A stretch of DNA of 64,000 bases from Escherichia coli (GTDB lineage Bacteria > Pseudomonadota > Gammaproteobacteria > Enterobacterales > Enterobacteriaceae): NCBI RefSeq assembly GCF_051903065.1, contig NZ_CP178438.1. The stretch is one strand, 5' to 3'. Numbering within the stretch: the stretch's first letter is position 1; every line of letters starts with the position of its first letter. The translations under genes and the position numbers were made by a program. Below the pieces are notes generated by a model. That model saw only the letters and a program-made list of their open reading frames with translations, did no database searches and had not been told where the DNA came from. Positions 1 through 64,000 of the stretch are shown piece by piece.

Positions 1-105
1 GTGCTTACGCTTATCCGGCCTACGAATCGTGCTTTAACGGTAGGCCGGATAAGGCGTTCACGCCGCATCCGGCAATTGTGCACCAATGCCGGATGCGCCC
101 CTTAA
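1..105. repeat. REP/BIME-type palindromic repeat cluster
   Basis: Repeated GCCGGATG...CCTTATCCGGCCTAC-type palindromic units typical of E. coli REP elements. Confidence 0.6.
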
Positions 106-112
106 AGGCCAA

Positions 113-1885
113 TCAACTCAACGCCCCCATAATCTTCAACTCCAGCTCATCCGGCACTTCGTTATACGACAGCACATGCAGCCCCGGCGCAAACAATCTT
201 GCATAACGCGCCAGCAAAGGGCGCAGCTGCGGCGGCACCAGCAGCACCGGGTCTTTCCCCGCTGCTTTCATCTGCTCCTTCACCTGCGGCATCGTGCTCT
301 GGAACTGGTTGAGCATGTTCGGGTCGACCGGCACGCTGTCGAGCATCACTTTACCGCCCTGTTGCGCCTGATTCACCACATTGGTGAGCAGATTTTCCAG
401 CTCATTATTCAGCGTATACACCGTCAGCTCCTGCTTGCGAACGAACGGATGGGTAATGCTGCGCCGCAGCGCCAGGCGTACATCGACCGCCAGCAGAATA
501 TGATCTTTAGTCACCGCGCTACTGGCGACCAGCACGGTGGCGATGGTGACGATATCGCGCAGGGAAACGCCTTCGGTCAGTAGTGTGCGGTACACTTTCA
601 GCAACTGGCTGTAATTCAGCGCCGCGCTTAAGTCTTCTGCCAGGCGCGGTGCCATCGACGACAAACGGTTATGCAACTGTGTGATGTCGTCATAGTTAAA
701 CAAATCAGGAATATAGCTGCGTACAATCTTATTCACATGGGTGGCAATCACGCTGGCGCTGTCGATCACCTGATACCCCATATTCAGCGCCTTCGCTTTC
801 TGCGCAGGCTGGATCCAGGTCACCGGCATCCCGTACGCCGGGTCGTTCCCCAGCACGCCGTCAATCTCGCCGTAGGTTTCGCTGGAGGGCAGGGCCATCA
901 GTTTATCCGCCGGAATATCCGCTTCATCAGCCTTAATGCCGTTGATGAAAATAGCGTACTGGCTGGGCTTAAGGCGGAAGTTTTCCCGAATGCGGATCTC
1001 CGGCAGCAGCACGCCGTTGCCGTCGGATATCACCTGTCGCACGCCGCGAATACGCTGGGTGAGCGGGTTGCCCTGGGCTTTGTCCACCAGCGCCACCAGC
1101 TTGTAACCGAGGCTTAAACTGATAGGCTCGATCAGCGGTATCGTTTCCCAACTGACCTGTTGCTCGCTGGTTTCGGTGATGGTGCGGGTCAGCGTTTCGA
1201 GACTTTTCTCCTCCGCCTCCGCTGCCTGCGGGCGTTTGCTCATCCGCCAGCCGGTAAAGCCAAGCAGGGCGCTGAACAGCAAAAACGGCAGATGCGGCAT
1301 TCCCGGCACCACCGCCAGCACAAACATAATCCCGGTGGCGGTGTAGAGCACCGACGGGCTTGCCAGCAGCTGGTGGCGCACGTCATGGGCGATATCGCCG
1401 TTGTCGCTGACGCGGGTGACGATAATCGCCGCCGCGGTGGAGAGCAGCAGGGAAGGGATCTGCGCCACCAGCCCGTCGCCGATGGTCATCAGCACATATT
1501 GCTGGAAGGCAGCATCGGCGCTCAGGTTGTATTTGAAGATCCCGATACAGACACCGCCGATCAGGTTGATCGCCAGAATCATCATCCCGGCGATGGCGTC
1601 CCCGCGCACAAACTTTGATGCCCCGTCCATCGCGCCGTAGAAATCGGCCTCGCTGGCGACATCTTTACGCCGGGTTTGCGCCTGCGCCTGGTTGATCAAC
1701 CCGGCGTTAAGGTCGGCGTCAATCGCCATCTGTTTGCCGGGCATCGCGTCCAGGGTAAAGCGGGCAGAAACCTCGGAAATACGCTCGGCCCCTTTGGTGA
1801 CGACGATAAAGTTGATTGTCAACAGCGTCAGTAAATCCGAGCGTGAAAGCATTATCGCCGCGCTGCACGGGCAGTCGATTTTCAA
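113..1885 (-). pseudogene. lfhA: FlhA-like flagellar export protein, N-terminally truncated (Flag-2 remnant)
   Basis: 590 aa ORF collinear with the FlhA core and C-terminal domain (KGAERISEV, GMPGKQMAIDADLNAG, EADFYGAMDGASKFVRGDAIAG) but lacking the N-terminal TM region. Confidence 0.8.
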
Positions 1886-1946
1886 CGGTGGCGGGTTGTC
1901 GCCGTTAAATAAAATCAGCCCGTCTCATCCGCCAAAACCTGCCACC

Positions 1947-2582
1947 GTGGCGGTGCCGGAAGAGACGGAGAAAAAAGCGCGCGACGTCAACGAGAAAACG
2001 GCGCTGCTGAAGAAGAAATCCGCCACCGAGCTTGGTGAGCTGGCAACCAGTATCAACACCATTGCCCGTGATGCGCATATGGAAGCGAATCTGGAGATGG
2101 AGATTGTCCCGCAGGGATTACGCGTGCTGATTAAAGACGACCAGAATCGCAATATGTTCGAACGCGGCAGCGCGCAGATTATGCCGTTCTTTAAAACGCT
2201 GCTGGTGGAGTTAGCGCCAGTGTTCGACTCGCTCGATAATAAAATTATTATTACCGGGCATACCGATGCGATGGCCTACAAAAACAATATCTACAACAAC
2301 TGGAACCTTTCGGGTGACCGCGCGCTTTCGGCTCGTCGGGTGCTGGAAGAGGCCGGAATGCCGGAAGATAAAGTGATGCAGGTAAGCGCAATGGCGGACC
2401 AGATGCTGCTGGATGCCAAAAATCCGCAAAGCGCGGGCAATCGGCGTATTGAGATTATGGTGCTGACCAAAAGTGCGTCCGATACGCTGTATCAATACTT
2501 TGGTCAGCATGGGGATAAAGTGGTGCAGCCGCTGGTGCAAAAGCTGGATAAGCAGCAGGTGCTTTCGCAGCGAACGCGCTAA
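1947..2582 (+). CDS. mbhA: MotB/LafU-like OmpA-domain protein fragment
   Basis: C-terminal OmpA-like motifs (IIITGHTD, NWNLSGDRALSARRVLE); the long ORF 1692-2582 overlaps lfhA so the start is uncertain. Confidence 0.55.
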   Translation: MAVPEETEKKARDVNEKTALLKKKSATELGELATSINTIARDAHMEANLEMEIVPQGLRVLIKDDQNRNMFERGSAQIMPFFKTLLVELAPVFDSLDNKIIITGHTDAMAYKNNIYNNWNLSGDRALSARRVLEEAGMPEDKVMQVSAMADQMLLDAKNPQSAGNRRIEIMVLTKSASDTLYQYFGQHGDKVVQPLVQKLDKQQVLSQRTR

Positions 2583-2620
2583 ATGCTGAATCTTTACGCA
2601 TTTCTCAAACCCTGAAATCA

Positions 2621-2636
2621 CTGTATACTTTACCAG
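2621..2636 (+). promoter_or_regulatory. LexA (SOS) box upstream of dinB
   Basis: CTGTATACTTTACCAG fits CTGT-N8-ACAG; positioned ~20 nt upstream of the dinB start. Confidence 0.75.
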
Positions 2637-2652
2637 TGTTGAGAGGTGAGCA

Positions 2653-3708
2653 ATGCGTAAAATCATTCATGTGGATATGGACTGCTTTTTCGCCGCAGTG
2701 GAGATGCGCGACAATCCCGCCCTGCGCGATATCCCTATTGCTATTGGCGGCAGCCGCGAACGTCGGGGGGTGATCAGCACCGCCAATTATCCCGCGCGTA
2801 AATTTGGCGTACGCAGCGCTATGCCGACAGGGATGGCGCTCAAATTATGCCCACATCTCACCTTGCTTCCGGGGCGCTTTGACGCCTACAAAGAAGCCTC
2901 AAATCATATCCGTGAAATCTTCTCGCGCTACACCTCTCGCATTGAGCCGTTGTCACTGGATGAGGCTTATCTCGATGTCACCGACAGCGTCCATTGCCAC
3001 GGTTCTGCGACCCTCATCGCCCAGGAAATCCGCCAGACGATTTTCAGCGAGCTGCAACTGACGGCGTCTGCGGGCGTGGCGCCAGTAAAGTTTCTCGCCA
3101 AAATCGCCTCCGACATGAATAAACCCAACGGCCAGTTTGTGATTACGCCGGCAGAAGTTCCGACATTTTTACAAACCTTACCACTGGCAAAAATCCCCGG
3201 CGTCGGCAAAGTCTCGGCGGCAAAACTGGAAGCGATGGGGCTGCGGACCTGCGGTGATGTACAAAAGTGTGATCTGGTGATTCTGCTTAAACGCTTTGGC
3301 AAATTTGGCCGCATTTTGTGGGAGCGTAGTCAGGGGATTGACGAGCGCGACGTTAACAGCGAACGGTTACGAAAATCCGTCGGCGTGGAACGCACGATGG
3401 CGGAAGATATTCATCACTGGTCTGAATGTGAAGCGATTATCGAGCGGCTGTATCCGGAACTTGAACGCCGTCTGGCAAAGGTAAAACCTGATTTACTGAT
3501 TGCTCGCCAGGGAGTGAAATTAAAGTTCGACGATTTTCAGCAAACCACTCAGGAGCACGTCTGGCCGCGGCTGAATAAAGCTGACTTAATCGCCACCGCG
3601 CGTAAAACCTGGGATGAACGCCGCGGCGGGCGAGGTGTGCGACTGGTGGGGCTGCATGTGACGTTGCTTGACCCGCAAATGGAAAGACAACTGGTGCTGG
3701 GATTATGA
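2653..3708 (+). CDS. dinB: DNA polymerase IV
   Basis: 351 aa, N-terminus [22 protein letters not shown] characteristic of Y-family polymerase DinB. Confidence 0.95.
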
Positions 3709-4157
3709 ATAACATACAAATAAGAAACTATCAGCCTGGCGATTTTCAGCAACTATGCGCTATTTTCATTAGAGCGGTTATGATGACCGCCAGTCAGCAT
3801 TATTCACCACAACAAATTGCCGCCTGGGCGCAGATTGACGAATCTCGCTGGAAGGAGAAACTCGCGAAATCACAAGTGCGGGTTGCAGTCATTAATGCAC
3901 AACCGGTTGGTTTTATTTCCCGCATTGAACATTATATCGATATGTTATTTGTTGACCCTGAATACACCCGCCGTGGGGTTGCCAGTGCTTTGTTAAAACC
4001 TTGGATTAAGTCTGAATCCGAACTTACGGTGGACGCCAGCATAACCGCAAAACCCTTTTTTGAACGTTATGGTTTTCAGACAGTTAAGCAGCAGCGCGTT
4101 GAATGCCGGGGAGCGTGGTTTACTAATTTTTCTATGCGATATAAACCGCAACATTAA
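3705..4157 (+). CDS. yafP: GNAT-family acetyltransferase YafP
   Basis: 150 aa, 4-nt overlap with dinB stop; sequence matches YafP; yafN/yafO are absent between dinB and yafP. Confidence 0.85.
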
Positions 4158-4462
4158 ATCCAGCTTGCAAGGAAAATAACGCCCGCTTGGTATGTGCGCG
4201 TTTTCTTATTCCACAAACTGCAAGGAGGTAAATCATGACAAATCCTTTATCAATGACTCTTTGCAGACCTTTCCAGGATTAATTCTTTTTTTCTTGCCCT
4301 GGATTCGTCTGCCATTTCCTGATTTTTATATTTATATACTCTAAATAATTCGAGTTGCAGGAAGGCGACAAGCGAGTGAATCCCCAGGAGCTTACATAAG
4401 TAAGTGACTGGGGTGAACGAACGCAGTCGCAGTTCATGCAACTTGAAGTATGACGAGTATAA

Positions 4463-5011
4463 ATGGAATGGTACATGGGCAAATATATTCGTCCCTTATC
4501 CGATGCGGTATTTACCATCGCATCTGATGACCTGTGGATCGAGAGTTTAGCGATCCAACAATTACACACCACGGCAAATTTACCCAACATGCAGCGCGTA
4601 GTGGGGATGCCAGATTTACACACCCCGGACGCGGCTACCCGATTGGCGCAGCGTTCTTCTCTGTTGGTCGTTTTTACCCGGCAAGACGTCGCGGTAACGG
4701 TGCTGGAAACCGAAGCCGGGCGTTATCCTGACACGCTGCGTTCGTCGGGGCCGGGCGGTCAACATGTCAATAAAACCGACTCGACGGTACGCGCCACGCA
4801 TTTGGCATCCGGTATTAGCGTGAAGGTTCAGTCAGAGCGTAGTCAGCATGCTAACAAGCGGCTGGCACGATTGCTGATTGCCTGGAAGCTGGAGCAACAG
4901 CAACAGGAAAATAGCGCAGTGCTGAAATCGCAGCGGCGAATGTTCCATCACCAGATTGAACGTGGCAACCCGCGACGGACATTCACAGGGATGGCTTTTA
5001 TCGAAGGATAA
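4463..5011 (+). pseudogene. prfH: ykfJ-prfH remnant (RtcB-like fragment fused to release-factor homologue with internal deletion)
   Basis: C-terminal half carries the GGQ release-factor motif ([13 protein letters not shown]) and PrfH tail; the segment between RSS and GPGGQ appears deleted. Confidence 0.7.
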
Positions 5012-5023
5012 TGAAGGATGAAA

Positions 5024-5055
5024 CTGCCGGAAGGCGATTAAACGCCATCCGGCAG
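5024..5055. terminator. bidirectional hairpin terminator between prfH and pepD
   Basis: CTGCCGGAAGGCG...CGCCATCCGGCAG inverted repeat between convergent genes. Confidence 0.55.
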
Positions 5056-5067
5056 CAAATCAAATAA

Positions 5068-6525
5068 TTACTTCGCCGGAATTTCTTTCAGCAGTTCAGT
5101 CAGCAGTGTCCAGTAATGACCTACGCTTTCGATGTGAACTTGCTCATCCGGAGAGTGTGGACCGGTGATTGTTGGCCCGATAGAAACCATGTCCATTTCC
5201 GGATACGGTTTTTTGAACAGACCACATTCCAGGCCCGCGTGGATAATCTGGATGTTCGGCGTCTTGTTGAACAGGCGCTGATAGGTTTCACGTACCAGAT
5301 GCATCACCGGAGAATTAGCGTCCGGCTGCCAGCCAGGATATGCGCCTTTTGCTTCGGTTTTCGCGCCAGCCAGTTTACCCAGCGAATCCAGCATGCTCAC
5401 CACGTAGTCTTTACCGCTGTCGATCAGAGAACGGATCAGGCAGTGAATTTCTACGTTATTGTCAGTCATGGTCACCACACCGACGTTCAGGGAGGTTTCG
5501 ACCACACCTTTTGCCACGTCGGAATTGCGGATCACACCGTTCGGGGTGGCGTTCAGCAGACGAATAAAGGTATCGCGAGATTTCGCAATCAGGGCAGCTT
5601 TATCGTTCGCAACAGAGTCCAGCAGCAATGCCAGATTCTTCTCTTTTTCTGCCAGCTCGTTTTTCAGGATCTCCTGATAGGTATTCACCAGAGATTTCAG
5701 TGCGTCGACTTTATCAGCTGCGACAGCAATGGTCGCAAAGGCTTCACGCGGGATGGCGTTACGCAGTGTACCGCCGTTGAAATCGATAAGGCGCAGATCC
5801 AGTTCTTCTGCATGACCCGCCAGGAAGCGCACCAGCAGTTTGTTGGCATTACCGAGGCCAACGTGGATTTCACCGCCGGAGTGACCGCCTTTCAGACCTT
5901 TTAAGGTTAACTTGAAGGTTTCAAAACCAGCTGGAACCGCTTCACGATCTAAATGCAGGTTGGAGGTGAAGTCGATACCCCCCGCGCAACCCATGTAGAT
6001 TTCACCTTCTTCTTCGGAGTCGGTGTTAATCAGAATATCAGCCTGCAACCAGTTGCTCTGTAAGCCAAAAGCACCGTCCATACCGGCTTCTTCGGTCATG
6101 GTCAGCAGCACTTCCAGCGGACCGTGAACCACGTTTTCGTCAGCCAGAACCGCCAGTGCAGAGGCCATACCAATGCCGTTATCCGCACCCAGCGTGGTGC
6201 CGCGCGCTTTAACCCATTCGCCATCAATATAAGGCTGGATAGGATCTTTCGTGAAGTCATGCACGGTGTCGTTATTTTTCTGCGGCACCATATCGAGGTG
6301 GGCCTGCAAGACGACCGGTTTACGATTTTCCATACCTGCTGTAGCAGGTTTACGAATCAGGATATTACCTACCTGATCGCGTTCGACATGGAAACCTTTC
6401 TCTTTTGCCCAACCAACAATGTATTCAGCGAGTTGCTCTTCATGATAGGACGGGTGAGGAATAGAACAGATTTTGGCAAAAATATCCCACAGCGGCTGTG
6501 GAGATAATTGAGACAGTTCAGACAC
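5068..6525 (-). CDS. pepD: aminoacyl-histidine dipeptidase (cytosol nonspecific dipeptidase)
   Basis: 485 aa, M20-family motifs, N-terminus MSELSQLSPQPLWDIFAKICSIPHPSYHEE. Confidence 0.95.
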   Translation of the reverse strand: MSELSQLSPQPLWDIFAKICSIPHPSYHEEQLAEYIVGWAKEKGFHVERDQVGNILIRKPATAGMENRKPVVLQAHLDMVPQKNNDTVHDFTKDPIQPYIDGEWVKARGTTLGADNGIGMASALAVLADENVVHGPLEVLLTMTEEAGMDGAFGLQSNWLQADILINTDSEEEGEIYMGCAGGIDFTSNLHLDREAVPAGFETFKLTLKGLKGGHSGGEIHVGLGNANKLLVRFLAGHAEELDLRLIDFNGGTLRNAIPREAFATIAVAADKVDALKSLVNTYQEILKNELAEKEKNLALLLDSVANDKAALIAKSRDTFIRLLNATPNGVIRNSDVAKGVVETSLNVGVVTMTDNNVEIHCLIRSLIDSGKDYVVSMLDSLGKLAGAKTEAKGAYPGWQPDANSPVMHLVRETYQRLFNKTPNIQIIHAGLECGLFKKPYPEMDMVSIGPTITGPHSPDEQVHIESVGHYWTLLTELLKEIPAK

Positions 6526-6785
6526 GTTAAGTCTCCTTGTCGATCACCCGCAAAACAGTATTGCAGGTCACAGGGTTAGCAGAAAATGTTGTCAACACAA
6601 GACAGGCTTGCGAGATATGTTTGAGAATACCACTTTATCCCGCGTCAGGGAGAGGCAGTGCGTAAAAAGACGCGGACTCATGTGAAATACTGGTTTTTAG
6701 TGCGCCAGATCTCTATAATCTCGCGCAACCTATTTTCCCCTCGAACACTTTTTAAGCCGTAGATAAACAGGCTGGGACACTTCAC

Positions 6786-7244
6786 ATGAGCGAAAAATAC
6801 ATCGTCACCTGGGACATGTTGCAGATCCATGCACGTAAACTCGCAAGCCGACTGATGCCTTCTGAACAATGGAAAGGCATTATTGCCGTAAGCCGTGGCG
6901 GTCTGGTACCGGGTGCGTTACTGGCGCGTGAACTGGGTATTCGTCATGTCGATACCGTTTGTATTTCCAGCTACGATCACGACAACCAGCGCGAGCTTAA
7001 AGTGCTGAAACGCGCAGAAGGCGATGGCGAAGGCTTCATCGTTATTGATGACCTGGTGGATACCGGTGGTACTGCGGTTGCGATTCGTGAAATGTATCCA
7101 AAAGCGCACTTTGTCACCATCTTTGCAAAACCGGCTGGTCGTCCGCTGGTTGATGATTATGTTGTTGATATCCCGCAAGATACCTGGATCGAACAGCCGT
7201 GGGATATGGGCGTCGTATTCGTCCCGCCAATCTCCGGTCGCTAA
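6786..7244 (+). CDS. gpt: xanthine-guanine phosphoribosyltransferase
   Basis: 152 aa, [27 protein letters not shown]-binding [11 protein letters not shown]. Confidence 0.95.
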
Positions 7245-7335
7245 TCTTTTCAACGCCTGGCACTGCCGGGCGTTGTTCTTTTTAACTTCAGGCGGGTTAC
7301 AATAGTTTCCAGTAAGTATTCTGGAGGCTGCATCC

Positions 7336-8580
7336 ATGACACAGGCAAACCTGAGCGAAACCCTGTTCAAACCCCGCTTTAAACATCCTGAAACCTCGAC
7401 GCTAGTCCGCCGCTTTAATCACGGCGCACAACCGCCTGTGCAGTCGGCCCTTGATGGTAAAACCATCCCTCACTGGTATCGCATGATTAACCGTCTGATG
7501 TGGATCTGGCGCGGCATTGACCCACGCGAAATCCTCGACGTCCAGGCACGTATTGTGATGAGCGATGCCGAACGTACCGACGATGATTTATACGATACGG
7601 TGATTGGCTACCGTGGCGGCAACTGGATTTATGAGTGGGCCACCCAGGCGATGGTGTGGCAACAAAAAGCCTGTGCGGAAGAAGATCCGCAACTCAGTGG
7701 TCGTCACTGGCTGCATGCGGCTACGTTGTACAACATTGCCGCCTATCCTCATCTGAAAGGAGATGACCTGGCCGAGCAAGCGCAGGCTTTGTCAAACCGC
7801 GCCTATGAAGAGGCCGCTCAGCGTCTGCCGGGCACGATGCGGCAGATGGAGTTTACCGTACCTGGCGGTGCGCCCATCACCGGCTTTTTGCATATGCCGA
7901 AAGGCGATGGCCCGTTCCCGACGGTATTAATGTGTGGTGGTCTGGATGCGATGCAGACGGACTATTACAGCCTGTATGAACGTTATTTTGCGCCGCGCGG
8001 CATTGCGATGCTGACTATTGATATGCCGTCGGTGGGCTTTTCTTCAAAATGGAAGCTCACCCAGGACTCCAGCCTGTTGCATCAGCACGTCTTAAAGGCA
8101 CTGCCTAACGTACCGTGGGTGGATCACACTCGCGTCGCGGCCTTTGGTTTCCGTTTCGGCGCTAACGTTGCCGTGCGTCTGGCATACCTTGAATCACCGC
8201 GTCTGAAAGCGGTTGCCTGTCTTGGTCCGGTAGTTCATACCCTGTTGAGTGATTTTAAGTGCCAGCAACAGGTGCCGGAAATGTATCTTGACGTTCTGGC
8301 CAGTCGTTTGGGGATGCATGATGCTTCCGACGAAGCGTTGCGCGTGGAGCTGAATCGCTATTCATTAAAAGTGCAAGGATTGCTGGGACGTCGCTGCCCA
8401 ACGCCAATGTTATCAGGCTACTGGAAGAACGATCCGTTCAGCCCGGAAGAGGACTCACGCTTAATCACCTCATCATCTGCTGACGGTAAATTATTAGAGA
8501 TCCCATTTAACCCGGTGTATCGGAATTTTGACAAAGGTCTTCAGGAAATCACAGAATGGATCGAAAAACGTTTGTGTTAA
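7336..8580 (+). CDS. frsA: esterase FrsA (fermentation/respiration switch protein)
   Basis: 414 aa alpha/beta hydrolase, matches FrsA length and gene order after gpt. Confidence 0.9.
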
Positions 8581-9039
<459 letters not shown>

Positions 9040-9077
9040 GTGAAATGTGCCGGATGCATCACATCCGGCAATAATCA

Positions 9078-10133
9078 TTAAAACTGATAGGTCATGCCAA
9101 CCGCGACAATATCATCATTATTAATATTCAATTTGTTATCGCTATCCAGTTGGTTGATTTTATAATCAACAAACGCTGACATATTTTTGTTGAAATAATA
9201 TGTAGCCCCGACATCGATATAATTGACCAGATCTTCATCACCGATACCTTCAATATCTTTCCCTTTCGATAAGACATAACCCAGCGATGGACGCAGACCA
9301 AAATCAAACTGGTATTGAGCGACCGCTTCAAAGTTCTGTGTCTTATTGGCAAAGCCGCCAGTTATTGGCGTCATTTTGCGTGTTTCAGAATAAAAAGTTG
9401 CCAGATAAATATTATTGGCATCGTATTTCAGACCTGTAGCCCATGCTTCTGCACGCTTGCCTGTGCCACGGCTTTGCAGGTTCTGCTCGTTGGTGCGATC
9501 TGAGTTGGTATAGGCCCCACTAATGGCGAAATCGCTGCCGCCAAAGTCATATGTCAATGACGTGCCGAAGCCATCGCCGTTTTGCTTTTTAACGTCGCGG
9601 TTTTCGTTTTTCCCTTGATATTGCAGGGTTAAGTTCAGGCCATCGATAACGCCGAAGAAGTCGGTGTTCCGATACGTCGCCAGACCGCTGGCGCGTTTGG
9701 TCATAAAGTTGTCGGTCTGCGCCGAGGAGTCGCCACCAAATTCCGGGAACATATCGGTCCAGGCTTCCACGTCATACAACGCGCCCAGGTTACGACCATA
9801 ATCGAAAGAACCCAAATCTTTATATTTCAACCCGGCAAAAGCGAGACGCGTTTTTTGCTGTGCAGTATCACTCTCCGCTTTATTACCGGCAAACTCCGCT
9901 TCCCAGCGGCCATAACCAGTCAGTTGATCGTTAATTTGTGTTTCGCCTTTAAAACCAAAACGGATATAACTCTGGTCGCCATCTTTACTGTCATTATCAC
10001 TCATATAATGCATGGCTTTAACTTTGCCATAGACATCCAGTTTATTACCGTCTTTGTTATATACTTCTGCGGCCTGTACGGATGCAGATGCCACAATGCC
10101 CATCACCACTAATGCCAGAGTGCTCTTTTTCAT
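9078..10133 (-). CDS. phoE: outer membrane phosphoporin PhoE
   Basis: Porin with signal peptide [21 protein letters not shown] and C-terminal ...VAVGMTYQF; start taken at the second Met. Confidence 0.9.
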
Positions 10134-10420
10134 TTTCATTCCTGATTTTAATTAACGCGCGAATATTCAGCGGGAGAGTCCCGTTGAAAACAGGAAAGTT
10201 TTTAACCTGAGATTGTTAAAGATATATTACGGATTAATAATATTCTTAAAATGTGGTAATTTATTAAATCTGTAATAAAAGCGTAAACAACTGCCGCTAG
10301 GCTTGCTGATCCCGCGCAACAAAACGCCATGCTTTGCTCGCAGATGGTTGGCAACCGACGACAGTCCTGCTAAAACGTTCGTTTGATATCATTTTTCCTA
10401 AAATTGAATGGCAGAGAATC

Positions 10421-11524
10421 ATGAGTGACAGCCAGACGCTGGTGGTAAAACTCGGCACCAGTGTGCTAACAGGCGGATCGCGCCGCCTGAACCGTGCCCA
10501 TATCGTTGAACTTGTTCGCCAGTGCGCGCAGTTACATGCCGCCGGGCATCGGATTGTTATTGTGACGTCGGGCGCGATCGCCGCCGGACGTGAGCACCTG
10601 GGTTACCCGGAACTGCCAGCGACTATCGCCTCGAAACAACTGCTGGCGGCGGTAGGGCAGAGTCGACTGATTCAACTGTGGGAACAGCTGTTTTCGATTT
10701 ATGGCATTCACGTCGGGCAAATGCTGCTGACTCGTGCTGATATGGAAGACCGTGAACGCTTCCTGAACGCCCGCGACACCCTGCGTGCGTTGCTCGATAA
10801 CAATATCGTTCCGGTAATCAATGAGAACGATGCTGTCGCTACGGCAGAGATTAAGGTCGGCGATAACGATAACCTTTCTGCGCTGGCGGCGATTCTGGCG
10901 GGTGCCGATAAACTGTTGCTGCTGACCGATCAAAAAGGTTTGTATACCGCTGACCCGCGCAGCAATCCGCAGGCAGAACTGATTAAAGATGTTTACGGCA
11001 TTGATGACGAACTGCGCGCGATTGCCGGTGACAGCGTTTCAGGCCTCGGAACTGGCGGCATGAGTACCAAATTGCAGGCCGCTGACGTGGCTTGCCGTGC
11101 GGGTATCGACACCATTATTGCCGCGGGCAGCAAGCCGGGCGTTATTGGTGATGTGATGGAAGGCATTTCCGTCGGTACGCTGTTCCATGCCCAGGCGACT
11201 CCGCTTGAAAACCGTAAACGCTGGATTTTCGGTGCGCCGCCGGCGGGTGAAATCACGGTAGATGAAGGGGCAACCGCCGCGATTCTTGAACGTGGCAGCT
11301 CCCTGTTGCCGAAAGGAATTAAAAGCGTGACTGGCAATTTCTCGCGTGGTGAAGTCATCCGCATTTGTAACCTCGAAGGTCGCGATATCGCCCACGGCGT
11401 CAGTCGTTACAACAGCGATGCATTACGCCGTATTGCCGGACACCACTCGCAAGAAATTGATGCAATACTGGGATATGAATATGGCCCGGTTGCCGTTCAC
11501 CGTGATGACATGATTACCCGTTAA
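10421..11524 (+). CDS. proB: glutamate 5-kinase
   Basis: 367 aa from [16 protein letters not shown]; ORF-track start 10334 is an upstream extension. Confidence 0.92.
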
Positions 11525-11535
11525 GGAGCAGGCAA

Positions 11536-12789
11536 ATGCTTGAACAAATGGGCATTGCCGCGAAGCAAGCCTCGTATAAATTAGCGCAACTCTCCAGCCG
11601 CGAAAAAAATCGTGTGCTGGAAAAAATCGCCGATGAACTGGAAGCACAAAGCGAAATCATCCTCAACGCTAACGCCCAGGATGTTGCTGACGCGCGTGCC
11701 AATGGCCTTAGCGAAGCGATGCTTGACCGTCTGGCACTGACGCCCGCACGGCTGAAAGGCATTGCCGACGATGTACGTCAGGTGTGCAACCTCGCCGACC
11801 CGGTGGGGCAGGTAATCGATGGCGGCGTACTGGACAGCGGCCTGCGTCTTGAGCGTCGTCGCGTACCGCTGGGGGTTATTGGCGTGATTTATGAAGCGCG
11901 CCCGAACGTGACGGTTGATGTCGCTTCGCTGTGCCTGAAAACCGGTAATGCGGTGATCCTGCGTGGTGGCAAAGAAACCTGTCGCACTAACGCGGCAACG
12001 GTGGCGGTGATTCAGGACGCCCTGAAATCCTGTGGCTTACCGGCTGGTGCCGTGCAGGCGATTGATAATCCTGACCGTGCGTTGGTCAGTGAAATGCTGC
12101 GTATGGATAAATACATCGACATGCTGATCCCGCGCGGCGGGGCTGGTTTGCATAAACTGTGCCGCGAACAGTCGACGATCCCGGTGATCACAGGTGGTAT
12201 AGGCGTATGCCATATTTACGTTGATGAAAGTGCAGAGATCGCTGAAGCATTAAAAGTGATCGTCAACGCGAAAACTCAGCGTCCGAGCACATGTAATACG
12301 GTAGAAACGTTGCTGGTGAATAAAAACATCGCCGATAGCTTCCTGCCCGCATTAAGCAAACAAATGGCGGAAAGCGGCGTGACATTACACGCAGATGCAG
12401 CTGCGCTGACACAGTTGCAGGCAGGCCCCGCGAAGGTGGTGGCGGTTAAAGCCGAAGAGTATGACGATGAGTTTCTGTCATTAGATTTGAACGTCAGAAT
12501 CGTCAGCGATCTTGACGATGCCATCGCCCATATTCGTGAACACGGCACACAACACTCCGATGCGATCCTGACCCGCGATATGCGCAACGCCCAGCGTTTT
12601 GTTAACGAAGTGGATTCGTCCGCTGTTTACGTTAACGCCTCTACGCGTTTTACCGACGGCGGCCAGTTTGGACTGGGTGCGGAAGTGGCGGTAAGCACAC
12701 AAAAACTCCACGCGCGTGGCCCAATGGGGCTGGAAGCACTGACCACTTACAAGTGGATCGGCATTGGTGATTACACCATTCGTGCGTAA
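11536..12789 (+). CDS. proA: gamma-glutamyl phosphate reductase
   Basis: 417 aa, [37 protein letters not shown]. Confidence 0.95.
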
Positions 12790-12902
12790 ATAAAATCGGG
12801 TGATGCAAAAGTAGCCATTTGATTCACAAGGCCATTGACGCATCGCCCGGTTAGTTTTAACCTTGTCCACCGTGATTCACGTTCGTGAACATGTCCTTTC
12901 AG

Positions 12903-12979
12903 GGCCGATATAGCTCAGTTGGTAGAGCAGCGCATTCGTAATGCGAAGGTCGTAGGTTCGACTCCTATTATCGGCACCA
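12903..12979 (+). tRNA. thrW: tRNA-Thr (CGU anticodon), prophage attachment site
   Basis: GCCGATATAGCTCAGTTGGTAGAGCAGCGCATTCGTAATGCGAAGG...TCGGCACCA cloverleaf ending in CCA, immediately followed by an integrase gene. Confidence 0.85.
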
Positions 12980-12993
12980 TTTAAATCAATAAG

Positions 12994-14157
12994 TTACACA
13001 TCATTAGTACCTTCCTTATTTTTTGACTGGGACAAATTTGGGACCGATGGGTTCAGGATCGAGTCTATTTGCCGTGCGTGTTCGGTAAGGTGATTAGGTG
13101 CAAGGTGAGCATATCGACGAACCATTTCGATAGACTCCCAGCCTCCCATTTCCTGTAACACTGACAACGGGACTCCGGCTTGAACTAGCCAACTTGCCCA
13201 GGTGTGTCTCAAGTCGTGAAATCTGAAATCATCAATACCAGCCCGTCTCAGCGCCGCTTTCCAGGCTGTGTTTGCGTCATACCGCATCTTCCTTACTGTT
13301 GGCGCTTTCGTTCCGTCTGGTTTGGTACAGCTTTCCTTGTACACAAATACCCAACGGTGATGATTCCCGATTTGTTTTTTCAAAACGCGACATGCAGTAT
13401 CATTCAGCGCAACGCCAATTGCGCGGTTTGATTTACTCTCTTCCGGGTTTATCCATGCCACCCGGCGCTGCATGTCTATTTGTTGCCATTCAAGGTTGAT
13501 GATGTTCGAGCGTCTTAAGCCTGTTGCCAGTGCAAATTCAACAACAGACTTTAATGGCTCCGGACATTCATCAATCAGCCTTTGTGCTTCATGGGGCTCC
13601 AGCCAGCGGATCCGTTTATTCTTTGGTTGAGGCACTTTAATAATTGGTGCCTTATCCAGCATTTTCCATTCACGCTCTGCGGCTCTTAGTAGGGCCTTTA
13701 TAAATGAAAGATGCGTAGCCTTCGTTGCAACGGACGCTGGTTTTGGCGTGTATTCTGGAACAGGTTTCCCTTTTTTTCTGCATGCTTCTGCCCTGAGTCT
13801 CCAGTTTTCCTCATGACGCCGGTTCGTCATTTTCTGCATTGCTGAATAAATTTTTGATTCAGTAATGTCTCTTAGTTGCATTCCTGCGAAATGTTGAAGC
13901 CAGAATCCGATCCGGCTTTTGTCATCGTCCAGTGATTTTTTATGTGCTTTCTCTTCAAGCCACCTGACACACGCTTCCTCGAACGTTATATCAGGTATTT
14001 CACCAAGTTTGCTGACCCGCCATGCTTCAGCCTTTAGCTTGTCATGGAGTTCTGTCGCCTGCCTTTTGTCCTTTGTTCCAAGAGACTGTTTAAATCTTTT
14101 ACCGTTCGGCAATGTGAAACTGGCGTACCATATTTCACCTCTGCGGAAGAGTGACAT
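12994..14157 (-). CDS. int: tyrosine integrase, P22 Int-like
   Basis: 387 aa, [31 protein letters not shown]..., catalytic [15 protein letters not shown]...VRRYAHL; adjacent to thrW. Confidence 0.95.
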
Positions 14158-14387
14158 TTTCTTTCCTCTGTTATGCCATCACCCGCGCTCACCTGGACAG
14201 TATGCAGCGGAGACTGAAGAGCCGCAATGCAGGCTTGTCGTGTTGTGAGGTAAGGAGATTTATTCTTAGTGGGATCTTTGCGTGTTGCCTGAAGACGCCC
14301 TGTGCGTATCCAGTTAATGGCAGTCGGTCTGGATATCTTGAGAAAATGACAGGCCTCATCGAGTGTGAGGCTGTATGGCTCCATTAT
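14034..14387 (-). CDS. xis: excisionase
   Basis: ~117 aa from [33 protein letters not shown] (HTH); overlaps the int 5' end as in P22. Confidence 0.8.
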
Positions 14388-14689
14388 TTCACCTCTTGCT
14401 GTGACATTGTTGAAAAATGGATACCAGCTCGTTGCTGCCAGACGATCCAACCGAGAGTCATATCCCATGCCATGTATTCGTTATCGCCGTTTTTTGCTCT
14501 CCGACGATCTACTAAGTCACCGAAACGCTTTTCCATGAATAATTCATAAGCTTCGCGTTCATCTGGTTCTACTTCCAGAGATAGGAGTGCGATTTCATAA
14601 GCACGGCGCTCAATATCGTCTCGCACGTCAAGGCTGCTGATACGCTCTTTAATTTCTTTAATCAGTTCTTTGTCGGTAAAAGTGGTCAT
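14384..14689 (-). CDS. hypothetical prophage early protein
   Basis: 101 aa ORF translationally coupled within the leftward early operon. Confidence 0.5.
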   Translation of the reverse strand: MTTFTDKELIKEIKERISSLDVRDDIERRAYEIALLSLEVEPDEREAYELFMEKRFGDLVDRRRAKNGDNEYMAWDMTLGWIVWQQRAGIHFSTMSQQEVK

Positions 14690-15051
14690 TATGCTCCAGC
14701 CTCCGGTGCTTTTGGCATTACTGCCCAGTGAGTGATATTGACGTTTTCAAGGTCCCCGACCTGAAATGTCCACTGCCATTCTCCGGTTTCTTTTTGTCCC
14801 CAGGTGTACCAGAGAGAACGCCAGCCAATTAGCCAGCCTTCTCCGTTAGCATCGAATAACAAAACACTTTCATTTGCTGGTGGCAGTTCAGTTGACACTG
14901 GTATTACTTTGTTTTCCTGTGCTGCACATTTAGCTTCAAGCGCATCGAATTTACGCACTAGGTATTCAGCATCTGTTTCATTTACTTTCAGATCTCGCGG
15001 TACACATCTCCCACGAAGAAACCCTTCCATTTCGAAAACATTCATGCGCAT
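14689..15051 (-). CDS. DUF551-like prophage protein
   Basis: 120 aa, W-rich C-terminus (GWLIGWRSLWYTWGQKETGEWQW) typical of lambdoid DUF551 proteins. Confidence 0.5.
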   Translation of the reverse strand: MRMNVFEMEGFLRGRCVPRDLKVNETDAEYLVRKFDALEAKCAAQENKVIPVSTELPPANESVLLFDANGEGWLIGWRSLWYTWGQKETGEWQWTFQVGDLENVNITHWAVMPKAPEAGA

Positions 15052-15578
15052 TTGCGTAACTCCGATAACTCGTTAAAGCGTTCCATAAACATCCCGTAGG
15101 CATGGCCCGGTGCCAGTGGAATCACGTTGAACATCTCTGTTGCCGGGATACCTTCCAGTACAGGCCAGAAAGAGCCATCATCAAGCCCGAGATCGCGGCG
15201 TTCGGTTGCCAGCATGATGAGATCGGCATATTTCACGGGCGTACTCATAACTGGGGGTAACCCGTATTTCTCACGGATTACGGCGTCTATTTTTTCTTCC
15301 ATTTGTTTATAGTCAGGAAGAAGGCGTTTCAGTGGTGCGGGAATGTCCTGGCAATACGCTTCTGTTGCATCATGCATTAACGCTTCAAAAGCAAATTCCT
15401 GCGGCACCAGCTGGCTGCAAAGAACCGCATGTTGGGCGACGCTGTAGAAGTGCGAAAGATGACCGGCAAAGCGACAGATATTTGAAAGGGAAACCGCGAT
15501 ATCGTTAATATCGATGTCGTCTTTATTTATCCTGTCATAATAAAAATGCTTCCCGGAAAAAGTTTTAATAAATGACAT
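15042..15578 (-). CDS. HD-domain phosphohydrolase (YfdR-like 5'-deoxynucleotidase)
   Basis: MSFIKTFSGKHFYYDRINKDD..., HD motif context AQHAVLCSQL...MHDATEAY. Confidence 0.7.
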   Translation of the reverse strand: MSFIKTFSGKHFYYDRINKDDIDINDIAVSLSNICRFAGHLSHFYSVAQHAVLCSQLVPQEFAFEALMHDATEAYCQDIPAPLKRLLPDYKQMEEKIDAVIREKYGLPPVMSTPVKYADLIMLATERRDLGLDDGSFWPVLEGIPATEMFNVIPLAPGHAYGMFMERFNELSELRKCA

Positions 15579-15705
15579 TTTGTTCTCCACGTATATGCGC
15601 TGCACCGCGCTGAATTCTGGTAAAAAGAATCCCTCACCATCCGGCGATTATTGAGTAAATTACGTTTCCATAAATGCCCCCGCAGGGGCATTTGCAGTAA
15701 TGAAA

Positions 15706-16530
15706 TCAGGCGGTGAAAGTACCAATAAAGGTTTCTACTTTGCTGTCCTTGAATTTCTCAACAAGCAGATCACGAAATTCGTTAGCCATTTCTTCCTGCA
15801 CCGCCTCCAGCTGAATAATGCGCAGAACCAGTACAGGACGATCGCCAGTGATAATACTGAGGCGTAATTTAAACGGACGTTCTTTCAGACCTTCAAACGG
15901 AACGCATTTAAATTCAAATGCCACTGGCATAATGTCTTTGGTCTTCGCTTCGACAGACTCCATCAGGGAGCGTTTGCCGCTGAAGTCATTATCTTCAAAA
16001 TCAGCGGTCTGGTTTGCTTCAATCGTGATTTTACGGACAGCCGCAGCCGCTTTTGTTGCCTGAATAGCGTCACCATTAGCATCAAAGCCCACAAGATAGT
16101 CGGCCCAGTCTTCAATCCATTCTGCTAGTGACTTCTGGGAGTTACGCTCGCCGTTAACAGACAACAGAGCAGAGAACGGTGCTGTCTTTTTCAGTTTGAG
16201 TGTGGCGGTGTTATCTGCGTGACCTGGTTCATCAATAGTACCCAGGTTAAGCACACTGACGGCACGCATATTATCAGCATCGATAAAGCAGCGGGTGCCT
16301 TCATCTGCAAGATCTTTAGAATAACGGGTAAAGTCATCGATGCTGGCAGTGGAAAGCGCACCACGGAAACGGAAGCGATTTAAATTAAATTTTTCCAGAT
16401 CATGAATGCGGAAATTCTCAGGCAATGCCACAGCATCGGCACCAATCTTACTGATAATTTCATTAACACCCTGAGCAGAAATAAGGGCATGGATTTGATT
16501 AATTGCGGTTGCGTCTAAGTTCTGAGACAT
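15706..16530 (-). CDS. DUF2303 family protein (YfdQ-like)
   Basis: 274 aa; resemblance to CPS-53 YfdQ and position next to the YfdR-like gene. Confidence 0.6.
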
Positions 16531-16595
16531 AATAAGTCCTCACTATATAAAGATATTCAGTGATGAGATAAATAATCAGTTAATTAAAAACGATA

Positions 16596-16958
16596 TTAAC
16601 GACCTGCTGCGCGGAGTTTTCCGTCAGGTTCACCGGCAAGAGTCAGTAACTGTCCCTGGTCTTCCTGCAGAATAGTCAGGCGACCACCGCGATTGACATA
16701 CATCGGCGTTTCGGTGGTGTCTTCTTCGGAAATTTTCCCGCGGTTAGTCGGGCGAACATATGAGAGTTTGTGTTTGATTTTCACTCGGTTCTCATCAAAC
16801 GGTTCGATTTCCAGGTTGAGCGAGACCTTACCTTTGGTTTTCGTGTTCATCACACCGGAAGCGACTTCACTGAGAACTGCGCCGATTTTGGTTTCAAATA
16901 CGCCGCCGTCCAGCTCCCCGATAAATGCCTGCACATCAGTACTGCGTTCGCTAGCCAT
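16596..16958 (-). CDS. hypothetical prophage protein (YfdP-like by position)
   Basis: 120 aa from MASERSTDVQAF... with AGGAG RBS 8 nt upstream; the longer track ORF is a 5' extension. Confidence 0.5.
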   Translation of the reverse strand: MASERSTDVQAFIGELDGGVFETKIGAVLSEVASGVMNTKTKGKVSLNLEIEPFDENRVKIKHKLSYVRPTNRGKISEEDTTETPMYVNRGGRLTILQEDQGQLLTLAGEPDGKLRAAGR

Positions 16959-17090
16959 TTTGCTGCTCCTCATCATATCGACCCTGCAAGGTCGGTTAGT
17001 TTCTCCACAAAACAGAGAAGAACACCTGCGGTGACTGCCGCCCGGATGGATTGGGTTATGAGCCCGTCGTCCGGTGATGCTCTTCTCTGT

Positions 17091-17139
17091 TTTGTAAAAA
17101 GGACGGTACCAGCCGGAAGCAAGAGTACAAGCTGGTACC
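17091..17139 (-). terminator. intrinsic terminator (tL-like) upstream of the leftward early genes
   Basis: 9-bp stem GGTACCAGC/GCTGGTACC followed on the minus strand by a T-run. Confidence 0.5.
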
Positions 17140-17426
17140 GCCAAGACTACACACAGCATAAAGTTGTGGTGCCGGGTGCCTCCCGGTGCCTGGCGAAGGT
17201 TGCACACCAGGCGGGTGGGTATCCACAGAAGGTCGACTGTCAGCCTCAACCTTAACCCGCGTGCGCTGAGCCGCATTCACCACAACGCTAAGGATTCTCT
17301 CTGGTTGAAAATACTTAGCTGTTATGTGCCTGCTTTTAGCCACATCAGGCGAGGTGGACCTAGTTATTCCCCAACAACAAGGATTCGGTTAATCTGGTTA
17401 TCCCCAACAACGCAAAAGGAAAAGAA

Positions 17427-17861
17427 ATGTCCGGTAATATCTATACGCTGTACAAATCCCACTGTGAAAATGTTGGAAAGTATCGGGGCATTGAAATCAG
17501 TGGGGTAGTGTCATCAGTCGAAATAAGCAAAGTTGAATCAAGGGCAACATTACTTACTCTTTTGGACCTTGTCTTACATGAGCACCGGAAGAAATTCGGC
17601 ACTCCCTATAATCAGTTGAATGGGAAAAAGGCTCTGGTTCACCTTATTCTGATGAAGCATCACTGGATGCCAAAACAGATTAATGAGATGAAATTTGATG
17701 AACTTCTTCTTTCAATTCAGGATGAACTCACACTTGATAAAATAAGCGTAACCGCCCAGAAATTTTTAGATTATCGAGACTGGAGATCACAAATTCATCA
17801 CTTTGATGATTTTGACGAAAATGAATGGGATCCTAATTTGTCTGCACAATATCTAAAGTAA
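17427..17861 (+). CDS. hypothetical AT-rich moron protein in immunity region
   Basis: 144 aa ORF on the opposite strand to flanking early genes; preceded by two GTTAT(T)CCCCAACAAC direct repeats. Confidence 0.55.
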   Translation: MSGNIYTLYKSHCENVGKYRGIEISGVVSSVEISKVESRATLLTLLDLVLHEHRKKFGTPYNQLNGKKALVHLILMKHHWMPKQINEMKFDELLLSIQDELTLDKISVTAQKFLDYRDWRSQIHHFDDFDENEWDPNLSAQYLK

Positions 17862-18039
17862 CATCCTGTGATAAAACCGTGATTTCCTGATCCAGTTTTT
17901 TTAAGGAGTCTATTGTTTCCTGTCGATAAGACAGCACTTCACGAAGCTGGTTTATAGCTGCCAGCTTCTTTGTCATCCACTCATAAATTTCCTCATCTGT
18001 GTAGCCAGGCGCGACGATTTTGGGTTCTGTTTTGTGCAT
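17833..18039 (-). CDS. small hypothetical protein, first gene of leftward (pL-like) transcript
   Basis: 68 aa from MHKTEPKIV with GAGGAG RBS 7 nt upstream; overlaps the 3' end of the convergent gene. Confidence 0.45.
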   Translation of the reverse strand: MHKTEPKIVAPGYTDEEIYEWMTKKLAAINQLREVLSYRQETIDSLKKLDQEITVLSQDVTLDIVQTN

Positions 18040-18098
18040 TTCACATCTCCTCAAGTTATCAGTTACTTGTTGATGGGGACCAGATTGTTAAAGAGCTA

Positions 18099-18122
18099 AG
18101 CGTCCTGTAGGGCGCTTTTTTG
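18099..18122 (+). terminator. intrinsic terminator
   Basis: AGCGTCC-loop-GGGCGCT hairpin followed by TTTTTT. Confidence 0.5.
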
Positions 18123-18196
18123 TTGCTAACGAATCATCCTGGACTTCATATGCTCCAGGCGGCTACTTCGTGGGCGTCCTGCCTGTTCGTTGTTTC

Positions 18197-18234
18197 GCTT
18201 GGGTACATTATGTATCTCAAAGGTACATTGTCAA
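18197..18234. promoter_or_regulatory. OL-like operator/promoter region
   Basis: GGTACA half-sites (CTTGGGTACATT...AAGGTACATTGTCAAG) related to the OR palindromes. Confidence 0.45.
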
Positions 18235-18235
18235 G

Positions 18236-18260
18236 TATAAAAAAACCTGCCGAAGCAGGT
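18236..18260 (-). terminator. intrinsic terminator downstream of cI
   Basis: ACCTGC-CGAA-GCAGGT hairpin followed by a T-run on the minus strand, just after the cI stop. Confidence 0.55.
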
Positions 18261-18273
18261 TCATAAACATTGA

Positions 18274-18948
18274 TTAGGCTTTGATTTTGTATCTTCTTGG
18301 TTTTCCTGAGAAAATCACTGTACCAATTATAGAGCAATTACCGTTGATCTTAATGTAAGGCTCAGGCCAGTTTGGGTTTAACGCTTTGAGATAACGCTGT
18401 GTCCCATCTTCTATCAACCTTTTGAAGGTGGTTTCGCCTGTATCGTGCATCAATGCAATAACGTCGTCACCGTGGCAGGCAGGTACTTCAGGATCGACAA
18501 AAATCATGTCTCCCGGGCGGTACTCATCAATCATTGAATCACCTATCACCCGCAAGATATAAGTCATTTCCCCACAGGGTACAGGGCAGGGATACGTTTC
18601 TGCTGTGCTCAAATCAACCTCAGAATATCCAACTTCTTTCCATGCTCCGGCCTGTACCCATGATATGACAGGGACTAATGTGATTTGTTTATTAGTGATT
18701 GAAACATCAGGTTTTTTTGTGATGTTCGTTGTCTGGTGTTCTTGATCGAGCCATCCGACAGGCAGGTCGAAACATTTTTCGATGTGTCGTGCCATGCTGT
18801 CACCGATATTTTTAGTAGCACCATCTCCCATAAACCTGCTGGTCTGGGTTGGCTCGCGATCAATCATAGTGGCAAAGGAAGAATTCCCGCCAACACCATC
18901 TCTCAGTTTTCTGGCGTTAGACCGCCGGATGTCATGGATTGTTTTCAT
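18274..18948 (-). CDS. cI: CI-like repressor (HTH + S24 LexA-like peptidase domain)
   Basis: 224 aa, C-terminal S24 motifs (VIGDSM...YRPGDMIFVDPE...GDDVIALMHDTGETTFKRL); divergent from cro. Confidence 0.9.
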   Translation of the reverse strand: MKTIHDIRRSNARKLRDGVGGNSSFATMIDREPTQTSRFMGDGATKNIGDSMARHIEKCFDLPVGWLDQEHQTTNITKKPDVSITNKQITLVPVISWVQAGAWKEVGYSEVDLSTAETYPCPVPCGEMTYILRVIGDSMIDEYRPGDMIFVDPEVPACHGDDVIALMHDTGETTFKRLIEDGTQRYLKALNPNWPEPYIKINGNCSIIGTVIFSGKPRRYKIKA

Positions 18949-18963
18949 AACGAAATTAAAACC

Positions 18964-19033
18964 CTTGTACCGTTAAGGTACAAGTATCTTGAAGGTTCAT
19001 TTCAATCATGTAATATGTACACCGGAGGTACAT
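18964..19033. promoter_or_regulatory. OR operator/promoter region (pRM/pR)
   Basis: Perfect palindrome CTTGTACCGTTAAGGTACAAG (18964-18984) and imperfect ATGTACACCGGAGGTACAT (19015-19033) between cI and cro. Confidence 0.7.
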
Positions 19034-19038
19034 ATTGT

Positions 19039-19239
19039 ATGAAAGCGTATTGGGACTCTTTAACCAAAGAACAGCAGGGCGAGTTGGCCGGAAAAGTTGG
19101 CTCAACACCTGGCTACTTACGGCTGGTTTTCAATGGCTATAAAAAAGCCAGTTTTGTGCTGGCTAAAAAACTTGAGCAATGCACGTCAGGTGCAATTACG
19201 AAATCTGACTTAAGACCGGATATCTATCCGAAAGATTAG
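19039..19239 (+). CDS. cro: Cro-like repressor
   Basis: 66 aa MKAYWDSLTKEQQGELAGKVGSTPGYLRLVFNG..., GGAGG RBS; the track ORF 18736-19239 is a 5' extension. Confidence 0.8.
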   Translation: MKAYWDSLTKEQQGELAGKVGSTPGYLRLVFNGYKKASFVLAKKLEQCTSGAITKSDLRPDIYPKD

Positions 19240-19270
19240 CAGAACACTTTCAATTTTTAACCACAGAACG

Positions 19271-19834
19271 ATGAGGCTAACCGTGGGTAAGCATCACTGG
19301 AAAATAGAAAAACAGCCTGAGTGGTACGTGAAAGCTGTCAGAAAAACTATCGCGGCGTTGCCGGGTGGTTACGCTGAAGCGGCTGACTGGCTCGATGTAA
19401 CAGAAAACGCTTTATTCAACCGCCTTCGTGCAGATGGCGATCAGATTTTCCCGCTGGGATGGGCAATGGTTTTACAGCGTGCTGGTGGCACTCACTTCAT
19501 TGCTGATGCTGTGGCGCAGTCTGCAAATGGCGTCTTTGTGTCTCTTCCTGACGTCGAGGATGTGGACAACGCCGATATCAACCAACGCCTGCTGGAAGTC
19601 ATTGAACAGATCGGCAGTTATTCAAAACAGATTCGTTCAGCAATTGAAGACGGTGTAGTGGAACCGCATGAGAAGACAGCAATTAACGATGAGCTGTACC
19701 TCTCAATTTCGAAGCTGCAGGAGCATGCAGCACTGGTCTACAAAATCTTTTGCGTTTCAGAAAGTAGTGACGCCCGCGAGTGTGCAGCTCCGGGCGCCGT
19801 GGCGTGTCGTGACTGTGGAGAAACTAACGCATGA
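19271..19834 (+). CDS. CII-like regulatory protein (CP76/YdaT-like), tentative
   Basis: 187 aa, position immediately after cro; family assignment from memory only. Confidence 0.45.
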
Positions 19835-20169
19835 ACAGTTTAACAACACACTACCGTCGCTCGCAACTGATTGCGCTTCCTGTACCGGGTGGAAAAGCGA
19901 AGGTGGAGTATTGCTATGCAGTAAATGTACCAGGTGACAGGGAAATTGTAACCCACAGCTTTGCAGAGTGGGCTGTGGGTGATTTCAACCGGCAGAAGGA
20001 GACAGTCCTTTGCGACAAGTTAACCGCTGGTTCAAAGATCACTACGGAGTGCCCGTCAGAGTCATTCGTTGGGAGCCGGAAACACAACGGGTTATCTACC
20101 TCCGTGAAGGCTATGAGCATGAGTGCTTCAGCCCGCTCGAACAGTTTCGTCGTAAATTCAGGGAAATAG
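19831..20169 (+). CDS. hypothetical protein, possibly frameshifted
   Basis: 112 aa ORF; an alternative frame (19983-20189) encodes ...[55 protein letters not shown], overlapping the next start. Confidence 0.35.
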
Positions 20170-20178
20170 AGGTCGGTC

Positions 20179-21120
20179 ATGAGCACTAAATTAACCGGCT
20201 ATGTATGGGATGGTTGCGCTGCGTCAGGCATGAAATTATCCAGCGTGGCAATTATGGCCCGCCTGGCTGATTTCAGTAATGACGAAGGTGTGTGCTGGCC
20301 ATCAATTGAAACCATTGCCCGTCAGATTGGCGCGGGGATGAGTACCGTCAGAACGGCTATCGCACGGCTGGAAGCAGAAGGCTGGTTAACGCGTAAGGCG
20401 CGTCGCCAGGGTAACCGCAATGCGTCGAATGTTTATCAGCTTAACGTTGCGAAGCTTCAGGCAGCGGCATTTTCTCAACTGTCAGATTCTGACCCGTCAA
20501 AATCTGACGCATCAAAATCTGACCCGTCAAAATTTGATGCGTCGAAATCTGGCAAAAAAGCGGGTTTTCACCCGTCAGAATCTGGCGGGGATCCGTCAGT
20601 AAAATCAAAACATGATCCGTCAGATAAAAAAACTTCTCGTCCGGACGCTTCGCAACCGGACACGCAGACGGCTGAACAGGAGTTTTTAACTCGCCATCCT
20701 GATGCGGTTGTATTCAGCCCTAAAAAGCGCCAGTGGGGAACGCAGGATGATTTGACCTGCGCACAGTGGCTCTGGAAAAAAATCATCGCCCTGTACGAGC
20801 TGGCCGCCGAATGTGACGGCGAGGTGGTTCGTCCCAAAGAACCGAACTGGACAGCCTGGGCAAACGAAATTCGCCTGATGTGTGTGCAGGATGGTCGTAC
20901 TCACAAACAAATCTGCGAGATGTACAGCCGCGTCAGCCGCGATCCGTTCTGGTGCCGTAACGTGCTCAGCCCGTCGAAGCTGCGGGAAAAATGGGATGAG
21001 CTTTCCCTGCGCTTATCGCCGTCCATCAGCACATACACAGAAAAACGCGAAGACCCGTATTTCAAATCCAGTTACGACAACGTGGACTACAGCCAGATCC
21101 CGGCAGGATTCAGGGGGTGA
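20179..21120 (+). CDS. replication initiation protein (O-like)
   Basis: 313 aa, N-terminal HTH region, low-complexity SKSD repeats, conserved C-terminal domain; iterons within the gene. Confidence 0.75.
   Translation: MSTKLTGYVWDGCAASGMKLSSVAIMARLADFSNDEGVCWPSIETIARQIGAGMSTVRTAIARLEAEGWLTRKARRQGNRNASNVYQLNVAKLQAAAFSQLSDSDPSKSDASKSDPSKFDASKSGKKAGFHPSESGGDPSVKSKHDPSDKKTSRPDASQPDTQTAEQEFLTRHPDAVVFSPKKRQWGTQDDLTCAQWLWKKIIALYELAAECDGEVVRPKEPNWTAWANEIRLMCVQDGRTHKQICEMYSRVSRDPFWCRNVLSPSKLREKWDELSLRLSPSISTYTEKREDPYFKSSYDNVDYSQIPAGFRG
20470..20600 (+). repeat. origin iterons within the replication gene
   Basis: Tandem CCGTCAAAATCTGA-like repeats (at least five) followed by an A-rich stretch. Confidence 0.65.
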
Positions 21121-21611
21121 GCATGAGTCTTTTGAATGAAGTTCAGAAATTCATTGAAGCCCATCCGGGCTGTACTTCCGGAGACATTGCGGATGCTTTT
21201 GCAGGTTACTCACGGCAGCGCGTTCTGCAGTCAGCAAGCAAGTTACGTCAGAGTGGGCGTGTGGCTCACCGTTGTGAAGGGGATACACGCAGACATTTCC
21301 CGCGCCTGACTGAGAGAGCGCAGGAGCCGGAACCACAACCAGTTCGTGAAACCAGACCTGTGCGCAATTTCTATGTCGGCACTAACGATCCACGGGTGAT
21401 TTTGTGCCTGACCCGCCAGGCTGAAGAACTGGAGTCCAGGGGCCTATACCGTCGTGCTGCAACGGTGTGGATGGCGGCATTCCGTGAAAGCCACTCCCAG
21501 CCAGAACGAAACAATTTTCTGGCGCGTCGTGAGCAGTGCTTACAGAAAAGCAGCAAGCGCGCTGCATCGGGTGAAGAGTGGTATCTGTCAGGGAATTACG
21601 TGGGGGCGTAA
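21117..21611 (+). CDS. PerC-like transcriptional regulator, tentative
   Basis: 164 aa; motif GLYRRAATVWMAAF resembles the PerC/Pch family as I recall it. Confidence 0.4.
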   Translation: MSMSLLNEVQKFIEAHPGCTSGDIADAFAGYSRQRVLQSASKLRQSGRVAHRCEGDTRRHFPRLTERAQEPEPQPVRETRPVRNFYVGTNDPRVILCLTRQAEELESRGLYRRAATVWMAAFRESHSQPERNNFLARREQCLQKSSKRAASGEEWYLSGNYVGA

Positions 21612-21937
21612 TGACGACGTTAACTCAATGCCAGCAGCAGGTGCTGGATATGCTGATTTCTTATCAGAAAGAACGTGGCTTCCCGCCAACCAATCAGGAG
21701 GTGGCTACCATGCTGGGATACCGTTCAGTGAATGCAGCGGTGGAGCATCTTCGCGCACTGGAGAAAAAAGGCGTCATCACGATAAAGCGTGGCGTGGCAC
21801 GGGGGATAACGCTTCATACCGCGGTGAAGGACGACGACAGCGAGGCGGTCGGGATTATCCGCTCACTGCTTGCCGGTGAGGAAAACGCCAGGCTGCGTGC
21901 AGCCCACTGGTTACATGAGAGGGGCCTGAAAGTATGA
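21611..21937 (+). CDS. LexA N-terminal DNA-binding-domain protein
   Basis: MTTLTQCQQQVLDMLISYQKERGFPPTNQEVATMLGYRSVNAAVEHLRALEKKGVI parallels the LexA N-domain; no S24 peptidase domain. Confidence 0.6.
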   Translation: MTTLTQCQQQVLDMLISYQKERGFPPTNQEVATMLGYRSVNAAVEHLRALEKKGVITIKRGVARGITLHTAVKDDDSEAVGIIRSLLAGEENARLRAAHWLHERGLKV

Positions 21938-22323
21938 AGCTGATCCTGCCTTTTCCGCCCAGCGTGAACACGTACTGGCGACACCCCAACAAAGGGGCGT
22001 TTGCTGGTAAGAGCCTGATAAGCGCGGCGGGGCGCAAATTCCAGAGCGCGGCGTGTGCAGCAATAGTTGAGCAGTTACGTCGTCTGCCAAAACCAACGTC
22101 GGCACCTGCTTCAGTGGAGATCGTGTTGTTTCCTCCGGATAACCGGATCCGCGATCTGGACAACTATAACAAGGCGCTGTTTGACGCCCTGACCCACGCG
22201 GGGGTGTGGGAAGACGACAGCCAGGTGAAAAGAATGCTGGTGGAGTGGGGGCCGGTTATCCCGGAAGGGAAGGTCGAGATCACTATCAGTAAGTACGAGA
22301 AAACGGCGGGTGCAGCCGCCTGA
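21934..22323 (+). CDS. rusA: Holliday junction resolvase RusA
   Basis: 129 aa, MKLILPFPPSVNTYWRH..., D-rich catalytic region RDLDNYNKALFDALT. Confidence 0.85.
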   Translation: MKLILPFPPSVNTYWRHPNKGAFAGKSLISAAGRKFQSAACAAIVEQLRRLPKPTSAPASVEIVLFPPDNRIRDLDNYNKALFDALTHAGVWEDDSQVKRMLVEWGPVIPEGKVEITISKYEKTAGAAA

Positions 22324-22342
22324 TTAAGAGGAGAAACGAAGT

Positions 22343-23140
22343 ATGAATAATCTGATGGTCATTGATGGTATTGAAGTTCGTCGTGATGCTTATGGGCGTT
22401 ACAGCCTGAACGATCTGCACAGGGCTGCCGGTTCTCAGGATAAGCATAAGCCTGCATTCTGGCTCCGCAATGAGCAAACCGAACGTTTAATACGCGAGTT
22501 GCAGATTTGCAACTCGGTCAATATAGAGCCAGTTAACGTTAGTCGTGGCGGAAATAACCAGGGGACGTATGTCTGCAAAGAACTGGTGTATGCCTATGCA
22601 ATGTGGATCAGCCCGTCATTCCATCTGAAGGTGATCCGTACTTTCGATATGGTAACCAGCGCACCGGAAAAATTATACGGGCAGGCTGCTGACAAGATGC
22701 AGGCTGGCGTGATTCTGCTGGACTTTATGCGCCGGGAGTTAAACCTGTCTAACTCATCTGTGCTTGGGGCCTGTCAGAAACTCCAGGAGGCTGTTGGCTT
22801 ACCGAATCTGGCACCACGCTATGCCATTGATGCTCCTGCTGACGCGCCTGATGGCTCAAGTCGCCCGACACTGTCACTGAGTGCACTGCTGAAACAGTAT
22901 GGTATCTGCCTGACGGCTAATCAGGCATATCACCAGATGGCGAAGCTGGGGATCGTGGAACAACGCGAACGATACAGCCGTACCGCGATTAACAACATCA
23001 AAAAATTCTGGTCGCTGACAGCGAAAGGCTGCATGTTCGGCAAGAACATCACCAGTCCCGCAAATCCGCGCGAGACGCAGCCGCATTTCTTCGAATCCCG
23101 ATTCCCTGAGCTGTTAAAGCTGCTCGATACCGTTCATTGA
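22343..23140 (+). CDS. KilA-N domain antirepressor-like protein
   Basis: 265 aa with an N-terminal KilA-N-like region (IDGIEVRRDAYGRYSLNDLHRAAG...KPAFWLRNEQT). Confidence 0.7.
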   Translation: MNNLMVIDGIEVRRDAYGRYSLNDLHRAAGSQDKHKPAFWLRNEQTERLIRELQICNSVNIEPVNVSRGGNNQGTYVCKELVYAYAMWISPSFHLKVIRTFDMVTSAPEKLYGQAADKMQAGVILLDFMRRELNLSNSSVLGACQKLQEAVGLPNLAPRYAIDAPADAPDGSSRPTLSLSALLKQYGICLTANQAYHQMAKLGIVEQRERYSRTAINNIKKFWSLTAKGCMFGKNITSPANPRETQPHFFESRFPELLKLLDTVH

Positions 23141-23141
23141 G

Positions 23142-24137
23142 GTGACCGTGAGAGCACTACTGACCCCTGAAATAGCCCCGCGTATGGGGATCGTATTGTT
23201 CAGACCCGGTTCAGAGCTGATGCCCCTGTTTATGCAGGGGCGTGTCCTGCTGGAGCCTGAGCCGGAACGTTATTCATCTTTCGCCAGTGGTGCCGTTCCC
23301 GCGGCATCACAACCGCTGGCGGATGATCCTGCCGTTCGGGCCGTGTTCTGCAATGAGGCAGTGATCCGTCGTACTGGTGGCGTGGAATGTCTTGAAAGCT
23401 GGTTACTTCGTGAAAAGGGCTGTCAGTGGCCTCATTCCGACTGGCACAGCGAGAACATGACCACAATGCGACACGCGCCGGGCGCGATCCGTCTGTGCTG
23501 GCACTGCGATAACCAGCTGCGCGATCAGTTCACGGAACGGTTGGAATCAATGGCAACGGATAACTGTGCCCGCTGGGTGTTGTCTGTTGTGCGTCGGGAT
23601 CTCGGTTTTGATGACAGTCACGTTGTGACAATGCCGGAACTGTGCTGGTGGCTGATTCGTAATGACCTGGCGGATGCCTTACCGGAAAGTGCAGCCCGTA
23701 AGGCACTGAGATTACCGAAGCCTGTTGTGCCGTCTGTCACCCGGGAAAGTGACCTTGTTCCTTCGGTTCCTGCCACCAGCATTATCCAGGATAAAGCGAA
23801 AAAGGTGCTGGCGCTGAAAGTGGATCCAGAGTCGCCGGAGTCTTTTATGTTACGCCCAAAACGTCGCCGCTGGGTTAATGAAAAGTACACGCGCTGGGTT
23901 AAGACACAGCCGTGTGCATGTTGTGGAAAGCCTGCTGATGATCCCCACCACCTGATAGGTCACGGTCAGGGTGGAATGGGTACAAAAGCGCATGACCTCT
24001 TTGTGTTGCCTTTGTGCAGAAAGCATCACGACGAGCTGCATGCGGATACCGTGGCATTTGAAGAGATGTATGGCTCCCAGTTGGAGCTGATATTTCGTTT
24101 TATTGATCGTGCGCTGGCAATTGGCGTGCTGGCCTGA
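23142..24137 (+). CDS. DUF968 family protein with C-terminal HNH-like zinc motif
   Basis: C-terminal CACCGKPADDPHHLIGHGQGG...CRKHHDELH. Confidence 0.65.
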   Translation: MTVRALLTPEIAPRMGIVLFRPGSELMPLFMQGRVLLEPEPERYSSFASGAVPAASQPLADDPAVRAVFCNEAVIRRTGGVECLESWLLREKGCQWPHSDWHSENMTTMRHAPGAIRLCWHCDNQLRDQFTERLESMATDNCARWVLSVVRRDLGFDDSHVVTMPELCWWLIRNDLADALPESAARKALRLPKPVVPSVTRESDLVPSVPATSIIQDKAKKVLALKVDPESPESFMLRPKRRRWVNEKYTRWVKTQPCACCGKPADDPHHLIGHGQGGMGTKAHDLFVLPLCRKHHDELHADTVAFEEMYGSQLELIFRFIDRALAIGVLA

Positions 24138-24151
24138 TTTGGTGGAGAAAG

Positions 24152-24502
24152 TTGATGCGTGATATGTATGAAGTATTGGACCGCTGGGGAGCATGGGCTG
24201 CAGCAGAAAATAGTGGTGTGGACTGGCAGCCGATAGCGGCTGGTTTCAAGGGACTTTTACCACACGGTAAAAAGTCACGTCTCCAGTGTGATGATGATGA
24301 AGGCATCATGATAGATAGTTGTGTGGCTAGGTTGCGTAAATATAAGCCGGAAGAGTATGAGCTGATAATTGCTCACTTTGTTATCGGTATCTCATTACGC
24401 ACTATTGCGAAGAAGAGAAAATGCTCTGATGGGACTATAAGAAAAAAGTTGCAAGCTGCATTGGGATTTATTGATGCAGTTATATATATAATACATGGGT
24501 AA
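24152..24502 (+). CDS. Q: antitermination protein Q
   Basis: 116 aa, position upstream of late promoter and lysis genes; Q-family C-terminus. Confidence 0.7.
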   Translation: MMRDMYEVLDRWGAWAAAENSGVDWQPIAAGFKGLLPHGKKSRLQCDDDEGIMIDSCVARLRKYKPEEYELIIAHFVIGISLRTIAKKRKCSDGTIRKKLQAALGFIDAVIYIIHG

Positions 24503-24510
24503 TTTATTAG

Positions 24511-24529
24511 ACGGCCATATTGGCCGTCA
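24511..24529. terminator. bidirectional hairpin between Q and cargo operon
   Basis: Perfect palindrome GACGGCCA-TAT-TGGCCGTC. Confidence 0.55.
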
Positions 24530-25714
24530 GCTAAATAAATATGTAATAGCATAAGGCGTAAGTAAAAAGTAGAACCTAAATGTAAGATATAAGCCACATA
24601 AAACTATAATTCCTAATGAGGCAAAAACAACTTTCTGAACAAGCAATCTTGTGGTTAAACTATCAAATGTATCCTTTATATCTTCGTAAATAGCCTTGAA
24701 GTTATATTCTGCTTGTTGTTTTTTATGATTTAACTCATCATTTATTGCTGTTAAAGTTTGCCATTGATTAAATAGAACAAATAGAATCATAATAGTGAAG
24801 AACAATGCACCCAACACTACAGCTGTATTTATTAATGCTTGACTATCCCAACCATTAGCCTGCTTCATTTGAGTCGCAACGATAATTGTTGCGACGGGGA
24901 TACCTAATATCTGATTTTGTATGTCACTGAATACTTTATGTATTTTTCCCATCTCTTCTATTTTGGCTACTCGTAACTGATCCAGTATTTTCTCGTAAGA
25001 AAAACCAGAAACGAATACTTTGTATCCTTTTTGATAACTTTCATAAAGTTGTCCTAAATCCCTTAACATGAAGGAAAAAGAGGTTTCTTTAGTTTTAGAT
25101 TCACATGATGATTTTATGCTACTTGCTAAAATAGTAAGTTTTTGATCTTTATGCGTATCTTCTGCAAAGTTTGCGATCAAATTATGAATCAGATCTCCAT
25201 TAACATTCATAAGATCATCGCTAGAATAATTTACTGGAATTTTTAGTACGTTGGATTCGACGAATACCAATTCAAAATTTGTTTCATCTAAATAAGCAGA
25301 ACAATCTTTGAATAAAGTAATTAAGCTCAAAACATCTCTGTACTTGGATATAATAGCAGGCGACTTTTTATCCCTGTTGTGATAATTAAGTTCGATTATA
25401 AAGAAGTTACTGGCTTCCTTTATCCTATTTTTAGGATTTTTTAAATACTCATTAAAAGAGAAATGTAGCTGCCCCAATCGTAATTTGGGGGGGGTTATAT
25501 GTAAGGTTATAGTTTGGCCTAACTCAATGTTGCCAGATTCAAGGGTGATGCCAAAATCATGGGGATTCTCTGTGATATCGTTGATGATGTCACAGAGCTC
25601 CTCGTTTGAAAGAATGAGTGATGCTTCAGATAGGGTACCTGCAAATGTAGCGGCCTTGTAAATAGTCACTAAGTCTTTGAAGGTTCTCTGATTGTTACTG
25701 CTCATCCTCTTCAC
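24527..25714 (-). CDS. membrane protein with two C-terminal TM helices (candidate effector)
   Basis: 395 aa; hydrophobic helices ALINTAVVLGALFFTIMILFVLF and VVFASLGIIVLCGLYLTFRFYFLL; AT-rich by eye; start overlaps upstream gene stop. Confidence 0.7.
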   Translation of the reverse strand: MKRMSSNNQRTFKDLVTIYKAATFAGTLSEASLILSNEELCDIINDITENPHDFGITLESGNIELGQTITLHITPPKLRLGQLHFSFNEYLKNPKNRIKEASNFFIIELNYHNRDKKSPAIISKYRDVLSLITLFKDCSAYLDETNFELVFVESNVLKIPVNYSSDDLMNVNGDLIHNLIANFAEDTHKDQKLTILASSIKSSCESKTKETSFSFMLRDLGQLYESYQKGYKVFVSGFSYEKILDQLRVAKIEEMGKIHKVFSDIQNQILGIPVATIIVATQMKQANGWDSQALINTAVVLGALFFTIMILFVLFNQWQTLTAINDELNHKKQQAEYNFKAIYEDIKDTFDSLTTRLLVQKVVFASLGIIVLCGLYLTFRFYFLLTPYAITYLFS

Positions 25715-26729
25715 CTAATTCTGATAAAATCTCTGATCTTAGCGTATCCGGAATCTCGGTAAGTATCAATTTATCGTTTTCTGAATCATAAAGAACGCTG
25801 CCATCATGCAAGGCCGCACGCTCGAATTTCAGAGACCAATGTTTGGACTTTCCTTTGAAACTAACAAGCCCACGTATAACGTTGCCATCAGGCACGAACC
25901 CATCAGAGAACTCCAGATCGTCATTGGTTAACTTTTCAACTAACAACTCAGGAGCAGTTGGCCATATCTCGTTTGCAAAAACTTGAGTGTCGAAAGCTTC
26001 ACCAGAACGATTTAAATTTTTTAATTTTTCATGAGCCTTATTTAGGAACTCTTCACGTGCCTCTGGTTCAAAACCTCTTTCAGTAGCAAATTCTAAAAGT
26101 GCATTCCGTAATTTTGTTGTTTCTTGTTTGGCAATTAGAATATCGTTACAACCTAAAAACTTTTTGAAATAACCTGCTACTGAATTTTGCCCCTTTAGAA
26201 AGCTAATATATCTCTCTTTGCCATTCTGGCGCCCAGTTAAGTCAATTCGTCCCGCTACTCGAAGTTTAGCAATGTCTAGATATTCACTTTCTTGAATTTC
26301 AAAATCGTGGACTGAAGAGCCAACTGCTGATGTTAGGATTGCAACCATCAAATAATGATTTCCATTTACCTCATTATGGGCAATTATTACATAACCACCA
26401 GTAGACATTGATTCATCATCGGCTCTGGCTTTTAAATGATTGATCATTCGGATACTAGTATCATAAAAACTATGTGTTTTATTTACGAAATAATCATCAA
26501 CGATATTACCCATAGGGTAACTATCGCGGTCATCTTCAAATTTACCATATCCTTTACCTGCTCTCCCAGAGTACCTTTCAGTAAGTGCGTTAGAGAGGTC
26601 TTTTGATGCTTGCTGAACAGGTTTTTCTGAAGGACAAGGAATAATGGTGGCTAACCCCTGTTGTTCCTTGTTCATAATGTGAACAATAAACTTATGAGTG
26701 ATATTAGTGGGGGTCGCTGATGCAGTCAT
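25695..26729 (-). CDS. NdpA/YejK-like (NA37 family) nucleoid-associated-type protein
   Basis: 344 aa; collinear motifs with E. coli YejK as recalled (YLMVAILTSAVGS, DIAKLRVAGRIDLT, RYISFLKGQ); AGGA RBS upstream of ATG. Confidence 0.65.
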   Translation of the reverse strand: MTASATPTNITHKFIVHIMNKEQQGLATIIPCPSEKPVQQASKDLSNALTERYSGRAGKGYGKFEDDRDSYPMGNIVDDYFVNKTHSFYDTSIRMINHLKARADDESMSTGGYVIIAHNEVNGNHYLMVAILTSAVGSSVHDFEIQESEYLDIAKLRVAGRIDLTGRQNGKERYISFLKGQNSVAGYFKKFLGCNDILIAKQETTKLRNALLEFATERGFEPEAREEFLNKAHEKLKNLNRSGEAFDTQVFANEIWPTAPELLVEKLTNDDLEFSDGFVPDGNVIRGLVSFKGKSKHWSLKFERAALHDGSVLYDSENDKLILTEIPDTLRSEILSELGEEDEQ

Positions 26730-26845
26730 AACAACATCCTTTTAATGGTTTTGAACAATTGGTGTTGATAATACTTCAAAAAATACTAATGCGTACGCAA
26801 AAAATACAGTACTCTGTTAAGAGTGGTTACTTCGCCACACAGCTT

Positions 26846-26875
26846 AAACCCGCCGTCGAGCGGGTTTTGTCGTTT
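26846..26875 (+). terminator. tR'-like terminator of the late leader transcript
   Basis: AAACCCGC-CGTCGA-GCGGGTTT hairpin followed by a T-rich tract, upstream of the holin gene. Confidence 0.55.
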
Positions 26876-27019
26876 CTGGGCTTTGGTATTCGTTGGGCTT
26901 GGTCTATCTAGCTCTTATCCATTGGCTCGGCTTCTTTTACGTTTCCGCTTCTGATTTGCGGTTCGTGGTACTCCCTCAATTTGCACCTCTTGTATCGGCG
27001 AGGTGAGAGATAACTACAA

Positions 27020-27346
27020 ATGCCTCATAACCCAAATACCTGGCTGGAGTTGGTCCAGAGCTGGTGGCGTGGAGACACACCGCTGGGCGCAGTGATTATG
27101 TCGATTGTTATGGCTGGTTTGCGCATTGCCTATTTTGGCGGTGGTGGTGGCTGGAAGCGAAAAACACTCGAAATTCTACTCTGTGGCGCTCTGACGCTGA
27201 CTTTTGCATCCGCTCTTGAGTATGTCGGATGGCCTAAATCGCTTTCTGTTGCCATTGGTGGTGGGGTGGGGCTGATCGGTGTCGATGCTATTCGTGGGGC
27301 TGCAATGAGAGTAATCGGTAATAAGTTTGGTGGCTCTAAGGAGTAA
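27020..27346 (+). CDS. holin
   Basis: 108 aa small membrane protein with TM segments, directly upstream of endolysin. Confidence 0.8.
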   Translation: MPHNPNTWLELVQSWWRGDTPLGAVIMSIVMAGLRIAYFGGGGGWKRKTLEILLCGALTLTFASALEYVGWPKSLSVAIGGGVGLIGVDAIRGAAMRVIGNKFGGSKE

Positions 27347-27349
27347 TTT

Positions 27350-27826
27350 ATGCAGGTACTAAATTCCCAGCGTAAAGCTTTCCTCGATATGGTGGCATGG
27401 TCAGAAGGAACGGATAACGGGCGACAACCGACACGTAACCACGGTTATGATATTATTGTTGGTGGTGAACTATTCACTGATTACTCCGATCACCCTCGCA
27501 AACTTGTCACGCTAAACCCCAAACTCAAATCAACAGCTGCAGGCCGTTATCAACTTCTTTCACGCTGGTGGGATGCTTACCGCAAGCAGCTTGGGCTGAA
27601 AGACTTCTCTCCAAAAAGCCAGGATGCTGTGGCATTGCAGCAGATTAAAGAGCGTGGCGCTTTACCGATGATTGATCGCGGCGATATTCGTCAGGCTATC
27701 GATCGTTGCAGCAATATCTGGGCTTCACTGCCGGGCGCTGGTTACGGTCAATATGAACATAAAATAGGTGACCTGATTGCCCGATTCAAAGAGGCTGGCG
27801 GGGTGGTAAATGAAGTTGAGCTATAA
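27350..27826 (+). CDS. R: endolysin (lambda R-type lytic transglycosylase)
   Basis: 158 aa, NSQRKAFLDMVAWSEGTDNGRQPTRNHGYDIIVGGELFTDYSDHPRKLV close to lambda R. Confidence 0.92.
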   Translation: MQVLNSQRKAFLDMVAWSEGTDNGRQPTRNHGYDIIVGGELFTDYSDHPRKLVTLNPKLKSTAAGRYQLLSRWWDAYRKQLGLKDFSPKSQDAVALQQIKERGALPMIDRGDIRQAIDRCSNIWASLPGAGYGQYEHKIGDLIARFKEAGGVVNEVEL

Positions 27827-28202
27827 GCTGGTTATCGCAGCATTCTTCTCTACTGTCATCGGTTCTTTCATCTGGTCTGCTAACCACTACTACAGCAAAT
27901 ATCAGCACGAAAAGAAACGTGCTGATGAGGCTGTACAAAATGCTGAATCCGCAACCGCTATTACCAATAATGTCCTGCAATCACTGCAAATCGTCAATAC
28001 AGTTCTGGAGGCTAACCAGCATGCAAAACAGCAGATCGCACTGGAGTCACAGAGAACCCAGGAAGATATCAAAGTGGCTGTTGAGAATGATGATTGCGCT
28101 TCCCGTCTTGTTCCTGCTCGTGCAACTGAGCGGCTGCGCCGGTACGCGGACAATTTACGTACCAGTTCCGGCGGTACCACTACCGGCGAACCTGACCGCT
28201 GA
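27810..28202 (+). CDS. Rz: i-spanin Rz
   Basis: 130 aa, N-terminal TM then coiled-coil; overlaps the endolysin end. Confidence 0.8.
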   Translation: MKLSYKLVIAAFFSTVIGSFIWSANHYYSKYQHEKKRADEAVQNAESATAITNNVLQSLQIVNTVLEANQHAKQQIALESQRTQEDIKVAVENDDCASRLVPARATERLRRYADNLRTSSGGTTTGEPDR

Positions 28203-28344
28203 AACCCCACAGCCAGCTATTCCTGATCCGCTGACTTACAGAGATAGTCTGGATTTAAACGTGAGCCTGCTGTCAGTGCTGGCTGCCTGTAATAGGGATA
28301 AGGCTGATATTCGTAAAATTGAAGCAGAGAAGAGTGAGCCATGA
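28087..28344 (+). CDS. Rz1: o-spanin Rz1 (lipoprotein, overlapped architecture)
   Basis: Starts within Rz in the +1 frame; signal peptide with lipobox LSGC; Pro-rich. Confidence 0.65.
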   Translation: MMIALPVLFLLVQLSGCAGTRTIYVPVPAVPLPANLTAETPQPAIPDPLTYRDSLDLNVSLLSVLAACNRDKADIRKIEAEKSEP

Positions 28345-28538
28345 AGCAGTAAAGTGGAAAGATCGCAGCAAGAAGTGCCTGTTCAGAATTAATGAAGATG
28401 CCTCAAATACCTAAAATAGCGAGTAGCCAGATGCACGTCAACTACGAGTGTGTGGCCAGCATAACGTTGTATAAACTAAGTGATAGCAGAGTTCAATATA
28501 CGTATACTGAGAGAACTATTTCTATTTGAGAACTGAAA

Positions 28539-29132
28539 ATGACGGACTATACTTTTTTTTACTGGATAGAGATGCTTCTTAAAGAAGGCAATGTTTTATT
28601 TATTGTTCTTGCTTGTTTGATTGTCTTTTTTACTTTAAAAAAAGAAATAATAATGGTTTTAGGTCGTCTTAATACAGTTAAGCTAGGTGACTATGAGATT
28701 AAATTTAAAAAAGAAATGTTTGAAATAGAATCTAAAAGTATAGAGGTTATTAAAAATTTACCTGGAACAAATCCTGTCCTGCCGACACAACTCATTGAGA
28801 ATTTCAATATTTTTGAGAGTCTTGCTAGTACTCAGCCTAATGTTGCTGTACTTTCAGCTTGGCGCGAATTGGAGTTAACCGCTATAACGCTTGCATCTAA
28901 AAAGGGGGTTGAGATCAACGGGACATCTTTAGGGCGGGCTTCAGGTATCGCTGCCTTGAAAAATGTCCAATCTGCAAACAAAATTTCTAGTGACATTGTT
29001 AAGCTTTATGAAAAAACAGGAGAGTCTATTAAGCCTATATCCCAAGGAAAGCTCTTATGTACTCAGGAAGATGCTTTGGCATTCTGTAAGAATGCAAAAA
29101 GACTTAGCAATTATTTAACATCCATATTTTAG
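28539..29132 (+). CDS. hypothetical membrane-anchored moron protein
   Basis: 197 aa, N-terminal TM helix (VLFIVLACLIVFFTL), AT-rich by eye. Confidence 0.55.
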   Translation: MTDYTFFYWIEMLLKEGNVLFIVLACLIVFFTLKKEIIMVLGRLNTVKLGDYEIKFKKEMFEIESKSIEVIKNLPGTNPVLPTQLIENFNIFESLASTQPNVAVLSAWRELELTAITLASKKGVEINGTSLGRASGIAALKNVQSANKISSDIVKLYEKTGESIKPISQGKLLCTQEDALAFCKNAKRLSNYLTSIF

Positions 29133-29174
29133 TATGTATCCATAGAGCATCCATTATTATTGGAGTAGTCGTTA

Positions 29175-29201
29175 CAGCAGGCATTCACTGAGTGCCTGCT
29201 G
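29175..29201. terminator. bidirectional hairpin between convergent moron genes
   Basis: CAGCAGGCA-loop-TGCCTGCTG inverted repeat. Confidence 0.5.
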
Positions 29202-29208
29202 CTGAACT

Positions 29209-29421
29209 CTAATAGCAAGATGGAGAATCTGCATTAAATTTTTGAGAGAGATTACTTATTTCATTCACTCCCTTATGATTAAGTAATAGCCTAATATTTT
29301 CTGGAGCCTTGAATATAAATGGGCCTTTTAGATCCTCGATGATTCCTCCTGCGACGCAGATCAAATGCTTGAAATCAACATCTTCAATTGTGGGCTTGGA
29401 GTCCAGATTATCGCTTGTCAT
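29209..29421 (-). CDS. small hypothetical protein
   Basis: 70 aa ORF convergent with the preceding moron; AT-rich. Confidence 0.4.
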   Translation of the reverse strand: MTSDNLDSKPTIEDVDFKHLICVAGGIIEDLKGPFIFKAPENIRLLLNHKGVNEISNLSQKFNADSPSCY

Positions 29422-29550
29422 TTAAAAACATCCTTTCTTGCCATTAGCAGCATTGAGCATGTTATGGAATCTGTAATTTAGGATGCTGGTACTACCAGTA
29501 CTTTTTTTGTTTCATTTTGTGAATCACCTCATTTACGAGGGGAGCCTATC

Positions 29551-29901
29551 ATGCCACCACGAACACCAAAAGCCTGCCGTGTTCGCGGCTGCCGCTCTAC
29601 AACCACAGACCCTTCAGGCTACTGCGAAAGCCACAAAAGCGAAGGCTGGAAGCAATACAAAACTGGACAATCCCGTCATCAGCGCGGCTACGGTTCGAAG
29701 TGGGACAGTATCCGCGCGCGTGTCCTGAAGCGTGACAAAGGCCTGTGTCAGTTATGTCTGCGTGCTGGTGTGGTGCGTGAGGCGAAGACCGTTGACCACA
29801 TCATCCCTAAATCGCATGGCGGCACTGATGTCGACAGTAATCTGCAGAGTTTGTGCTGGCCGTGTCATAAGGCGAAGACGGCCCGTGAACGGCTGAAGTA
29901 A
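29551..29901 (+). CDS. HNH endonuclease (terminase-associated)
   Basis: 116 aa with Cys-rich N-terminus and HNH core (VDHIIPKSHGG...CWPCH), directly upstream of the terminase genes. Confidence 0.85.
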   Translation: MPPRTPKACRVRGCRSTTTDPSGYCESHKSEGWKQYKTGQSRHQRGYGSKWDSIRARVLKRDKGLCQLCLRAGVVREAKTVDHIIPKSHGGTDVDSNLQSLCWPCHKAKTARERLK

Positions 29902-30017
29902 GAACCAGTTCCCACTGCCAGAGGGGAGGGGCGGGTCAAATCCCTGTGACCTGACGTCTTCCGGACTGCCCGCCCCATCGTTTTTTTATACCCGCGAAAA
30001 ATGAAATTTAACCAGGA

Positions 30018-30521
30018 GTGCCGCATATGGCTGGAACGGCGGGGCGTTCCGGGCGTCGCCCCAAGCCAACGGCGCGCAAGGCGCTGGCCGGAAACCCCGG
30101 CAAGCGAGCCCTGAACAAAGATGAACCTGTTTTTACGCCCATCAAAGGTGTTGAGCCACCGGAGTGGTTCGCTGAAGAGGATCTCCCTCTCGCCACGATC
30201 ATGTGGCAACTGACAACCAAAGAACTCTGCGGTCAGGGCCTGCTGTGCGTGACTGACCTAGCGGTACTTGAGCGGTGGTGCGTGGCCTATGAGTTCTGGC
30301 GACGTGCCGTGAAAAATATTGCCAAACAGGGCAACACCATCACCGGTGCAATGGGCGGTATGGTCAAAAATCCGGAGCTGACCGCCAAAAAAGAACAGGA
30401 GTCCGAGATGAGCAGTACGGGGGCAATGCTCGGACTCGACCCCAGCAGCCGCCAGCGTCTGATTGGCCTGGCGGGGAAGAAGAAAGCCACTAACCCGTTT
30501 CTGAAAATCATCGAATCATGA
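30018..30521 (+). CDS. terminase small subunit (P27 family)
   Basis: 167 aa, basic N-terminus, position between HNH and the large terminase. Confidence 0.75.
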
Positions 30522-31225
30522 GCCGGAAATCTTACCCCAACGTAAATGCTGCCAATCAGTATGCCCGGGATGTCGTGCGCGGAAAGATTGTGGCCTGCCA
30601 GTTTGTGATTCAGGCCTGCCAGCGCCATCTTGATGACCTGATGGCGGAAAAAAGTAAGTCGTTTCGTTACCGCTTCGACAAGGACCTGGCTGAACGGGCC
30701 GCCAAATTTATTCAGCTGTTGCCGCACACCAAGGGTGAGTGGGCATTCAAGAGGATGCCCATCACGCTGGAGCCGTGGCAGCTCTTTGTGATCTGCTGCG
30801 CGTTTGGCTGGGTCAATAAAGGCTCCCGGCTGCGCCGCTTCCGTGAGGTGTATACCGAAATCCCCCGTAAGAACGGCAAATCGGCAATCTCTGCCGGTGT
30901 CGCCCTGTATTGTTTTGCCTGTGATAACGAGTTTGGCGCGGAAGTGTATTCCGGTGCCACGACAGAGAAACAGGCGTGGGAAGTCTTTCGCCCGGCGCGA
31001 CTGATGTGTAAACGCACACCCATGCTGACGGAAGCGTTCGGGATTGAGGTTAACGCCTCAAACATGAACCGTCCGGAGGATGGCGCGCGGTTTGAACCGC
31101 TGATCGGTAACCCCGGTGATGGATCATCACCCCACTGTGCGGTGGTGGATGAATATCACGAGCACGCCACCGATGCGCTTTACACCACGATGCTTACCGG
31201 GATGGGGCGCGACGTCAGCCACTGA
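30518..31225 (+). CDS. terminase large subunit, N-terminal fragment (ATPase), ends at a frameshift
   Basis: Walker B-like VVDEYHEH; reading frame terminates after ...[10 protein letters not shown]. Confidence 0.85.
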
Positions 31226-41812: not shown

Positions 41813-42045
41813 CAGAGAAAGTTAGCCTGGATAATTTAAGTGTTATTGAAGAGTCTAAACTAGAGCTCGTTTCTGCGGTGCGTTACTCTGCTCAGTATGT
41901 TCCTATGTTTACTCTGACGCTGGACAAAAAAGAAATTACCATGCCTAAAAATACGGTAATATTTCCATTTGCCAGCGATGAAACAGCTAAGTATTTAAAT
42001 GAACAACAGCAAAAGTATAAAGATTCGTTGTTTCTGACTCGCTAA
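41806..42045 (+). CDS. small AT-rich hypothetical protein within tail cluster
   Basis: 79 aa ORF followed by an intrinsic terminator. Confidence 0.4.
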   Translation: MVAEKVSLDNLSVIEESKLELVSAVRYSAQYVPMFTLTLDKKEITMPKNTVIFPFASDETAKYLNEQQQKYKDSLFLTR

Positions 42046-42065
42046 TTAATAAAATTCATTACAAG

Positions 42066-42092
42066 GCCACCTTCTAATAGGTGGCTTTTTTA
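42066..42092 (+). terminator. intrinsic terminator
   Basis: GCCACCT-loop-AGGTGGC hairpin followed by TTTTTT. Confidence 0.7.
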
Positions 42093-42100
42093 TTTTCGGA

Positions 42101-43435
42101 GTGTATATGACGTGGAAAGACAGGCTTCAGGATGCGTCATTTCGAGGTGTGCCGTTTAAGGTTGAAGAAGAAAGTGCGGGAACCGGCCGTCGTGTGGAAA
42201 CACACGAATATCCGAACCGCGACAAACCCTATACCGAAGATCTGGGAAAAGTCACTTTCCGCCCGTCCATCACGGCTTATGTGGTGGGAGATGACTGCTT
42301 TGACCAGCGCGATCGCCTGATTGACGCGCTGAATAAACCCGGTCCCGGCACGCTTGTCCACCCGACATACGGTGAGTTGAAAGTCTGTGTTGACGGGGAA
42401 GTTCGGGTCAGCACATCGAAGAGTGAAGGGCGTATTGTCCGCTTTGACCTGAAGTTTGTCGAAGCGGGAGATCTCTCTTACCCCACATCAGGCGTGGCGA
42501 CGGCGCAGACGCTGATGTCATCCTGTTCTGCACTGGATGACTGCATCAGTGACAGCTTCAGCGGTTTCAGTATCGATGGCGTGGCGGATTTTGTGCAGAA
42601 CGACGTTATCGGTAATGCCAGCACAATGCTTGGGTATGTTTCTGATGCGATGAAAGTGGTGGATTCTGCCGTATCGGATGCCGCCAGGCTGTTGCAGGGT
42701 GATATCTCGGTACTTCTGCCGCCGCCATCGTCAGGCAAAAATTTCGTTGAGCAGGTGCAGAAAATGTGGCGTACCGGGAAACGCCTTTATGGTAACGCCA
42801 GCGACCTGGTCACCATGATCAAAACGCTTTCCGGTGTCAGCCTCGGCAGCGATCTGCAACCGCGCGGCGTCTGGAAAACGGACAGTAAAACCACCGCCAC
42901 GGCGACGCAGCAGCGTAACGTGGTTGCCAGCACCCTTCGTACGACCGCAATCAGCGAAGCGGCGTATGCCGTCATCCGATTGCCTGCGCCAACAACTTCC
43001 GCGGTGATGCAGAATGCCACAGTGGGGCAGGCAACAACACCCGCGCAGAGCACTGGCTGGCCTTCCGTCACGCATCCGGCACTGAACAATGCACCGGCGG
43101 TGAAAAACACGGTTGACCTGCCGACGTGGGAAGAACTGACTGACATTCGCGACACACTGAATACGGCAATTGATAAGGAGTTGTCCCGTACAACCAGCGA
43201 TGCGCTGTTTCTGGCGCTGCGCCGGGTGAAAGCAGATCTGAATGCGGATATCAACACGCGCCTTGAACAGTCTGCACGGATCATTCAGCGCACACCGGAT
43301 GAGGTTTTACCCGCGCTGGTGCTGGCGGCGACCTGGTTTGATAACGCGGCGCGTGACGCGGACATTATCCGGCGTAATGCCATTACGCATCCCGGCTTTG
43401 TGCCGGTGATCCCTCTGAAGGTGCCAGTGCAATGA
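42101..43435 (+). CDS. DNA circulation protein (Mu gpN-like)
   Basis: 444 aa, N-terminal WKDRLQDASFRGVPF motif. Confidence 0.75.
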   Translation: MYMTWKDRLQDASFRGVPFKVEEESAGTGRRVETHEYPNRDKPYTEDLGKVTFRPSITAYVVGDDCFDQRDRLIDALNKPGPGTLVHPTYGELKVCVDGEVRVSTSKSEGRIVRFDLKFVEAGDLSYPTSGVATAQTLMSSCSALDDCISDSFSGFSIDGVADFVQNDVIGNASTMLGYVSDAMKVVDSAVSDAARLLQGDISVLLPPPSSGKNFVEQVQKMWRTGKRLYGNASDLVTMIKTLSGVSLGSDLQPRGVWKTDSKTTATATQQRNVVASTLRTTAISEAAYAVIRLPAPTTSAVMQNATVGQATTPAQSTGWPSVTHPALNNAPAVKNTVDLPTWEELTDIRDTLNTAIDKELSRTTSDALFLALRRVKADLNADINTRLEQSARIIQRTPDEVLPALVLAATWFDNAARDADIIRRNAITHPGFVPVIPLKVPVQ

Positions 43436-44511
43436 ACGACAATGTCACGCTACGGGTAAATGGCCGGGAGTGGAATGGCTGGACATCGGTGCGCATCGGT
43501 GCCGGTATTGAACGGTTGGCGCGGGATTTCAGTGTGGAGATCACCCGCCAGTGGCCGGGTGATGAGGGTATTACCACGCTTCAGCCGCGCATTAAAAACG
43601 GTTCAAAAGTGGAGGTGCTGATTGGTGATGAGCTGGTGATCACCGGCTGGGTGGAGGCGACGCCCGTTCGTTACGATGCCCGTTCGGTCAGCACCGGTAT
43701 TGCCGGACGTAGTCTGACGGCTGACCTGATTGACTGTGCAGCCGAACCGACACAGTTTAACGGACGATCACTGGTACAGATTGCGCAGGCGCTTGCTGCG
43801 CCCTTCGGCATTGAGGTGGTGAACAGCAGTGCGCCGTCGGGTGTTATTCCTGATGTCCAGCCTGATCACGGTGAAACGGTGATCGAGGTGATTAACAAAA
43901 TACTCGGTCAGCAGCAGGCGCTGGCTTATGACGACCCGCACGGCAGGCTGGTGATTGGCGGTATTGGCTCAACGCGGGCACATACCGCGCTGGTACTCGG
44001 GGAAAACATCCTTTCCTGCGATACGGAGAAGAGTATCCGGGAGCGATTTTCTGTTTACCAGGTGGCGGGGCAGCGTGCCGGAAACGACGATGATTTCGGT
44101 GAGGCCACCACCACCGCGCTGCGGGCCCGCACAGAGGACGCATTTATTGCCCGTTACCGTCCGATGTATATCAGGCAGACAGGGCAGGCTACGGGGGCAG
44201 GTTGTATTGCCCGTGCGGACTTTGAAGCCCGACAACGGGCGGCGCGGACGGATGAAACCACCTATGTGGTGCAGGGCTGGCGACAGGGTAACGGTACGCT
44301 GTGGCAGCCCAACCAGCGGGTGATTGTCTTTGATCCGGTCTGTGGTTTCGACAATACCGAACTGCTTGTCTCGGAAGTCACGTTTACTCAGGACCAGAAT
44401 GGCACCCTGACGGAAATCCGTGTCGGCCCACCTGATGCTTATCTGCCTGAACCCGAAGCCCCCGGCGCGCGGAAAAAGAAAAAAGCCAGAGTACAGGAGG
44501 ACCCGTTCTGA
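43432..44511 (+). CDS. baseplate hub protein (Mu gpP / late control gene D-like)
   Basis: 359 aa in baseplate block. Confidence 0.7.
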   Translation: MNDNVTLRVNGREWNGWTSVRIGAGIERLARDFSVEITRQWPGDEGITTLQPRIKNGSKVEVLIGDELVITGWVEATPVRYDARSVSTGIAGRSLTADLIDCAAEPTQFNGRSLVQIAQALAAPFGIEVVNSSAPSGVIPDVQPDHGETVIEVINKILGQQQALAYDDPHGRLVIGGIGSTRAHTALVLGENILSCDTEKSIRERFSVYQVAGQRAGNDDDFGEATTTALRARTEDAFIARYRPMYIRQTGQATGAGCIARADFEARQRAARTDETTYVVQGWRQGNGTLWQPNQRVIVFDPVCGFDNTELLVSEVTFTQDQNGTLTEIRVGPPDAYLPEPEAPGARKKKKARVQEDPF

Positions 44512-45059
44512 TGAAGGCGATTGAAACCATACAGCGACAACTCCTCGGCCTGATTGGGCGGGCGGTGGTGAAAAGCATCAGTGCCGCCACGAAATGTCAG
44601 ACCGTGGATGTGTCCCTGATTGCCGGTGAACCCAAAGCCGGGGTTGAACATCTTGAACCCTACGGTTTTACCGCAAGGGCAAACAGCGGTGCGGAAGCGG
44701 TGGTGTTGTTTCCGGATGGTGACCGTTCTCATGCGGTGGTTGTTACGGTGTCGGACCGGCGCTACCGCCTGAAAGGGCTGCAGACGGGTGAGGTGGCTGT
44801 CTATGACGATCAGGGGCAGTCCGTGACGCTGACCCGGGCGGGGATCGTGGTGGACGGTGCAGGGAAAACGATCACGTTTCGCAATGCGCCTAAGGCTCGT
44901 TTTGAAATGGACCTGGAAGTGACCGGACAGGTGAAAGACCTGTGCGACTCCAGCGGCACCACCATGTCAGCGATGAGGCTTGCCTATAACGGGCATCGTC
45001 ACAGAGAGAACGGTCAGGGCAGTAACACCGACAAACCTGATAAAGCGATGGAGGCATGA
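44511..45059 (+). CDS. baseplate spike / assembly protein V
   Basis: 182 aa gpV-like. Confidence 0.7.
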   Translation: MKAIETIQRQLLGLIGRAVVKSISAATKCQTVDVSLIAGEPKAGVEHLEPYGFTARANSGAEAVVLFPDGDRSHAVVVTVSDRRYRLKGLQTGEVAVYDDQGQSVTLTRAGIVVDGAGKTITFRNAPKARFEMDLEVTGQVKDLCDSSGTTMSAMRLAYNGHRHRENGQGSNTDKPDKAMEA

Positions 45060-45484
45060 TGGAACTGTGGCTGACGGTGAACGGTAAACGCACCTGCGCC
45101 AGCGCACCGCTGGATCCGCTGACCCGTGCCGTGGTGATTTCCATGTTCACCTGGCGGCGGGCTGAACCTGATGACAATGCCGACGTCCCGATGGGATGGT
45201 GGGGGGATACCTGGCCTGCGGTACAGAATGACCGTTACGGCTCCCGACTGTGGCTGCTTCAGCGCAGCAAACTGACCAATCAGCTGGTGCAGACGGTAAG
45301 GGGGTATATCCGCGAATGCCTGCAATGGATGATTGATGATGGCGTGGTGTCCCGTATTGATCTGGATATCCGCCGCACCGGGATTAATGAACTGGGTAAC
45401 AGTATCACTCTCTGGCGTCGTGACGGACCGGTAATGATTTCTTTTGATGATCTGTGGAGTGCGATAACGCATGGCGGACAGTGA
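45056..45484 (+). CDS. baseplate protein (Mu gp46 / gpW-like)
   Basis: 142 aa. Confidence 0.6.
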   Translation: MMELWLTVNGKRTCASAPLDPLTRAVVISMFTWRRAEPDDNADVPMGWWGDTWPAVQNDRYGSRLWLLQRSKLTNQLVQTVRGYIRECLQWMIDDGVVSRIDLDIRRTGINELGNSITLWRRDGPVMISFDDLWSAITHGGQ

Positions 45485-46529
45485 ATTTCAGCGTCCGACG
45501 CTGGCAGAAAATATCAGTATGCTCCGTAACGATTTATTCGCCAGGCTGGATGTCAGCGACACGCTCCGGCGCATGGATGAAGACGTGCGGGCAATGGTGT
45601 ATGCGGCGGCGCTGCATACGGTTTACGGGTACATCGATTATCTGGCAATGAACATGCTGCCTGACCTGTGCGATGAGTCCTGGCTGGCGCGACATGCTGC
45701 GATGAAACGGTGTCCGCGCAAGGGGGCCACGGCTGCCAGCGGGTATATGCGCTGGGAAGGTGTCAGCGATGGCCTGAAGGTGACCGCCGGGAGTGTTATT
45801 CAGCGCGATGACCTGGTGCAGTACACGGCAACTGCCGATGCAACCAGCTCCGGTGGTGTCCTGCGCGTGCCGATCGCCTGCTCAAGTGCAGGCGCGGTCG
45901 GTAACGCTGACGACGGTACGGCATTAATCCTGGTCACGCCGGTGAATGGTCTGCCGTCTTCCGGTGTGGCTGACACCCTGACAGGCGGATTTGATACTGA
46001 AGAGCTGGAAACGTGGCGCGCCCGCGTCATTGAGCGGTATTACTGGACGCCGCAGGGCGGGGCTGACGGGGACTATGTCGTCTGGGCTAAAGAAGTGCCC
46101 GGCATTACCCGCGCATGGACATACCGTCACTGGATGGGAACGGGGACTGTCGGTGTGATGATTGCCAGCAGCGACCTGATTAATCCCATTCCGGAAGAAT
46201 CAACGGAAACGGCGGCAAGACAACATATCGGGCCACTGGCTCCGGTGGCAGGCTCTGATTTGTATGTGTTCAGGCCGGTGGCACATACGGTGGATTTTCA
46301 TATCCGCGTTACGCCGGATACACCGGAAATACGAGCCGCCATCACCGCGGAGTTGCGTTCGTTCCTGTTGCGTGATGGTTATCCGCAGGGAGAACTGAAG
46401 GTATCGCGTATCAGTGAGGCGATTTCCGGTGCAAACGGGGAATACAGCCATCAGTTGCTTGCACCGGCGGACAATATCTCCATTGCAAAAAATGAACTGG
46501 CGGTTCTGGGGACGATTTCATGGACGTGA
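45471..46529 (+). CDS. baseplate J-like protein
   Basis: 352 aa. Confidence 0.7.
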
Positions 46530-47104
46530 CAAACGATGATTACATCCGTCTGTTGTCGGCACTGTTGCCCCCCGGTCCGGCGTGGTCAGCCAGCGATCCG
46601 GCGATTGCCGGTGCGGCACCTTCATTAACTCGTGCTCATCAGCGTGCGGATGCCCTGATGCGGGAGCTGGATCCGCGCACCACCACTGAACTGATAAACC
46701 GCTGGGAGCGTCTGTGCGGTCTGCCGGATGAATGTATTCCCGCAGGGACACAGACCCTTCGCCAGCGTCAGCAACGGCTGGATGCGAAGGTTAACCTGGC
46801 GGGCGGCATCAACGAGGATTTTTATCTTGCACAGCTTGCTGTCCTGGGCAGACCAGATGCCACCATCACGCGATACGACAAAAGCACGTTCACCTGCTCA
46901 TCGGCCTGTACTGACGCTGTGAACGCGCCTGAATGGCGGTATTACTGGCAGGTCAACATGCCAGCCGCCACCAACACCACCTGGATGACATGTGGCGATC
47001 CCTGTGATTCCGCACTGCGTATCTGGGGCGACACAGTTGTCGAATGTGTGCTTAACAAACTCTGCCCGTCGCATACCTACGTAATTTTTAAATATCCGGA
47101 GTAA
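46520..47104 (+). CDS. DUF2313 / YmfQ-like tail protein
   Basis: 194 aa, position before the tail fibre. Confidence 0.6.
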
Positions 47105-47107
47105 TCC

Positions 47108-47833
47108 ATGCATCGTATAGACACGAAAACCGCGCAGAAGGATAAGTTCGGCGCGGGTAAGAACGGTTTTACCCGTGGTAACCCCCAGACCGGCACGCCT
47201 GCCACCGATCTGGATGATGACTACTTTGACATGTTGCAGGAGGAGCTTTGCAGCGTTGTGGAGGCGTCCGGTGCCAGCCTGGAGAAGGGGCGGCACGACC
47301 AGCTACTTACCGCGCTTCGCGCGCTGCTGTTAAGCCGCAAGAATCCGTTTGGCGATATCAAATCGGATGGCACGGTGAAAACGGCTCTCGAAAACCTTGG
47401 TTTGGGGGAAGGCTCTGCGTTGCCCGTTGGTGTACCTGTTCCGTGGCCCTCAGCCACACCGCCAGCAGGGTGGCTGAAATGTAACGGCGCAGCATTTTCT
47501 TCTGAAATGTACCCCAATCTGGCAAAGGCTTATCCTACAAATAAATTACCGGATTTACGCGGTGAGTTTATTCGTGGCTGGGATGATGGGCGTGGAGTGG
47601 ATAGTGGGCGCGCGTTATTATCAACTCAAACAGATGAATTTAAATCACATAGTCATTATTTCGAAAGAACATGGGCACAAACTGGATTTGATACAACAGG
47701 TGGATATTATCTTTTAGCCGCTGATGTTTCTGGCTCAGTAAATCAACAGAGATCCGATAGCACTAACTCGGTGGGGGGGAGAGAATCTCGCCCTCGTAAT
47801 ATTGCATTTAACTATATTGTGAGAGCTGTGTAA
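47108..47833 (+). CDS. tail fibre protein (constant N-terminus plus invertible C-terminal part)
   Basis: 241 aa; inversion crossover site lies within the gene at ~47388-47412. Confidence 0.75.
47388..47412. repeat. inversion crossover site (gix/pix-like), left
   Basis: AAACCTTGGTTTGGG core, inverted relative to the site at 49295-49319. Confidence 0.65.
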
Positions 47834-48435
47834 TGGATAATGCTGTATTAAATAGCGAACATATTGCTACGAAGGCTGGAAATGTTACTGTTTATAACTT
47901 TGACGGTGAAACGCGAGAGTATATTTCCCCATCTATTGAATATATTGCCGTTGGTGTCGGTATTCCGGCATATTCATGTTTAGATGCTCCTGCCACACGT
48001 AAAGATGGTTATGCAATTTGCCGTTCTGCAGATTTTAACTCATGGGAATATGTGCCAGACCATCGCGGTGAAACGGTCTATAGCACTGAAACAGGAGAAT
48101 CAAAAGAAATCACAGCTCCGGGTGATTACCCTGAAAATACAACCACTATCTCCCCATTAACGCCATACGATAAATGGGATGGTGAGAAATGGGTGACCGA
48201 TACTGAAGCACAGCATAGCGCCGCAGTAGACGCGGCAGAAGCACAGCGCCAGTCACTGATTAATGCTGCAATGGCTTCCATTAGTCTGATTCAGCTGAAA
48301 TTACAGGCCGGACGGAAACTGACGCAGGCAGAAACAACCCGGCTTAACGCTGTGCTGGATTACATTGACGCGGTGATGGCAACAGATACCAGCACCGCGC
48401 CGAATGTCATCTGGCCTGAACTGCCGGAGGCGTAG
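47833..48435 (+). CDS. tail fibre assembly protein
   Basis: 200 aa, conserved C-terminus ...IDAVMATDTSTAPNVIWPELPEA. Confidence 0.8.
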   Translation: MDNAVLNSEHIATKAGNVTVYNFDGETREYISPSIEYIAVGVGIPAYSCLDAPATRKDGYAICRSADFNSWEYVPDHRGETVYSTETGESKEITAPGDYPENTTTISPLTPYDKWDGEKWVTDTEAQHSAAVDAAEAQRQSLINAAMASISLIQLKLQAGRKLTQAETTRLNAVLDYIDAVMATDTSTAPNVIWPELPEA

Positions 48436-48850
48436 GCCATTCAATATCTGGAGCACTGGAGGGATCAACCAGTTCCAGTGCGTCCAGATAATCCAGCCAT
48501 AAATTATATTGTTCCAGCTCGTCACCTTTCAGACGACCAATAGCAGCTTTGCCAGGCCACTGATGGGTATTGATGTAGGTATTGGCTTCTGAAACCAAAG
48601 ATATTTTTTTCATTTCAGCCGTCAATACCTCATCCTCTTTTGAAGGTGGTGGGGAATTAATCCATACTGGCCGTCCTGAACTGTCAGCGCCAATTTCTTT
48701 CCCTTCTGGATGCAGCCCAAGAAATTGCTCATATATTTCTCTGGTAATTTCAATAACATCATCAGGAAGCGTTCCCGCATCCTCATATTCTGGAAATAAT
48801 TCTTGCAGATAAAAACTTTTACTTCCGGGTGAAAAGAATACTGAGTTCAT
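48407..48850 (-). CDS. tail fibre assembly protein (alternative, inverted orientation)
   Basis: 147 aa with analogous C-terminus ...DPSSAPDIEWPTPP. Confidence 0.8.
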   Translation of the reverse strand: MNSVFFSPGSKSFYLQELFPEYEDAGTLPDDVIEITREIYEQFLGLHPEGKEIGADSSGRPVWINSPPPSKEDEVLTAEMKKISLVSEANTYINTHQWPGKAAIGRLKGDELEQYNLWLDYLDALELVDPSSAPDIEWPTPPAVQAR

Positions 48851-48852
48851 TC

Positions 48853-49347
48853 TTACCGTCCAATGATTAACGCTGATACGCTGGTATCTGAAGGAAAGGC
48901 TGCATTCAGTGGTTTGTCGACTTTGAACACAATCGTATTATTCCCCCTGACAGCGGCAAAAGAACAAGCCGCCGTCGCGTATGAACCTGTAATATTACTG
49001 GATACACCACCATAAGCTGTTGTTGATACCAGAGGGATAACGCCCAGCACCTTATTAGGAAATACAAAGGGCAATGTGGCTGTGGCAATATAAGACTTAT
49101 TAGAGCCTGTAATGGCATAAGCATTATCAGTCATTCCATTCATCGCCACTGGACCGCTTATACTTACAGTAACCATCTGAATGATTAGCCCGTCAGGTTG
49201 ACGAATCACAAAATTTCCATTGCCACCAGTAACCGTCCAGAAAGACATATCAGGGATTTGGTTTTCCCCGTTGCCCACATTCCGTTTTGCCGCTTCTCCC
49301 AAACCAACGTTTATGAAAATGCAGAAATAACGAGCAAATGGCATCAT
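48853..49347 (-). CDS. alternative tail fibre C-terminal segment (silent orientation)
   Basis: 164 aa Gly/Ser/Thr-rich fibre-tip-like ORF lacking its own N-terminal constant part. Confidence 0.6.
   Translation of the reverse strand: MMPFARYFCIFINVGLGEAAKRNVGNGENQIPDMSFWTVTGGNGNFVIRQPDGLIIQMVTVSISGPVAMNGMTDNAYAITGSNKSYIATATLPFVFPNKVLGVIPLVSTTAYGGVSSNITGSYATAACSFAAVRGNNTIVFKVDKPLNAAFPSDTSVSALIIGR
49295..49319. repeat. inversion crossover site (gix/pix-like), right
   Basis: CCCAAACCAACGTTT, reverse complement of the left-site core. Confidence 0.65.
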
Positions 49348-49373
49348 TCCTGCTTTTGTCAGGGAGATCTACC

Positions 49374-49928
49374 ATGCTTATTGGCTATGTACGTGTGTCA
49401 ACAAATGACCAGAACACAGATCTACAACGTAATGCGCTGAACTGTGCAGGATGCGAGCTGATTTTTGAAGACAAGATAAGCGGTACAAAGTCCGAAAGGC
49501 CGGGACTGAAAAAACTGCTCAGGACATTATCGGCAGGTGACACTCTGGTTGTCTGGAAGCTGGATCGGCTAGGGCGTAGTATGCGGCATCTGGTCATTCT
49601 GGTTGAGGAGTTGCGCGAACGTGGCGTTAATTTTCGCAGCCTGACGGATGCTATTGATACCAGCACACCGATGGGGCGTTTTTTCTTTCATGTGATGGGT
49701 GCCCTGGCTGAAATGGAACGAGAACTGATTGTTGAACGAACAAAAGCTGGACTGGAAGCTGCTCGCGCACAGGGACGAATTGGTGGACGTCGTCCCAAAC
49801 TTACACCAGAACAATGGGCGCAGGCCGGGCGATTAATTGCATCAGGCGTTCCTCGCCAGAAGGTGGCGATCATCTATGATGTTGGTATATCGACACTGTA
49901 TAAGAAGTTTCCGGTCGGAGATAAATGA
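49374..49928 (+). CDS. serine DNA invertase (Gin/Pin/Hin family)
   Basis: MLIGYVRVSTNDQNTDLQRNAL... with C-terminal HTH; adjacent to the invertible segment. Confidence 0.92.
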   Translation: MLIGYVRVSTNDQNTDLQRNALNCAGCELIFEDKISGTKSERPGLKKLLRTLSAGDTLVVWKLDRLGRSMRHLVILVEELRERGVNFRSLTDAIDTSTPMGRFFFHVMGALAEMERELIVERTKAGLEAARAQGRIGGRRPKLTPEQWAQAGRLIASGVPRQKVAIIYDVGISTLYKKFPVGDK

Positions 49929-49969
49929 AACCGTAGCACGTCGTATGCAAGATCGTGCTGCGGTTTATG
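49927..49969. repeat. hairpin-containing direct repeat, copy 1
   Basis: AAACCGTAGCACGTCGTATGCAAGATCGTGCTGCGG, imperfect copy of 50946-50987. Confidence 0.6.
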
Positions 49970-49985
49970 CTTATCACTTAAAGAC

Positions 49986-50855
<870 letters not shown>

Positions 50856-50945
50856 CTAATCCTTTGAATTTACATAGTAAAAAAGATACTTTTCCTCATA
50901 GTGTGAGCTAATTTTATGTTTCGTTTGATGATCGGACCGGTCTCA

Positions 50946-50987
50946 AAAACCGCAGGCACGTTGTATGCAAGAACGTGCTGTGGCTGG
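50946..50987. repeat. hairpin-containing direct repeat, copy 2
   Basis: AAACCGCAGGCACGTTGTATGCAAGAACGTGCTGTGG with 7-bp stem GCACGTT/AACGTGC. Confidence 0.6.
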
Positions 50988-51318
50988 CTGGTGAACTTCC
51001 AATAGTGCGAATATTGAATGATTTCTATCTGTTATAGATTTTACCGTATTTCGGCATGAATGAAACTGAATATCCTCCCACCGATTCTCCATGACTTTAC
51101 GCCACTGTCTCTAGGGCTGCTATGTGCCAGAGGCGGACGTTGTTAAAATAGAAAATATCCCAACCTTGTATGAGTCGTGCAATAATTTCGAACTTTATAC
51201 AAAGCTTTGGTTGTAAAGGTGTATAACCACAAGTGACATTAATCACATTTGTAAAGGCAAAATGCAACAAACTGAATTAGTTAATTGCGTAAATTTGAAG
51301 TTATGTTAAGGTGGTGAT

Positions 51319-51451
51319 GGTTTATGGGCAGATTTTGGGTCGCGTTTCGCGATCAGTGAAAAAAATGTCCGATAGGATTGCCTTTCAGGATCTCATGTTC
51401 CTCGCATTTCTTAAGGTTCTTGTCAAGTTTGCGTAAGAGTGCCCATAAACC
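51319..51451 (+). ncRNA. retron msr-msd non-coding RNA (a1/a2 bounded)
   Basis: 12-bp perfect inverted repeats GGTTTATGGGCA (51319-51330) and TGCCCATAAACC (51440-51451), the latter ~20 nt upstream of the RT start. Confidence 0.6.
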
Positions 51452-51470
51452 CTTTTAGAGGCGATCTAAA

Positions 51471-53306
51471 GTGAAACGACTACAATCATTAAAAGAAGCA
51501 AAAACAAAACCAGACTTGGCTAAGCTATTAGGAATCAAACCTTCAGCGTTAACATACTGCCTATATGTATTAAAACCTGAAAATCAATACACACAGTTTA
51601 AGATACCAAAAAAAAATGGCGGCGAACGGATAATAAGTGCACCTAACGGAATATTAAAGACGATACAGTCATCCTTATCAAGACTGCTTCTAGATTGCTT
51701 AGACGAAATAGTTTGCATTAAGTTTCCAGACTCAGAGTTAGCAAGGCAGAAAGCAAAAAACTCAAAAATATTAAAGTTAAAATGTTCCAACTCAGAAATC
51801 AAACAACCCTCACTGTCTCATGGATTTGAAAGAAAGCGTTCAATTATTACAAATGCAATGATGCACTTGGGGAAAAAATATGTTTTTAATATAGACTTGG
51901 ATAATTTTTTCGGCAGTTTTAACTTTGGTAGAGTCCGAGGTTTTTTCATAAAAAATAGAAACTTTGCACTCGATCCGGAAATCGCAACTGTAATTGCTAA
52001 AATTGCGTGCTACAACAATGAACTACCCCAAGGCAGCCCATGCTCCCCAGTAATCACTAATCTAATCACTCACTCGTTAGACATTAAACTGGCAGCGATT
52101 GCATCAAGAAACTCATCCACTTTTACAAGATATGCTGATGATATTACATTCTCTACGAGGAAGGGGGAGTTTCCTTCTGCTATAGCAAAAAATCAAAATG
52201 GTAAATATATCGTTAGTAAGAAAATTAGGGGCGAGATAACTCGCTCAGGTTTTATAATTAATGATGGGAAGACAAGAAATCAGTATAAAGACTCGAGGCA
52301 AGATGTAACAGGCTTAGTGGTTAATAAAAAGCCAAACACGAAAAAAGAATATTGGAGGCTTGTGCGTGCGCAATGTGACCATTTATTTAAACATGGTGAG
52401 TTCTTAGAGGTGATTGACGGCAAGGAAATAAAGGGGAATGTTAATAGCCTTGCAGGCAAACTTAACTTCATAGACCAAGTTGACCACTATAATAGATTGC
52501 GTCAAGGCGAAAAATTAAATCCAAAATATCACTTAAAAAAAGATGCCAATAAAAATGGCCATGCCAAAAAAAGGCGTTACTTACATAGTTCTAGAGAAAA
52601 AACGTTTAGTGAGTTTCTCTTCTATCGTTTATTTTATGGCAATGAATTACCAACAATTCTTACGGAAGGTAAAACTGACAATATTTATCTGAAGGCAGCA
52701 ATACATAAGTTAGCCTCATCATTCCCTAATTTGGCGGTCGCTGAAAGTCCAGGGCTCTCTTATAAGCCACGGACTAAATTTGTTAACTACAATGAGCGGA
52801 CAAAATATTTACTTGAACTTTATGGTGGTGCTGATTATTTAAAGGATTTTGTTATTCATTATAAACAACACTTTAATCGTTATAAGGCTCCCAAACCATC
52901 TAATCCAGTAATTATACTTGTTGATAATGATAGCGGACCAAAAGATCTGATTAATTACGTTAGTAAAGTTGATAATATTGGTATTTTCCCCACAGGTGTT
53001 CCAGATATCCGCGCCTCTGAGTTTGTACATATTTTTTGTAATCTTTATTTAGTGCTTACCCCTCAAGTTAAGGGATATACAGGAACTGATATAGAGCATT
53101 TTTTTAAAGATACAGATCGACTTAGACCACATAAAGGTAAGTTTTTCAATACAGTCTCTAAGCGTGATCATGATAATGATTTGAGCAAGGAATCTTTCGC
53201 AACTCATATTGTTCATGCCCACAAGCATGAAATTGATTTTAGTGGATTTACAAGCCTGTTAGAACGGTTAGTAAAAGTCATAAATCACTTTGACACTGTT
53301 AAGTAA
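51471..53306 (+). CDS. retron reverse transcriptase fused to a C-terminal Toprim domain
   Basis: RT motifs (NGGERIISAP, LPQGSPCSP, YADD in TRYADDITFS); C-terminal Toprim-like TEGKTD and VDNDSGP; 611 aa. Confidence 0.85.
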   Translation: MKRLQSLKEAKTKPDLAKLLGIKPSALTYCLYVLKPENQYTQFKIPKKNGGERIISAPNGILKTIQSSLSRLLLDCLDEIVCIKFPDSELARQKAKNSKILKLKCSNSEIKQPSLSHGFERKRSIITNAMMHLGKKYVFNIDLDNFFGSFNFGRVRGFFIKNRNFALDPEIATVIAKIACYNNELPQGSPCSPVITNLITHSLDIKLAAIASRNSSTFTRYADDITFSTRKGEFPSAIAKNQNGKYIVSKKIRGEITRSGFIINDGKTRNQYKDSRQDVTGLVVNKKPNTKKEYWRLVRAQCDHLFKHGEFLEVIDGKEIKGNVNSLAGKLNFIDQVDHYNRLRQGEKLNPKYHLKKDANKNGHAKKRRYLHSSREKTFSEFLFYRLFYGNELPTILTEGKTDNIYLKAAIHKLASSFPNLAVAESPGLSYKPRTKFVNYNERTKYLLELYGGADYLKDFVIHYKQHFNRYKAPKPSNPVIILVDNDSGPKDLINYVSKVDNIGIFPTGVPDIRASEFVHIFCNLYLVLTPQVKGYTGTDIEHFFKDTDRLRPHKGKFFNTVSKRDHDNDLSKESFATHIVHAHKHEIDFSGFTSLLERLVKVINHFDTVK

Positions 53307-53365
53307 TATTATGATGCGCACTGATTATTCCTTATTCAGCTAAAATTTCTGGTAATGACTCCAAC

Positions 53366-53869
53366 TTATTGATAGTGTTTTATGTTCAGATAATGCCCGA
53401 TGACTTTGTCATGCAGCTCCACCGATTTTGAGAACGACAGCGACTTCCGTCCCAGCCGTGCCAGGTGCTGCCTCAGATTCAGGTTATGCCGCTCAATTCG
53501 CTGCGTATATCGCTTGCTGATTACGTGCAGCTTTCCCTTCAGGCGGGATTCATACAGCGGCCAGCCATCCGTCATCCATATCACCACGTCAAAGGGTGAC
53601 AGCAGGCTCATAAGACGCCCCAGCGTCGCCATAGTGCGTTCACCGAATACGTGCGCAACAACCGTCTTCCGGAGCCTGTCATACGCGTAAAACAGCCAGC
53701 GCTGGCGCGATTTAGCCCCGACATAGCCCCACTGTTCGTCCATTTCCGCGCAGACGATGACGTCACTGCCCGGCTGTATGCGCGAGGTTACCGACTGCGG
53801 CCTGAGTTTTTTAAGTGACGTAAAATCGTGTTGAGGCCAACGCCCATAATGCGGGCTGTTGCCCGGCAT
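53366..53869 (-). CDS. insB: IS1 transposase InsB
   Basis: 167 aa ORF within IS1. Confidence 0.9.
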
Positions 53870-54063
53870 CCAACGCCATTCATGGCCATATCAATGATTT
53901 TCTGGTGCGTACCGGGTTGAGAAGCGGTGTAAGTGAACTGCAGTTGCCATGTTTTACGGCAGTGAGAGCAGAGATAGCGCTGATGTCCGGCGGTGCTTTT
54001 GCCGTTACGCACCACCCCGTCAGTAGCTGAACAGGAGGGACAGCTGATAGAAACAGAAGCCAC
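53788..54063 (-). CDS. insA: IS1 protein InsA
   Basis: 91 aa [42 protein letters not shown]. Confidence 0.9.
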
Positions 54064-54382
54064 TGGAGCACCTCAAAAACACCATCATACACTAAATCAG
54101 TAAGTTGGCAGCATCACCCCCTTTTCGTATATGCTAACCGTGAGCGGGAGTGAACAAGTCACCATAGCCAGGAACACTAGCGGCGTAATTCTTAAGCTGA
54201 GTGGCATTTCACCTGCGGTTTATCAGTGCATTCATAGTACCTTCATCAGCCAGATTGAACGAGTCAGCTTAGAATTTGCTGGCGAGGTTGTCACTATGAA
54301 GCATGAGAGTTACCTCAATGTTTATATAAGGATTCGGTCCCCATACCTGGAACGGTAACTCTCAATCTGATCGGTTCCTGAG

Positions 54383-56071
54383 TCAGTTCAAATCACGACT
54401 CATTTTTTTCGCTCTCACCGGCATCCCATTTGCCACAAAATATCCCGCCGTGCTCCTCGGCAACGCTCCCTGTCCACGAATCATGTCCGCTATTTTCTCG
54501 CCAATCATAATTGTCGTGGCGTTCAAATTCCCGGTGATAATCTGCGGCATAATTGACGCATCCACCACGCGCAGGCCTTCCAGCCCATGCACGCGGCCTT
54601 CGCCGTCAACCACTGCCATCTCGTCATAACCCATTTTGCAGGTACCGCACGGGTGGAAGGCGGTTTCGGCGTGGTTACGCACGAACTCATCGAGTTGCTC
54701 ATCCGTCTGACATTCCGTGCCGGGGCTGATTTCGCGGCCACGATACTGATCCAGCGCCGGTTGATGCATGATCTCGCGGGTGATGCGAATTGCGTCGCGG
54801 AACTCCTGCCAGTCCTGCTCGTGCGACATGTAGTTAAACAGAATCGCCGGATGCTGGTGCGGGTCGCGGGATTTAATCCGCACATGCCCACGGCTTGGCG
54901 AGCGCATCGATCCGACGTGGCACTGGAAGCCGTGCTCTTTCACTGCATTCGAGCCGTTATAGTTAATCGCTACCGGCAGGAAGTGATACTGAATATTCGG
55001 CCACGCAAATTCCTCTCGGCTGCGAATAAATCCGCCTGCTTCAAAGTGGTTGCTGGCACCAACGCCGGTGCCGCCAAACAGCCACTCCGCACCGATTTTC
55101 GGCTGATTCCACCACTGCAGGGCAGGGTAGAGGGAAACCGGTTCTTTGCACTCATATTGCAGATACATCTCCAGATGATCCTGAAGATTTTCACCGACGC
55201 CGGGTAAATCATGCACCAGCGGAATATCAAACTCCGCCAGCAGTTCAGCGCTACCCACGCCGGAACGTTGCAGGATCTGCGGAGAGGCGATCGCACCTGC
55301 ACATAACAGCACCTCTTTATTCGCTGTCGCGCGGGTTGGAATGGTGCTGTCGCCTTCCTGCCACTCGACGCCCACCGCGCGTTTGCCGTCAAAAATGATG
55401 TGATCGGTCATAGCGCGAGTACGAATGGTCAGGTTAGGGCGCGATTTGGCCTGATCGAGATAGCCGCGCGCGGTACTGGCGCGACGGCCCTGCGGCGTGA
55501 CGGTGCGATCCATCGGACCAAAACCTTCCTGCTGATAACCGTTGAGATCGTCCGTGCGCGGGTAGCCCGCCTGCACGCCCGCTTCAATCATCGCTTCAAA
55601 CAGCGGATTGACGCCGGGTTTGGAGGTAGTGACGCTCACCGGGCCATCGCCACCGTGGTAGTCGTTCTCGCCCACATCGCGAGTCTCGGCCTTGCGGTAG
55701 TAGGGCAGGCAGTCGAGATAACTCCAGTTCTCCAGACCGGGTTCTTGCGCCCAGTTATCGAGATCCAGCGCATTGCCACGGATGTAGCACATGCCGTTGA
55801 TCAGCGACGATCCACCCAGACCTTTACCGCGTCCGCACTCCATGCGGCGGTTATTCATAAACGGTTCAGGTTCCGTTTCATAGGCCCAGTTGTAGCGTTT
55901 ACCCTGTAGCGGGAATGCCAGGGCAGCGGGCATCTGGGTGCGGAAGTCAAAGCGATAGTCCGGGCCGCCCGCTTCAAGCAGCAGCACGGAGGTATTCGGA
56001 TCTTCAGTCAGACGGGTAGCGAGAACGTTGCCGGCTGAGCCGGCACCAATAATGATGTAGTCAAATTGCAA
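54383..56071 (-). CDS. betA: choline dehydrogenase
   Basis: GMC oxidoreductase with FAD motif [11 protein letters not shown]; start appears to be TTG with AGGAGG RBS. Confidence 0.9.
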
Positions 56072-56084
56072 ATAAACCTCCTGG

Positions 56085-57560
56085 TTAGAATATGGACTGG
56101 AATTTAGCCATCTCAACCTGGATGGACTTCACCTGGGTGTAACTCTGGAGCGTCATCACGCCGTTCTCGCGACCAATGCCGGAGTGTTTGTAGCCGCCAA
56201 CGGGCATCTCTGCCGGGGATTCGCCCCAGGTGTTGATCCAGCAAATACCCGCTTCCAGCTGATGAATGACGCGATGCGCGCGGTTCAGGTCCGCCGTCAC
56301 GATTCCCGCCGCCAGGCCGTAGTCGGTATCGTTAGCGCGGCGAATGACTTCCTCTTCCGACTCGTAGGTCAGAATGGACATCACCGGCCCGAAGATCTCT
56401 TCACGCACGATGGTCATCTCGTCGCTGCAATCGGTGAACACGGTCGGTGCAACCCATGCGCCGTTATCGAGGCCATCGCCTTTCAGTACATCGCCGCCGC
56501 ACAGTACGCGCGCGCCTTCCTCTTTGCCTTTGGCGATATAGCGCAGCACGTTATCGCGATGCGGGAAGCTGACCAGCGGGCCGAAGTTAGTTTGCGGATC
56601 GAAAACGTCGCCCGCGCGAATGCGCTCAACGCGCGCCAGAATTTTCTGCTCAAATGCGGCTTTGCATTTCGCCGGAACGAAGACGCGGGTGCCATTGGTA
56701 CACACCTGACCGGAGCTGAAGAAGTTTGCCATCATGGCGATATCGGCGGCGAGATCGAGATCCGCATCATCGAAAACGATCAGCGGTGATTTACCGCCCA
56801 GTTCCATGGTCACTTCTTTCAGGGAAGAGGCCGCCGAGTTAGCCATCACTTTTTTGCCGCTGGCGACACCGCCGGTAAATGAAACTTTGGCAATGCCCGG
56901 ATGCTCGGTCAGATATTGCCCGGTCTCCGCGCCCACGCCCGGCAACACGTTAAATACGCCGTCCGGCAGGCCCGCTTCGCTGTAAATTTCAGCCAGCTTT
57001 AACGCGGTAAGCGGGGTGACTTCGCTCGGTTTGAAAATCATTGCGTTGCCTGCCGCCAGCGCCGGGGCGGATTTCCACAGGGCAATCTGGATCGGGTAGT
57101 TCCATGCGCCAATCCCCGCCACCACGCCCAGCGGTTCGCGGCGGGTATAAACAAATGACGTCTCACGCAACGGGATCTGGCTGCCTTCCAGCGCCGGGAT
57201 CAGCCCGGCGTAGTACTCCAGCACGTCCGCACCGGTAACGATATCGACGGTTGAGGTTTCCGAATATGCTTTTCCGGTGTCGAGGGTTTCCAGTTTTGCG
57301 AGTTCGTCATTGCGTTCACGCAGAATATCAACGGCCCGACGCAGAATACGCGAGCGTTCCATAGCGGTCATCGCCGCCCAGATTTTTTGCCCCTGTTGGG
57401 CACTCTTCACGGCGCGATCGACATCCTCACGCCCGGCGGCCTGCACGGTCGCCAGCACGTTACCGTTGGCCGGGTTAATGGTCTCGAAAGTGCGACCGCT
57501 GGTGGCGGAGGTATAACCACCATGTATATAAAGCTGCTGTTCTGCCATTCGGGACATCAC
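56085..57560 (-). CDS. betB: betaine aldehyde dehydrogenase
   Basis: 491 aa aldehyde dehydrogenase, gene order betA-betB-betI. Confidence 0.92.
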
Positions 57561-57570
57561 GTCTCCTCGG

Positions 57571-58158
57571 TTAATCGGTGGGTAAATGCTGAGTAATAAA
57601 GTGACGGGTCAGCGAGTGTGCGAGAGGTTTATCCAGCGGTTTGCCGCTCAGTGCCGCGCGCAGCCATAATCCGTCAATCAGCGCGGCAAGGCCGTAGCCC
57701 GCTTCCTGTGCCTGGTGGCGCGGCAATTCGCGGCGAAACTCGCTCACCAGATTCGACAGCAAGCGGCGGCTGCTGACCTGCTGTAAACGATAGAGCATCG
57801 GCTGATGCATACTGCTGGCCCAGAACGCCAGCCAGGCTTTCATCGCCGCACTGCTCACCTGCGTTTCATCGAAGTTTCCGCCAACAATCGCCTGTAATCG
57901 CTGCTCAGCACTGCCCTGCGGAAGTGCATGTAATCGATTCAAAACCGCGTCACGCAGCTGACTGGTGATATCGCGCATGGTTGCTTCCAGCAGACCATTT
58001 TTGTCCCTGAAATAGTGGCTGATGATCCCCGTAGAAACGCCTGCACGGCGGGCGATCTGCGCGATCGTTGCATCGTGCATGCCCACTTCATTTATTGCTT
58101 CCAGCGTGGCGTCGATCAGTTGTCTGCGCCGGATCGACTGCATCCCCAATTTGGGCAT
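57571..58158 (-). CDS. betI: TetR-family repressor BetI
   Basis: 195 aa from [26 protein letters not shown]. Confidence 0.9.
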
Positions 58159-58286
58159 TTTCGCCACTCCATTCATCAGCGTTGTTTATCTATTAAAGCG
58201 GTTATTGATTGGACGTTCAATATAAAATGTGTCTTAATTGTTACGAATTTGATTTTAAATGGTAACAATAACAGTGGGGATACTGG

Positions 58287-60320
58287 ATGACAGACCTTTC
58301 ACACAGCAGGGAAAAGGACAAAATCAATCCGGTGGTGTTTTACACCTCCGCCGGACTGATTTTGTTGTTTTCCCTGACAACGATCCTGTTTCGCGACTTC
58401 TCGGCCCTGTGGATTGGCCGCACGCTGGACTGGGTTTCTAAAACCTTCGGTTGGTACTATCTGCTGGCGGCAACGCTCTATATTGTCTTTGTGGTCTGTA
58501 TCGCTTGTTCGCGTTTTGGTTCGGTGAAGCTCGGGCCAGAACAATCCAAACCGGAATTCAGCCTGCTGAGTTGGGCGGCGATGCTGTTTGCTGCCGGGAT
58601 CGGTATCGATCTGATGTTCTTTTCCGTAGCCGAACCGGTAACGCAGTATATGCAGCCGCCGGAAGGCGCGGGACAGACGATTGAGGCCGCGCGTCAGGCG
58701 ATGGTCTGGACGCTGTTTCACTACGGCTTAACCGGCTGGTCGATGTATGCGCTGATGGGCATGGCGCTCGGATACTTTAGCTATCGTTATAATTTGCCGC
58801 TCACCATCCGCTCGGCGCTGTACCCGATCTTCGGTAAACGGATTAACGGGCCGATAGGTCACTCAGTGGATATTGCAGCGGTGATCGGCACTATCTTCGG
58901 TATTGCCACTACGCTCGGTATCGGTGTGGTGCAGCTTAACTATGGCTTGAGCGTACTGTTTGATATTCCCGATTCGATGGCGGCAAAAGCGGCACTGATC
59001 GCCTTGTCGGTGATAATCGCCACTATCTCGGTGACATCCGGTGTCGATAAGGGCATTCGCGTGTTATCGGAGCTTAATGTCGCGCTGGCGCTGGGATTGA
59101 TCCTGTTCGTGTTGTTTATGGGCGACACTTCGTTCCTGCTTAATGCACTGGTGCTGAATGTTGGCGACTATGTGAATCGCTTTATGGGCATGACGCTCAA
59201 CAGTTTTGCCTTCGACCGTCCAGTTGAGTGGATGAATAACTGGACGCTCTTCTTCTGGGCATGGTGGGTGGCATGGTCGCCGTTTGTCGGCTTGTTCCTG
59301 GCGCGTATCTCGCGTGGGCGTACCATTCGCCAGTTCGTGCTGGGCACGTTGATTATTCCGTTTACCTTCACGCTGTTATGGCTCTCGGTGTTCGGCAATA
59401 GCGCGCTGTATGAAATCATCCACGGCGGCGCGGCATTTGCAGAGGAAGCGATGGTCCATCCGGAGCGCGGCTTCTACAGCCTGCTGGCGCAGTATCCGGC
59501 GTTTACCTTTAGCGCCTCCGTCGCCACCATTACTGGCCTGCTGTTTTATGTGACCTCGGCGGACTCCGGGGCGCTGGTGCTGGGGAATTTCACCTCGCAG
59601 CTTAAAGATATCAACAGCGACGCCCCCGGCTGGCTGCGCGTCTTCTGGTCGGTGGCGATTGGCCTGCTGACGCTCGGCATGCTGATGACCAACGGGATAT
59701 CCGCGCTGCAAAACACCACGGTGATTATGGGGCTGCCGTTCAGCTTTGTGATTTTCTTCGTGATGGCGGGGTTGTATAAATCTCTGAAAGTAGAAGATTA
59801 CCGCCGTGAAAGTGCCAACCGCGATACCGCGCCGCGACCGCTGGGGCTTCAGGATCGCCTGAGTTGGAAAAAACGTCTCTCGCGCCTGATGAATTATCCG
59901 GGCACGCGTTACACTAAACAGATGATGGAGACGGTCTGTTACCCGGCAATGGAAGAAGTGGCGCAGGAGCTGCGGTTGCGCGGCGCGTACGTGGAGCTAA
60001 AAAGCCTGCCGCCGGAAGAGGGACAACAGTTGGGGCATCTGGATTTGTTGGTGCATATGGGCGAAGAGCAAAACTTTGTCTATCAGATTTGGCCGCAGCA
60101 ATATTCGGTGCCGGGCTTTACCTACCGCGCACGTAGCGGTAAATCGACTTACTACCGGCTGGAAACTTTCCTGTTAGAAGGCAGCCAGGGCAACGACCTG
60201 ATGGACTACAGCAAAGAGCAGGTGATCACCGATATTCTTGACCAGTACGAGCGGCACCTTAACTTTATTCATCTCCATCGTGAAGCGCCGGGCCATAGCG
60301 TGATGTTCCCGGACGCGTGA
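58287..60320 (+). CDS. betT: choline transporter (BCCT family)
   Basis: 677 aa multi-TM transporter divergent from betI. Confidence 0.92.
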   Translation: MTDLSHSREKDKINPVVFYTSAGLILLFSLTTILFRDFSALWIGRTLDWVSKTFGWYYLLAATLYIVFVVCIACSRFGSVKLGPEQSKPEFSLLSWAAMLFAAGIGIDLMFFSVAEPVTQYMQPPEGAGQTIEAARQAMVWTLFHYGLTGWSMYALMGMALGYFSYRYNLPLTIRSALYPIFGKRINGPIGHSVDIAAVIGTIFGIATTLGIGVVQLNYGLSVLFDIPDSMAAKAALIALSVIIATISVTSGVDKGIRVLSELNVALALGLILFVLFMGDTSFLLNALVLNVGDYVNRFMGMTLNSFAFDRPVEWMNNWTLFFWAWWVAWSPFVGLFLARISRGRTIRQFVLGTLIIPFTFTLLWLSVFGNSALYEIIHGGAAFAEEAMVHPERGFYSLLAQYPAFTFSASVATITGLLFYVTSADSGALVLGNFTSQLKDINSDAPGWLRVFWSVAIGLLTLGMLMTNGISALQNTTVIMGLPFSFVIFFVMAGLYKSLKVEDYRRESANRDTAPRPLGLQDRLSWKKRLSRLMNYPGTRYTKQMMETVCYPAMEEVAQELRLRGAYVELKSLPPEEGQQLGHLDLLVHMGEEQNFVYQIWPQQYSVPGFTYRARSGKSTYYRLETFLLEGSQGNDLMDYSKEQVITDILDQYERHLNFIHLHREAPGHSVMFPDA

Positions 60321-60334
60321 TTGTTATTGCATAA

Positions 60335-60370
60335 AACCGCGCCATGTCTGCATATGGCGCGGTTTCTCTT
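60335..60370 (+). terminator. intrinsic terminator after betT
   Basis: AACCGCGCCAT-loop-ATGGCGCGGTT hairpin followed by a T-rich tract. Confidence 0.7.
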
Positions 60371-61195
60371 ACCTCTTGATACGTTATATCTGTACGGTTA
60401 AGCCCTTAGTATCGATTGATGATTGCCAGGCAACAGATAATAAAAAAGAAAAGAACTATTGAAGCCCAAAACCTACATTTGGACTGTTGTGAATGTTCAA
60501 TAAGCTTAGTCTTATTTAATGTAAATATTGGTGCTAATTTGAAATGACGATTTATTCATGGGGAACGCGTAGCGCAAATCAACTAAAATCAATGTAACCG
60601 TTTGTTGTTTAAGGTTTAATTGTCTGTGTCTGATATTTTATTGATTGTTTTAAATATTGTTTTTATTGTCATTGTTATAATGTTGGCTATCTATTGCTGA
60701 ATGGATTCAGTCTTAAAAGGCAGGTTGTTAAGGGATAGGCATAGAGTAATGACGTGTATGCATAACCAACATCTTTACTCATTATGTCATTGAATGTTGA
60801 CGCTATGCGTTTATGAGGTTGAGGTATTTTCAGTTGATCTGGATTGTTAAATTCATATAATGCGCCTTTACTCATGAGTGGGCATCAATACGTAGTGGGA
60901 AATTATAAATATCGAAATAGTCCAACTACTTCTTTATTACCAAAAATGAGTATCTGAATTTTAATATTGCATTCTTGCGTGATTATCTCCTGAGTTTGAC
61001 TTGTGATTACCTTTTTAAGGTATTTAGCGTAACTGTTTTTGAGCGAGCATCAGAGGTAAAGATAATCTTCTTGATAGTGATGTGGGATGTTATACGTATG
61101 GCATCGCTAATGTTTATGGTTACCCCTTATGTGTGCTCAGGAATCCACAGGTAATCACTCATACTGAACAGCGATAAAAGATAAAAGGTGTGTTC

Positions 61196-62284
61196 ATGAA
61201 TTCATGTGATTTTCGTGTTTTTCTGCAAGAGTTCGGTACAACGGTTCATTTGTCATTGCCTGGTAGCGTATCCGAGAAAGAACGACTGCTACTCAAGCTG
61301 CTGATGCAGGGAATGTCTGTAACAGAAATATCACAGTACAGAAATCGCAGTGCAAAGACAATTTCACATCAAAAGAAACAGCTCTTTGAGAAACTGGGGA
61401 TTCAGAGCGATATTACTTTCTGGCGCGATATTTTCTTTCAGTACAATCCGGAGATCATATCCGCCACGGGTAGTAATAGTCATAGATATATTAATGATAA
61501 TCACTATCACCATATCGTCACGCCTGAAGCCATCAGTCTGGCGTTGGAAAACCACGAGTTCAAACCGTGGATCCAACCGGTTTTCTGCGCGCAGACTGGG
61601 GTACTGACGGGCTGTGAGGTGCTTGTCCGCTGGGAACATCCACAAACGGGAATTATCCCACCGGATCAGTTTATTCCTCTGGCGGAGTCATCCGGTCTTA
61701 TTGTCATAATGACCCGCCAACTGATGAAACAGACTGCGGATATTCTGATGCCGGTAAAACATTTGCTGCCGGATAATTTCCATATTGGTATCAACGTCTC
61801 GGCGGGTTGTTTTTTGGCCGCGGGATTTGAAAAAGAATGCCTGAACCTGGTCAAGAAATTAGGTAACGATAAAATCAAGCTGGTTCTGGAACTCACCGAA
61901 CGTAACCCAATCCCTGTTACGCCGGAAGCCAGAGCGATATTTGACAGTCTTCATCAGCATAACATTACCTTTGCGCTGGATGACTTTGGTACGGGTTATG
62001 CGACCTATCGTTATCTGCAGGCGTTTCCGGTCGATTTTATTAAGATCGATAAGTCATTTGTGCAAATGGCGAGTGTCGACGAAATATCCGGTCATATTGT
62101 GGACAATATTGTCGAACTGGCGCGTAAGCCTGGTCTGAGTATCGTGGCGGAAGGGGTAGAAACCCAGGAGCAGGCGGATTTAATGATCGGTAAAGGCGTT
62201 CACTTTTTGCAGGGCTATTTGTACTCCCCGCCAGTACCGGGTAATAAATTTGTTTCTGAATGGGTAATGAAAGCTGGTGGTTGA
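61196..62284 (+). CDS. pdeL: c-di-GMP phosphodiesterase PdeL (LuxR-type HTH + EAL)
   Basis: N-terminal LuxR HTH and C-terminal EAL domain (ELTER..., DDFGTGYATYRYL). Confidence 0.9.
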   Translation: MNSCDFRVFLQEFGTTVHLSLPGSVSEKERLLLKLLMQGMSVTEISQYRNRSAKTISHQKKQLFEKLGIQSDITFWRDIFFQYNPEIISATGSNSHRYINDNHYHHIVTPEAISLALENHEFKPWIQPVFCAQTGVLTGCEVLVRWEHPQTGIIPPDQFIPLAESSGLIVIMTRQLMKQTADILMPVKHLLPDNFHIGINVSAGCFLAAGFEKECLNLVKKLGNDKIKLVLELTERNPIPVTPEARAIFDSLHQHNITFALDDFGTGYATYRYLQAFPVDFIKIDKSFVQMASVDEISGHIVDNIVELARKPGLSIVAEGVETQEQADLMIGKGVHFLQGYLYSPPVPGNKFVSEWVMKAGG

Positions 62285-62325
62285 TGTAAACCGCTATTCA
62301 CAGCGCATCGGGAGGTTGGCAGCGA

Positions 62326-63258
62326 TTAATTCTCCCGATGCAGTAAATCCTGATAGATCCCCGTTAATATGCCATTTGGCGCAAATTGTTTTTTAATCCA
62401 CTGCGTCACCTGACCCGTAGCAGAATGCTGAGTCGCCAGTAACATGCGCGAATCCTGGCGCGGATTATGGATTTGTCGGGTAACCAGCAGGGATTGCGTC
62501 ATCGCCTCACGGACCATGTAATCCGGCAAAAAACCAATCCCTTCACCTAAAATCTGGCACTGACATTTGGTGTTGAAATCTGGCACCAGAATTGACTCCT
62601 GCCCGTGCAGCAACCAGCCCACTTTTTTATTAATCGTATGCGCGGTGTCCTCCACCATAATATTAGGGTAGAGACGCAGTTGGCTTTCGGCGATGGGTTC
62701 CGGCACAAAGGCTAACGGGTGATCCGGGGCGATAGCAAAAGCCCAGCGAATCGCGCCAATTTCAGTGTAATCAATACCGCCGCCGTCCAGTAGTGTATCG
62801 GGTGCGCCGATGGCGATATTGGCCTGATTATTAATAATCGCATCCCAGACGCCGTTATACACTTCGGTCGTCACGGTAATCTGGCAGGTAGGAAACTGCT
62901 TTTTCAGCACCTGTAATAAGCGCGCGGTGTGTTTGGGCGTATAAAGCAGCTGATTAATACAAATGCGCACACGCGCTTCTATGCCCTGCGAAATAGTATC
63001 GATACTGCGTTTGATGGCGTGAAAATCATTCAGCAGGTCGGTAGCTTTGCGGAAAAAATAACGCCCGGACTCCGTTAACTCAATGCTGCGGGTACTGCGA
63101 GTGAACAGCACCACATCCAGCCCCGTCTCCATACGCTTAATGGTGTAGCTAATGGCGGAAGTGGTTAAACCCAACTCTTCTGCGGCTTTACTGAAACTGC
63201 CAAAACGCGCAGCGGTAGTAAATGCCAACAGATTCTCTTCGGTAAAAATTGAGTTCAT
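62326..63258 (-). CDS. yahB: LysR-family transcriptional regulator
   Basis: 310 aa, N-terminal HTH FTTAARFGSFSKAAEELGLTTSAISYTIKRME. Confidence 0.85.
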   Translation of the reverse strand: MNSIFTEENLLAFTTAARFGSFSKAAEELGLTTSAISYTIKRMETGLDVVLFTRSTRSIELTESGRYFFRKATDLLNDFHAIKRSIDTISQGIEARVRICINQLLYTPKHTARLLQVLKKQFPTCQITVTTEVYNGVWDAIINNQANIAIGAPDTLLDGGGIDYTEIGAIRWAFAIAPDHPLAFVPEPIAESQLRLYPNIMVEDTAHTINKKVGWLLHGQESILVPDFNTKCQCQILGEGIGFLPDYMVREAMTQSLLVTRQIHNPRQDSRMLLATQHSATGQVTQWIKKQFAPNGILTGIYQDLLHREN

Positions 63259-63349
63259 TAAACCATTCCCGCCATTATCTACTATGAATTTCTCCAGCTA
63301 TGACTGTAGAGGTATCGGTTAAAGATAGATAATCATTTTTGAATAACTT

Positions 63350-63847
63350 TTAATACCCGTCGCGTTTAGTCGTCGCTTCGCTTAATTTTTGTCCACCATA
63401 TTCTGAAATTATCCCCACGCAGTTACCCGCCAGAAAACCCAGTAATGTCACCGTCCAGTTCATCCCGCTGGCAAAAAACAGCGTCATGCCGAGAAAGCCA
63501 CCGGGAATAAATGACAGTAACCAGAAACGCCCTTGCCAGACCACCACCGCCGAGAAGGGTACGGTAGTAATTACGCTCGCCCAGAACGCGGACAGTCCAC
63601 TTACAGAGGCCAGCCAACCAGCAGCCAGCGCGGCGAAAAACGCCCACACCATCCCGGAATAATTAACCGCCAGACTTCTGATAAACCCCGATTTACCGCC
63701 GCCTGCGGCATAAAAACTGCAAAAGGCGACGAAGCCAATGGTTCCTAATAATTCCCATCCCTGAGAGAGCCCGACATGTGAAGACACTAACTGCCAAAGC
63801 CCTGCACAAATACCGACGGTGACACCCGTTGCCGTGAGTCCGTTCAT
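63350..63847 (-). CDS. yahC: inner membrane protein YahC
   Basis: 165 aa hydrophobic protein, gene order after yahB. Confidence 0.75.
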   Translation of the reverse strand: MNGLTATGVTVGICAGLWQLVSSHVGLSQGWELLGTIGFVAFCSFYAAGGGKSGFIRSLAVNYSGMVWAFFAALAAGWLASVSGLSAFWASVITTVPFSAVVVWQGRFWLLSFIPGGFLGMTLFFASGMNWTVTLLGFLAGNCVGIISEYGGQKLSEATTKRDGY

Positions 63848-64000
63848 CTTGTTCCCCTCTGGTTAGACATGGACGAAAGCTACTCTTACATGTGCAGACT
63901 ATAGAGAAATAAAACCTGATTGAGTGAAAGGGTATCGGGTCAAAGAAACAAATATTGCACTACCGCACACTGCGAAAAGATTGTTGAACATCATTCAACA

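Follow-up and report, generated by a model that had tools for sequence, protein, structure and literature searches.

The window, namely the whole 64-kb stretch of DNA analysed here, is a segment of the Escherichia coli chromosome (dinB, pepD, proBA and a tRNA-Thr gene) followed by a prophage, which is integrated beside the tRNA-Thr gene. The early-right region of this prophage contains, in order, a CII-like gene (19271-19834), a small gene without assigned role, an ORF of 313 aa (20179-21120), a PerC-family gene (21117-21611) and a gene with a LexA-type DNA-binding domain, after which RusA, KilA-N and DUF968 genes lead to the antiterminator Q. The initial annotation had considered the 313-aa ORF an O-like replication initiator harbouring repeats, and the ORF indeed matches the PHROG family phrog_391, ‘replication initiation O-like’, with an E-value of 2.8e-134, the repeats lying within 20179-21120. 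Its nucleotide identity is 99.4% to gp41 of the Shigella phage SfIV and 98.4% to SfII. The gene is widespread: it is found in 1575 of 5426 complete E. coli genomes (coverage of 80% or more) and is also carried by the serotype-converting Shigella phages SfII and SfIV. Its current annotation is only ‘helix-turn-helix domain-containing protein’ or ‘primosomal protein.’ The phage and E. coli records of the gene carry no origin feature, the SfIV genome paper describes the replication module with no mention of an origin, and the titles and abstracts searched on CPS-53/yfdO and HTH_36 point to none. The gene and the parts of its product are the following:

20179-21120, plus strand: O-like replication initiator gene, 313 aa, containing the putative origin region (ORF list, PHROG, Pfam, nucleotide match to SfIV gp41)
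20179-20481, plus strand: winged-helix N-terminal DNA-binding domain, aa 1-101, presumed reader of the iterons (Pfam, AF2, Foldseek)
20482-20646, plus strand: linker, codons 102-156, predicted to be disordered and encoded by the putative origin DNA (AF2)
20647-21117, plus strand: lambda-O-like C-terminal domain, with a folded core at about aa 160-280 (BLASTP, tblastn, AF2)

The N-domain contains a Pfam match to HTH_36 at aa 23-70, together with weaker matches to GntR, MarR, DnaD_N and RP-C, and no Pfam match to Phage_rep_O. An AlphaFold2 (AF2) model of the initiator, built on an alignment of 14 sequences, gives for this domain helices at aa 20-31, 43-50 and 54-66 and a beta wing at 70-73/85-88, with block pLDDT values of 72-85 except in the wing loop (61 for aa 71-80, with residues 79-81 below 50). 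Foldseek searches against the PDB returned for the N-domain only generic winged-helix dimers of the MarR/ArsR type, all of them weak (all E-values above 0.001), and no match for the C-domain; a sequence search of the PDB with the initiator gave only marginal MarR matches (E about 0.008). Winged-helix proteins of the MarR/ArsR kind bind palindromes as dimers. The linker, aa 102-156, has pLDDT values below 50 and no secondary structure in the model (block means of 31-34 for aa 101-150), with both flanking domains modelled confidently, and this segment predicted to be disordered (20482-20646) coincides exactly with the repeats described below. The C-domain, which is covered by no Pfam family, is helical in the model, with block pLDDT mostly of 81-94 and a dip to 67 at aa 211-220. 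By BLASTP it is 30% identical to lambda O (E 3e-25), in an alignment that begins at aa 70 and is meaningful only from about aa 130, and by tblastn it is about 35% identical to many lambda/Stx O genes over aa 131-277. Furthermore, the motifs WG..DL..A.W, NW..WAN.IRLM..DGR and FW..NVLSP.KLR.KW are kept between the C-domain and lambda O.

The repeats that had been placed at 20470-20640 are found there, with the start of the array refined to 20473. Tandem Repeats Finder reports over 20488-20551 a period of 15 (4.3 copies) and a period of 30 (2.1 copies, 88% match), and repeat finding gives six copies at spacings of 15, 15, 15, 15 and 33 bp. The 13-mer GTCAAAATCTGAC, with two or fewer mismatches, occurs at 20481, 20496, 20511, 20526, 20541 and 20574, and just once more in the rest of the 64 kb. 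Likewise, the 14-bp dyad TCTGA-N4-TCAGA (two or fewer mismatches) has six sites inside 170 bp; the largest clusters in 200 shuffles averaged 1.9 sites and reached at most three. Exact matches to TCTGA-N4-TCA[AG]A (three) and to TCA[AG]A-N-TCTG[AG] (four) are confined to the array within the window. The dyad consensus is TCTGAC-NN-GTCARA, the array being readable as alternating half-sites TCTGA and TCARA, and the encoded peptide is SDSDPSKSDASKSDPSKFDASKS. The initial claim of at least five tandem repeats is thus borne out by five tightly spaced copies and one isolated copy, for which the 14-bp dyad is the better unit. The elements of the array and of the A/T-rich part that follows it are listed here:

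20473-20547, no strand: five 14-bp dyads, S0-S4, at an exact spacing of 15 bp (repeat searches, 13-mer scan, dyad shuffles, unit profile)
20473-20486: dyad S0, TCTCAACTGTCAGA
20488-20501: dyad S1, TCTGACCCGTCAAA
20503-20516: dyad S2, TCTGACGCATCAAA
20518-20531: dyad S3, TCTGACCCGTCAAA
20533-20546: dyad S4, TTTGATGCGTCGAA
20548-20565, no strand: A-rich spacer, TCTGGCAAAAAAGCGGGT, opening with a lone left half-site (least conserved part in the alignment of the relatives)
20566-20585, no strand: isolated iteron, TTTCACCCGTCAGA, followed by A-TCTGG (nearly invariant in seven relatives)
20590-20637, no strand: two 24-bp direct repeats, each with a GATC + CCGTCAG head and then A/T-rich, proposed as a DNA-unwinding element (repeat family D7, GC profile)
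20590-20613: first 24-mer, GATCCGTCAGTAAAATCAAAACAT
20614-20637: second 24-mer, GATCCGTCAGATAAAAAAACTTCT

The element TTTT(C/G)ACCCGTCAGAATCTGG at the isolated iteron is conserved across the clade of the window, and a variant of it in clade C, TTT(C/G)ACCCTCCAGAATCTGG, is present in two to three copies at a spacing of 33 bp (contigs L099 and L113). A weaker copy of the dyad lies at 20611 (CATGATCCGTCAGA), and a GATC-headed element at 20587 (GGGGATCCGTCAGT) has four mismatches and was hence left out of the site count. Within the initiator ORF there are, in this way, five dyads and one to three further sites, spread over 20473-20624.

Directly downstream of the repeats there is the A/T-rich tract, which had been described as an A-rich stretch and proves to be more structured than that, consisting of the two GATC-headed 24-bp direct repeats. 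The GC content reaches its minimum, 0.30, at 20600-20639, the most A/T-rich 40 bp of the initiator gene, and GATC sites are present at 20590 and 20614; the tract is short, about 40 bp. The sequence GGGGATCCGTCAGTAAA(A/T)TCAA in the 24-mers is almost invariant among relatives, with two to three such 24-mers in other clades. No DnaA box (within one mismatch) and no IHF consensus was found within 20470-20640; the same scan revealed that TGATCCACA occurs twice within the 24-mers of some relatives.

The conservation of the array was studied in relatives from annotated phages, namely Klebsiella Kp4873-4 (hereafter Kp4873), Yersinia YeP1, Citrobacter phiNP and ‘Elizabethkingia’ EKP1, and in IMG/VR contigs retrieved with the EKP1 homologue, which gave the needed diversity. 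A scan of IMG/VR with the protein of the window returned only loci that are 99-100% identical and therefore unusable for divergence tests. In all the relatives these half-sites recur as an array in the corresponding position although the peptide differs: the repeats are read as SKSD in the window, SDSD in the EKP1 clade and DRSD in the L099-type contigs. Codons 98-153 were compared with codons 1-95 in 15 relatives by means of a protein-guided codon alignment. The amino-acid identity is lower in the repeats (e.g., 0.75 vs. 0.87 in Kp4873), whereas the fraction of identical codons among identical amino acids is higher there in all 15 relatives, ranging from 0.64 to 0.95 against 0.27 to 0.49 in the N-domain. 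This synonymous excess has a Fisher p below 0.05 in 14 of the 15, reaching 5e-9, and the remaining contig, L089, gives p = 0.075.

The profile of the repeat unit, obtained from 49 contiguous 15-bp units of nine phages, points in the same direction. Information is high at the half-sites, positions 1-5 and 10-14, with the third-codon positions 3 and 12 at 1.75 and 1.59 bits, and it is lowest at positions 6-9, the centre of the dyad (0.57-1.04 bits), though these include first and second codon positions. The protein alignment of the relatives is rich in indels in the repeat segment, and relatives differ in length by complete units (15, 24 or 33 bp), each divisible by three. Among 68 near-identical haplotypes, polymorphism per site is 0.084 in the origin region and 0.082 in the N-domain, with no indels, so that this shallow divergence reveals no extra constraint on the origin region. 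On the deeper comparisons, selection acts on the DNA of the repeats and not on the peptide that they encode. The synonymous sites, the dyad profile and the disorder predicted by AF2 for the linker indicate that the peptide repeat is a passive read-out of the DNA sites; of the low-complexity SKSD repeat noticed in the initial annotation it holds, therefore, that the array encodes it, but it appears to be no feature in itself, being a by-product of the DNA sites. The comparison with related O genes had been proposed as a check, with repeats not conserved in relatives counting against an origin; it shows the DNA of the repeats to be more conserved than the protein would require.

Relatives that share only one half of the gene define the boundary of the conserved module:

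20624-20657, no strand: mosaic junction, with the module of N-domain and putative origin on one side and the C-terminal module on the other (ends of similarity to phiNP and mEp460_4F5)

Similarity to phiNP, which has the same N-domain and repeats and another C-terminus, stops at query position 479 (20657), and similarity to mEp460_4F5, which has another N-domain and other repeats, begins at query position 446 (20624). The C-terminal half is shared with mEp460_4F5 (96.6% nucleotide identity) and with HannyBb (59% amino-acid identity). Both of these carry at the same place an unrelated N-domain, four to five repeats of the TCCATCGGGTCAAAATG type and an A/T-rich tract of their own; Stx phage 24B and Salmonella phage SI5, in which the HTH_36 domain is only 43-46% identical, have repeats of the GGGGCAGGAGCTGCCC type instead. 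Conversely, the N-domain and repeats of the window are joined to three different C-termini: the lambda-O-like one (window and Kp4873), Phg_2220_C (a Pfam match in phiNP, with the same type of C-terminal sequence in YeP1 and contigs L136-L143) and the EKP1 type, after which a Toprim-domain gene comes next. The repeats, located in the linker between the two domains, co-vary with the N-domain. Both the dyads and the A/T-rich element are under selection at the DNA level and are inherited together with the winged-helix N-domain; judging from these exchanges, the putative origin travels with the domain presumed to read it, which is the classical lambdoid pattern.

Taken as a whole, the sequence evidence makes it highly probable that this region is the replication origin of the SfII/SfIV-type lambdoid prophage, located where its own initiator gene encodes the linker. 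If ori-lambda and iteron plasmids are a guide, a dimer of the N-domain would sit on each 14-bp dyad. The centres of the two half-sites are 9 bp apart and both thus lie on one face of the helix, which, together with a variable centre that a dimer would not contact, favours one dimer per 14-bp dyad. The alternative framing TCARA-N-TCTGA is less likely as the binding unit, because it would set the half-site centres at a distance of only 6 bp and leave the variable positions between sites. Five dimers at 15-bp spacing, each rotated by about 150 degrees with respect to its neighbour, could form, together with the downstream sites, a nucleoprotein complex resembling an O-some, which may distort the DNA and melt the adjoining A/T-rich 24-mers. 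The replicative helicase would next be brought in by the lambda-O-like C-domain, a step that is the weakest of the model and a conjecture, and activation may be aided, as in lambda, when the gene is transcribed rightward from the early promoter.

The main competitor of an origin is a purely regulatory role of the repeats, in which they would be initiator-binding sites for autoregulation, for a roadblock to the early-right transcript, for titration or for copy control of the handcuffing type, replication starting elsewhere in the prophage. In fact, what the conserved DNA and its co-variation with the N-domain prove is a function of the DNA that is tied to the initiator, and not firing; the lack of DnaA and IHF sites in 20470-20640 and the shortness of the A/T-rich tract also agree with such a role, and plasmid iterons serve copy control as well (PMC4980987). 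Nevertheless, the conserved order of sites, A/T-rich repeats and domain junction parallels ori-lambda point for point, the A/T-rich 24-mers are conserved together with the sites, and the motif forms no second cluster in the 64-kb window, so that we regard regulation alone as improbable. Far less credit is due to the idea that the repeats are a low-complexity SKSD peptide linker generated by slippage and devoid of any function in the DNA. The segment is predicted to be disordered, its length shifts between relatives by whole repeat units of five codons and its amino-acid sequence is poorly conserved, all of which such a linker would share; however, conservation at synonymous sites is roughly double that of the folded domain and that of amino acids is lower, the third-codon positions of the half-sites are nearly invariant with the variability sitting at the dyad centre, a peptide repeat has no need of the palindromic form of the units, and the half-sites outlast the changes of the peptide.

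The smallest chance of all is left to a synonymous constraint imposed by some other overlapping feature, such as an ORF in an alternative frame, an mRNA structure or a recombination ‘linker’ at a mosaic boundary. Alternative-frame ORFs of 60 aa (plus strand) and 55 aa (minus strand) do span the repeats, but an overlapping ORF was rejected because no alternative frame stays open throughout all 17 relatives. As a single sequence, the RNA of the region folds better than shuffled ones (z = -4.6), as tandem palindromes necessarily do, and the substitutions between relatives break pairs; the RNAalifold covariation term is +2.79, i.e., penalising, with a compensatory change in three of 44 pairs and in none of those in the repeat helices, so that an RNA structure was rejected for absence of covariation despite the z-score. 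The mosaic junction at 20624-20657, which might suggest a recombination linker, lies downstream of the array, and a recently exchanged patch would be expected to show few non-synonymous differences too, whereas amino-acid identity here is below that of the flank. An origin within the initiator gene remains, in our opinion, the reading that best accounts for the region.

The design in which the origin is found inside the initiator gene is known from ori-lambda (PMC7466680, PMC6022878). The origins of lambda and of Stx phages comprise iterons and an AT-rich tract, lie centrally in O and are bound by the O protein as dimers (PMC7466680). The parallel with ori-lambda drawn in the initial annotation extends to position, the repeats occupying codons 99-153 here and the four annotated lambda iterons, of their own type and at the same place, codons 117-145. 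Lambda and the Stx phages 933W and P27 likewise have dyad repeats and then an A/T-rich tract in the linker between N- and C-domains, a homologous C-domain (30-35% identity), and an N-domain and iterons exchanged as one module. There are, however, clear differences. The initiator of the window has the C-domain homology of the lambda O family, but its N-domain is HTH_36 in place of Phage_rep_O; the sites are 14-bp dyads at a tighter spacing of 15 bp, and not 18-bp sites that begin every 20-24 bp; there are six to eight of them instead of four to six; and here the A/T-rich part is made of two GATC-headed 24-mers and no P gene is present. The O-like genes of mEp460_4F5, HannyBb and Stx phage 24B have the same layout of domain, repeats, A/T-rich tract and domain at the same position, and differ in the N-domains and repeats, of the TCCATCGGGTCAAAATG type in the first two and of the GGGGCAGGAGCTGCCC type in 24B.

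Gene 18 of phages P22 and L has repeats of its own, which are taken as the origins of these phages (PMC8022706). Its product is also a distantly O-like initiator with short imperfect repeats in the coding region (PMC8022706), but the repeats are different (in L, TGTCCAACGGA in six copies), and P22 and L encode a DnaB-type helicase (gp12) beside the initiator, which the prophage of the window does not. The iteron plasmids pSC101, RK2, R6K and pPS10 likewise combine one winged-helix initiator, an iteron array, an adjacent A/T-rich element and reliance on the host helicase (PMC4980987). HTH_36 Rep proteins have been reported in plasmid REP modules (PMC3832669), and those of Paracoccus plasmids have the domain type of the initiator of the window. 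In iteron plasmids, unlike here, the rep gene does not normally contain the origin, which includes DnaA boxes (none being found in 20470-20640), and the iterons are usually direct repeats of about 17-22 bp bound by monomers, in contrast with the palindromic units of the array. With no origin annotated in the records and none in the SfIV genome paper, the region would be a new instance of a familiar design: on the sequence comparisons, its repeats are almost certainly the sites bound by the initiator and the part that unwinds, in the textbook ori-lambda arrangement, which makes it a sound but unsurprising example.

The loading of the helicase is the step in which the prophage departs most visibly from lambda. 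A tblastn search of the window with lambda P gave no match, and the annotations of SfIV and of the E. coli prophage include neither a helicase nor a loader or primase. Beside the initiator there is no helicase-delivery gene, the next gene being that of the PerC family; in Kp4873 two ORFs come directly after the initiator, the first resembling, in its sequence motifs, a Dam-type methylase and the second a putative RusA, and a DNA adenine methylase gene is annotated directly 3′ of the initiator in YeP1, phiNP and mEp460_4F5. Given that the prophage has no gene for a P-like loader, a helicase or a primase, the helicase-loading step is conjectural, and host DnaB-DnaC is probably recruited, either directly or through a partner. 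Direct recruitment, as in iteron plasmids (PMC4980987), would be the most economical guess. A bolder proposal, which we put forward only tentatively and consider rather unlikely, is that the initiator, of the lambda-O type, works without a loader and its origin fires in the manner of a plasmid, with direct DnaB-DnaC recruitment, that the GATC-headed 24-mers are a methylation-sensitive unwinding element under Dam/SeqA control and that the tight dyads, which would set each dimer on nearly the opposite face from its neighbour, build a different O-some. Control of the 24-mers by Dam/SeqA would explain the methylase genes found after the initiator in several relatives.

The loader-less layout and the GATC-headed 24-mers, near the methylase genes of the relatives, are the only leads towards novelty, and the missing helicase loader is the sole point that could teach how C-domains of the lambda-O type recruit the replisome. 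Apart from this, the putative origin gives annotators of this very common prophage family a concrete cis-element, can serve for the construction or inactivation of replicons taken from such prophages and helps in reading prophage induction data. Furthermore, it is a clean illustration of the fact that selection at the DNA level can write the sequence of a protein linker.

Across the whole prophage, no gene for a helicase or primase, nor a P-like or DnaC-like one, was found to accompany the lambda-O-type initiator. One gene flanks it on each side. The upstream one, assigned to its family from the PGAP annotation of related genomes, overlaps the start of the initiator gene and ends 11 bp inside it, and the downstream one carries a PerC domain at its C-terminus, its N-terminal half having no assigned family; the counterpart in phage mEp460_4F5 is 97% identical.

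Genes flanking the initiator (window coordinates)
20010-20189, + strand, 59-aa DUF4222-family ORF
21117-21611, + strand, 164-aa PerC-domain protein, next gene after the initiator

The same small DUF4222-type gene precedes the initiator of "Elizabethkingia phage EKP1" (OM284015.1), whose host on record belongs to the Flavobacteriia. The initiators of EKP1 and of the E. coli prophage are 48% identical, and TCTGAC-CC-GTCAGA dyads are common to both.

Two other segments of the prophage hold ORFs that matched nothing in Pfam or PADLOC. One, at 17357-18128, lies between the repressor and the early-left genes; it is small and variable, and the related E. coli MIN10 prophage differs here. In the other (~24133-29551), the gene of antiterminator Q (24152-24502) is immediately followed by an ORF on the opposite strand; this segment is mostly missing from a closely related E. 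coli prophage, in which only ~0.76 kb (26993-27750) is matched. Because of this absence, the 395-aa ORF is a candidate for accessory cargo (a moron).

ORFs of the two segments (window coordinates)
17427-17861, + strand, 144-aa ORF
17833-18054, - strand, 73-aa ORF
24527-25714, - strand, 395-aa ORF

Within the origin, the A/T-rich 24-mers of the EKP1 and L099 clades read GATCCACAAG and contain twice the sequence TGATCCACA, matching the DnaA box at 8/9 positions. In its place the window clade carries the initiator half-site GATCCGTCAG, and no DnaA box occurs in the window-clade 24-mers.

Segments with the DnaA-box-like sequence (locus coordinates)
L005 (EKP1), 1977-2009
L089, 1677-1706
L099, 1698-1730
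L113, 1716-1748

A DNA adenine methylase gene lies at or near the slot right after the initiator in several relatives, being annotated in YeP1, phiNP and mEp460_4F5 and inferred in Kp4873 from an unannotated ORF. Neither the window prophage nor SfIV has one after the initiator, and the SfIV paper likewise remarks on its absence from SfIV.

DNA adenine methylase genes of relatives, annotated or inferred (locus coordinates)
L002, 2451-3260
L003, 2977-3501
L004, 2369-3250
L146, 3486-4139

GATC heads each 24-bp A/T-rich origin repeat of the window (20590 and 20614). Together with the methylase gene that follows the initiator in relatives, these GATC-headed 24-mers suggest that the origin may be linked to methylation.

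Follow-up and report, generated by a model that had tools for sequence, protein, structure and literature searches.

The PerC protein of EPEC and the PchA, PchB, and PchC proteins of EHEC are prophage-borne and contain the PF06069 domain with a conserved RRAAxxW core. The Pch proteins are known to relieve the silencing exerted by H-NS, StpA, Hha, and YdgT (PMC4764244), and the prophage-borne Pch proteins regulate the LEE, curli, and flagella (PMC5931665, PMC7369912, PMC4764244). PchA, PchB, and PchC activate ler, whereas PchD had no effect in the same assay (PMC5931665), which shows that membership in the PerC family is no guarantee of activity. Escherichia coli K-12 also has a PerC homolog, yfdN, which was deleted as the "K12 unique PerC homologue" from the K-12 reporter before the Pch proteins were assayed on ler::lacZ (PMC5931665). 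Pch-type activity has been shown for the short PerC and Pch proteins only. A truncated, phage-encoded homolog of LexA is known from GIL01, a tectivirus of Bacillus thuringiensis. Its gp6 protein originates from the early operon, is 44% identical to the DNA-binding domain (DBD) of the host LexA, and activates late transcription from a distinct binding site, which lies at the -35 (-43.5) of the late promoter P3 (PMC6182141). Since the cloned ORF6 region comprises only ~200 nt (PMC6182141), gp6 looks like a DBD alone. [quoted passage not shown] Here we compare these systems with two adjacent genes at positions 21117 to 21937 (+ strand) of a 64,000-nucleotide stretch of E. coli DNA (NZ_CP178438.1), in the following called the window. 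The first gene encodes a PerC-like protein and the second one a LexA-like protein that consists of the DBD and a short tail. Both ORFs were found on the + strand at exactly the coordinates that a preliminary description of this DNA had given.

Two intact accessory genes in an early prophage operon

Both genes are part of a SfII/SfIV/SfV-like prophage that is integrated at tRNA-Thr(CGT) beside proA. Besides the tRNA-Thr site, the element carries an integrase, a S24 repressor, and Q, and the earlier designation of the two genes as prophage-encoded is therefore correct. The gene order is cI-cro-cII-DUF4222-O-PerC-LexA DBD-RusA-KilA-N-DUF968-Q. The late genes of lambdoid phages are under the control of Q. 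The upstream neighbor (20179 to 21120, + strand) encodes an O-like replication initiator (phrog_391, E 2.8e-134; Pfam HTH_36 and DnaD_N), the stop codon of which overlaps in a GTGA sequence (21117 to 21120) with the GTG that is annotated as start of the PerC-like gene. Likewise, the stop of the PerC-like gene and the start of the LexA-DBD gene overlap in a TAATG (21609 to 21613), and the stop of the latter overlaps in an ATGA (21934 to 21937) with the start of the downstream gene, which encodes a RusA Holliday-junction resolvase (21934 to 22323, + strand; Pfam RusA, E 6e-15). The identical 4-nt overlap between RusA and LexA DBD is present in the homologous loci L003, L004, L008, L096, and L097. 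A consensus scan of the + strand from 20179 to 22323 gave no promoter-like or terminator-like site. The region from 21117 to 21937 thus consists of two intact accessory genes, which are under selection and belong to the early rightward (replication-to-Q) operon. Solely from this gene arrangement and the consensus promoter scan we infer the timing of expression: both proteins would be made after induction or infection via read-through from the early promoter, and not in the quiescent lysogen. A weak internal promoter of either gene, or read-through in lysogens, is possible. The suggested cross-talk of both regulators with the host is nevertheless doubtful for the lysogen, because both genes are connected by start/stop overlaps within an early lytic operon and have no promoter-like site of their own.

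The two genes had also been presented together as a pair, which the neighbor comparisons do not confirm. The counts for the close relatives are based on a first IMG/VR scan, which returned only copies with 99-100% identity and was used for gene neighbors, not for diversity. Among 80 close relatives, a Dam methylase gene lies between PerC and LexA DBD in 58, the two genes are directly adjacent in 17, and five have no PerC gene. UTI89 carries the Dam-containing arrangement as well. In the contexts of eight distant homologs a PerC gene is nearby in a single case, where it encodes a 78-aa PerC-only protein. Therefore, the PerC-like and the LexA-like gene are independent cassettes and not a functional pair. 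A filamentation region of UTI89 that contains yfdN2 was considered as well. The enrichment (PMC6206680) extends from within Rha over a small ORF, the O-like gene, and PerC into Dam but does not reach the LexA-like gene, and it is not assignable to a single gene.

The segment represents a very common prophage module of E. coli. Of 5426 complete E. coli genomes 2674 have a match to it, as have the phages SfII, SfIV, SfV, mEp460, and Stx2 phages, and the LexA-like gene is covered to 80% or more in 2153 of the complete genomes. RefSeq names the genes "yfdN: PerC family transcriptional regulator" and "LexA family protein". Both family assignments are thus already known, and by themselves they change little, as they re-derive the existing annotation. 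The literature searched yielded neither a functional study of these proteins nor an experiment with one of them.

The YfdN-type PerC-family protein

The CDS of the YfdN-type PerC-family protein (21117 to 21611, + strand) encodes 164 aa from the GTG at 21117. A start at the ATG at 21123 is likelier and gives 162 aa; this ATG is preceded by a GGGGG Shine-Dalgarno sequence and is the start used by most homologs. The PerC-like character, originally proposed from the motif GLYRRAATVWM, was borne out by profile search: the Pfam family PerC (PF06069) matches with an E-value of 6.6e-9 and 36.3 bits, compared to a curated cut-off of 22.6, over residues 98-149 of the 162-aa form and positions 5-56 of the 90 profile positions. 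Moreover, the protein matches phrog_1324, labeled 'transcriptional activator' (E 1e-77), as well as phrog_2608 and phrog_10396 with the same label, and the PerC domain weakly resembles the ANR family, the cut-off of which is not reached (E 9.4e-5). The motif itself covers residues 109-119 (nt 21441-21473), of which L110 and R112-M119 are invariant in 15 aligned homologs.

Outside the Pfam match, a N-terminal winged helix is predicted for residues 2-62 (21120 to 21302, + strand). The AF2 model has helices at 2-15, 21-27, and 33-46 followed by strands at 49-54 and 57-62 with a pLDDT of ~90. Foldseek matched this part to ArsR, SmtB, BlaI, MarR, and Z-alpha structures with rmsd values of 1.6-3.3 Å over ~60 residues, at weak E-values of 0.07-0.3. 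Further matches of the protein were obtained with phrog_1687, a MarR family (E 8e-5), and with the MarR-type BilQ (E 0.003, under its cut-off). The winged helix is accordingly a prediction from an AF2 model with 15 sequences and from weak Foldseek E-values. It is followed by a Pro/Glu-rich low-confidence linker (residues 65-86; 21309 to 21374, + strand) with pLDDT values below 50 and indels among the homologs, and by the PerC domain (residues 92-151; 21390 to 21569, + strand) with three helices predicted by AF2 (92-107, 111-124, 128-151; pLDDT ~90). Neither Foldseek with the PerC domain nor a search of the PDB sequences with the PerC-like protein gave a match, and the PADLOC defence models yielded noise-level matches only for both the PerC-like and the LexA-like protein. 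With 162-164 aa and the additional predicted winged helix and linker, the protein differs from the small single-domain PerC architecture, which the 90-position profile describes. This YfdN-type architecture is common to all 15 aligned homologs. The gene is under purifying selection (dN/dS 0.17 compared to the Salmonella and Citrobacter homologs).

YfdN of the K-12 prophage CPS-53/KplE1 is the same gene, and the 96%-identical match P0259 is named CPS-53 (KpLE1) prophage protein. The phages SfII, SfIV, and mEp460 and Stx2 phages contain an identical "PerC family transcriptional regulator", which is likewise located after the replication gene. Compared to the yfdN genes elsewhere nothing material differs, except that the usual following Dam cassette is absent here. 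With PerC of EPEC and PchA/B/C of EHEC the YfdN-type protein shares the PF06069 domain, the RRAAxxW core, and the prophage origin, but it adds the predicted winged helix and the disordered ~20-residue linker and sits within a lytic early operon. In the literature found, no activity of a YfdN-type protein on ler or any other promoter is described.

The likeness to the Pch proteins raises the alternative that the PerC-like, and perhaps also the LexA-like, protein is a cargo of lysogenic conversion, which is expressed in the lysogen and reprograms host genes. The host targets would be H-NS-silenced islands, the LEE, fimbriae or flagella, as for PerC, PchABC, and PchE. Besides the family membership and the regulation of host genes by the prophage-borne Pch proteins, also the removal of yfdN from the ler::lacZ reporter would fit this alternative. 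However, the gene overlaps with the end of the replication gene, lacks an own promoter-like site, and is located in the lytic early operon and not at a moron position, the papers found report no activity of YfdN itself, and PchD shows that a member of the family can be without effect on ler. We therefore consider a conversion cargo decidedly unlikely.

The LexA-DBD-only protein and its relatives

The second CDS (21611 to 21937, + strand) starts with ATG and encodes 108 aa. The protein matches all 65 positions of the profile PF01726 (LexA_DNA_bind) with 69 bits, compared to a cut-off of 23.7 (E 2.9e-19), and phrog_362 with an E-value of 1.4e-59, and Pfam gave no Peptidase_S24 match in the 108 aa. 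The equivalog model TIGR00498 of NCBIfam reaches 70.8 bits, which is below its cut-off of 110.95, and the alignment is limited to the first 91 of its 203 positions. A LexA N-terminal DBD without S24, as it was initially recognized, is therefore confirmed. The preliminary description had itself named profile searches as the test of both families, and the matches to both are far beyond chance.

The LexA-type winged helix-turn-helix comprises residues 1-68 (21611 to 21814, + strand) with the recognition helix at residues 40-52 (nt 21728-21766). It aligns ungapped to residues 2-69 of E. coli LexA with ~50% identity and has the same fold as LexA (1lea, 3jso): the AF2 model superimposes on the LexA-DNA complex 3jso with a rmsd of 1.0 Å over 68 residues at 50% identity, and the wing residues K53, G54, and R64 are also kept. 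In contrast to E. coli LexA, the protein has neither the linker cleavage site nor the Ser/Lys dyad and the S24 dimerisation domain. In their place stands a two-helix C-terminal tail (residues 74-88 and 93-103; 21830 to 21919, + strand), which AF2 predicts with a pLDDT of ~87-89. Due to the missing cleavage site and S24 peptidase, RecA-stimulated self-cleavage cannot inactivate the LexA-like protein. The sequence LLAGEE of the tail, which aligns with VAAGEP of LexA, was considered as a relic of the cleavage site and rejected, since its Gly is not conserved in the family: it is replaced by Asn in four close (Citrobacter-type) homologs, and the site is absent in the distant ones.

As the C-terminal two thirds of LexA are missing and some records label the gene "SOS-response repressor and protease LexA", it could be regarded as the decaying remainder of what was a full-length S24 repressor, or else as an antirepressor. 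Against decay, the gene is under purifying selection (dN/dS 0.09-0.14) and widespread in E. coli, and the length of the protein is conserved between genera, as is the novel tail. Proteins of ~105-135 aa with the same tail exist down to 39% identity, and tail positions E78, L86/L87, A97, and L101 are conserved down to 39-47% identity. An "anti-repressor-type" function, which had been suggested before, finds no support either, since the Pfam and PHROG searches of the LexA-like protein gave only LexA-type and winged-helix matches and no antirepressor family, and there is no similarity to irsA of Gifsy-2. Moreover, the resident prophage repressor carries its own S24 domain and should therefore be cleaved directly. 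The selection and conservation data largely refute this reading, to which we give next to no credence.

A different question is whether the protein is an uncleavable mimic of LexA, which acts on canonical SOS boxes (CTGT-N8-ACAG) once the host LexA is destroyed. Such a mimic might re-repress, during lytic growth, the host SOS regulon or the SOS-controlled antirepressor operons of co-resident prophages. The identity to the LexA DBD and the close superposition on DNA-bound LexA are in line with this idea, and of the five contact residues Ser39, Asn41, Ala42, Glu44, and Glu45 (PMC3091678), four are kept (S39, N41, A42, E45). The fifth one is Val instead of Glu44. Residue 44 is non-Glu in all 16 aligned family members, compared to Glu in 21 of 24 full-length LexA-like matches, and Glu45 is kept in 12 of the 16 and replaced by Gly, Asp, Leu or Ile in four, among them members of the SOS-box branch described below. 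A true mimic should, however, keep the recognition helix of the LexA orthologs. In the window, SOS boxes with at most one mismatch occur at chance level (22 vs. 18.4 expected) with none near the two genes, and no exact box is present within the prophage, so that SOS boxes in the window prophage were rejected as candidates. The only strong box of the window, at 2621, is located ~30 nt upstream of dinB as judged from the collinearity with strain A2.

A link to the SOS response comes from the Klebsiella/Enterobacter/Cedecea/Salmonella branch of the family. There, an exact CTGT-N8-ACAG is located 525-1181 nt upstream of the gene match in 67 of 80 loci and heads an operon of dinI (or a RecA_C-like gene), a small ORF, and LexA DBD. 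At the promoter of locus L092 the box overlaps with the -10, as in Gifsy-2. The layout, in which a terminator precedes the promoter and the LexA-like gene is third after dinI and a small ORF of ~75 aa, is the same as that of the LexA-controlled Gifsy antirepressor operon (PMC3121763), and the LexA-like gene thus travels together with other SOS modulators. The prophage of the window differs from Gifsy in that such a SOS box is missing and the repressor is a cleavable S24 protein. Despite the equal operon slot, IrsA is not the LexA-like protein, as STM1020 is a DUF1367 protein without similarity to it, and the designation of the 75-82-aa upstream ORFs as GftA-type antirepressors is not supported (17-24% identity to GftA, no Pfam family). 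The upstream box of this branch, on the other hand, is fully explained by the host LexA, and with GIL01 gp6 a protein of similar identity uses a different site. Altogether, we regard a LexA mimic as unlikely, and the competition at SOS boxes that had been envisaged before is somewhat disfavored.

Downstream, the LexA-DBD gene is followed by RusA in 79 of the 80 close relatives, and in seven of eight contexts of homologs with 39-47% identity RusA is at most one gene downstream, whatever the upstream gene is. Nearly all loci have DUF968 and Q further downstream. Together with the ATGA overlap, this linkage would agree with the LexA-like protein being a DNA-binding partner of RusA, or of the RusA/DUF968 block, that targets or regulates junction resolution and not transcription. 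However, it can be explained by the inherited backbone of a conserved nin region as well. Furthermore, at loci where the identity of the LexA-like protein has dropped to 46-47%, that of RusA is still 75-77%, and hence the two do not co-diverge. An obligate partnership would agree with the E. coli and Enterobacter branches but not with the Klebsiella-type one, in which RusA is present at only seven of 80 loci and the tail is nevertheless conserved, so that we rejected it, and we take any such partnership to be highly improbable.

Proposed roles and significance

Taken together, we consider it somewhat probable that both proteins are encoded by separable accessory genes expressed in the lytic phase, the PerC-like one being a counter-silencer and the LexA-like one a phage-specific regulator. 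By analogy with Pch and PerC, the PerC-like protein would counteract the silencing of H-NS-bound DNA, and the extra winged helix, as far as the model predicts it, may supply or tune the targeting to DNA. The LexA-like protein may dimerise through its tail, as suggested solely by the conserved hydrophobic positions therein. The putative dimer would bind a palindromic operator as a SOS-independent regulator. In analogy to GIL01 gp6, this operator would more likely be phage-specific or altered than a canonical SOS box. Both gp6 and the LexA-like protein are phage-encoded LexA DBDs without S24 and have a similar identity to the DBD of the host LexA (~50% compared to 44%), whereas GIL01 is of another phage type with another host, and the E. 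coli prophage protein has a 40-residue tail in addition. No candidate operator for the LexA-like protein was found in the O-to-Q block, which is almost free of intergenic DNA. With four of five contacts kept and the SOS box upstream of dinI in the distant branch, binding to SOS boxes is still conceivable.

With regard to the whole family, the proteins of 105-135 aa with a LexA DBD plus two-helix tail could form a distinct family of LexA derivatives that are insensitive to RecA and occur in the lambdoid prophages of enterobacteria, where they would provide SOS-controlled circuits with timing or feedback. The gene of Gifsy-like phages would be co-transcribed with dinI and a putative antirepressor from the SOS-box promoter, and its product might close this promoter again, and possibly SOS boxes of the host or of rival prophages, once LexA is destroyed. 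In SfV-like phages, including the prophage of the window, the same action would come from the early lytic operon. We regard this extension as speculative and rather unlikely. If the LexA-like protein, being immune to RecA-stimulated cleavage, indeed acts on SOS boxes or LexA-related operators, it would enable the phage to rewire the SOS response and the cross-talk between prophages. If the PerC protein with its winged helix is a counter-silencer, it would connect the lytic development of the phage to H-NS-silenced DNA. Both genes, which are seemingly unstudied, occur in about half of the complete E. coli genomes as well as in Shigella serotype-converting and Stx phages.

Two intact, selected genes of the early prophage operon

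The preliminary description had taken both ORFs to be prophage-encoded, and their surroundings bear this out: around them lie an integration site at tRNA-Thr(CGT) (12904-12979, adjoining proA by collinearity with strain A2), an integrase (12994-14112), an S24-type repressor (18274-18948) and the antiterminator Q (24152-24502). The early rightward genes follow in the order cro-like, cII-like, DUF4222, O-like replication initiator, PerC-like, LexA-DBD, RusA, KilA-N, DUF968 and Q. The PerC-like gene of the yfdN type (ORF 1, 21117-21611, + strand) starts at a GTG that shares bases with the TGA of the gene before it (GTGA), and an ATG at 21123 with a GGGGG Shine-Dalgarno before it is the start in most homologues. 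The LexA-like gene (ORF 2, 21611-21937, + strand) overlaps a neighbour at both ends: its ATG runs into the TAA of ORF 1 (TAATG) and its stop into the ATG of the gene that follows (ATGA). Both ORFs have the positions given in the preliminary description. All three overlaps are legible in the sequence, and a consensus scan found no promoter-like or terminator-like site on the + strand between 20179 and 22323, which suggests that both genes are carried on the early lytic transcript and would be expressed after induction or infection rather than in a quiescent lysogen. With homologues from Salmonella and Citrobacter as the comparison, the LexA-like gene has a dN/dS of 0.09-0.14 and the PerC-like gene one of 0.17; for RusA the value is 0.04-0.06. 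Judged by these ratios both genes are under purifying selection and are not decaying fragments, and it is unlikely that the LexA-like gene is a pseudogene. The two are intact, selected genes of the early operon.

There is nothing unusual about this two-gene segment. Its 821 bases have matches in 2674 of 5426 complete E. coli genomes; in 2153 of these the match covers 80% or more of the length, and identity is almost always 95-99%. The block from O to RusA is 97-98% identical to that of the Shigella phages SfII and SfIV and the coliphages mEp460, Kati and SKA5, and also matches Stx2a and Stx2c phages; SfV and phage cdtI carry the LexA-like gene as well. In RefSeq the first gene goes under "yfdN: PerC family transcriptional regulator" and the second under "LexA family protein/transcriptional regulator", so that the family assignments of the preliminary description are right but already in public records. 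No published work on what either protein does came to light.

Within the O-like gene, 4.3 copies of a 15-bp unit (TCTGACCCGTCAAAA) lie at 20488-20551 and encode the repetitive DPSKSDASKS. From its sequence this array looks like origin iterons inside the initiator gene, an arrangement found in phage lambda. Between Q (24152-24502) and the holin gene (27020-27346) there is a two-gene insertion (24527-26729, minus strand) which is not in the prophage of strain A2, collinear elsewhere. It encodes a 344-aa NA37/YejK-like nucleoid-associated protein (minus strand; PF04245, E 1.5e-68) and a 395-aa protein that is hydrophobic at its C-terminus and has no Pfam or PADLOC family; the insertion may be defence or exclusion cargo.

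Domain structure of the PerC-like protein

ORF 1 had been likened to PerC/Pch activators because of the motif GLYRRAATVWM (nt 21441-21473, + strand; residues 109-119), and the profile searches by which this was to be judged agree: Pfam PerC (PF06069) matches with E 6.6e-9 and 36.3 bits, above the gathering score of 22.6, and phrog_1324, "transcriptional activator", with E 1e-77. A homologous protein with 96% identity (P0259) carries the name CPS-53 (KpLE1) prophage protein. The predicted structure (15 sequences, mean pLDDT 77) shows an N-terminal winged helix predicted with confidence (residues 2-62), then a linker of low confidence (65-86) and then the three helices of the PerC domain (92-151). 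Foldseek places the N-terminal domain among ArsR/SmtB, BlaI/MecI, MarR and Z-alpha winged helices (rmsd 1.6-3.3 Å over ~60 residues, with E only 0.07-0.3), and no PDB match was obtained for the PerC domain. The winged-helix assignment agrees with weak MarR-type sequence matches (phrog_1687, E 8e-5; BilQ, E 0.003, under its cut-off). Taken together, prediction, Foldseek and these matches suggest that the YfdN type joins a PerC domain to a probable DNA-binding domain that the Pfam PerC match does not cover.

The protein might act as a Pch-type counter-silencer. Pch relieves H-NS/StpA/Hha/YdgT silencing at LEE1 (PMC4764244), and ler is activated by PchA-C, with no activation from PchD (PMC5931665). 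In that study yfdN was termed the "K12 unique PerC homologue" and was deleted from the ler::lacZ reporter strain before the O157 Pch assays (PMC5931665). An over-expression screen reported filamentation of E. coli from a UTI89 fragment including yfdN2 (PMC6206680). This fragment (UTI89 4,997,073-4,999,597, 3074-5598 of our UTI89 locus L002) covers five genes, namely part of Rha, a small ORF, an O-like gene, the PerC-like yfdN2 and part of Dam. The LexA-like gene lies outside it, and with five genes involved the phenotype can be assigned to none in particular.

A LexA DNA-binding domain with a new helical tail

For ORF 2, a LexA-like DNA-binding domain lacking the S24 peptidase had been described, and this description stands. 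LexA_DNA_bind (PF01726) matches over all 65 profile positions (E 2.9e-19), the Pfam profile search gave no Peptidase_S24 domain, and the protein aligns without gaps to residues 2-69 of E. coli LexA. The LexA equivalog TIGR00498 fails, with 70.8 bits against a cut-off of 110.95 and only model positions 1-91 of 203. In the predicted structure (16-sequence alignment, mean pLDDT 83) a winged helix-turn-helix (residues 1-68) is followed by helices 74-88 and 93-103, and the N-terminal part superimposes on the LexA-DNA complex 3jso with an rmsd of 1.0 Å over 68 residues at 50% identity. A relic of the LexA cleavage site in the tail was considered, as "LLAGEE" resembles "VAAGEP" locally, but it is not conserved in the family and hence no cleavage site is left. 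The protein is a LexA DNA-binding domain with a new helical tail and without means of RecA-stimulated self-cleavage. An exhaustive search of cluster representatives gave a tail-bearing family of ~105-135 aa, whose members have domain and tail alike down to 39% identity. The hydrophobic positions I82/I83, L86/L87, A97 and W100/L101 (numbering of the window protein) are kept, a pattern that exceeds the needs of a free helical hairpin and therefore suggests a dimerisation or docking surface. About a dozen other proteins (P0132, P0152, P0156, P0160 and ~8 others; 140-350 aa, S24 absent) have LexA-type DNA-binding domains twice in tandem, and resemble "dimers" of the LexA domain linked covalently.

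LexA contacts DNA through Ser39, Asn41, Ala42, Glu44 and Glu45 (PMC3091678). Four of the five are retained in the window protein, with Glu44 replaced by Val. In an alignment of 16 family members Ser39 never changes and Asn41 hardly ever, 12 have Glu at position 45, and none has it at position 44 (V, A, T, F, L or Y instead); of 24 full-length LexA-like hits, in which the DNA-binding domain is followed by 100 residues or more, 21 have Glu44. Since a true SOS-box occupant would be expected to conserve its recognition helix as LexA orthologues do, the substitutions argue for an altered and diverging DNA specificity. SOS-box-like sites with at most one mismatch show no excess in the window (22 against 18.4 expected). 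The only strong SOS box, CTGTATACTTTACCAG at 2621-2636, lies ~30 nt upstream of dinB, as named by collinearity with strain A2, and served as positive control. The nearest characterised analogue is gp6 of phage GIL01, a truncated LexA homologue with 44% identity to the host LexA DNA-binding domain, which activates the late promoter P3 via a distinct site overlapping its -35 (PMC6182141); such identity to LexA thus need not mean SOS-box binding. Competition at SOS boxes, as suggested in the preliminary description, is mildly disfavoured, and its other suggestion, an antirepressor, is unlikely. We lean, at slightly less than even chances, towards a protein that would dimerise via its tail and sit on a palindromic operator, altered or phage-specific rather than the canonical SOS box.

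Independent cassettes and a distant branch in SOS operons

Among 80 near-identical IMG/VR loci the order is PerC-Dam-LexA DBD in 58, the direct adjacency seen in the window occurs in 17, and PerC is absent from five. Where the phage Dam cassette occurs it sits exactly between the two genes, and the flanking overlaps are kept with or without it; the window is of the minority Dam-less form. The cassette, a 654-bp methylase gene, lies at L002:5340-5993 in UTI89 and in 58 of the 80 loci L011-L090. In prophages of Enterobacter, Cronobacter, Cedecea, Klebsiella and Salmonella, LexA-like homologues of 39-47% identity follow a replication gene, Dam, a large DNA methylase or small ORFs, and of eight such contexts one has PerC, in the form of a PerC-only protein of 78 aa. 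The PerC-like and LexA-like genes are independent cassettes and not one unit.

RusA comes next after the LexA-like gene in 79 of the 80 near-identical loci and at most one gene downstream in seven of the eight distant contexts, with DUF968 and an antiterminator following where the contig reaches far enough. A second IMG/VR scan, seeded with the distant branch (80 loci), found RusA in only seven and DUF968 in all 80, so that the RusA linkage is not obligatory; moreover, the LexA-like protein is down to 46-47% identity where RusA still has 75-77%. For these reasons the linkage looks, on sequence comparison, more like a nin-region backbone that has been conserved than like two genes evolving together, and the LexA-like protein is unlikely to be a RusA partner.

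In 67 of 80 loci of the Klebsiella/Enterobacter/Cedecea/Salmonella branch (L098-L177) an exact CTGT-N8-ACAG lies 525-1181 nt upstream of the LexA-like match; other exact SOS boxes number only 11 in the 485 kb of these loci. As a rule the SOS box is followed by dinI (or a 95-aa RecA_C-only protein), a conserved ~75-aa ORF, the LexA-like gene, a 67-aa ORF, DUF968 and Q, a layout like that of the LexA-controlled dinI-antirepressor-irsA operon of Gifsy (PMC3121763). Gifsy-like SOS-box promoters with the genes that follow them lie at L092:515-1518, L010:3563-4357, L007:3562-4408 and L093:3244-4405; in L092 the SOS box overlaps the -10 exactly as upstream of Gifsy-2 dinI. The LexA-like protein is not irsA, as Gifsy-2 STM1020 is an unrelated DUF1367 protein. 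The small ORFs of the branch are only 17-24% identical to GftA, the ~75-aa ORF has no family, and they may form a new antirepressor family. At L093:3310-3597, next after the SOS box and in the position of dinI in other phages, lies a gene for a 95-aa protein with only a RecA C-terminal domain (PF21096, E 9e-10), perhaps one more phage-encoded factor that modulates RecA or the SOS response.

This association with SOS-box operons keeps an SOS-related role of the LexA-like family plausible. However, the upstream boxes are fully explained by host LexA, and we consider it doubtful that the protein itself is an SOS-box mimic. To the public annotation the analysis adds, modestly, the independence of the two cassettes, the predicted winged helix of the YfdN type, a tail-bearing LexA-like family lacking Glu44 and its distant branch in Gifsy-like SOS operons; more would be gained if this family proves to act on SOS-controlled promoters.

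Follow-up and report, generated by a model that had tools for sequence, protein, structure and literature searches.

What is the role of two AT-rich genes that lie antisense to the late operon of an Escherichia coli prophage? A first-pass annotation of a 64,000-nucleotide stretch of contig NZ_CP178438.1 (hereafter the window) had read the pair as an abortive-infection or superinfection-exclusion module, and as a candidate for an undescribed system built around an NA37-family protein. The host element is a lambdoid prophage at tRNA-Thr, in which the pair occupies a cassette flanked by the Q antiterminator on one side and by the late leader and holin on the other.

An exchangeable cassette between Q and the holin gene

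The borders of the cassette were defined by comparing the window with L033, L031 and L026 in blastn and by aligning the right-hand junction. DNA homology to a sister prophage that carries DS-1 (discovered system 1, described below) ends at 24476 and restarts at 26780, delimiting an exchangeable cargo cassette (24477..26779) with a G+C content of 0.354, compared with 0.506 for the prophage. The operon itself ranges from 0.30 to 0.42 and its flanks from 0.50 to 0.58, in agreement with the AT-richness relative to neighbouring phage genes reported initially.

On the left, the Q-family antiterminator gene (24155..24502, plus strand; RefSeq WP_001205465.1) is convergent with the second gene of the operon, gene B. 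Between them lies a GC-rich hairpin with an 8-bp stem, GACGGCCA-TAT-TGGCCGTC (24510..24528), which overlaps the gene B stop codon and folds as RNA at -19.3 kcal/mol (z-score -5.1). As no U-tract follows the hairpin in the sequence, we put it forward as a putative, likely bidirectional, terminator. On the right, the cassette-specific region upstream of gene A (26730..26779, minus strand) holds a Shine-Dalgarno motif, AAGGA (26737-26741), and a -10-like TATTAT (26768-26773) that was spotted by eye; any -35 element would lie in shared leader DNA, outside the cassette. A consensus promoter scan returned no sigma-70 site upstream of gene A, and the promoter is for this reason a candidate. The conserved late leader follows (26780..27019, plus strand); it contains a terminator-like hairpin (26846-26867) and precedes the holin gene (27020-27346). 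This leader is common to prophages with different cargo at this point, and 486 genomes hold at least 80% of the leader plus holin. The placement first described, between Q and the late-leader terminator and against the late operon, is thus correct. An Rfam search of the entire window found tRNA-Thr only, with no known RNA element inside the cassette.

The same Q-holin slot carries different genes in related elements. One sister prophage, 92-98% identical apart from the cassette, carries DS-1 in this slot, also antisense and with sharp swap boundaries. Other sister prophages have a KAP NTPase there (PADLOC PDC-S20 match, E 1e-176), and in DLP12 the slot holds the nmpC porin gene. These last two are likewise accessory prophage genes, antisense and next to the same late leader, but their proteins and functions are unrelated to those of the pair studied here.

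The two genes and their products

The operon consists of gene A (25695..26729, minus strand), which starts with ATG and encodes a YejK-like nucleoid-associated protein (NAP) of 344 aa (RefSeq WP_048228897.1), the presumed sensor, and gene B (24527..25705, minus strand), which encodes the presumed effector, a protein of 392 aa annotated by RefSeq as 'phage-related membrane protein' (WP_000097747.1). Two overlapping minus-strand reading frames (25695..26729 and 24527..25714) had been recognised at the outset and are present, with an overlap put at about 20 nt. That length corresponds to an alternative GTG start of gene B at 25714, which would give 395 aa (24527..25714, minus strand). RefSeq and the alignment of homologues both prefer the ATG at 25705, so that, as read from the sequence, the end of gene A overlaps the beginning of gene B by 11 nt (25695..25705, minus strand) and not by 20. 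Overlap of this kind suggests translational coupling of the two genes. Both are real genes and chance open reading frames are excluded. For gene B alone, a word-index search gave 369 homologues, and the full search gave 1,112 clusters when grouped at 50% identity. Two small plus-strand ORFs (25485-25661 and 26436-26606) were set aside as probable chance ORFs because they lie wholly inside these two conserved genes.

The resemblance of the first product to NdpA/YejK, initially suggested by motif matches, holds over its full length: residues 15-330 align to positions 1-324/325 of the Pfam NA37 model (PF04245) with E 1.7e-68, and residues 92-334 align to a solved YejK chain (PDB 9be2_A, E 1.7e-19). 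The protein also belongs to the phage family phrog_3767 (E 4.6e-80). Judged by its sequence, gene A is nevertheless a YejK paralogue distinct from the chromosomal housekeeping yejK, because it scores 165 bits against the NCBIfam YejK equivalog (NF001557), under the curated cut-off of 341. It shares the full-length NA37 domain with YejK/NdpA, the housekeeping 37-kDa NAP, and differs from it in being carried on AT-rich mobile cargo and in its obligate pairing with a membrane protein.

The soluble region and two hydrophobic C-terminal helices previously described for gene B were recovered by prediction. Hydrophobic segments lie at 294-312 (hydropathy peak 2.72) and 354-372 (peak 2.26), and an AF2 model (pLDDT 82) places long helices at 288-335 and 340-382. 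The protein is therefore predicted to consist of an N-terminal alpha/beta and helical cytoplasmic domain followed by two transmembrane (TM) helices. Pfam assigned no significant family to gene B, a profile built from the gene B family gave no match among PDB sequences, and the best Foldseek hit of the model in PDB had an E of 0.57; the kinase and channel matches in this last search, with E no better than that value, were discarded as noise. By contrast, 262 AFDB50 clusters share the fold, many of the AFDB relatives being named 'phage-related membrane protein', and gene B matches phrog_5023 (E 4.1e-80). Its length and many residues are conserved over Alpha-, Beta- and Gammaproteobacteria, with 49 invariant columns in the alignment. 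The N-domain has a net charge of -5 to -6 and a pI of 5.7-5.8, calculated from sequence, within a family range of 0 to -15.

Relationship to DS-1 and type II PANGU

DS-1 is a pair of a YejK-domain protein and a membrane protein that protects E. coli (DefensePredictor, PMC13092281; bioRxiv 2025, Science 2026). Its E. coli components are WP_000355468.1 and WP_000150292.1, represented by the NCBIfam models NF053868 and NF053869. DS-1 and the A/B pair have the same plan, a two-gene operon in which an NA37/YejK gene comes first and a gene for a membrane protein of about 400 aa comes second, abutting or overlapping it, and both components are homologous between the two. They also share the antisense Q-holin slot in one prophage family, and the DS-1 cassette has a G+C content of 0.35. 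Gene A matches DS-1A by BLASTP at 25% identity across 197 aa (E 3e-10) and the NCBIfam model DS1_1_antiphage ('nucleoid-associated anti-phage protein') at 56.4 bits (E 2.4e-15). Gene B matches DS1_2_antiphage ('anti-phage protein') at 70.3 bits (E 1.6e-19), and its family aligns with DS-1B by hhalign at 94.4% probability over 278 columns. The distance is nevertheless considerable: gene A is about 25% identical to its counterpart and gene B 20-28%, with NCBIfam scores far under the equivalog cut-offs of 330 and 315, respectively. DS-1A (391 aa) has an N-terminal CxxC...CxxC zinc ribbon (residues 1-41) which is absent from gene A, whose 344 aa contain no CxxC motif and whose NA37 domain begins at residue 15. 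By the same hydropathy measure, the hydrophobic segments of DS-1B are weaker than those of gene B. DS-1 is established experimentally, whereas the A/B pair is known from its sequence.

A second comparison is provided by type II PANGU, described in a preprint of April 2026 (Li et al., bioRxiv 10.64898/2026.04.06.716658), in which the NAP sensor Pag2A leaves the degraded nucleoid and engages the transmembrane effector Pag2B, leading to abortive infection. Type II PANGU-Ecu required both genes and had an abortive-infection phenotype; upon T4 infection Pag2A-GFP departed from the nucleoid, and the Pag2B N-domain bound Pag2A with a KD of 19 nM. Mutations by which T4 escapes PANGU affect EndoII, a phage nuclease that attacks host DNA. 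Activation of Pag2B by Pag2A, and the action of Pag2B on the membrane, are unresolved according to the preprint itself. By its described architecture this system is like the A/B pair, a bicistronic operon encoding first a YejK-like NAP and then an effector made up of a soluble N-domain and a C-terminal TM domain, and its effector family is likewise widespread and horizontally spread over Proteobacteria. Pag2B is described as having a DNA-mimic ('DMK') domain dense in acidic residues. The gene B N-domain is just mildly acidic, and such a feature is consequently not evident from its sequence. The preprint ties PANGU to defence islands, with no mention of prophage slots.

These comparisons change one part of the initial reading. 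The first-pass annotation had recognised no named defence system with an NA37-family protein at its core, yet DS-1 and type II PANGU are both of this kind, and the NCBIfam models for the two DS-1 proteins match A and B; the proposal of an undescribed system is therefore not supported. The first-pass annotation had allowed for a match to a characterised system, and one was found, in the form of distant homology. On sequence grounds, A/B is a divergent relative of DS-1 within an already published kind of system. PADLOC v2.0.0 (2023), whose library predates DS-1 and PANGU, assigned neither of the two proteins to a family at E up to 1.

The pairing of A and B is strict. An NA37 gene lies directly upstream of the gene B relative, on the same strand, in 22/22 species loci with a full-length gene B, and in all 22 the two genes overlap or are separated by at most 2 nt; co-occurrence, which had been named as a check, is thus borne out. 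The pair is also found in the Sinorhizobium phage phi2LM21. Pairwise identities of A and B are correlated (r = 0.92), which shows joint inheritance; as shared ancestry alone yields the same value, the correlation is no proof of physical interaction. Members of the clade occur commonly in lambdoid prophages and in Mu-like ones, among Alpha-, Beta- and Gammaproteobacteria. Distant copies are located in defence islands outside prophages, where their neighbours encode a type III restriction enzyme, HsdM, a PtuA-like ATPase and a caspase-TPR protein. In E. coli, the cassette is present in 15 of 5,426 complete genomes and DS-1 in 106 of the same set.

Probable anti-phage defence and its alternatives

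We consider it probable that the cassette is a prophage-borne two-gene anti-phage system of the DS-1 or type II PANGU kind, composed of a NAP sensor and a membrane effector. The defence module proposed initially is in this respect well supported, even though it is not undescribed, because both genes are homologous to a validated system, occupy the identical slot, co-occur strictly and have defence-island neighbours. The exact gene B protein is also listed in DefensePredictor Table S10 as a predicted defence gene, with a log-odds of 11.97. By analogy with the published relatives, the operon would be transcribed in the lysogen against a silent late operon, and the gene A protein would be bound to the chromosome. 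Degradation of host DNA by an infecting lytic phage would release the gene A protein, which could then bind the cytoplasmic N-terminal domain of the gene B protein. The C-terminal helices of gene B would then damage the inner membrane, so that the infected cell no longer supports phage growth (abortive infection).

Several observations count against a defence function: the identity of 20-28% to DS-1, the NCBIfam scores below cut-off, the PADLOC v2 result and the missing zinc ribbon. To these may be added the mildly acidic gene B N-domain, the lack of a clear sigma-70 promoter and the preprint status of the PANGU source.

The position of the pair in other phages would fit a different role. In Mu-like prophages of Jeongeupia, Klebsiella and Pectobacterium it is co-oriented with, and directly upstream of, holin and endolysin genes, and for this reason A/B may have a function in the phage cycle. 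The membrane protein could affect lysis timing, or act at the surface or at entry as a superinfection-exclusion factor that blocks DNA injection, and the NA37 protein would regulate it; membership of both proteins in phage families and the name borne by many AFDB relatives of gene B would fit. We regard this as unlikely. In the lambdoid prophages the pair runs antisense to the late operon with the late leader between them, the layout of cargo expressed in the lysogen, and its slot can instead hold a KAP NTPase or the nmpC porin. Moreover, DS-1 still protects when cloned alone, without phage lysis genes (DefensePredictor Table S7, PMC13092281), and the distant copies beside restriction-modification genes are found outside prophages. 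A module without a defence function, in which a YejK paralogue and its membrane partner compact, silence or anchor AT-rich prophage DNA to the membrane, seems improbable, despite the higher score of gene A on the YejK model (165 bits) than on DS1_1 (56), its alignment to the solved YejK chain and the AT-richness of the cassette itself. Gene A is far under the YejK equivalog cut-off, and such a module would leave unexplained the obligate pairing with a TM homologue of a validated defence component; in the PANGU study, operon-encoded NAPs are also commoner near known defence genes than stand-alone ones (8.22% vs 4.20%; 10.64898/2026.04.06.716658).

The cassette is very unlikely to be a passenger, inert or in decay, or an addiction cassette of the toxin-antitoxin type whose sole effect is to stabilise the prophage. 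Its rarity in E. coli could be read in this way, as could the split NA37 gene of the Xenorhabdus copy, the truncated gene B without an NA37 gene in Cupriavidus and the other decayed genes of this prophage (frameshifts, an Rz pseudogene). Both ORFs, however, are intact and at least 98.5% identical in all 15 genomes with the cassette, and protein length and the invariant columns have been kept across three proteobacterial classes. PANGU constructs, single genes included, were non-toxic (10.64898/2026.04.06.716658), a finding that speaks against the relatives acting as classical toxin-antitoxin systems.

If the anti-phage system is active, the pair adds a widespread clade to the NAP-sensor immune systems, with the 1,112 effector clusters as its measure, and such systems would be seen to spread as interchangeable cargo of one defined slot in prophages, lysogens gaining protection from lytic phages. 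No new category is opened, since DS-1 and PANGU already represent this kind of system in the literature, together with a working model. We tentatively raise the possibility that A/B is an allele of the NAP-sensor system that differs in function, with another trigger or phage range, or one that escapes phage counter-measures against DS-1. This suggestion rests on its presence in the slot of DS-1, the identity of about 25%, the absence of the zinc ribbon and the more hydrophobic effector. If it is true, the Q-holin slot would be a swap site of alternative NAP-sensor cassettes under diversifying selection, and the A/B clade would be a large branch of NAP-based immunity. Two very distant alleles, DS-1 and A/B, at one locus offer a natural experiment on sensor-effector specificity and phage range.

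Structure of the operon and its products

The gene pair lies in a lambdoid-type prophage adjoining tRNA-Thr and proA, with an integrase gene at 12995-14113 and a pinE invertase gene at 49374-49928. Across the region searched, E. coli strain 23CRST027 (NZ_AP045789.1) matches the window at 100%. The two minus-strand ORFs described in the first-pass annotation are present: gene A (25695-26729, 344 aa) and gene B (24527-25714; GTG start, 395 aa). For gene B, both the RefSeq annotation and the alignment of homologues prefer an ATG at 25705 (392 aa), so that the genes do overlap, but by 11 nt and not by the 20 nt or so first proposed. The operon is AT-rich, as had been noted, with a G+C content of 0.30-0.42 against 0.50-0.58 in the flanks; the values are 0.354 for the exchangeable segment and 0.506 for the prophage. 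The Q-family antiterminator gene (24155-24502) is convergent with gene B, and between the two gene ends there is a GC-rich hairpin of 8 bp (24510-24528; fold z-score -5.1). Upstream of the pair are a terminator-like hairpin in the late leader (26846-26867) and the holin gene (27020-27346). A promoter scan found no consensus promoter for the pair.

The product of gene A is a full-length member of the NA37 family (Pfam E 1.7e-68) and can be aligned to YejK chain 9be2_A, a solved structure (E 1.7e-19), in agreement with the original NdpA/YejK-like assignment. Against the NCBIfam YejK equivalog model, with a cut-off of 341 bits, it reaches no more than 165 bits, which makes it a paralogue and not the housekeeping yejK. 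It lacks the N-terminal zinc ribbon of DS-1A.

Regarding gene B, no Pfam family was matched, and the protein belongs to phrog_5023, a family of unknown function. In the AF2 model (pLDDT 82), an N-terminal alpha/beta domain (residues ~1-180) is followed by a helical region (186-266) and then by two long helices at the C terminus. Hydrophobic stretches at 294-312 and 354-372 lie inside these helices, which bears out the two hydrophobic C-terminal helices described earlier. The most conserved motif in the homologue alignment, FSDIQNQILGIPVATIIVATQMK, is found immediately ahead of the first TM segment. The N-domain is only mildly acidic (net charge -5 to -6). No solved structure resembling the model was found; in AFDB50 its fold recurs in 262 clusters, with 'phage-related membrane protein' a frequent name among the best matches. 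A full profile search gave 1,112 clusters at 50% identity.

Relationship to DS-1 and type II PANGU

The first-pass annotation knew of no defence system built around an NA37 protein, a statement now out of date, since DS-1 and type II PANGU have been published. DS-1, described in the DefensePredictor work (bioRxiv January 2025; Science April 2026; PMC13092281), pairs an NA37/YejK-domain protein (DS-1A) with a membrane protein (DS-1B). Its -log(EOP) values are 7.6 against Bas1, 2.7 against Bas26, 1.7 against both Bas3 and T3, and 1.0 against T5 (PMC13092281). Sequence and profile comparisons confirmed a distant homology of both window proteins to the two DS-1 components, at low identity. Gene A aligns with DS-1A at 25% identity across 197 aa (E 3e-10) and gene B with DS-1B at 28% across 104 aa (E 4e-7). 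The NCBIfam models NF053868 ('DS1_1 nucleoid-associated anti-phage protein') and NF053869 ('DS1_2 anti-phage protein') match genes A and B with E values of 2.4e-15 and 1.6e-19, respectively, both far under the curated cut-offs. The gene B family profile aligns with DS-1B with an hhalign probability of 94.4% over 278 columns, and a local hmmsearch was concordant. The exact gene B protein (WP_000097747.1) is listed as a 'Predicted novel defense gene' (log-odds 11.97) in DefensePredictor Table S10, an entry that stands there as a prediction.

PANGU operons combine a YejK-like NAP with an effector (Li et al. preprint, bioRxiv 10.64898/2026.04.06.716658). In type II these are the NAP Pag2A and the transmembrane effector Pag2B, which combines an acidic 'DNA-mimic' domain at its N terminus with a TM domain at its C terminus. 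An E. coli type II system reportedly gives 3-4 logs of protection against T4, needs both genes, neither of which is toxic alone, and was read by the authors as abortive infection from growth curves and phage titres at low and high MOI. The effector N-domain binds Pag2A with a KD of 19 nM, and the route by which Pag2A activates Pag2B is unknown according to the authors. T4 escapes type I PANGU through EndoII mutations (all bioRxiv 10.64898/2026.04.06.716658).

Cargo exchange, pairing and genomic neighbourhood

The Q-holin slot is a cargo hotspot, in line with the first-pass view of it as a classic lambdoid cargo site. Three loci have the DS-1 pair in antisense orientation in the interval from the Q antiterminator to the holin of a sister prophage with the same neighbour genes. 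One of these loci (L033) and the window share 92-98% DNA identity outside the cassette, and identity breaks sharply at window positions 24476/24477 and 26779/26780; the right-hand junction is common to a third cargo type. Among 5,426 complete E. coli genomes, the slot holds DS-1 in 106, a KAP-family NTPase (PADLOC candidate PDC-S20, E 1e-176) in 50 and the NA37 pair of the window in 15. It also holds a Clp-fold serine proteinase in one sampled prophage and the nmpC porin in DLP12. A 77-nt late-leader piece with the terminator-like hairpin (26792-26868) is conserved in many E. coli genomes at ~90% identity; it recurs in the DLP12 prophage of K-12, ahead of essD, and also beside unrelated cargo genes. 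This piece probably contains the Q-dependent late promoter and leader and forms the right-hand boundary for cassette exchange.

Gene B relatives were identified at 24 loci in a scan of 100,044 genomes at species level. The homologues co-occur: in 22 of 22 loci with full-length gene B, an NA37 gene immediately precedes it in the same orientation, overlapping it or leaving a gap of at most 2 nt. Two truncated Cupriavidus copies and one weak match do not follow this pattern. The identities of A and of B, taken pairwise, are correlated (r = 0.92). The pair occupies the same antisense Q-holin slot in Citrobacter and is convergent with Q in Erwinia, as in the window. In Mu-like prophages it is co-oriented with the lysis genes, just upstream of them; in Xenorhabdus it follows tail-fibre genes, with the NA37 gene split; and in Sinorhizobium phage phi2LM21 it lies close to an end of the genome record. 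More distant copies adjoin genes for a type III restriction enzyme, hsdM, a PtuA-like ATPase and a caspase-TPR protein. A sister prophage in Citrobacter freundii with the same pair (L026) also has, in its early region, a 408-aa protein with a Colicin domain (12039-13265), an HNH protein and an acetyltransferase, which we read as more accessory cargo.

The window has a second AT-rich cargo island (28345-29550, G+C 0.364). This island, between the spanin and HNH/terminase genes, has a plus-strand ORF of 197 aa (28539-29132, phrog_30030) and a minus-strand ORF of 70 aa (29209-29421, phrog_22590), both of unknown function and without a PADLOC match. It looks like a second exchangeable slot, because sister prophages have at this position Bor, Iss, DUF6236, DUF6979 plus KilA-N, or DUF4145 proteins. 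In the adjacent region (27810-28344), the Rz-like spanin gene (27810-28082) is a truncated pseudogene according to RefSeq, and DNA homology to sister prophages stops within it, at 27824 or 27894. This suggests a recombination joint, which may have damaged the spanin and, with it, prophage lysis. The tail-fibre assembly and tail protein genes at 47854-49928, in opposite orientations and adjoining pinE, are arranged as in an invertible tail-fibre (host-range) segment. Past pinE, a LEM-3-like GIY-YIG protein gene (49986-50759, minus strand), a retron Ec67-family reverse transcriptase/endonuclease gene (51471-53306, plus strand) and a frameshifted IS1 (53366-54062) make up additional cargo of defence type, located at the right end of the prophage or just outside it.

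Function of the pair

The architecture was recognised correctly at first pass, and the pair is a divergent member of the already published DS-1/type II PANGU kind. It is probably a lysogen-expressed anti-phage system of that kind, in which the NA37 protein would sense chromosome integrity and the membrane protein would be the effector. Host DNA is degraded by T3/T7, T5 and T1-like phages. The phage spectrum of DS-1 fits chromosome-integrity sensing. Allele-specific ranges are likely, because T1 and T5 are insensitive to the two PANGU systems of Li et al. (bioRxiv 10.64898/2026.04.06.716658).

The earlier proposal of a defence module agrees with the homology, position, pairing and neighbourhood obtained here; protection itself, like nucleoid release, A-B binding and membrane damage, would be expected by analogy with the relatives. 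Several observations weigh against a simple transfer of the DS-1/PANGU model: the low identity to DS-1, the missing zinc ribbon, the mild acidity of the gene B N-domain, the lack of a consensus promoter in our scan, and the location beside lysis genes in Mu-like prophages. Alternatively, the pair could serve the phage cycle or exclusion, could organise the nucleoid, or could be an inert or addictive passenger, and we consider each of these less likely than the anti-phage reading. What is modestly new is that two very distant NAP-sensor cassettes, and a KAP NTPase, are cleanly exchanged as alleles at one prophage slot, and that the pair's clade is widely spread across lambdoid and Mu-like prophages.

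Follow-up and report, generated by a model that had tools for sequence, protein, structure and literature searches.

What does an Escherichia coli prophage gain from an AT-rich, 1.2 kb (1206 bp) cargo module, at 28345–29550, that fits exactly between its Rz1 and HNH/terminase genes? The prophage, which lies in the window (the whole 64,000-nucleotide stretch of DNA analysed here), is HK97-like and lambdoid. Its lysis cassette comprises a holin (27020–27346), a GH24 endolysin (27350–27826), an i-spanin encoded by a DUF2570/Rz-like open reading frame (27810–28202, plus strand; from the ORF list and from RefSeq's annotation of an identical stretch in E. coli) and an Rz1-like o-spanin of the LysC type (28021–28344, plus strand), which overlaps the i-spanin gene and ends the cassette. 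To the right of the module follow an HNH endonuclease gene (29551–29901, plus strand), a P27-family small terminase (from ~30027) and then the large terminase, whose copy in the window appears frameshifted, whereas that of strain 23CRST027 is intact. Flanking genes are named as RefSeq annotates them in the identical region (adding 20344 to a locus coordinate gives the window coordinate). Within the module, a 194-bp leader (28345–28538, plus strand) containing a promoter candidate precedes the gene of a 197-aa protein (28539–29132, plus strand; RefSeq WP_104773370, "hypothetical protein"; phrog_30030). Next come a GC-rich hairpin with a 12-bp stem and a 3-nt loop (29175–29201), a convergent 70-aa ORF on the minus strand (29209–29421; phrog_22590) and, ~40 nt ahead of the HNH start, a plus-strand terminator-like stem-loop with a T7 run (29484–29510). 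All of the ORFs, the hairpin and the AT-richness that a sequence-only reading of this locus had described are thus present. GC content is 29–40% across 28350–29550 versus 44–52% in the lysis genes and 56–59% in HNH/terminase; for the 197-aa gene alone it is 34%, versus 50% in the left flank and 57% in the right. A 45-aa ORF in the leader (28392–28529) is probably not a gene. An Rfam scan of 28200–29700 gave only chance-level matches, all outside the module, so no known RNA element accounts for 29133–29550.

Comparison of this locus across related prophages shows that 28345–29550 is AT-rich cargo that moves horizontally and occupies a variable slot, with the spanin genes on one side and HNH/terminase on the other. 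Of 5426 complete E. coli genomes, 19 have the interval, in each case in full and with at least 98.9% identity; it is absent from 50,697 deposited phage genomes (megablast with the DNA, tblastn with the protein), and IMG/VR contributes only 99%-identical copies. When the flanks are included in the search, ~3000 genomes share parts of the lysis or HNH/terminase flanks. Sister prophages fill the slot with a GrlR-family gene (L013), a DUF6236 gene (L014), the bor homologue iss on the minus strand between spanin and HNH (L015), a DUF2441 gene (L016) or an unrelated 83-aa minus-strand ORF (L018), and in one (L017) the slot is empty, with a spanin–HNH gap of 183 bp. Homology between the window and its sister prophages ends at ~28330 at the latest and restarts exactly at the HNH ATG (29551). 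Because the slot is empty or differently filled in prophages with both flanks, these comparisons support the earlier proposal that it is a recurrent cargo site. Morons, in the sense of Hendrix and Juhala, are autonomous accessory transcription units in phage genomes. The module shows both insertion between genes that related phages have side by side, as seen from the L017 gap and the breakpoints, and a deviating nucleotide composition, a contrast that recurs in seven of seven lineages with the 197-aa gene. The carriers are mosaic prophages that differ in their Q antiterminators, their holins and the cargo between Q and holin.

The 197-aa gene is a real gene under purifying selection and belongs to a small clade of Enterobacterales prophages (E. 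coli, Yersinia). Among 5.8 billion proteins searched, its homologues form only seven 90%-identity clusters, at 47–99% identity, to which a full HMM search adds a 36%-identical prophage protein of Yersinia enterocolitica/kristensenii/frederiksenii. Six E. coli copies differ within the gene at five synonymous and two nonsynonymous SNPs, and dN/dS between lineages is 0.12–0.41 where dS is estimable, with a value of 0.32 for the unsaturated pair L003/L008. The same E. coli copies have their densest variation in the leader (8 SNPs in 194 bp, all at or 5′ of 28454) and carry SNPs or an indel in the terminator-like stem-loop at 29490, 29500 and 29502. In five of the seven lineages (the window, L002, L003/L004, L012 and L025) the gene lies directly 3′ of the spanin genes in the same orientation; the other two (L005 and L008) place it in other accessory contexts. 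The prophage clade is confined to lysis-proximal moron slots of Enterobacterales prophages, with the qualification that in L005 and L008 it adjoins no recognisable lysis genes. Upstream genes vary by lineage and are mutually unrelated, both among holins (lambda-type, Phage_holin_3_1, Phage_holin_2_1) and among endolysins (GH24, GH19-like, Phage_lysozyme), and comparison of the diverged loci revealed no conserved neighbour besides the upstream spanin genes. GC content of the gene is 33–36% in every lineage, versus 44–54% in the left flanks.

Elements that resemble transcription signals accompany the gene on both sides. A sigma-70-like promoter candidate, GTGATA-17-TATACT, lies at 28480–28508 with its −10 hexamer ending 30 nt before the ATG. 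This candidate matches the consensus at only 9 of 12 positions in the window; an AAGTGAyA-17-GTAnAAT arrangement is kept in register in six diverged lineages, in which the surrounding non-coding DNA has diverged. The −10 hexamer ends 29–32 nt before the ATG in the four lineages scored by a threshold scan, and the upstream gaps that house the promoter-like element span 70–304 bp. A further promoter match at 28526–28553 was dropped because its −10 hexamer falls inside the 197-aa ORF. On the other side, the hairpin at 29175–29201 starts 43 nt past the stop codon and is invariant in the six E. coli copies. Its folding energy is −37.1 kcal/mol in a 76-nt context (z = −6.4; 0/200 shuffles as stable) and −22.7 and −20.4 kcal/mol for the individual strands, with no U-tract following it on either strand, and we regard it as a candidate transcript end or stabiliser of the 197-aa gene. 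Lineages L003, L008 and L012 have canonical hairpin and T-run terminators directly after the stop codon, and L025, the Yersinia lineage, carries a plain hairpin 3′ of the gene, like the window. Promoter-like element, gene and trailing hairpin together constitute the anatomy of a moron, in which the conserved element would serve as promoter.

The protein encoded by this unit is predicted to be bitopic in the inner membrane, with a short periplasmic N-tail, one transmembrane (TM) helix, a stalk and a cytoplasmic HEPN domain. The single N-terminal TM helix named by the sequence-only reading is borne out: it spans residues ~17–33 (nt 28587–28637), reaches a mean Kyte-Doolittle hydropathy of 2.64 in its best 17-residue window and is kept in homologues down to 36% identity. 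Residues 34–72 are a conserved juxtamembrane or stalk helix, and residues 83–196 (nt 28785–29126) form a HEPN/DUF4145-like helical bundle. A strongly hydrophobic segment lies at the N-terminus in 95% of 138 family members, and the mean count of K+R is 0.49 before this segment and 3.53 after it; this bias places the HEPN domain on the cytoplasmic side. A periplasmic C-terminal domain, suggested by the invariant C174 and C183, is ruled out by the same positive-inside statistics. An alternative start at M39, where the PHROG profile begins, is likewise ruled out, both by the TM segment conserved in all diverged homologues and by profile-profile alignment. The protein has no lipobox.

Assignment to the HEPN/DUF4145 fold draws on structure prediction and on profile searches through relatives. 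Direct Pfam, PADLOC and NCBIfam scans of both ORFs returned nothing significant and their PHROG matches were to families of unknown function only; with no homology to lysis or packaging proteins detected, the earlier statement that these ORFs are unrelated to lysis or packaging stands. The profile of the 197-aa protein retrieved 263 relatives, mostly of similar length, from 1.84 billion representatives. PF13643 was matched by 12 of 38 sampled relatives, and others matched HEPN_RiboL-PSP, Swt1 or HepT, so that sequence-profile homology to HEPN/DUF4145 is a transitive link via relatives, the window protein itself falling below every Pfam threshold. Profile-profile alignment (hhalign) to an active subgroup gave a probability of 99.4% with E 2e-21 over 182 columns, the TM segment and juxtamembrane motif included. 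An AlphaFold2 model built on an eight-sequence alignment (pLDDT 78.8) has one long helix at 19–72, covering TM and stalk, followed by the bundle at 83–196; its structure matches in AFDB50, at TM-scores of 0.65–0.77, are annotated DUF4145, and the modelled bundle has the four-helix up-down arrangement expected of HEPN/DUF4145 (PF13643, clan CL0291). DUF4145 is a member of the HEPN clan, and fusions of DUF4145 to TM segments were listed by Anantharaman et al. 2013 (PMC3710099).

What sets the prophage clade apart within this family is loss of the catalytic motif. At the point where the last core helix begins, the TM-DUF4145 family has the consensus LRxLRNxAxH, which is a canonical Rx4H, and both R and H are present at the aligned columns in 117/156 family sequences. 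Neither residue occurs at these columns in any of the nine prophage-clade sequences (0/9), which have I/V for Arg and S/Q/K/E for His within the pattern xGxSIKPISxG. The window protein reads TGESIKPISQG, in which I164 takes the place of the Arg and S168 or Q169 that of the His, and it thus carries no Rx4-6H at the start of its last core helix. The clade retains the helix-1 AWRELE motif and holds many residues invariant: R133-A-S-G136, K141, Y157, G161, K165, S168, G170, C174, D178, C183, N185 and K187, together with the polar or charged R109, E110, E112 and S135. Identity to active family members is ~20–29%. The closest active subclade, which includes Pseudomonas and Stutzerimonas members, has RVSGIAA in common with the prophage clade, and some of its sequences have lost His only. 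We conclude that the prophage clade appears to derive from a widespread, ~190-aa membrane-anchored DUF4145 family carrying Rx4H. Since both catalytic residues are replaced, it most likely does not cleave RNA. The C-terminal domain that had been called uncharacterised can therefore be read as HEPN/DUF4145-type with its catalytic motif lost, and the 197-aa protein as a HEPN member by fold and homology that is catalytically degenerate.

Of the functions considered, the most likely, which we hold tentatively and at somewhat less than even confidence, is that the 197-aa protein, encoded by a single-gene moron, is made in the lysogen and serves at the membrane as a non-catalytic effector or sensor in conflicts between phages or between phage and host. 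An autonomous AT-rich unit of sigma-70-type promoter, one ORF and trailing hairpin would have been inserted in the permissive spanin–HNH slot. The gene would be transcribed from its own promoter in the lysogen, with late transcription also reading through it, and its product would act at the inner membrane without nuclease chemistry. Superinfection exclusion, or an abortive-infection-type effector or sensor, is the candidate role, and the protein might oligomerise through its HEPN domain, as Csx28 does in its depolarising pore. We infer promoter activity, lysogen expression, oligomerisation and a defence phenotype as parts of this model. A role in conflict is suggested because the slot holds lysogenic-conversion cargo such as Iss/Bor, because the validated defence proteins RAZR, BxaP, Ishtar and HepS carry DUF4145 or HEPN domains, because three relatives adjoin DUF262/HEC-05, AriA/OLD-like or BREX genes, and because Csx28, which combines a TM helix with a divergent HEPN domain, forms an octameric pore and does not cleave RNA. 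New defence and counter-defence genes come in large part from the accessory slots of prophages, and HEPN/DUF4145 domains rank with the most common effectors of defence. DUF4145/HEPN domains act in defence in RAZR (PMC13017515), BxaP (PMC10799925) and HepS (PMC13043305), and Ishtar is a validated defence protein with a DUF4145 or HEPN domain (bioRxiv 10.64898/2026.07.06.735840). The three neighbourhoods come from a handful of contigs, and the defence-island association of distant active relatives is anecdotal (4 loci in a narrower search, most contigs being too short).

A bolder possibility, to which we give roughly one chance in four, is that a phage-specific HEPN/DUF4145 clade has dropped RNase chemistry altogether and been repurposed, either as a Csx28-like gated pore or sensor that excludes competitors or tunes the phage's own lysis, or as a dominant-negative decoy. 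As one possibility under such repurposing, the decoy would neutralise HEPN abortive-infection nucleases that are triggered by late structural proteins. If true, either version would give a HEPN domain on a phage a way of acting that is new, and would define a single-gene system, so far overlooked, that brings its promoter along to the 3′ end of lysis cassettes. HEPN defence genes in prophages are by now well known, but in the literature searched we found no description of a conserved "dead" membrane-tethered HEPN protein that has a promoter to itself and follows the lysis genes.

Position alone invites a different explanation, that the 197-aa protein is a late accessory of lysis or egress, made from the Q-dependent late transcript and modulating membrane energisation or holin triggering, and hence the timing of lysis. 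We consider this unlikely. The gene does share the strand of the late operon, the spanin genes directly precede it in 5/7 diverged lineages, its product is an inner-membrane protein, and a depolarisation like that by Csx28 would be expected to trigger holins. However, the holin and endolysin families alongside are unrelated from lineage to lineage, which argues against a specific protein partner, and L005 and L008 do not lie beside recognisable lysis genes at all. Closely related prophages whose endolysin and HNH flanks are the same either do not have the gene or hold other cargo, so it is dispensable for lysis. A conserved promoter-like element and terminators of its own would be superfluous in a late-operon gene, and none of 50,697 sequenced phage genomes carries the gene. 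The protein shows neither homology to a lysis family nor co-variation with one type of holin or endolysin.

Somewhat less probable again is that the protein serves in its own right as an anti-defence decoy, a dead copy of a host membrane-anchored DUF4145 RNase that would join active HEPN defence proteins via its TM segment, stalk and dimer interface, poison their composite site and so shield the phage while it is induced or infects. Its homology to active TM-DUF4145 proteins extends over the full length, anchor and stalk included, and it is exactly in the phage-borne clade that the two catalytic residues are missing. The active site of HEPN RNases requires dimerisation (PMC13017515, PMC3710099), and late structural proteins (portal, tail tip) trigger HEPN abortive infection (PMC13017515, PMC13043305), which a late, co-expressed inhibitor would fit. 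Against this, we identified no active TM-DUF4145 counterpart in Enterobacterales: the named members of the closest active subclade are from Pseudomonas and Stutzerimonas, and other named relatives are from Vibrio, Aeromonas, Frankia and others. The identity to active members noted above is low for co-assembly. Some BREX-adjacent, non-phage relatives are also without His, so motif loss is not specific to phages, and the gene's own promoter and terminator elements suggest expression in the lysogen rather than at the time of infection.

That the protein is still a nuclease, a membrane-tethered abortive-infection RNase using alternative residues (for example R109/E110/E112, R133, K165 and S168), is improbable in our view. 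Some HEPN families without the canonical motif may use alternative catalytic residues (Anantharaman et al., PMC3710099), and the clade offers many invariant polar or charged positions (R109, E110, E112, R133, S135, K141, Y157, K165, S168, D178, N185 and K187). The alignment, however, contains no invariant His anywhere in the prophage clade, hydrophobic or small residues (I/V; S/Q/K/E) occupy the motif positions, and such a site has no tested precedent.

The sequence-only reading had treated the two ORFs as a convergent pair, and this claim did not survive. The 70-aa ORF has AGGA 9 nt before its ATG, and its AlphaFold2 model is of low confidence (pLDDT 61). A search of 5.8 billion proteins returned no diverged homologues, only near-identical or truncated E. 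coli copies, and PGAP left the ORF unannotated in 6/6 RefSeq genomes inspected. Beside diverged 197-aa homologues there is no counterpart; the downstream neighbours are all different and mutually unrelated, and the 70-aa ORF has no similarity to these downstream ORFs or to the 83-aa minus-strand slot ORF of strain D1, of which it might have been a remnant. It contains only two polymorphisms among the E. coli copies, both nonsynonymous, a promoter scan found no minus-strand promoter-like site upstream, and profile scans detected no NTase/MNT or antitoxin signature, so that neither an adjacent conserved NTase nor another cognate antitoxin, as in HEPN-MNT systems, accompanies the 197-aa gene. A two-gene convergent system, toxin and immunity or effector and regulator around a shared bidirectional terminator, is thus very improbable: the two ORFs do occur together in 19/19 E. 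coli genomes, the 70-aa ORF matches a PHROG family, follows a plausible AGGA ribosome-binding site and shows a SNP density below that of the flanking non-coding DNA, and the hairpin does fold on both strands, but the 19 copies are so alike that co-occurrence reflects one recent module rather than independent evidence. Coding status of the 70-aa ORF is doubtful and we leave it outside the proposed mechanism; the module is a single-gene moron rather than a pair.

The 197-aa product, annotated as hypothetical, can now be put to the test as a defined entity: a predicted cytoplasm-facing, tethered HEPN protein that has lost its catalytic dyad, is under purifying selection and moves between Enterobacterales prophages together with promoter-like and terminator-like elements. 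The supposed gene pair, a false lead, is removed as well. Should a phenotype emerge, it would reveal what the HEPN fold does in a phage once nuclease activity is gone (pore, sensor or decoy) and open a way into the active TM-DUF4145 proteins, a large and uncharacterised family; should there be none, the 197-aa gene is another orphan moron.

Among known systems, the 197-aa protein falls outside the RAZR, HepS, Csx28 and HEPN-MNT families. In genomic position its nearest parallel is Bor/Iss, which occupies the same slot (iss between spanin and HNH in L015). The bor gene of lambda is a small AT-rich, envelope-associated accessory gene that lies just 3′ of Rz and is expressed in the lysogen. Bor/Iss is, however, an outer-membrane lipoprotein encoded on the opposite strand, with another sequence and fold, whereas the 197-aa protein is predicted to face the cytoplasm. 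HepS (Gifsy-1 prophage; R100-H105) and RAZR/PD-T7-4 (ZnF + DUF4145; R146/H154) are HEPN proteins of abortive infection that work alone or nearly so; they are soluble and need the canonical R/H, whereas the 197-aa protein is membrane-anchored and lacks R and H. Its N-terminus is a TM helix with no Cys4 ribbon, so the zinc finger and active DUF4145 of RAZR/PD-T7-4 are both missing, and it does not match the PADLOC PD-T7-4 models. The non-catalytic HEPN domains of MtlR/YggD, sacsin and Swt1 belong to soluble regulators or eukaryotic multidomain proteins and, unlike the 197-aa protein, have neither membrane anchor nor phage context.

As a functional precedent for a membrane-tethered, non-nucleolytic HEPN protein, the best is Csx28, a type VI-B2 CRISPR accessory in which an N-terminal TM segment precedes a cytoplasmic four-helix, divergent HEPN-like domain, and which acts as an octameric, depolarising membrane pore rather than a nuclease (bioRxiv 10.1101/2021.11.02.466367). 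The 197-aa protein has this predicted architecture, TM segment plus cytoplasmic four-helix HEPN-like domain, and the resemblance is one of architecture only: we recovered no sequence or structure match to Csx28 and no Cas13b/CRISPR context, and Csx28 retains an RX4-6H-like motif (R152/H157) that the prophage clade lacks. By homology, the closest comparison is with the TM-DUF4145 proteins themselves, uncharacterised proteins of ~185–200 aa from diverse bacteria that share with the 197-aa protein their length and architecture, including an N-out TM anchor, an AWP-type start, the juxtamembrane motif RL..KY.D.E..F and the EAWRE.E helix in the HEPN bundle. About 75–80% of them keep LRxLRNxAxH, at which the prophage clade is without Arg and His. 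The module's gene is thus best described as a phage-borne, catalytically degenerate variant of the TM-DUF4145 proteins that is packaged as a moron.

The Q-to-holin slot is a second cargo hot spot of these prophages. Its content differs among prophages carrying the 197-aa module or a homologue of its membrane-anchored product (L019 1528-3394 and L020 854-3599, both from sister E. coli prophages, and L025 763-2376, from a Yersinia prophage). One of the three carries a STAS-like protein within a three-gene set, in which both flanking proteins examined lacked a PADLOC match, and another carries a DNA methyltransferase; the Yersinia cargo is an AAA_15/AAA_21 ATPase resembling NsnB/AriA/OLD.

In the 197-aa gene, a T8 homopolymer spans codons 5-7 (28551-28558), and strain AR_0061 lacks 1 bp of this run, which could reflect either a slippage-prone site or a sequencing artefact; the AR_0061 product called by PGAP is 186 aa, starts at Met12 and still includes the TM helix. 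At L008, a locus with a diverged homologue, the region at ~1170-1250, upstream of the called start of the 172-aa homologue P0007, encodes the conserved N-terminus of the family (MDVIFKWVEMLLKEG...). The gene call for P0007 is therefore truncated, and the true gene is either longer or frameshifted. At L005, from one metagenomic lineage, the homologue is followed by a gene (2683-3129) assigned to phrog_6169 (unknown function). Its 148-aa product has a TM helix at the N-terminus and a helical C-terminal region, and may likewise be an accessory protein anchored in the membrane.

On the late-operon (plus) strand, an intrinsic-terminator-like stem-loop followed by a T7 run (29484-29510) precedes the HNH start by ~40 nt and is polymorphic across E. 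coli copies; transcription of the late operon would depend on Q-mediated read-through at this site. In the large terminase gene (30518-32250), a G-run at ~31203 is 1 bp shorter (GGGG vs. GGGGG) than in E. coli 23CRST027, whose intact 577-aa terminase otherwise matches, and this deletion splits the gene into two ORFs of 235 aa and 341 aa. Either the deletion is a sequencing error or the prophage is defective in packaging.

In the window, the Q-to-holin slot holds a second AT-rich island (24527-26729, minus strand, 30-42% GC) with two genes, one for a 344-aa YejK/NdpA-like nucleoid-associated protein (25695-26729, minus) and one for a protein of 395 aa that has TM helices near its C-terminus (24527-25714, minus). 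PADLOC models gave no matches to these genes. NCBIfam searches returned sub-threshold matches to the YejK model (2.4e-48) and to the DS1_1/DS1_2 anti-phage models (2.4e-15 and 1.6e-19). This island resembles both DefensePredictor's DS-1 system (PMC13092281) and the abortive-infection systems of the "NAP sensor + effector" type (bioRxiv 10.64898/2026.04.06.716658), and is probably a divergent defence moron.

Follow-up and report, generated by a model that had tools for sequence, protein, structure and literature searches.

The invertible P segment of the Escherichia coli K-12 element e14 and its invertase PinE have been known since 1985, according to the reference to Plasterk and van de Putte given in PMC4272514, and inversion of this segment has been demonstrated by whole-genome sequencing, PCR and qPCR (PMC4272514; PMC12529663). 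In a 2025 paper, the e14 segment was proposed to act against phages, and the members of the Fis-dependent invertase family are reported to replace one another (PMC12529663). The G segment of phage Mu, Hin/H of Salmonella, Cin/C of P1 and Min of p15B are further systems for comparison, and the last three are likened here, by description, as members of the same Fis-dependent mechanism class. In this family, a crossover site is formed by two imperfect 12-bp half-sites flanking a 2-bp core which is identical in both sites. Recombination in vitro depends in this family on Fis, on negative supercoiling and on the topology of the inverted repeats. In the case of Hin, a promoter is inverted instead of a coding segment, and the hin gene sits inside its own segment.

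In our study, the tail-fibre region of a prophage was analysed in the window, that is, the whole stretch of 64,000 nucleotides of E. coli DNA. With a probability of about 0.9, the region is considered to be a two-state switch in which Pin-catalysed site-specific DNA inversion acts on the tail-fibre operon of a prophage of the SfV/e14 type. The system is the known P segment switch of e14/SfV-type prophages, an ordinary one which has already been described. An invertible tail-fibre segment had been claimed for this region in the earlier note, and this reading was upheld by the in-frame fusion of the fibre in both states, the Gin/Pin-type sites and natural inversion at those sites.

Organization of the segment and its relatives

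The invertible segment is 1909 bp long and contains two tip-plus-chaperone modules placed head to head (Table 1). The open reading frame list and the Pfam matches agreed with the gene content assigned before, i.e. a tip with its assembly gene on the plus strand and an alternative tip with its assembly gene on the minus strand. The fibre reading frame spans 47108-47833 at present, and residues 1-105 of its product are 97% identical to K-12 YcfK/StfP. Tip 1 is a phage tail-collar domain (Pfam PF07484 Collar, E 8e-15; PHROG 523, tail collar fibre) with 57% identity to the K-12 StfE tip, whereas tip 2 belongs to a different family. The TfaE-like and TfaP-like chaperones have 89.5% and 57% identity to K-12 TfaE and TfaP, respectively. 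On in-silico inversion, the 97-residue constant N-terminus was joined in frame to tip 2, giving a fibre of 247 aa in place of the 241-aa one, and in the PGAP annotation of the two isolates compared below, each form appears as a complete CDS. Thus, the locus has the composition of a tail-fibre cassette: the fibre is split into constant and variable parts, both fibres are intact and in frame, and each tip has its own Tfa gene.

Table 1. Positions of the features of the invertible fibre cassette in the window.
Feature	Position	Strand	Remarks
Fibre constant N-terminal part	47108-47398	+	~97 codons; equivalent of the StfP/YcfK N-terminus; outside the segment
Left 26-bp crossover site (pix-like)	47385-47410		Within the fibre reading frame; encodes L-E-N-L-G-L-G-E
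Variable tip 1	47399-47833	+	Currently joined to the constant part, giving the 241-aa fibre
Tip 1 assembly chaperone, TfaE-like	47833-48435	+	200 aa; Pfam PF02413 Caudo_TAP, E 2e-32
Tip 2 assembly chaperone, TfaP-like	48407-48850	-	147 aa; Pfam PF02413, E 6e-28; orientation currently silent
Variable tip 2	48853-49305	-	Currently silent; PHROG 12714; sub-threshold Pfam Gp53-like_C match
Right 26-bp crossover site	49294-49319		TTCTCCCAAACC AA CGTTTATGAAAA; core AA at 49306-49307; 54 bp upstream of the invertase
Short leader, MMPFARYFCIFINV...	49306-49347	-	Encoded outside the segment (ORF list)
pin, small serine DNA invertase	49374-49928	+	184 aa; catalytic Ser9, C-terminal helix-turn-helix
Putative recombinational enhancer	49396-49458		5' end of pin; two Fis-consensus 15-mers, 49396-49410 and 49444-49458

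The tip in the "off" position, whichever of the two it is, receives its own ATG from the leader, and the resulting predicted open reading frame lies at 48853-49347 on the minus strand. K-12 stfE has the same leader (MPFACYFFIFINVGLGE), and this leader-plus-tip type corresponds to StfE/StfE2 of PMC12529663.

The locus is closest to e14 in its organization. The order is the same in both, namely ymfQ, the constant part of the fibre, a tip, a tfa gene, a reversed tfa gene, a reversed tip and pin, and both YmfQ and the constant part are 97% identical between the two. A defence gene also follows pin in both elements, being mcrA in K-12, whereas PD-T4-3 and a type I-C retron lie directly downstream of pin in the window. 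An Rfam search of the whole window returned tRNA only, and the retron RNA gave no match. The host elements are different, however: e14 is a 15-kb remnant at icd, whereas the window has a full-length SfV-like prophage of ~41 kb at tRNA-Thr/proA with complete head and tail genes. Further, the K-12 segment is ~1.8 kb long, its stfE is annotated as a pseudogene whereas the collar tip is intact here, tip 2 of the window is unrelated to the StfP tip, and the segment of the window is flipped in comparison to the MG1655 reference, the TfaE side being the expressed one. Comparison of the two elements shows K-12 e14 to be the remnant of a full-length SfV-like prophage type which still carries an intact switch. 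The prophage of the window carries homopolymer frameshifts. A G4/G5 homopolymer difference at 31203 divides its large terminase gene (terL), and therefore it is uncertain whether this copy can produce virions, unless the frameshift is a sequencing error.

The Mu G segment shares with the window the split of the fibre into constant and variable parts, the two tip-plus-chaperone modules, the invertase directly downstream and 26-bp inverted sites of the layout AAACC-NN-GGTTT; moreover, the Fis-consensus positions inside the invertase gene match, and both tails have Mu-type baseplate genes (gp44-48). On the other hand, the Mu segment is 3 kb in length with a constant part of 170 codons and long fibres (504 aa), its core dinucleotide is GA/TC in comparison to AA/TT, and its tips have no detectable similarity to those of the window. 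The phages SfV, SfI, SfII, SfIV and SKA5 have ~97% DNA identity to the window over the genes of the baseplate and the constant part of the fibre as far as position 47411, beyond which SfV, SfI, SfII and SfIV diverge. In SfV the complete left-site sequence is kept and is followed by a tip-2-like start. These five phages differ from the window by having neither invertase nor second tip nor right site; their fibre is fixed and is followed by gtr serotype-conversion genes.

Crossover sites and inversion between isolates

Both cores given in the earlier note were found within its ranges, AAACCTTGGTTTGGG at 47392-47406 and CCCAAACCAACGTTT at 49298-49312. In a repeat search of 46000-51000, the top-ranked inverted repeat was one of 20 nt with 90% complementarity (arms at 47392-47411 and 49293-49312). 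When the 5-kb region was shuffled 40 times by dinucleotides, an 18/20 repeat was reached once, and therefore the repeat taken alone is weak evidence, marginally above chance. It is accepted as real because of its identity with the e14 sites, its conservation in relatives and the exact coincidence of the breakpoints in a sibling genome.

The left site, read as the reverse complement, is TTCCCCCAAACC AA GGTTTTCGAGAG, and its core TT is at 47397-47398. The two sites, of Gin/Pin architecture, are inverted relative to each other, have the central AA/TT dinucleotide in common and show the same AAACC-NN-GGTTT layout as Mu gix. In K-12 e14, the left site has the same base at 25 of 26 positions and the right site at all 26; four other E. 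coli relatives also have right sites that match at every position. Non-conservation in relatives had been named beforehand as an outcome that would count against the sites, and they proved to be kept in every one of the eight E. coli and phage relatives examined. In these relatives the outer half-sites are constant, and an SNP of the inner half (TTCC/TTCT) swaps sides with the orientation. A scan with the pattern AAACCNNGGTTT (up to 1 mismatch) gave 7 matches against 2.65 expected, and the fibre region holds only the two real sites. A multi-inversion system of the Min type, with six sites and many isomers by description in comparison to only two sites here, was rejected because a third site is absent.

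The near-clonal sibling isolate 23CRST027 contains the exact predicted inverted product with 100% identity and coverage, annotated there as the 247-aa CDS. Its prophage is collinear on both flanks and otherwise has the same arrangement. The breakpoints fall in 47392-47411 and 49293-49312, within the 10-bp stretch TTGGTTTGGG that both sites share, and the orientation-linked SNP of the inner half-site swaps sides, so the segment is found to invert with its breakpoints at the sites. A second copy of the cassette, 95.5% identical, is present in a P2-like prophage of the same genome, and it is also flipped between the two isolates. In a census of complete E. coli genomes, the constant part was joined to tip 1 in 512 and to tip 2 in 39. 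Both orientations, which according to the earlier note may exist in the population, thus occur in nature, between two near-clonal isolates as well as across E. coli genomes. Phage vB_EcoM-689R6, whose invertase is 97% identical, was discarded as orientation evidence; its record is a partial genome that ends within the invertible region and is therefore uninformative on orientation.

The orientation differences may alternatively be ascribed to RecA-dependent homologous recombination at the inverted repeats, or to assembly artefacts. Inverted repeats are able to mediate homologous inversion, and from a mixed culture an assembler would choose one orientation arbitrarily. However, the sites have only 10 contiguous identical bases in common, far less than RecA would need for efficient recombination, the breakpoints lie exactly at the Gin/Pin-type core, and the second cassette underwent the same event; moreover, an assembler choosing among mixed reads would itself imply active inversion. 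Both explanations, which we consider extremely improbable, were rejected on the 10-bp identity, the core breakpoints and the second cassette.

It can also be speculated that the locus is a frozen relic, i.e. that Pin-like sites and gene persist in this genome while the segment no longer flips. SfV-type phages do keep the left-site sequence without an invertase, the prophage has its homopolymer frameshifts, and in the closest public genome, 23CRST031, a C-to-T change has produced R65W in Pin. In the window, however, Pin is intact with R65 and both sites are intact, and near-clonal isolates differ by exactly this inversion at two loci, so the inversion must be very recent in the lineage. Loss of switching is hence very unlikely.

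The Pin invertase and the proposed mechanism

A Gin/Pin-type invertase had been claimed next to the right site, and the gene product is indeed a small serine invertase with Pfam matches to Resolvase (E 9e-52) and HTH_7 (E 5e-13). It aligns end to end with the Gin structures 3UJ3 and 4M6F (E 1e-93), carries Ser9 within YVRVSTNDQ and has 95% identity to K-12 PinE and 78% identity to Mu Gin (PHROG 125, DNA invertase). R7, R65 and R68 are present alongside the catalytic serine. An N-terminal catalytic domain with this serine, a C-terminal helix-turn-helix and a length inside the ~180-195 aa of the family are the features of a small serine invertase. The pin gene starts with the ATG at 49374 and not with the upstream ATG at 49338, which was rejected. 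The gene is already labelled pinE in RefSeq.

In Hin, the basic residues 47, 48 and 51 as well as Gln151, Arg154 and Leu155 are kept in invertases and not in resolvases, and these basic residues and the Q-x-x-R-L motif are reported to be specific to Fis-dependent invertases (PMC3798978). Residues described as contacting Fis in Hin, Gin and Cin are also found in the window Pin, as K46, K47 and R50 (GLKKLLR) and as Q-A-G-R-L, on an inferred numbering offset of 1 from Hin to Pin. A scan with the Fis consensus (KNNYRNNWNNYRNNM) located two 15-mers in the 5' part of pin, with centres 48 bp apart and 97 and 145 bp from the crossover core. A spacing of 48 bp between the Fis sites is the rule in this family. 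Matches at both of these positions were also obtained for Mu gin, K-12 pinE and the P2-like copy, and alignment showed the DNA of this region to be highly conserved. The predicted Fis sites are placed ~100 bp from the adjacent crossover site, which is the described spacing between enhancer and adjacent site (PMC3798978). The Fis consensus is degenerate, with ~7 matches per kb, and therefore the putative enhancer represents positional evidence, not proof. A promoter and terminator scan of 46900-51500 showed no excess over shuffles, and neither a pin promoter nor a promoter of the "off" reading frame was located.

In the proposed mechanism, Pin dimers would occupy both sites, and the Pin-bound sites would synapse at the Fis-bound enhancer in the 5' end of pin. 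Pin would then cut at the central AA/TT dinucleotide through Ser9, and strand exchange by subunit rotation would flip the segment. The dependence on Fis and on the enhancer and the chemistry of cleavage are proposed after the Gin/Hin family. In the present orientation, the late operon would yield the 241-aa fibre with the collar domain and the TfaE-like chaperone; in the inverted one, it would yield the 247-aa fibre with the different tip and the TfaP-like chaperone. With two fibre states, the virions released from a population of lysogens would therefore be of two kinds, differing in receptor specificity. This host-range effect of the two tips is suggested by analogy with Mu and P1.

Possible host-side roles and significance

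The switch may, instead of serving the phage, serve the host. In such a case, inversion would pick the tip that is joined to the external 17-residue leader (ORF 48853-49347, minus strand), and the free tip would mask outer-membrane receptors and keep other phages from adsorbing, which is what has been claimed for e14 StfE2 and phage T2. Inversion of the e14 P segment is reported to yield StfE2 and to block T2 adsorption (PMC12529663); the window has the same leader-plus-tip architecture, and PD-T4-3 and the retron adjoin pin. On the other hand, StfE2 is formed by the K-12 StfP tip, to which tip 2 of the window is not detectably similar, the ATGs of the leader have a badly spaced AGGA, and no minus-strand promoter is prominent. 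Moreover, the element is no cryptic remnant but a full-length prophage in which the head and tail genes are complete, and the published claim comes from a single K-12 study. A host-serving function is hence unlikely for this copy.

A broader possibility is that the cassette is a switch shared across prophages, SfV-like and P2-like, with an additional host-side role in which the "off" tip masks receptors. As nearly the same segment is present in two unrelated prophages and is flipped in both, one invertase may drive both loci in trans. We hold this combined reading to be rather improbable; if true, the pin-adjacent region with PD-T4-3 and the retron would be a phase-variable defence module.

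The phage fibre switch catalysed by Pin has little weight as a discovery, as both the P segment of e14 and its Pin were already known in 1985. The locus is nevertheless a real cause of assembly ambiguity and within-strain heterogeneity, and the pair of sibling isolates provides a clean natural case of two prophage fibre cassettes which are both flipped. The switch would also broaden the host range of the released virions, provided that the prophage can be induced.

Gene arrangement and crossover sites of the invertible segment

Feature calls from ORFs, Pfam and PHROGs have placed a fibre C-terminus with its assembly gene on the plus strand and an alternative tip with its assembly gene on the minus strand, as the earlier note had described. 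Exchange between the cores in silico gave an uninterrupted 247-aa fibre, in which the first 100 residues are unchanged and are followed by the alternative tip.

Features of the invertible segment and its surroundings
Feature	Coordinates	Strand	Domains, matches or sequence
Mu-type baseplate genes	upstream of fibre gene; Mu Gp48/YmfQ at 46520-47104	+	Baseplate_J, Mu Gp48/YmfQ
Fibre gene, 241 aa	47108-47833	+	tail-collar domain in C-terminal part
Left crossover site	47385-47410		reverse complement TTCCCCCAAACC-AA-GGTTTTCGAGAG; core TT at 47397-8
Caudo_TAP chaperone, 200 aa	47833-48435	+	
Caudo_TAP chaperone, 147 aa	48407-48850	-	
Tip ORF	48853-49347	-	
Right crossover site	49294-49319		TTCTCCCAAACC-AA-CGTTTATGAAAA; core AA at 49306-7
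Serine recombinase, 184 aa	49374-49928	+	Resolvase + HTH_7 domains
GIY-YIG protein	49986-50810	-	PADLOC PD-T4-3, E 3e-140
RT-Toprim type I-C retron, 'Ec67 family'	51319-53306	+	E 4e-222

Direct reading of 47200-50300 has recovered the crossover cores quoted earlier, AAACCTTGGTTTGGG at 47392-47406 and CCCAAACCAACGTTT at 49298-49312, and this pair was the top inverted repeat of 46000-51000 in the repeat search (20 nt, 90% complementary). Both 26-bp sites consist of two imperfect 12-bp half-sites flanking an identical central dinucleotide, with the AAACC-NN-GGTTT layout in common with the gix sites of Mu. The left site falls at fibre codon 97, and 54 bp separate the right site from the recombinase gene downstream of it. 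The repeat alone is marginally unusual, its 18/20 match being equalled in one of 40 dinucleotide shuffles, and a loose AAACCNNGGTTT search across the window returned 7 matches against 2.65 expected; the sites are taken as real because of the comparative evidence and not the repeat statistics. The right site is identical at 26/26 positions and the left at 25/26 to the sites of e14, the cryptic prophage of E. coli K-12 carrying the P segment and PinE. Moreover, the same sites are conserved in four further E. coli relatives, both orientations being represented; the outer half-sites are constant, the fibre side having GGTTTTCGAGAG (apart from a single substitution in strain H7) and the pin side CGTTTATGAAAA, with TTC(T/C)CCCAAACC as the inner half-site. 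The site-pattern search found only two sites in the window and hence a simple two-state switch is indicated.

Inversion between genomes

The isolate 23CRST031 (human faeces, Ecuador) is 99.98% identical to the window over 37 kb, with the segment in the same orientation. The predicted inversion product, built in silico and used as a search query, was found in 23CRST027, a near-clonal sibling from the same study, as one piece that covers all 3001 bases at 100% identity. Pairwise comparison of the two isolates showed the prophage and its flanks to be collinear except for the block 47392-49312, which aligned in reverse, and the base differences near the joints were only those expected from a swap of the inner half-sites. 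Since the differences are limited to this swap, the crossover is placed within TTGGTTTGGG, the 10 bp common to both sites, which fits exchange at the TT/AA core. In a census of 5,426 complete E. coli genomes, 36 have the full 3-kb region in the window orientation and 17 have it flipped, and the 401-bp left junction joins the constant part to tip 1 (the one now fused to it) in 512 and to tip 2 (the alternative tip) in 39. The expectation that both orientations exist has thus been confirmed across genomes. Inversion of the e14 P segment inside K-12 cultures has been detected by whole-genome sequencing and PCR (PMC4272514) and by qPCR (PMC12529663).

A second cassette copy, 95.5% identical to the window from 47386 to 49912, is present in the same genomes in a P2-like prophage unrelated to the SfV-like one, and is oppositely oriented in 23CRST027 and 23CRST031 (L003 5186-8583 and L004 5186-8584 of the respective P2-like prophages). 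The fibre constant part to which it is joined is of P2 type and far longer. By annotation this copy has a frameshifted invertase in 23CRST027 and an intact one in 23CRST031, as well as one frameshifted tfa in each isolate; the frameshifts together with the flip hint at trans-acting inversion or homopolymer sequencing errors.

The invertase and its putative Fis enhancer

The recombinase is 95% identical to K-12 PinE and 78% to Mu Gin, as anticipated for a Gin/Pin-type invertase, and its gene is annotated pinE by RefSeq in the nearest genome. It aligns end-to-end with the Mu Gin crystal structures 3UJ3 and 4M6F (E 1e-93), with the active-site serine in YVRVSTNDQ. Pin residue 65, the counterpart of catalytic Arg68 in gamma-delta resolvase, is Arg in the window and 23CRST027. 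In pinE of 23CRST031, the public genome nearest to the window (L001 22375-22929), a C-to-T change at the equivalent of window 49566 converts Arg65 to Trp. The window differs from both of these public genomes.

For Hin, Gin and Cin, the Fis consensus is KNNYRNNWNNYRNNM and two Fis sites follow a 48-bp spacing rule. Over the initial 260 bp of the invertase gene, one pair of matches to this consensus has centres exactly 48 bp apart (49403 and 49451); their distances from the crossover core are 97 and 145 bp. Mu gin, K-12 pinE and the second cassette copy, in the P2-like prophage, have matches at both positions as well, and the DNA here is strongly conserved in the alignment. These matches, supportive of a putative Fis enhancer at the 5' end of pin, are not conclusive because the consensus is degenerate (~7 matches per kb). 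About 100 bp separate the native Hin enhancer from hixL, and in Hin the basic residues of positions 47, 48 and 51 along with Gln151, Arg154 and Leu155 form a set specific to Fis-dependent invertases (PMC3798978); the window Pin has K46, K47, R50 and a Q-A-G-R-L motif.

Prophage context and probable function of the switch

The host element is a full-length prophage of ~41 kb beside a tRNA-Thr gene (12904-12976), next to proA and ending before betA. Its early genes are lambdoid, the head is of HK97 type and the contractile tail of Mu type. K-12 e14 has the same gene order, ymfQ-ycfK-tfaP-tfaE-stfE-pinE, with 97% identity for YmfQ, 97% for YcfK/StfP (fibre constant part) and 89.5% for TfaE (first chaperone), and appears to be a remnant of such a prophage. 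SfV, SfI, SfII, SfIV and SKA5 share ~97% DNA identity over the baseplate genes and fibre constant part, but the likeness ends at 47411, i.e. at the left site. SfV has the complete left-site sequence (L009 6385-6440 against window 47385-47411) followed by a tip-2-like start, whereas the invertase, right site and second tip are absent from the SfV-type phages; therefore the crossover site doubles as a mosaic boundary between phage genomes. A G4/G5 homopolymer difference at 31203 splits the large terminase gene of the window into 30518-31225 and 31225-32250 (235 and 341 aa), where 23CRST031 and 23CRST027 have a single intact 577-aa gene; either the sequence is in error here or the defect is real and would render this prophage copy non-productive.

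Two anti-phage defence systems lie directly downstream of pin. A perfect 12-bp inverted repeat preceding the retron (51319-51330/51440-51451) resembles the a1/a2 arms of the msr-msd RNA; no Rfam match was found for the retron RNA. The region appears to be a defence-cargo hotspot, as mcrA occupies the corresponding place in K-12 e14. The combination of pin, PD-T4-3 and this retron occurs in only 8 complete E. coli genomes. A 28-nt direct repeat (89% identical, with a GCACG...CGTGC hairpin-like form) flanks the PD-T4-3 module at 49936-49963 and 50956-50983. Similarity in other genomes stops at or near its copies (H147 ends at 50952; H148 covers 49928-50968), which suggests a cassette boundary.

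Every defining trait of the Gin/Hin/Cin/Pin family readable from sequence was found and, at this level, the system is an e14-type Pin/P-segment inversion switch of that family; the sites, invertase homology and 23CRST027 inversion product uphold the earlier note's call of a Gin/Pin-type invertible tail-fibre segment. In e14, inversion is reported to create StfE2, in which the 'off' tip (facing away from the constant part) is fused to a short leader whose coding sequence lies outside the segment, and to block T2 adsorption (PMC12529663). An ORF of the same leader-plus-tip form is present in the window (leader MMPFARYFCIFINVGLGE versus MPFACYFFIFINVGLGE in K-12), but the tip it contains has no detectable similarity to that of K-12 StfP and the promoter scan found no convincing expression signals for it, so that a comparable blocking of other phage, as a rival or additional role, is unlikely here. 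The classical phage fibre switch is the best-supported reading, and such a switch is already known and annotated as such. Transcription of the fibre operon from upstream would limit expression to the tip and chaperone facing the constant part, inversion would exchange the two tip-chaperone pairs, and the swapped tips may give virions of two receptor specificities, by analogy with Mu G(+)/G(-) and P1.

Follow-up and report, generated by a model that had tools for sequence, protein, structure and literature searches.

The window analysed here, a stretch of 64,000 nucleotides of Escherichia coli DNA, raises the question of how a prophage integrated at thrW came to end in an IS1 element with betA directly beyond it. 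The preliminary description had read this arrangement as the product of an IS1-mediated deletion or rearrangement and not of a simple insertion. Between 52800 and 54900 the window is 100% identical to two chromosomes, those of the human faecal isolates E. coli 23CRST031 (NZ_AP045800.1, reverse strand) and 23CRST027 from Ecuador; the gene names used here are those of the PGAP annotation of the identical record NZ_AP045800.1 (Table 1). This annotation places dinB, yafP, pepD, gpt, frsA, crl, phoE, proB, proA and thrW to the left of the prophage. To the right of the IS1 it places a 264-bp spacer, then betA, which presents its stop-codon end (54383) to the IS1, and betB and betI on the same minus strand, betT on the plus strand, pdeL and the yah genes. 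The order and orientation of both flanks are colinear with K-12 (proBA-thrW, then betA, betB, betI and betT). A further IS1A, annotated as frameshifted, lies just left of window position 1 (NZ_AP045800.1 3310635-3311331), where it interrupts rayT; it is opposite in orientation to the junction IS1, with which it could recombine to invert the whole window, and rayT is intact in strain ECNB21-M121.

Table 1. Features of the thrW-betA region, in window coordinates
Feature	Position	Strand	Basis and remarks
thrW (tRNA-Thr CGU)	12904..12979	+	ARAGORN; last 46 bp (12934-12979) form the attL core
SfV/e14-like prophage, right end truncated	12980..53350		PGAP annotation, compared with EC7 and 2014C-3075
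Retron Ec67-family reverse transcriptase/endonuclease gene, intact, 611 codons	51471..53306	+	ORF list, RVT_1 match, PGAP product name
Retron-cassette tail remnant, 44 bp; new junction at 53350/53351	53307..53350	+	Alignment with EC7 and H6, which continue ACTGTAGTCCCAAC...
IS1A, 768 bp	53351-54118	-	Ends, Pfam, PGAP; IRR left (prophage side), IRL right (betA side)
insB'	53366-53869	-	DDE_Tnp_IS1 (PF03400 2.3e-78)
insA	53788-54063	-	Zn_ribbon_InsA and HTH_Tnp_IS1 (PF03811 1.3e-21, PF12759 4.7e-31)
A6C slippery motif	53806-53814	GTTTTTTAA plus strand, TTAAAAAAC minus strand	-1 frameshift site joining insA and insB'
CCCTTTTCG, one remaining copy of the original 9-bp IS1 target	54119..54127		GDSC2227PM and TUM13064
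Chromosomal backbone, last 264 bp of the ipbA-betA spacer	54119..54382		Relatives' sequence
betA (choline dehydrogenase), intact	54383..56071	-	ORF list and PGAP; followed by betB, betI and betT in K-12 order and orientation

We identified the element at the junction as a complete IS1, at exactly the position and size first reported for it, beginning 44 bp past the stop of the retron reverse transcriptase (RT) gene. IS1 is about 768 bp long with imperfect terminal inverted repeats of about 23 bp, and this copy measures 768 bp and has canonical ends, GGTAATGACTCCAACTTATTGATAG... on the left and ...CAGTAAGTTGGCAGCATCACC on the right, the reverse complement of the latter being GGTGATGCTGCCAACTTACTGATTT. 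PGAP calls it IS1A with a programmed frameshift. The 9-mers on its two sides do differ, as had been noted: AAAATTTCT stands at 53342-53350 and CCCTTTTCG at 54119-54127, so there is no 9-bp target duplication. The unmatched flanks indicate that the present surroundings of the IS1 did not arise from one insertion event; they are no argument against the element being IS1.

The prophage is about 40 kb long, with its integrase directly beside thrW, an HK97-type head, a Mu-like contractile tail, a pinE invertase, a GIY-YIG gene and the retron. Its terS (small terminase), rusA, lexA-like gene and ymfQ are annotated as frameshifted in the public record, a sign either that a grounded prophage is decaying or that homopolymers were misread in sequencing. 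Upstream of the RT gene lies a perfect 12-nt inverted repeat, GGTTTATGGGCA/TGCCCATAAACC, at 51319-51330 and 51440-51451, with 109 nt between the arms and ending 20 bp before the RT start; this is presumably where the a1/a2 stems bounding a retron msr-msd are to be expected. Rfam matched no family in 50000-54600, a range that includes this repeat. Strain H6 carries a 99.6% identical retron cassette (L009 9001-11260; window 51120-53380) in an unrelated lambdoid prophage at ynfB-rspAB, between a DUF977 gene and hokD, suggesting that the cassette moves between prophage types. The right boundary of the cassette common to H6 and the relatives of the window lies only about 30 bp past the IS1 breakpoint. 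The same retron tail adjoins a second, divergent IS1 in TUM2820 (L004 9580-11290), where the junction lies 26 bp nearer the RT stop, indicating that this short, AT-rich tail has been hit by IS1 independently; the 5' half of the TUM2820 RT is cut off by yet another IS1.

Comparison with relatives defined what has been lost on the prophage side. The relatives were 18 genomes containing at least 91% of a 2.45-kb retron-cassette query. In EC7 and 2014C-3075 the retron lies in the same kind of thrW prophage, with 99.9-100% identity through the retron, and the sequence runs through ...GCTAAAATTTCT, continues as ACTGTAGTCCCAAC... and reaches, after 287 bp, ATTCGTAATGCGAAGGTCGTAGGTTCGACTCCTATTATCGGCACCA. 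The latter is a 46-bp copy of the thrW 3' end and constitutes attR in these two genomes. In the window, IS1 takes the place of all sequence beyond AAAATTTCT; attR and the final 287 bp of prophage DNA are gone, and the left flank of the IS1 is the prophage arm 333 bp short of the attR end. The initial statement that no partial thrW 3' end is available as attR held under closer searching: with exact k-mers of 11-20 nt, no stretch of 12 nt or more of thrW and its flanks (12860-13040) occurred a second time in the window, and the 26-nt thrW 3' end has thrW itself as its sole match in the window with three mismatches allowed. The window thus contains no attL/attR direct-repeat pair such as relatives have, nor was a thrW-derived attR, which had been considered as a finding that would tell against a deletion, found beside the region within the window.

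The DNA that normally follows attR is absent as well. In EC7, attR and betA are separated by about 31 kb, in line with the tens of kilobases cited earlier for the distance between the thrW locus and betA, and this interval holds yagP', paoABCD, yagU, ykgJ, ecpRABCDE, ykgL/O/M/R, fdeC, an HTH gene, rclABC, rclR, ykgEFG and ykgH. The attR-betA interval of genomes with the hyx/ipbA island is a few kilobases longer than that of EC7. We searched for the missing interval, as the preliminary description had proposed, with a composite query made of a 1,440-bp retron anchor, which puts the strain at the top of the list, and six 240-bp probes (paoC, ecpC, ykgM/O, fdeC, rclA and ykgF). None of the six probes was found in the NZ_AP045800.1 or NZ_AP045789.1 chromosomes, where the query matched one place only, the anchor; as controls, EC7 gave seven places and the median genome six. 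All six probes are missing in about 132 of 5,426 genomes, making complete loss of the interval uncommon, not unique. Because the probes are absent and the flanks lie in K-12 order and orientation, we conclude that the interval is truly deleted, and not inverted or translocated within the chromosome. The junction has the form of an adjacent deletion, in that the other flank of the IS1 is DNA that is normally distant, on the same side and in the same orientation, with the intervening DNA absent. Given the position of attR in relatives, 287 bp past the breakpoint, and the absence of the interval, the reading of this locus as an IS1-mediated event rather than a simple insertion stands, and it is close to certain that some IS1-mediated deletion occurred.

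IS1 elements also border other losses in this part of the chromosome. In GDSC2227PM (L003 63-1635) an IS1 joins a prophage tail-fibre-assembly gene to a truncated rclC, and in TUM2820 (L004 17277-18384) an IS1B abuts a truncated rclC. These junctions are further independent IS1-bounded deletions within the thrW-betA interval.

On the betA side, the preliminary description had allowed that the 264 bp next to the IS1 might prove to be phage-derived. This is ruled out: the segment is chromosomal backbone, and the 302 bp from 54119 adjoin betA in 4,213 genomes, at full length in 1,588 of them. Positions 54119-54294 are specific to ipbA/hyx-island genomes and the sequence from 54295 onward is present in K-12 too, K-12-type genomes without the island matching only there. 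A 75-codon ORF at 54131-54358 has no Pfam match, is unannotated in every record viewed and is probably no gene.

The site at which this IS1 originally inserted can be recognized in GDSC2227PM (100% identical), where it is uninterrupted and lies within an AT-rich spacer of roughly 1 kb between ipbA (fimX) and betA. There the sequence reads ...gttacaagaa/cccttttcg..., or ...GTTACAAGAA/CCCTTTTCGTATATGC..., and the right flank of the IS1 continues this spacer from exactly CCCTTTTCG; it is therefore the native flank of the insertion site. TUM13064, which belongs to an unrelated lineage and carries a different IS1 variant, shows the mirror junction, ...ACAAGAACCCTTTTCG/GGTAATGAC (L010 5300-5330 and 6080-6100), that is, ...CCCTTTTCG/IS1, in the same orientation. 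In this genome the right side is deleted up to pdeL, so that betABIT is lost and the IS1 abuts DNA upstream of pdeL. Taken together, the half-junctions of the window and TUM13064 allow a canonical insertion with a 9-bp duplication of CCCTTTTCG to be reconstructed for an ancestor that was not itself observed: this IS1 with both native flanks and the target duplication is absent among the 5,426 genomes, and only TUM13064 has the left half-junction. IS1 elements occur elsewhere in the same spacer in COL60J (at about +271 bp) and GN04530 (+209 bp). The ipbA-betA spacer is prone to IS1 insertion, and CCCTTTTCG looks like a true hot spot for it. The TUM13064 IS1 (L010 5322-6089) is a mosaic, its IRR-side third resembling the divergent variant of TUM2820 and most of its IRL-side half being identical to IS1A, which fits past recombination between IS1 variants.

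The order of events could be approached through ECNB21-M121, which shares the IS1/CCCTTTTCG-betA junction but whose IS1 is instead flanked on the left by the end of a DLP12-like lysis cassette (rzpD). Over 4,082 bp of bet DNA this strain differs from the window by about one base, the next best genome reaching 99.0%, and accession numbers are shared for the proA, proB, phoE, dinB, yafL, betA, betB, betI, betT, pdeL and yah proteins. ECNB21-M121 is of the same chromosomal lineage as the 23CRST strains. Its thrW prophage is of the same type but differs in its early genes and carries an autotransporter at the position of the retron, and it keeps attR (L012 6970-6995). The attR is followed by a P4-like integrase island, IS903B, a DLP12-like fragment and the IS1, about 18.4 kb in total. 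All six interval probes are absent from ECNB21-M121.

The IRL/betA junction is older than the split of ECNB21-M121 and the 23CRST strains, since it is common to strains whose left flanks differ, and the IRR/prophage junction arose afterwards, in the 23CRST strains alone. Loss of the canonical interval probably also predates the strain split, and the interval was probably lost in more than one step; as ECNB21-M121 lacks it too, the canonical interval may have been lost earlier, in a separate event. The last step removed the prophage end and attR together with a further stretch, which would be about 18 kb of island DNA if the ancestor resembled ECNB21-M121 and 31-37 kb if it carried the standard interval.

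As to mechanism, we consider a one-ended IS1 "adjacent" deletion from the IRR end the more probable course, ahead of recombination between two IS1 copies, and we infer a single-step origin for the prophage-side junction. The starting point would have been an ordinary transposition of IS1A into CCCTTTTCG, within the AT-rich spacer between ipbA and betA. Later, the resident IS1A would have undergone an intramolecular, abortive transposition leading to a one-ended deletion, with its IRR end becoming linked to a new target, AAAATTTCT/ACTGTAG, which lies 44 bp past the end of the retron RT gene. All DNA from this target to the IS1 would have been lost, and with it the 46-bp attR and the terminal 287 bp of prophage sequence, while IS1A and its IRL/betA junction stayed put, leaving two flanks that no longer match. 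The fixed IRL junction and variable IRR flanks in two sister strains fit such a deletion. Experimentally derived deletions of 11-66 kb start exactly at the IRR of IS1A, have variable far ends and are credited to an abortive-transposition model (PMC10569738); the match of the observed pattern to these counts for the one-ended route.

The same product, identical in sequence, would result if a second IS1 in the same orientation had inserted at AAAATTTCT in the right arm of the prophage and RecA-dependent IS1-IS1 recombination had then deleted the interval. We regard this as a possible course, though a less probable one. It would yield exactly the junction seen, the long-term evolution experiment documents it for deletions involving IS1 and IS150 (PMC4173774), and copies are plentiful, an IS1-containing query matching 37 places in the source genome record. 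The insertion of another IS1 variant 26 bp away in the retron tail of TUM2820 indicates that the site can be targeted. That events of the two-copy type do occur at the bet locus is indicated by GN04530, whose bet operon is flanked by IS1 copies, and by TUM13064, a relative of GN04530 that has lost the operon and retains a single IS1. Against this, the intermediate, in which an IS1 at AAAATTTCT would be followed on the right by the retained prophage arm, is found in none of the 5,426 genomes, and the route needs two events here plus a separate pair for the left flank of ECNB21-M121, where one-ended deletion needs one each. One partial match for the intermediate, in CU532-9, proved to be an IS1B at the unrelated sit/icd locus. 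The junction IS1 and the betA-side IS1 of ECNB21-M121 are identical over 768 of 768 bases, so they offer no informative polymorphism on chimerism.

Two further explanations would dispense with a deletion altogether. Inversion or translocation between IS1 copies, with the interval and attR moved elsewhere rather than lost, would also give mismatched flanks, and the IS1 copy immediately outside the window on the left is inverted; with both flanks oriented as in K-12 and the six probes without a match in either chromosome record, we consider it very improbable. A multi-copy 768-bp repeat is likewise a classic cause of misjoined assemblies, and a collapsed IS1 could have linked unrelated contig ends. 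Such an artefact is scarcely credible here: the 2.1-kb junction is 100% identical in two separately deposited complete genomes, 23CRST031 and 23CRST027, both of whose chromosomes lack the six probes, the flanks are colinear with the standard map, and the betA-side junction occurs independently in ECNB21-M121.

The prophage keeps attL and an intact integrase gene; lacking attR, it is predicted to be incapable of excision by Int/Xis, and the retron would thereby be fixed in the chromosome. The deletion explains the absent right boundary of the thrW prophage, which prophage finders that depend on att repeats will mis-call. The lineage lacks the common pilus (ecp), the FdeC adhesin, Rcl, PaoABC, YkgEFG and the YkgM/O ribosomal paralogues. 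We found no paper on this particular junction, which is present in public genome records. IS1-anchored deletion is an ordinary and already well-understood type of event in E. coli; the locus adds one more natural case of an IS1-bounded deletion of tens of kilobases, a process already shown experimentally, and its importance is small outside the annotation of the source strain. A broader reading, which we hold to be unlikely, is that the IS1 at CCCTTTTCG acts as a long-lived, recurrent generator of deletions at a real hot spot, and that loss of attR was possibly favoured because it fixes a prophage bearing an anti-phage retron. For the hot spot, this reading draws on the independent use of the same 9-bp target, in the same orientation, by another IS1 variant in an unrelated lineage. 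If true, loss of attR would represent selected domestication of defence cargo and not neutral decay.

Deletions adjacent to IS1 are classically known (Reif & Saedler 1975, cited in PMC10569738), and large chromosomal deletions next to IS1A and IS1X2 were described in the nfsB region of clinical E. coli by Wan et al. 2023 (PMC10569738). Like the deletion studied here, those span tens of kilobases and begin exactly at the end of an IS1, there also the IRR of IS1A; in both cases the IS1 remains in place between a fixed junction and a variable far end, with no target duplication across it. They differ in that the present deletion is deduced from comparative genomics and was not seen arising from a known parent, and in that its far end lies in a prophage arm with attR removed, in what may be a second event at the same IS1. 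In the long-term evolution experiment, most IS-associated deletions were assigned to recombination between IS copies, and they include the loss of rbs next to IS150 (Raeside et al. 2014, PMC4173774). There, as here, a resident IS beside a dispensable region repeatedly yields deletions that leave a single IS; however, a second IS copy is involved there, whereas no such intermediate was found here, and the family at rbs is IS150.

The prophage itself can be compared with CP4-6 of K-12, which also occupies thrW, is unable to leave and has kept cargo genes. CP4-6 is a P4-like element unrelated to the SfV/e14-like phage of the window, where int and attL persist and the prophage is held in place by a defined loss of attR that IS1 bounds. 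Phages of the SfV type that integrate at thrW have a 46-bp attP core identical to the thrW 3' end and carry cargo genes beside attP. The window resembles them in having its integrase adjoin thrW and in having relatives with the 46-bp core repeat, and the attR-proximal cargo slot holds the retron here and the autotransporter in ECNB21-M121. The prophage is a putative member of the SfV group, and differs in that no sequenced phage in the phage collection matched its retron and right-arm region.
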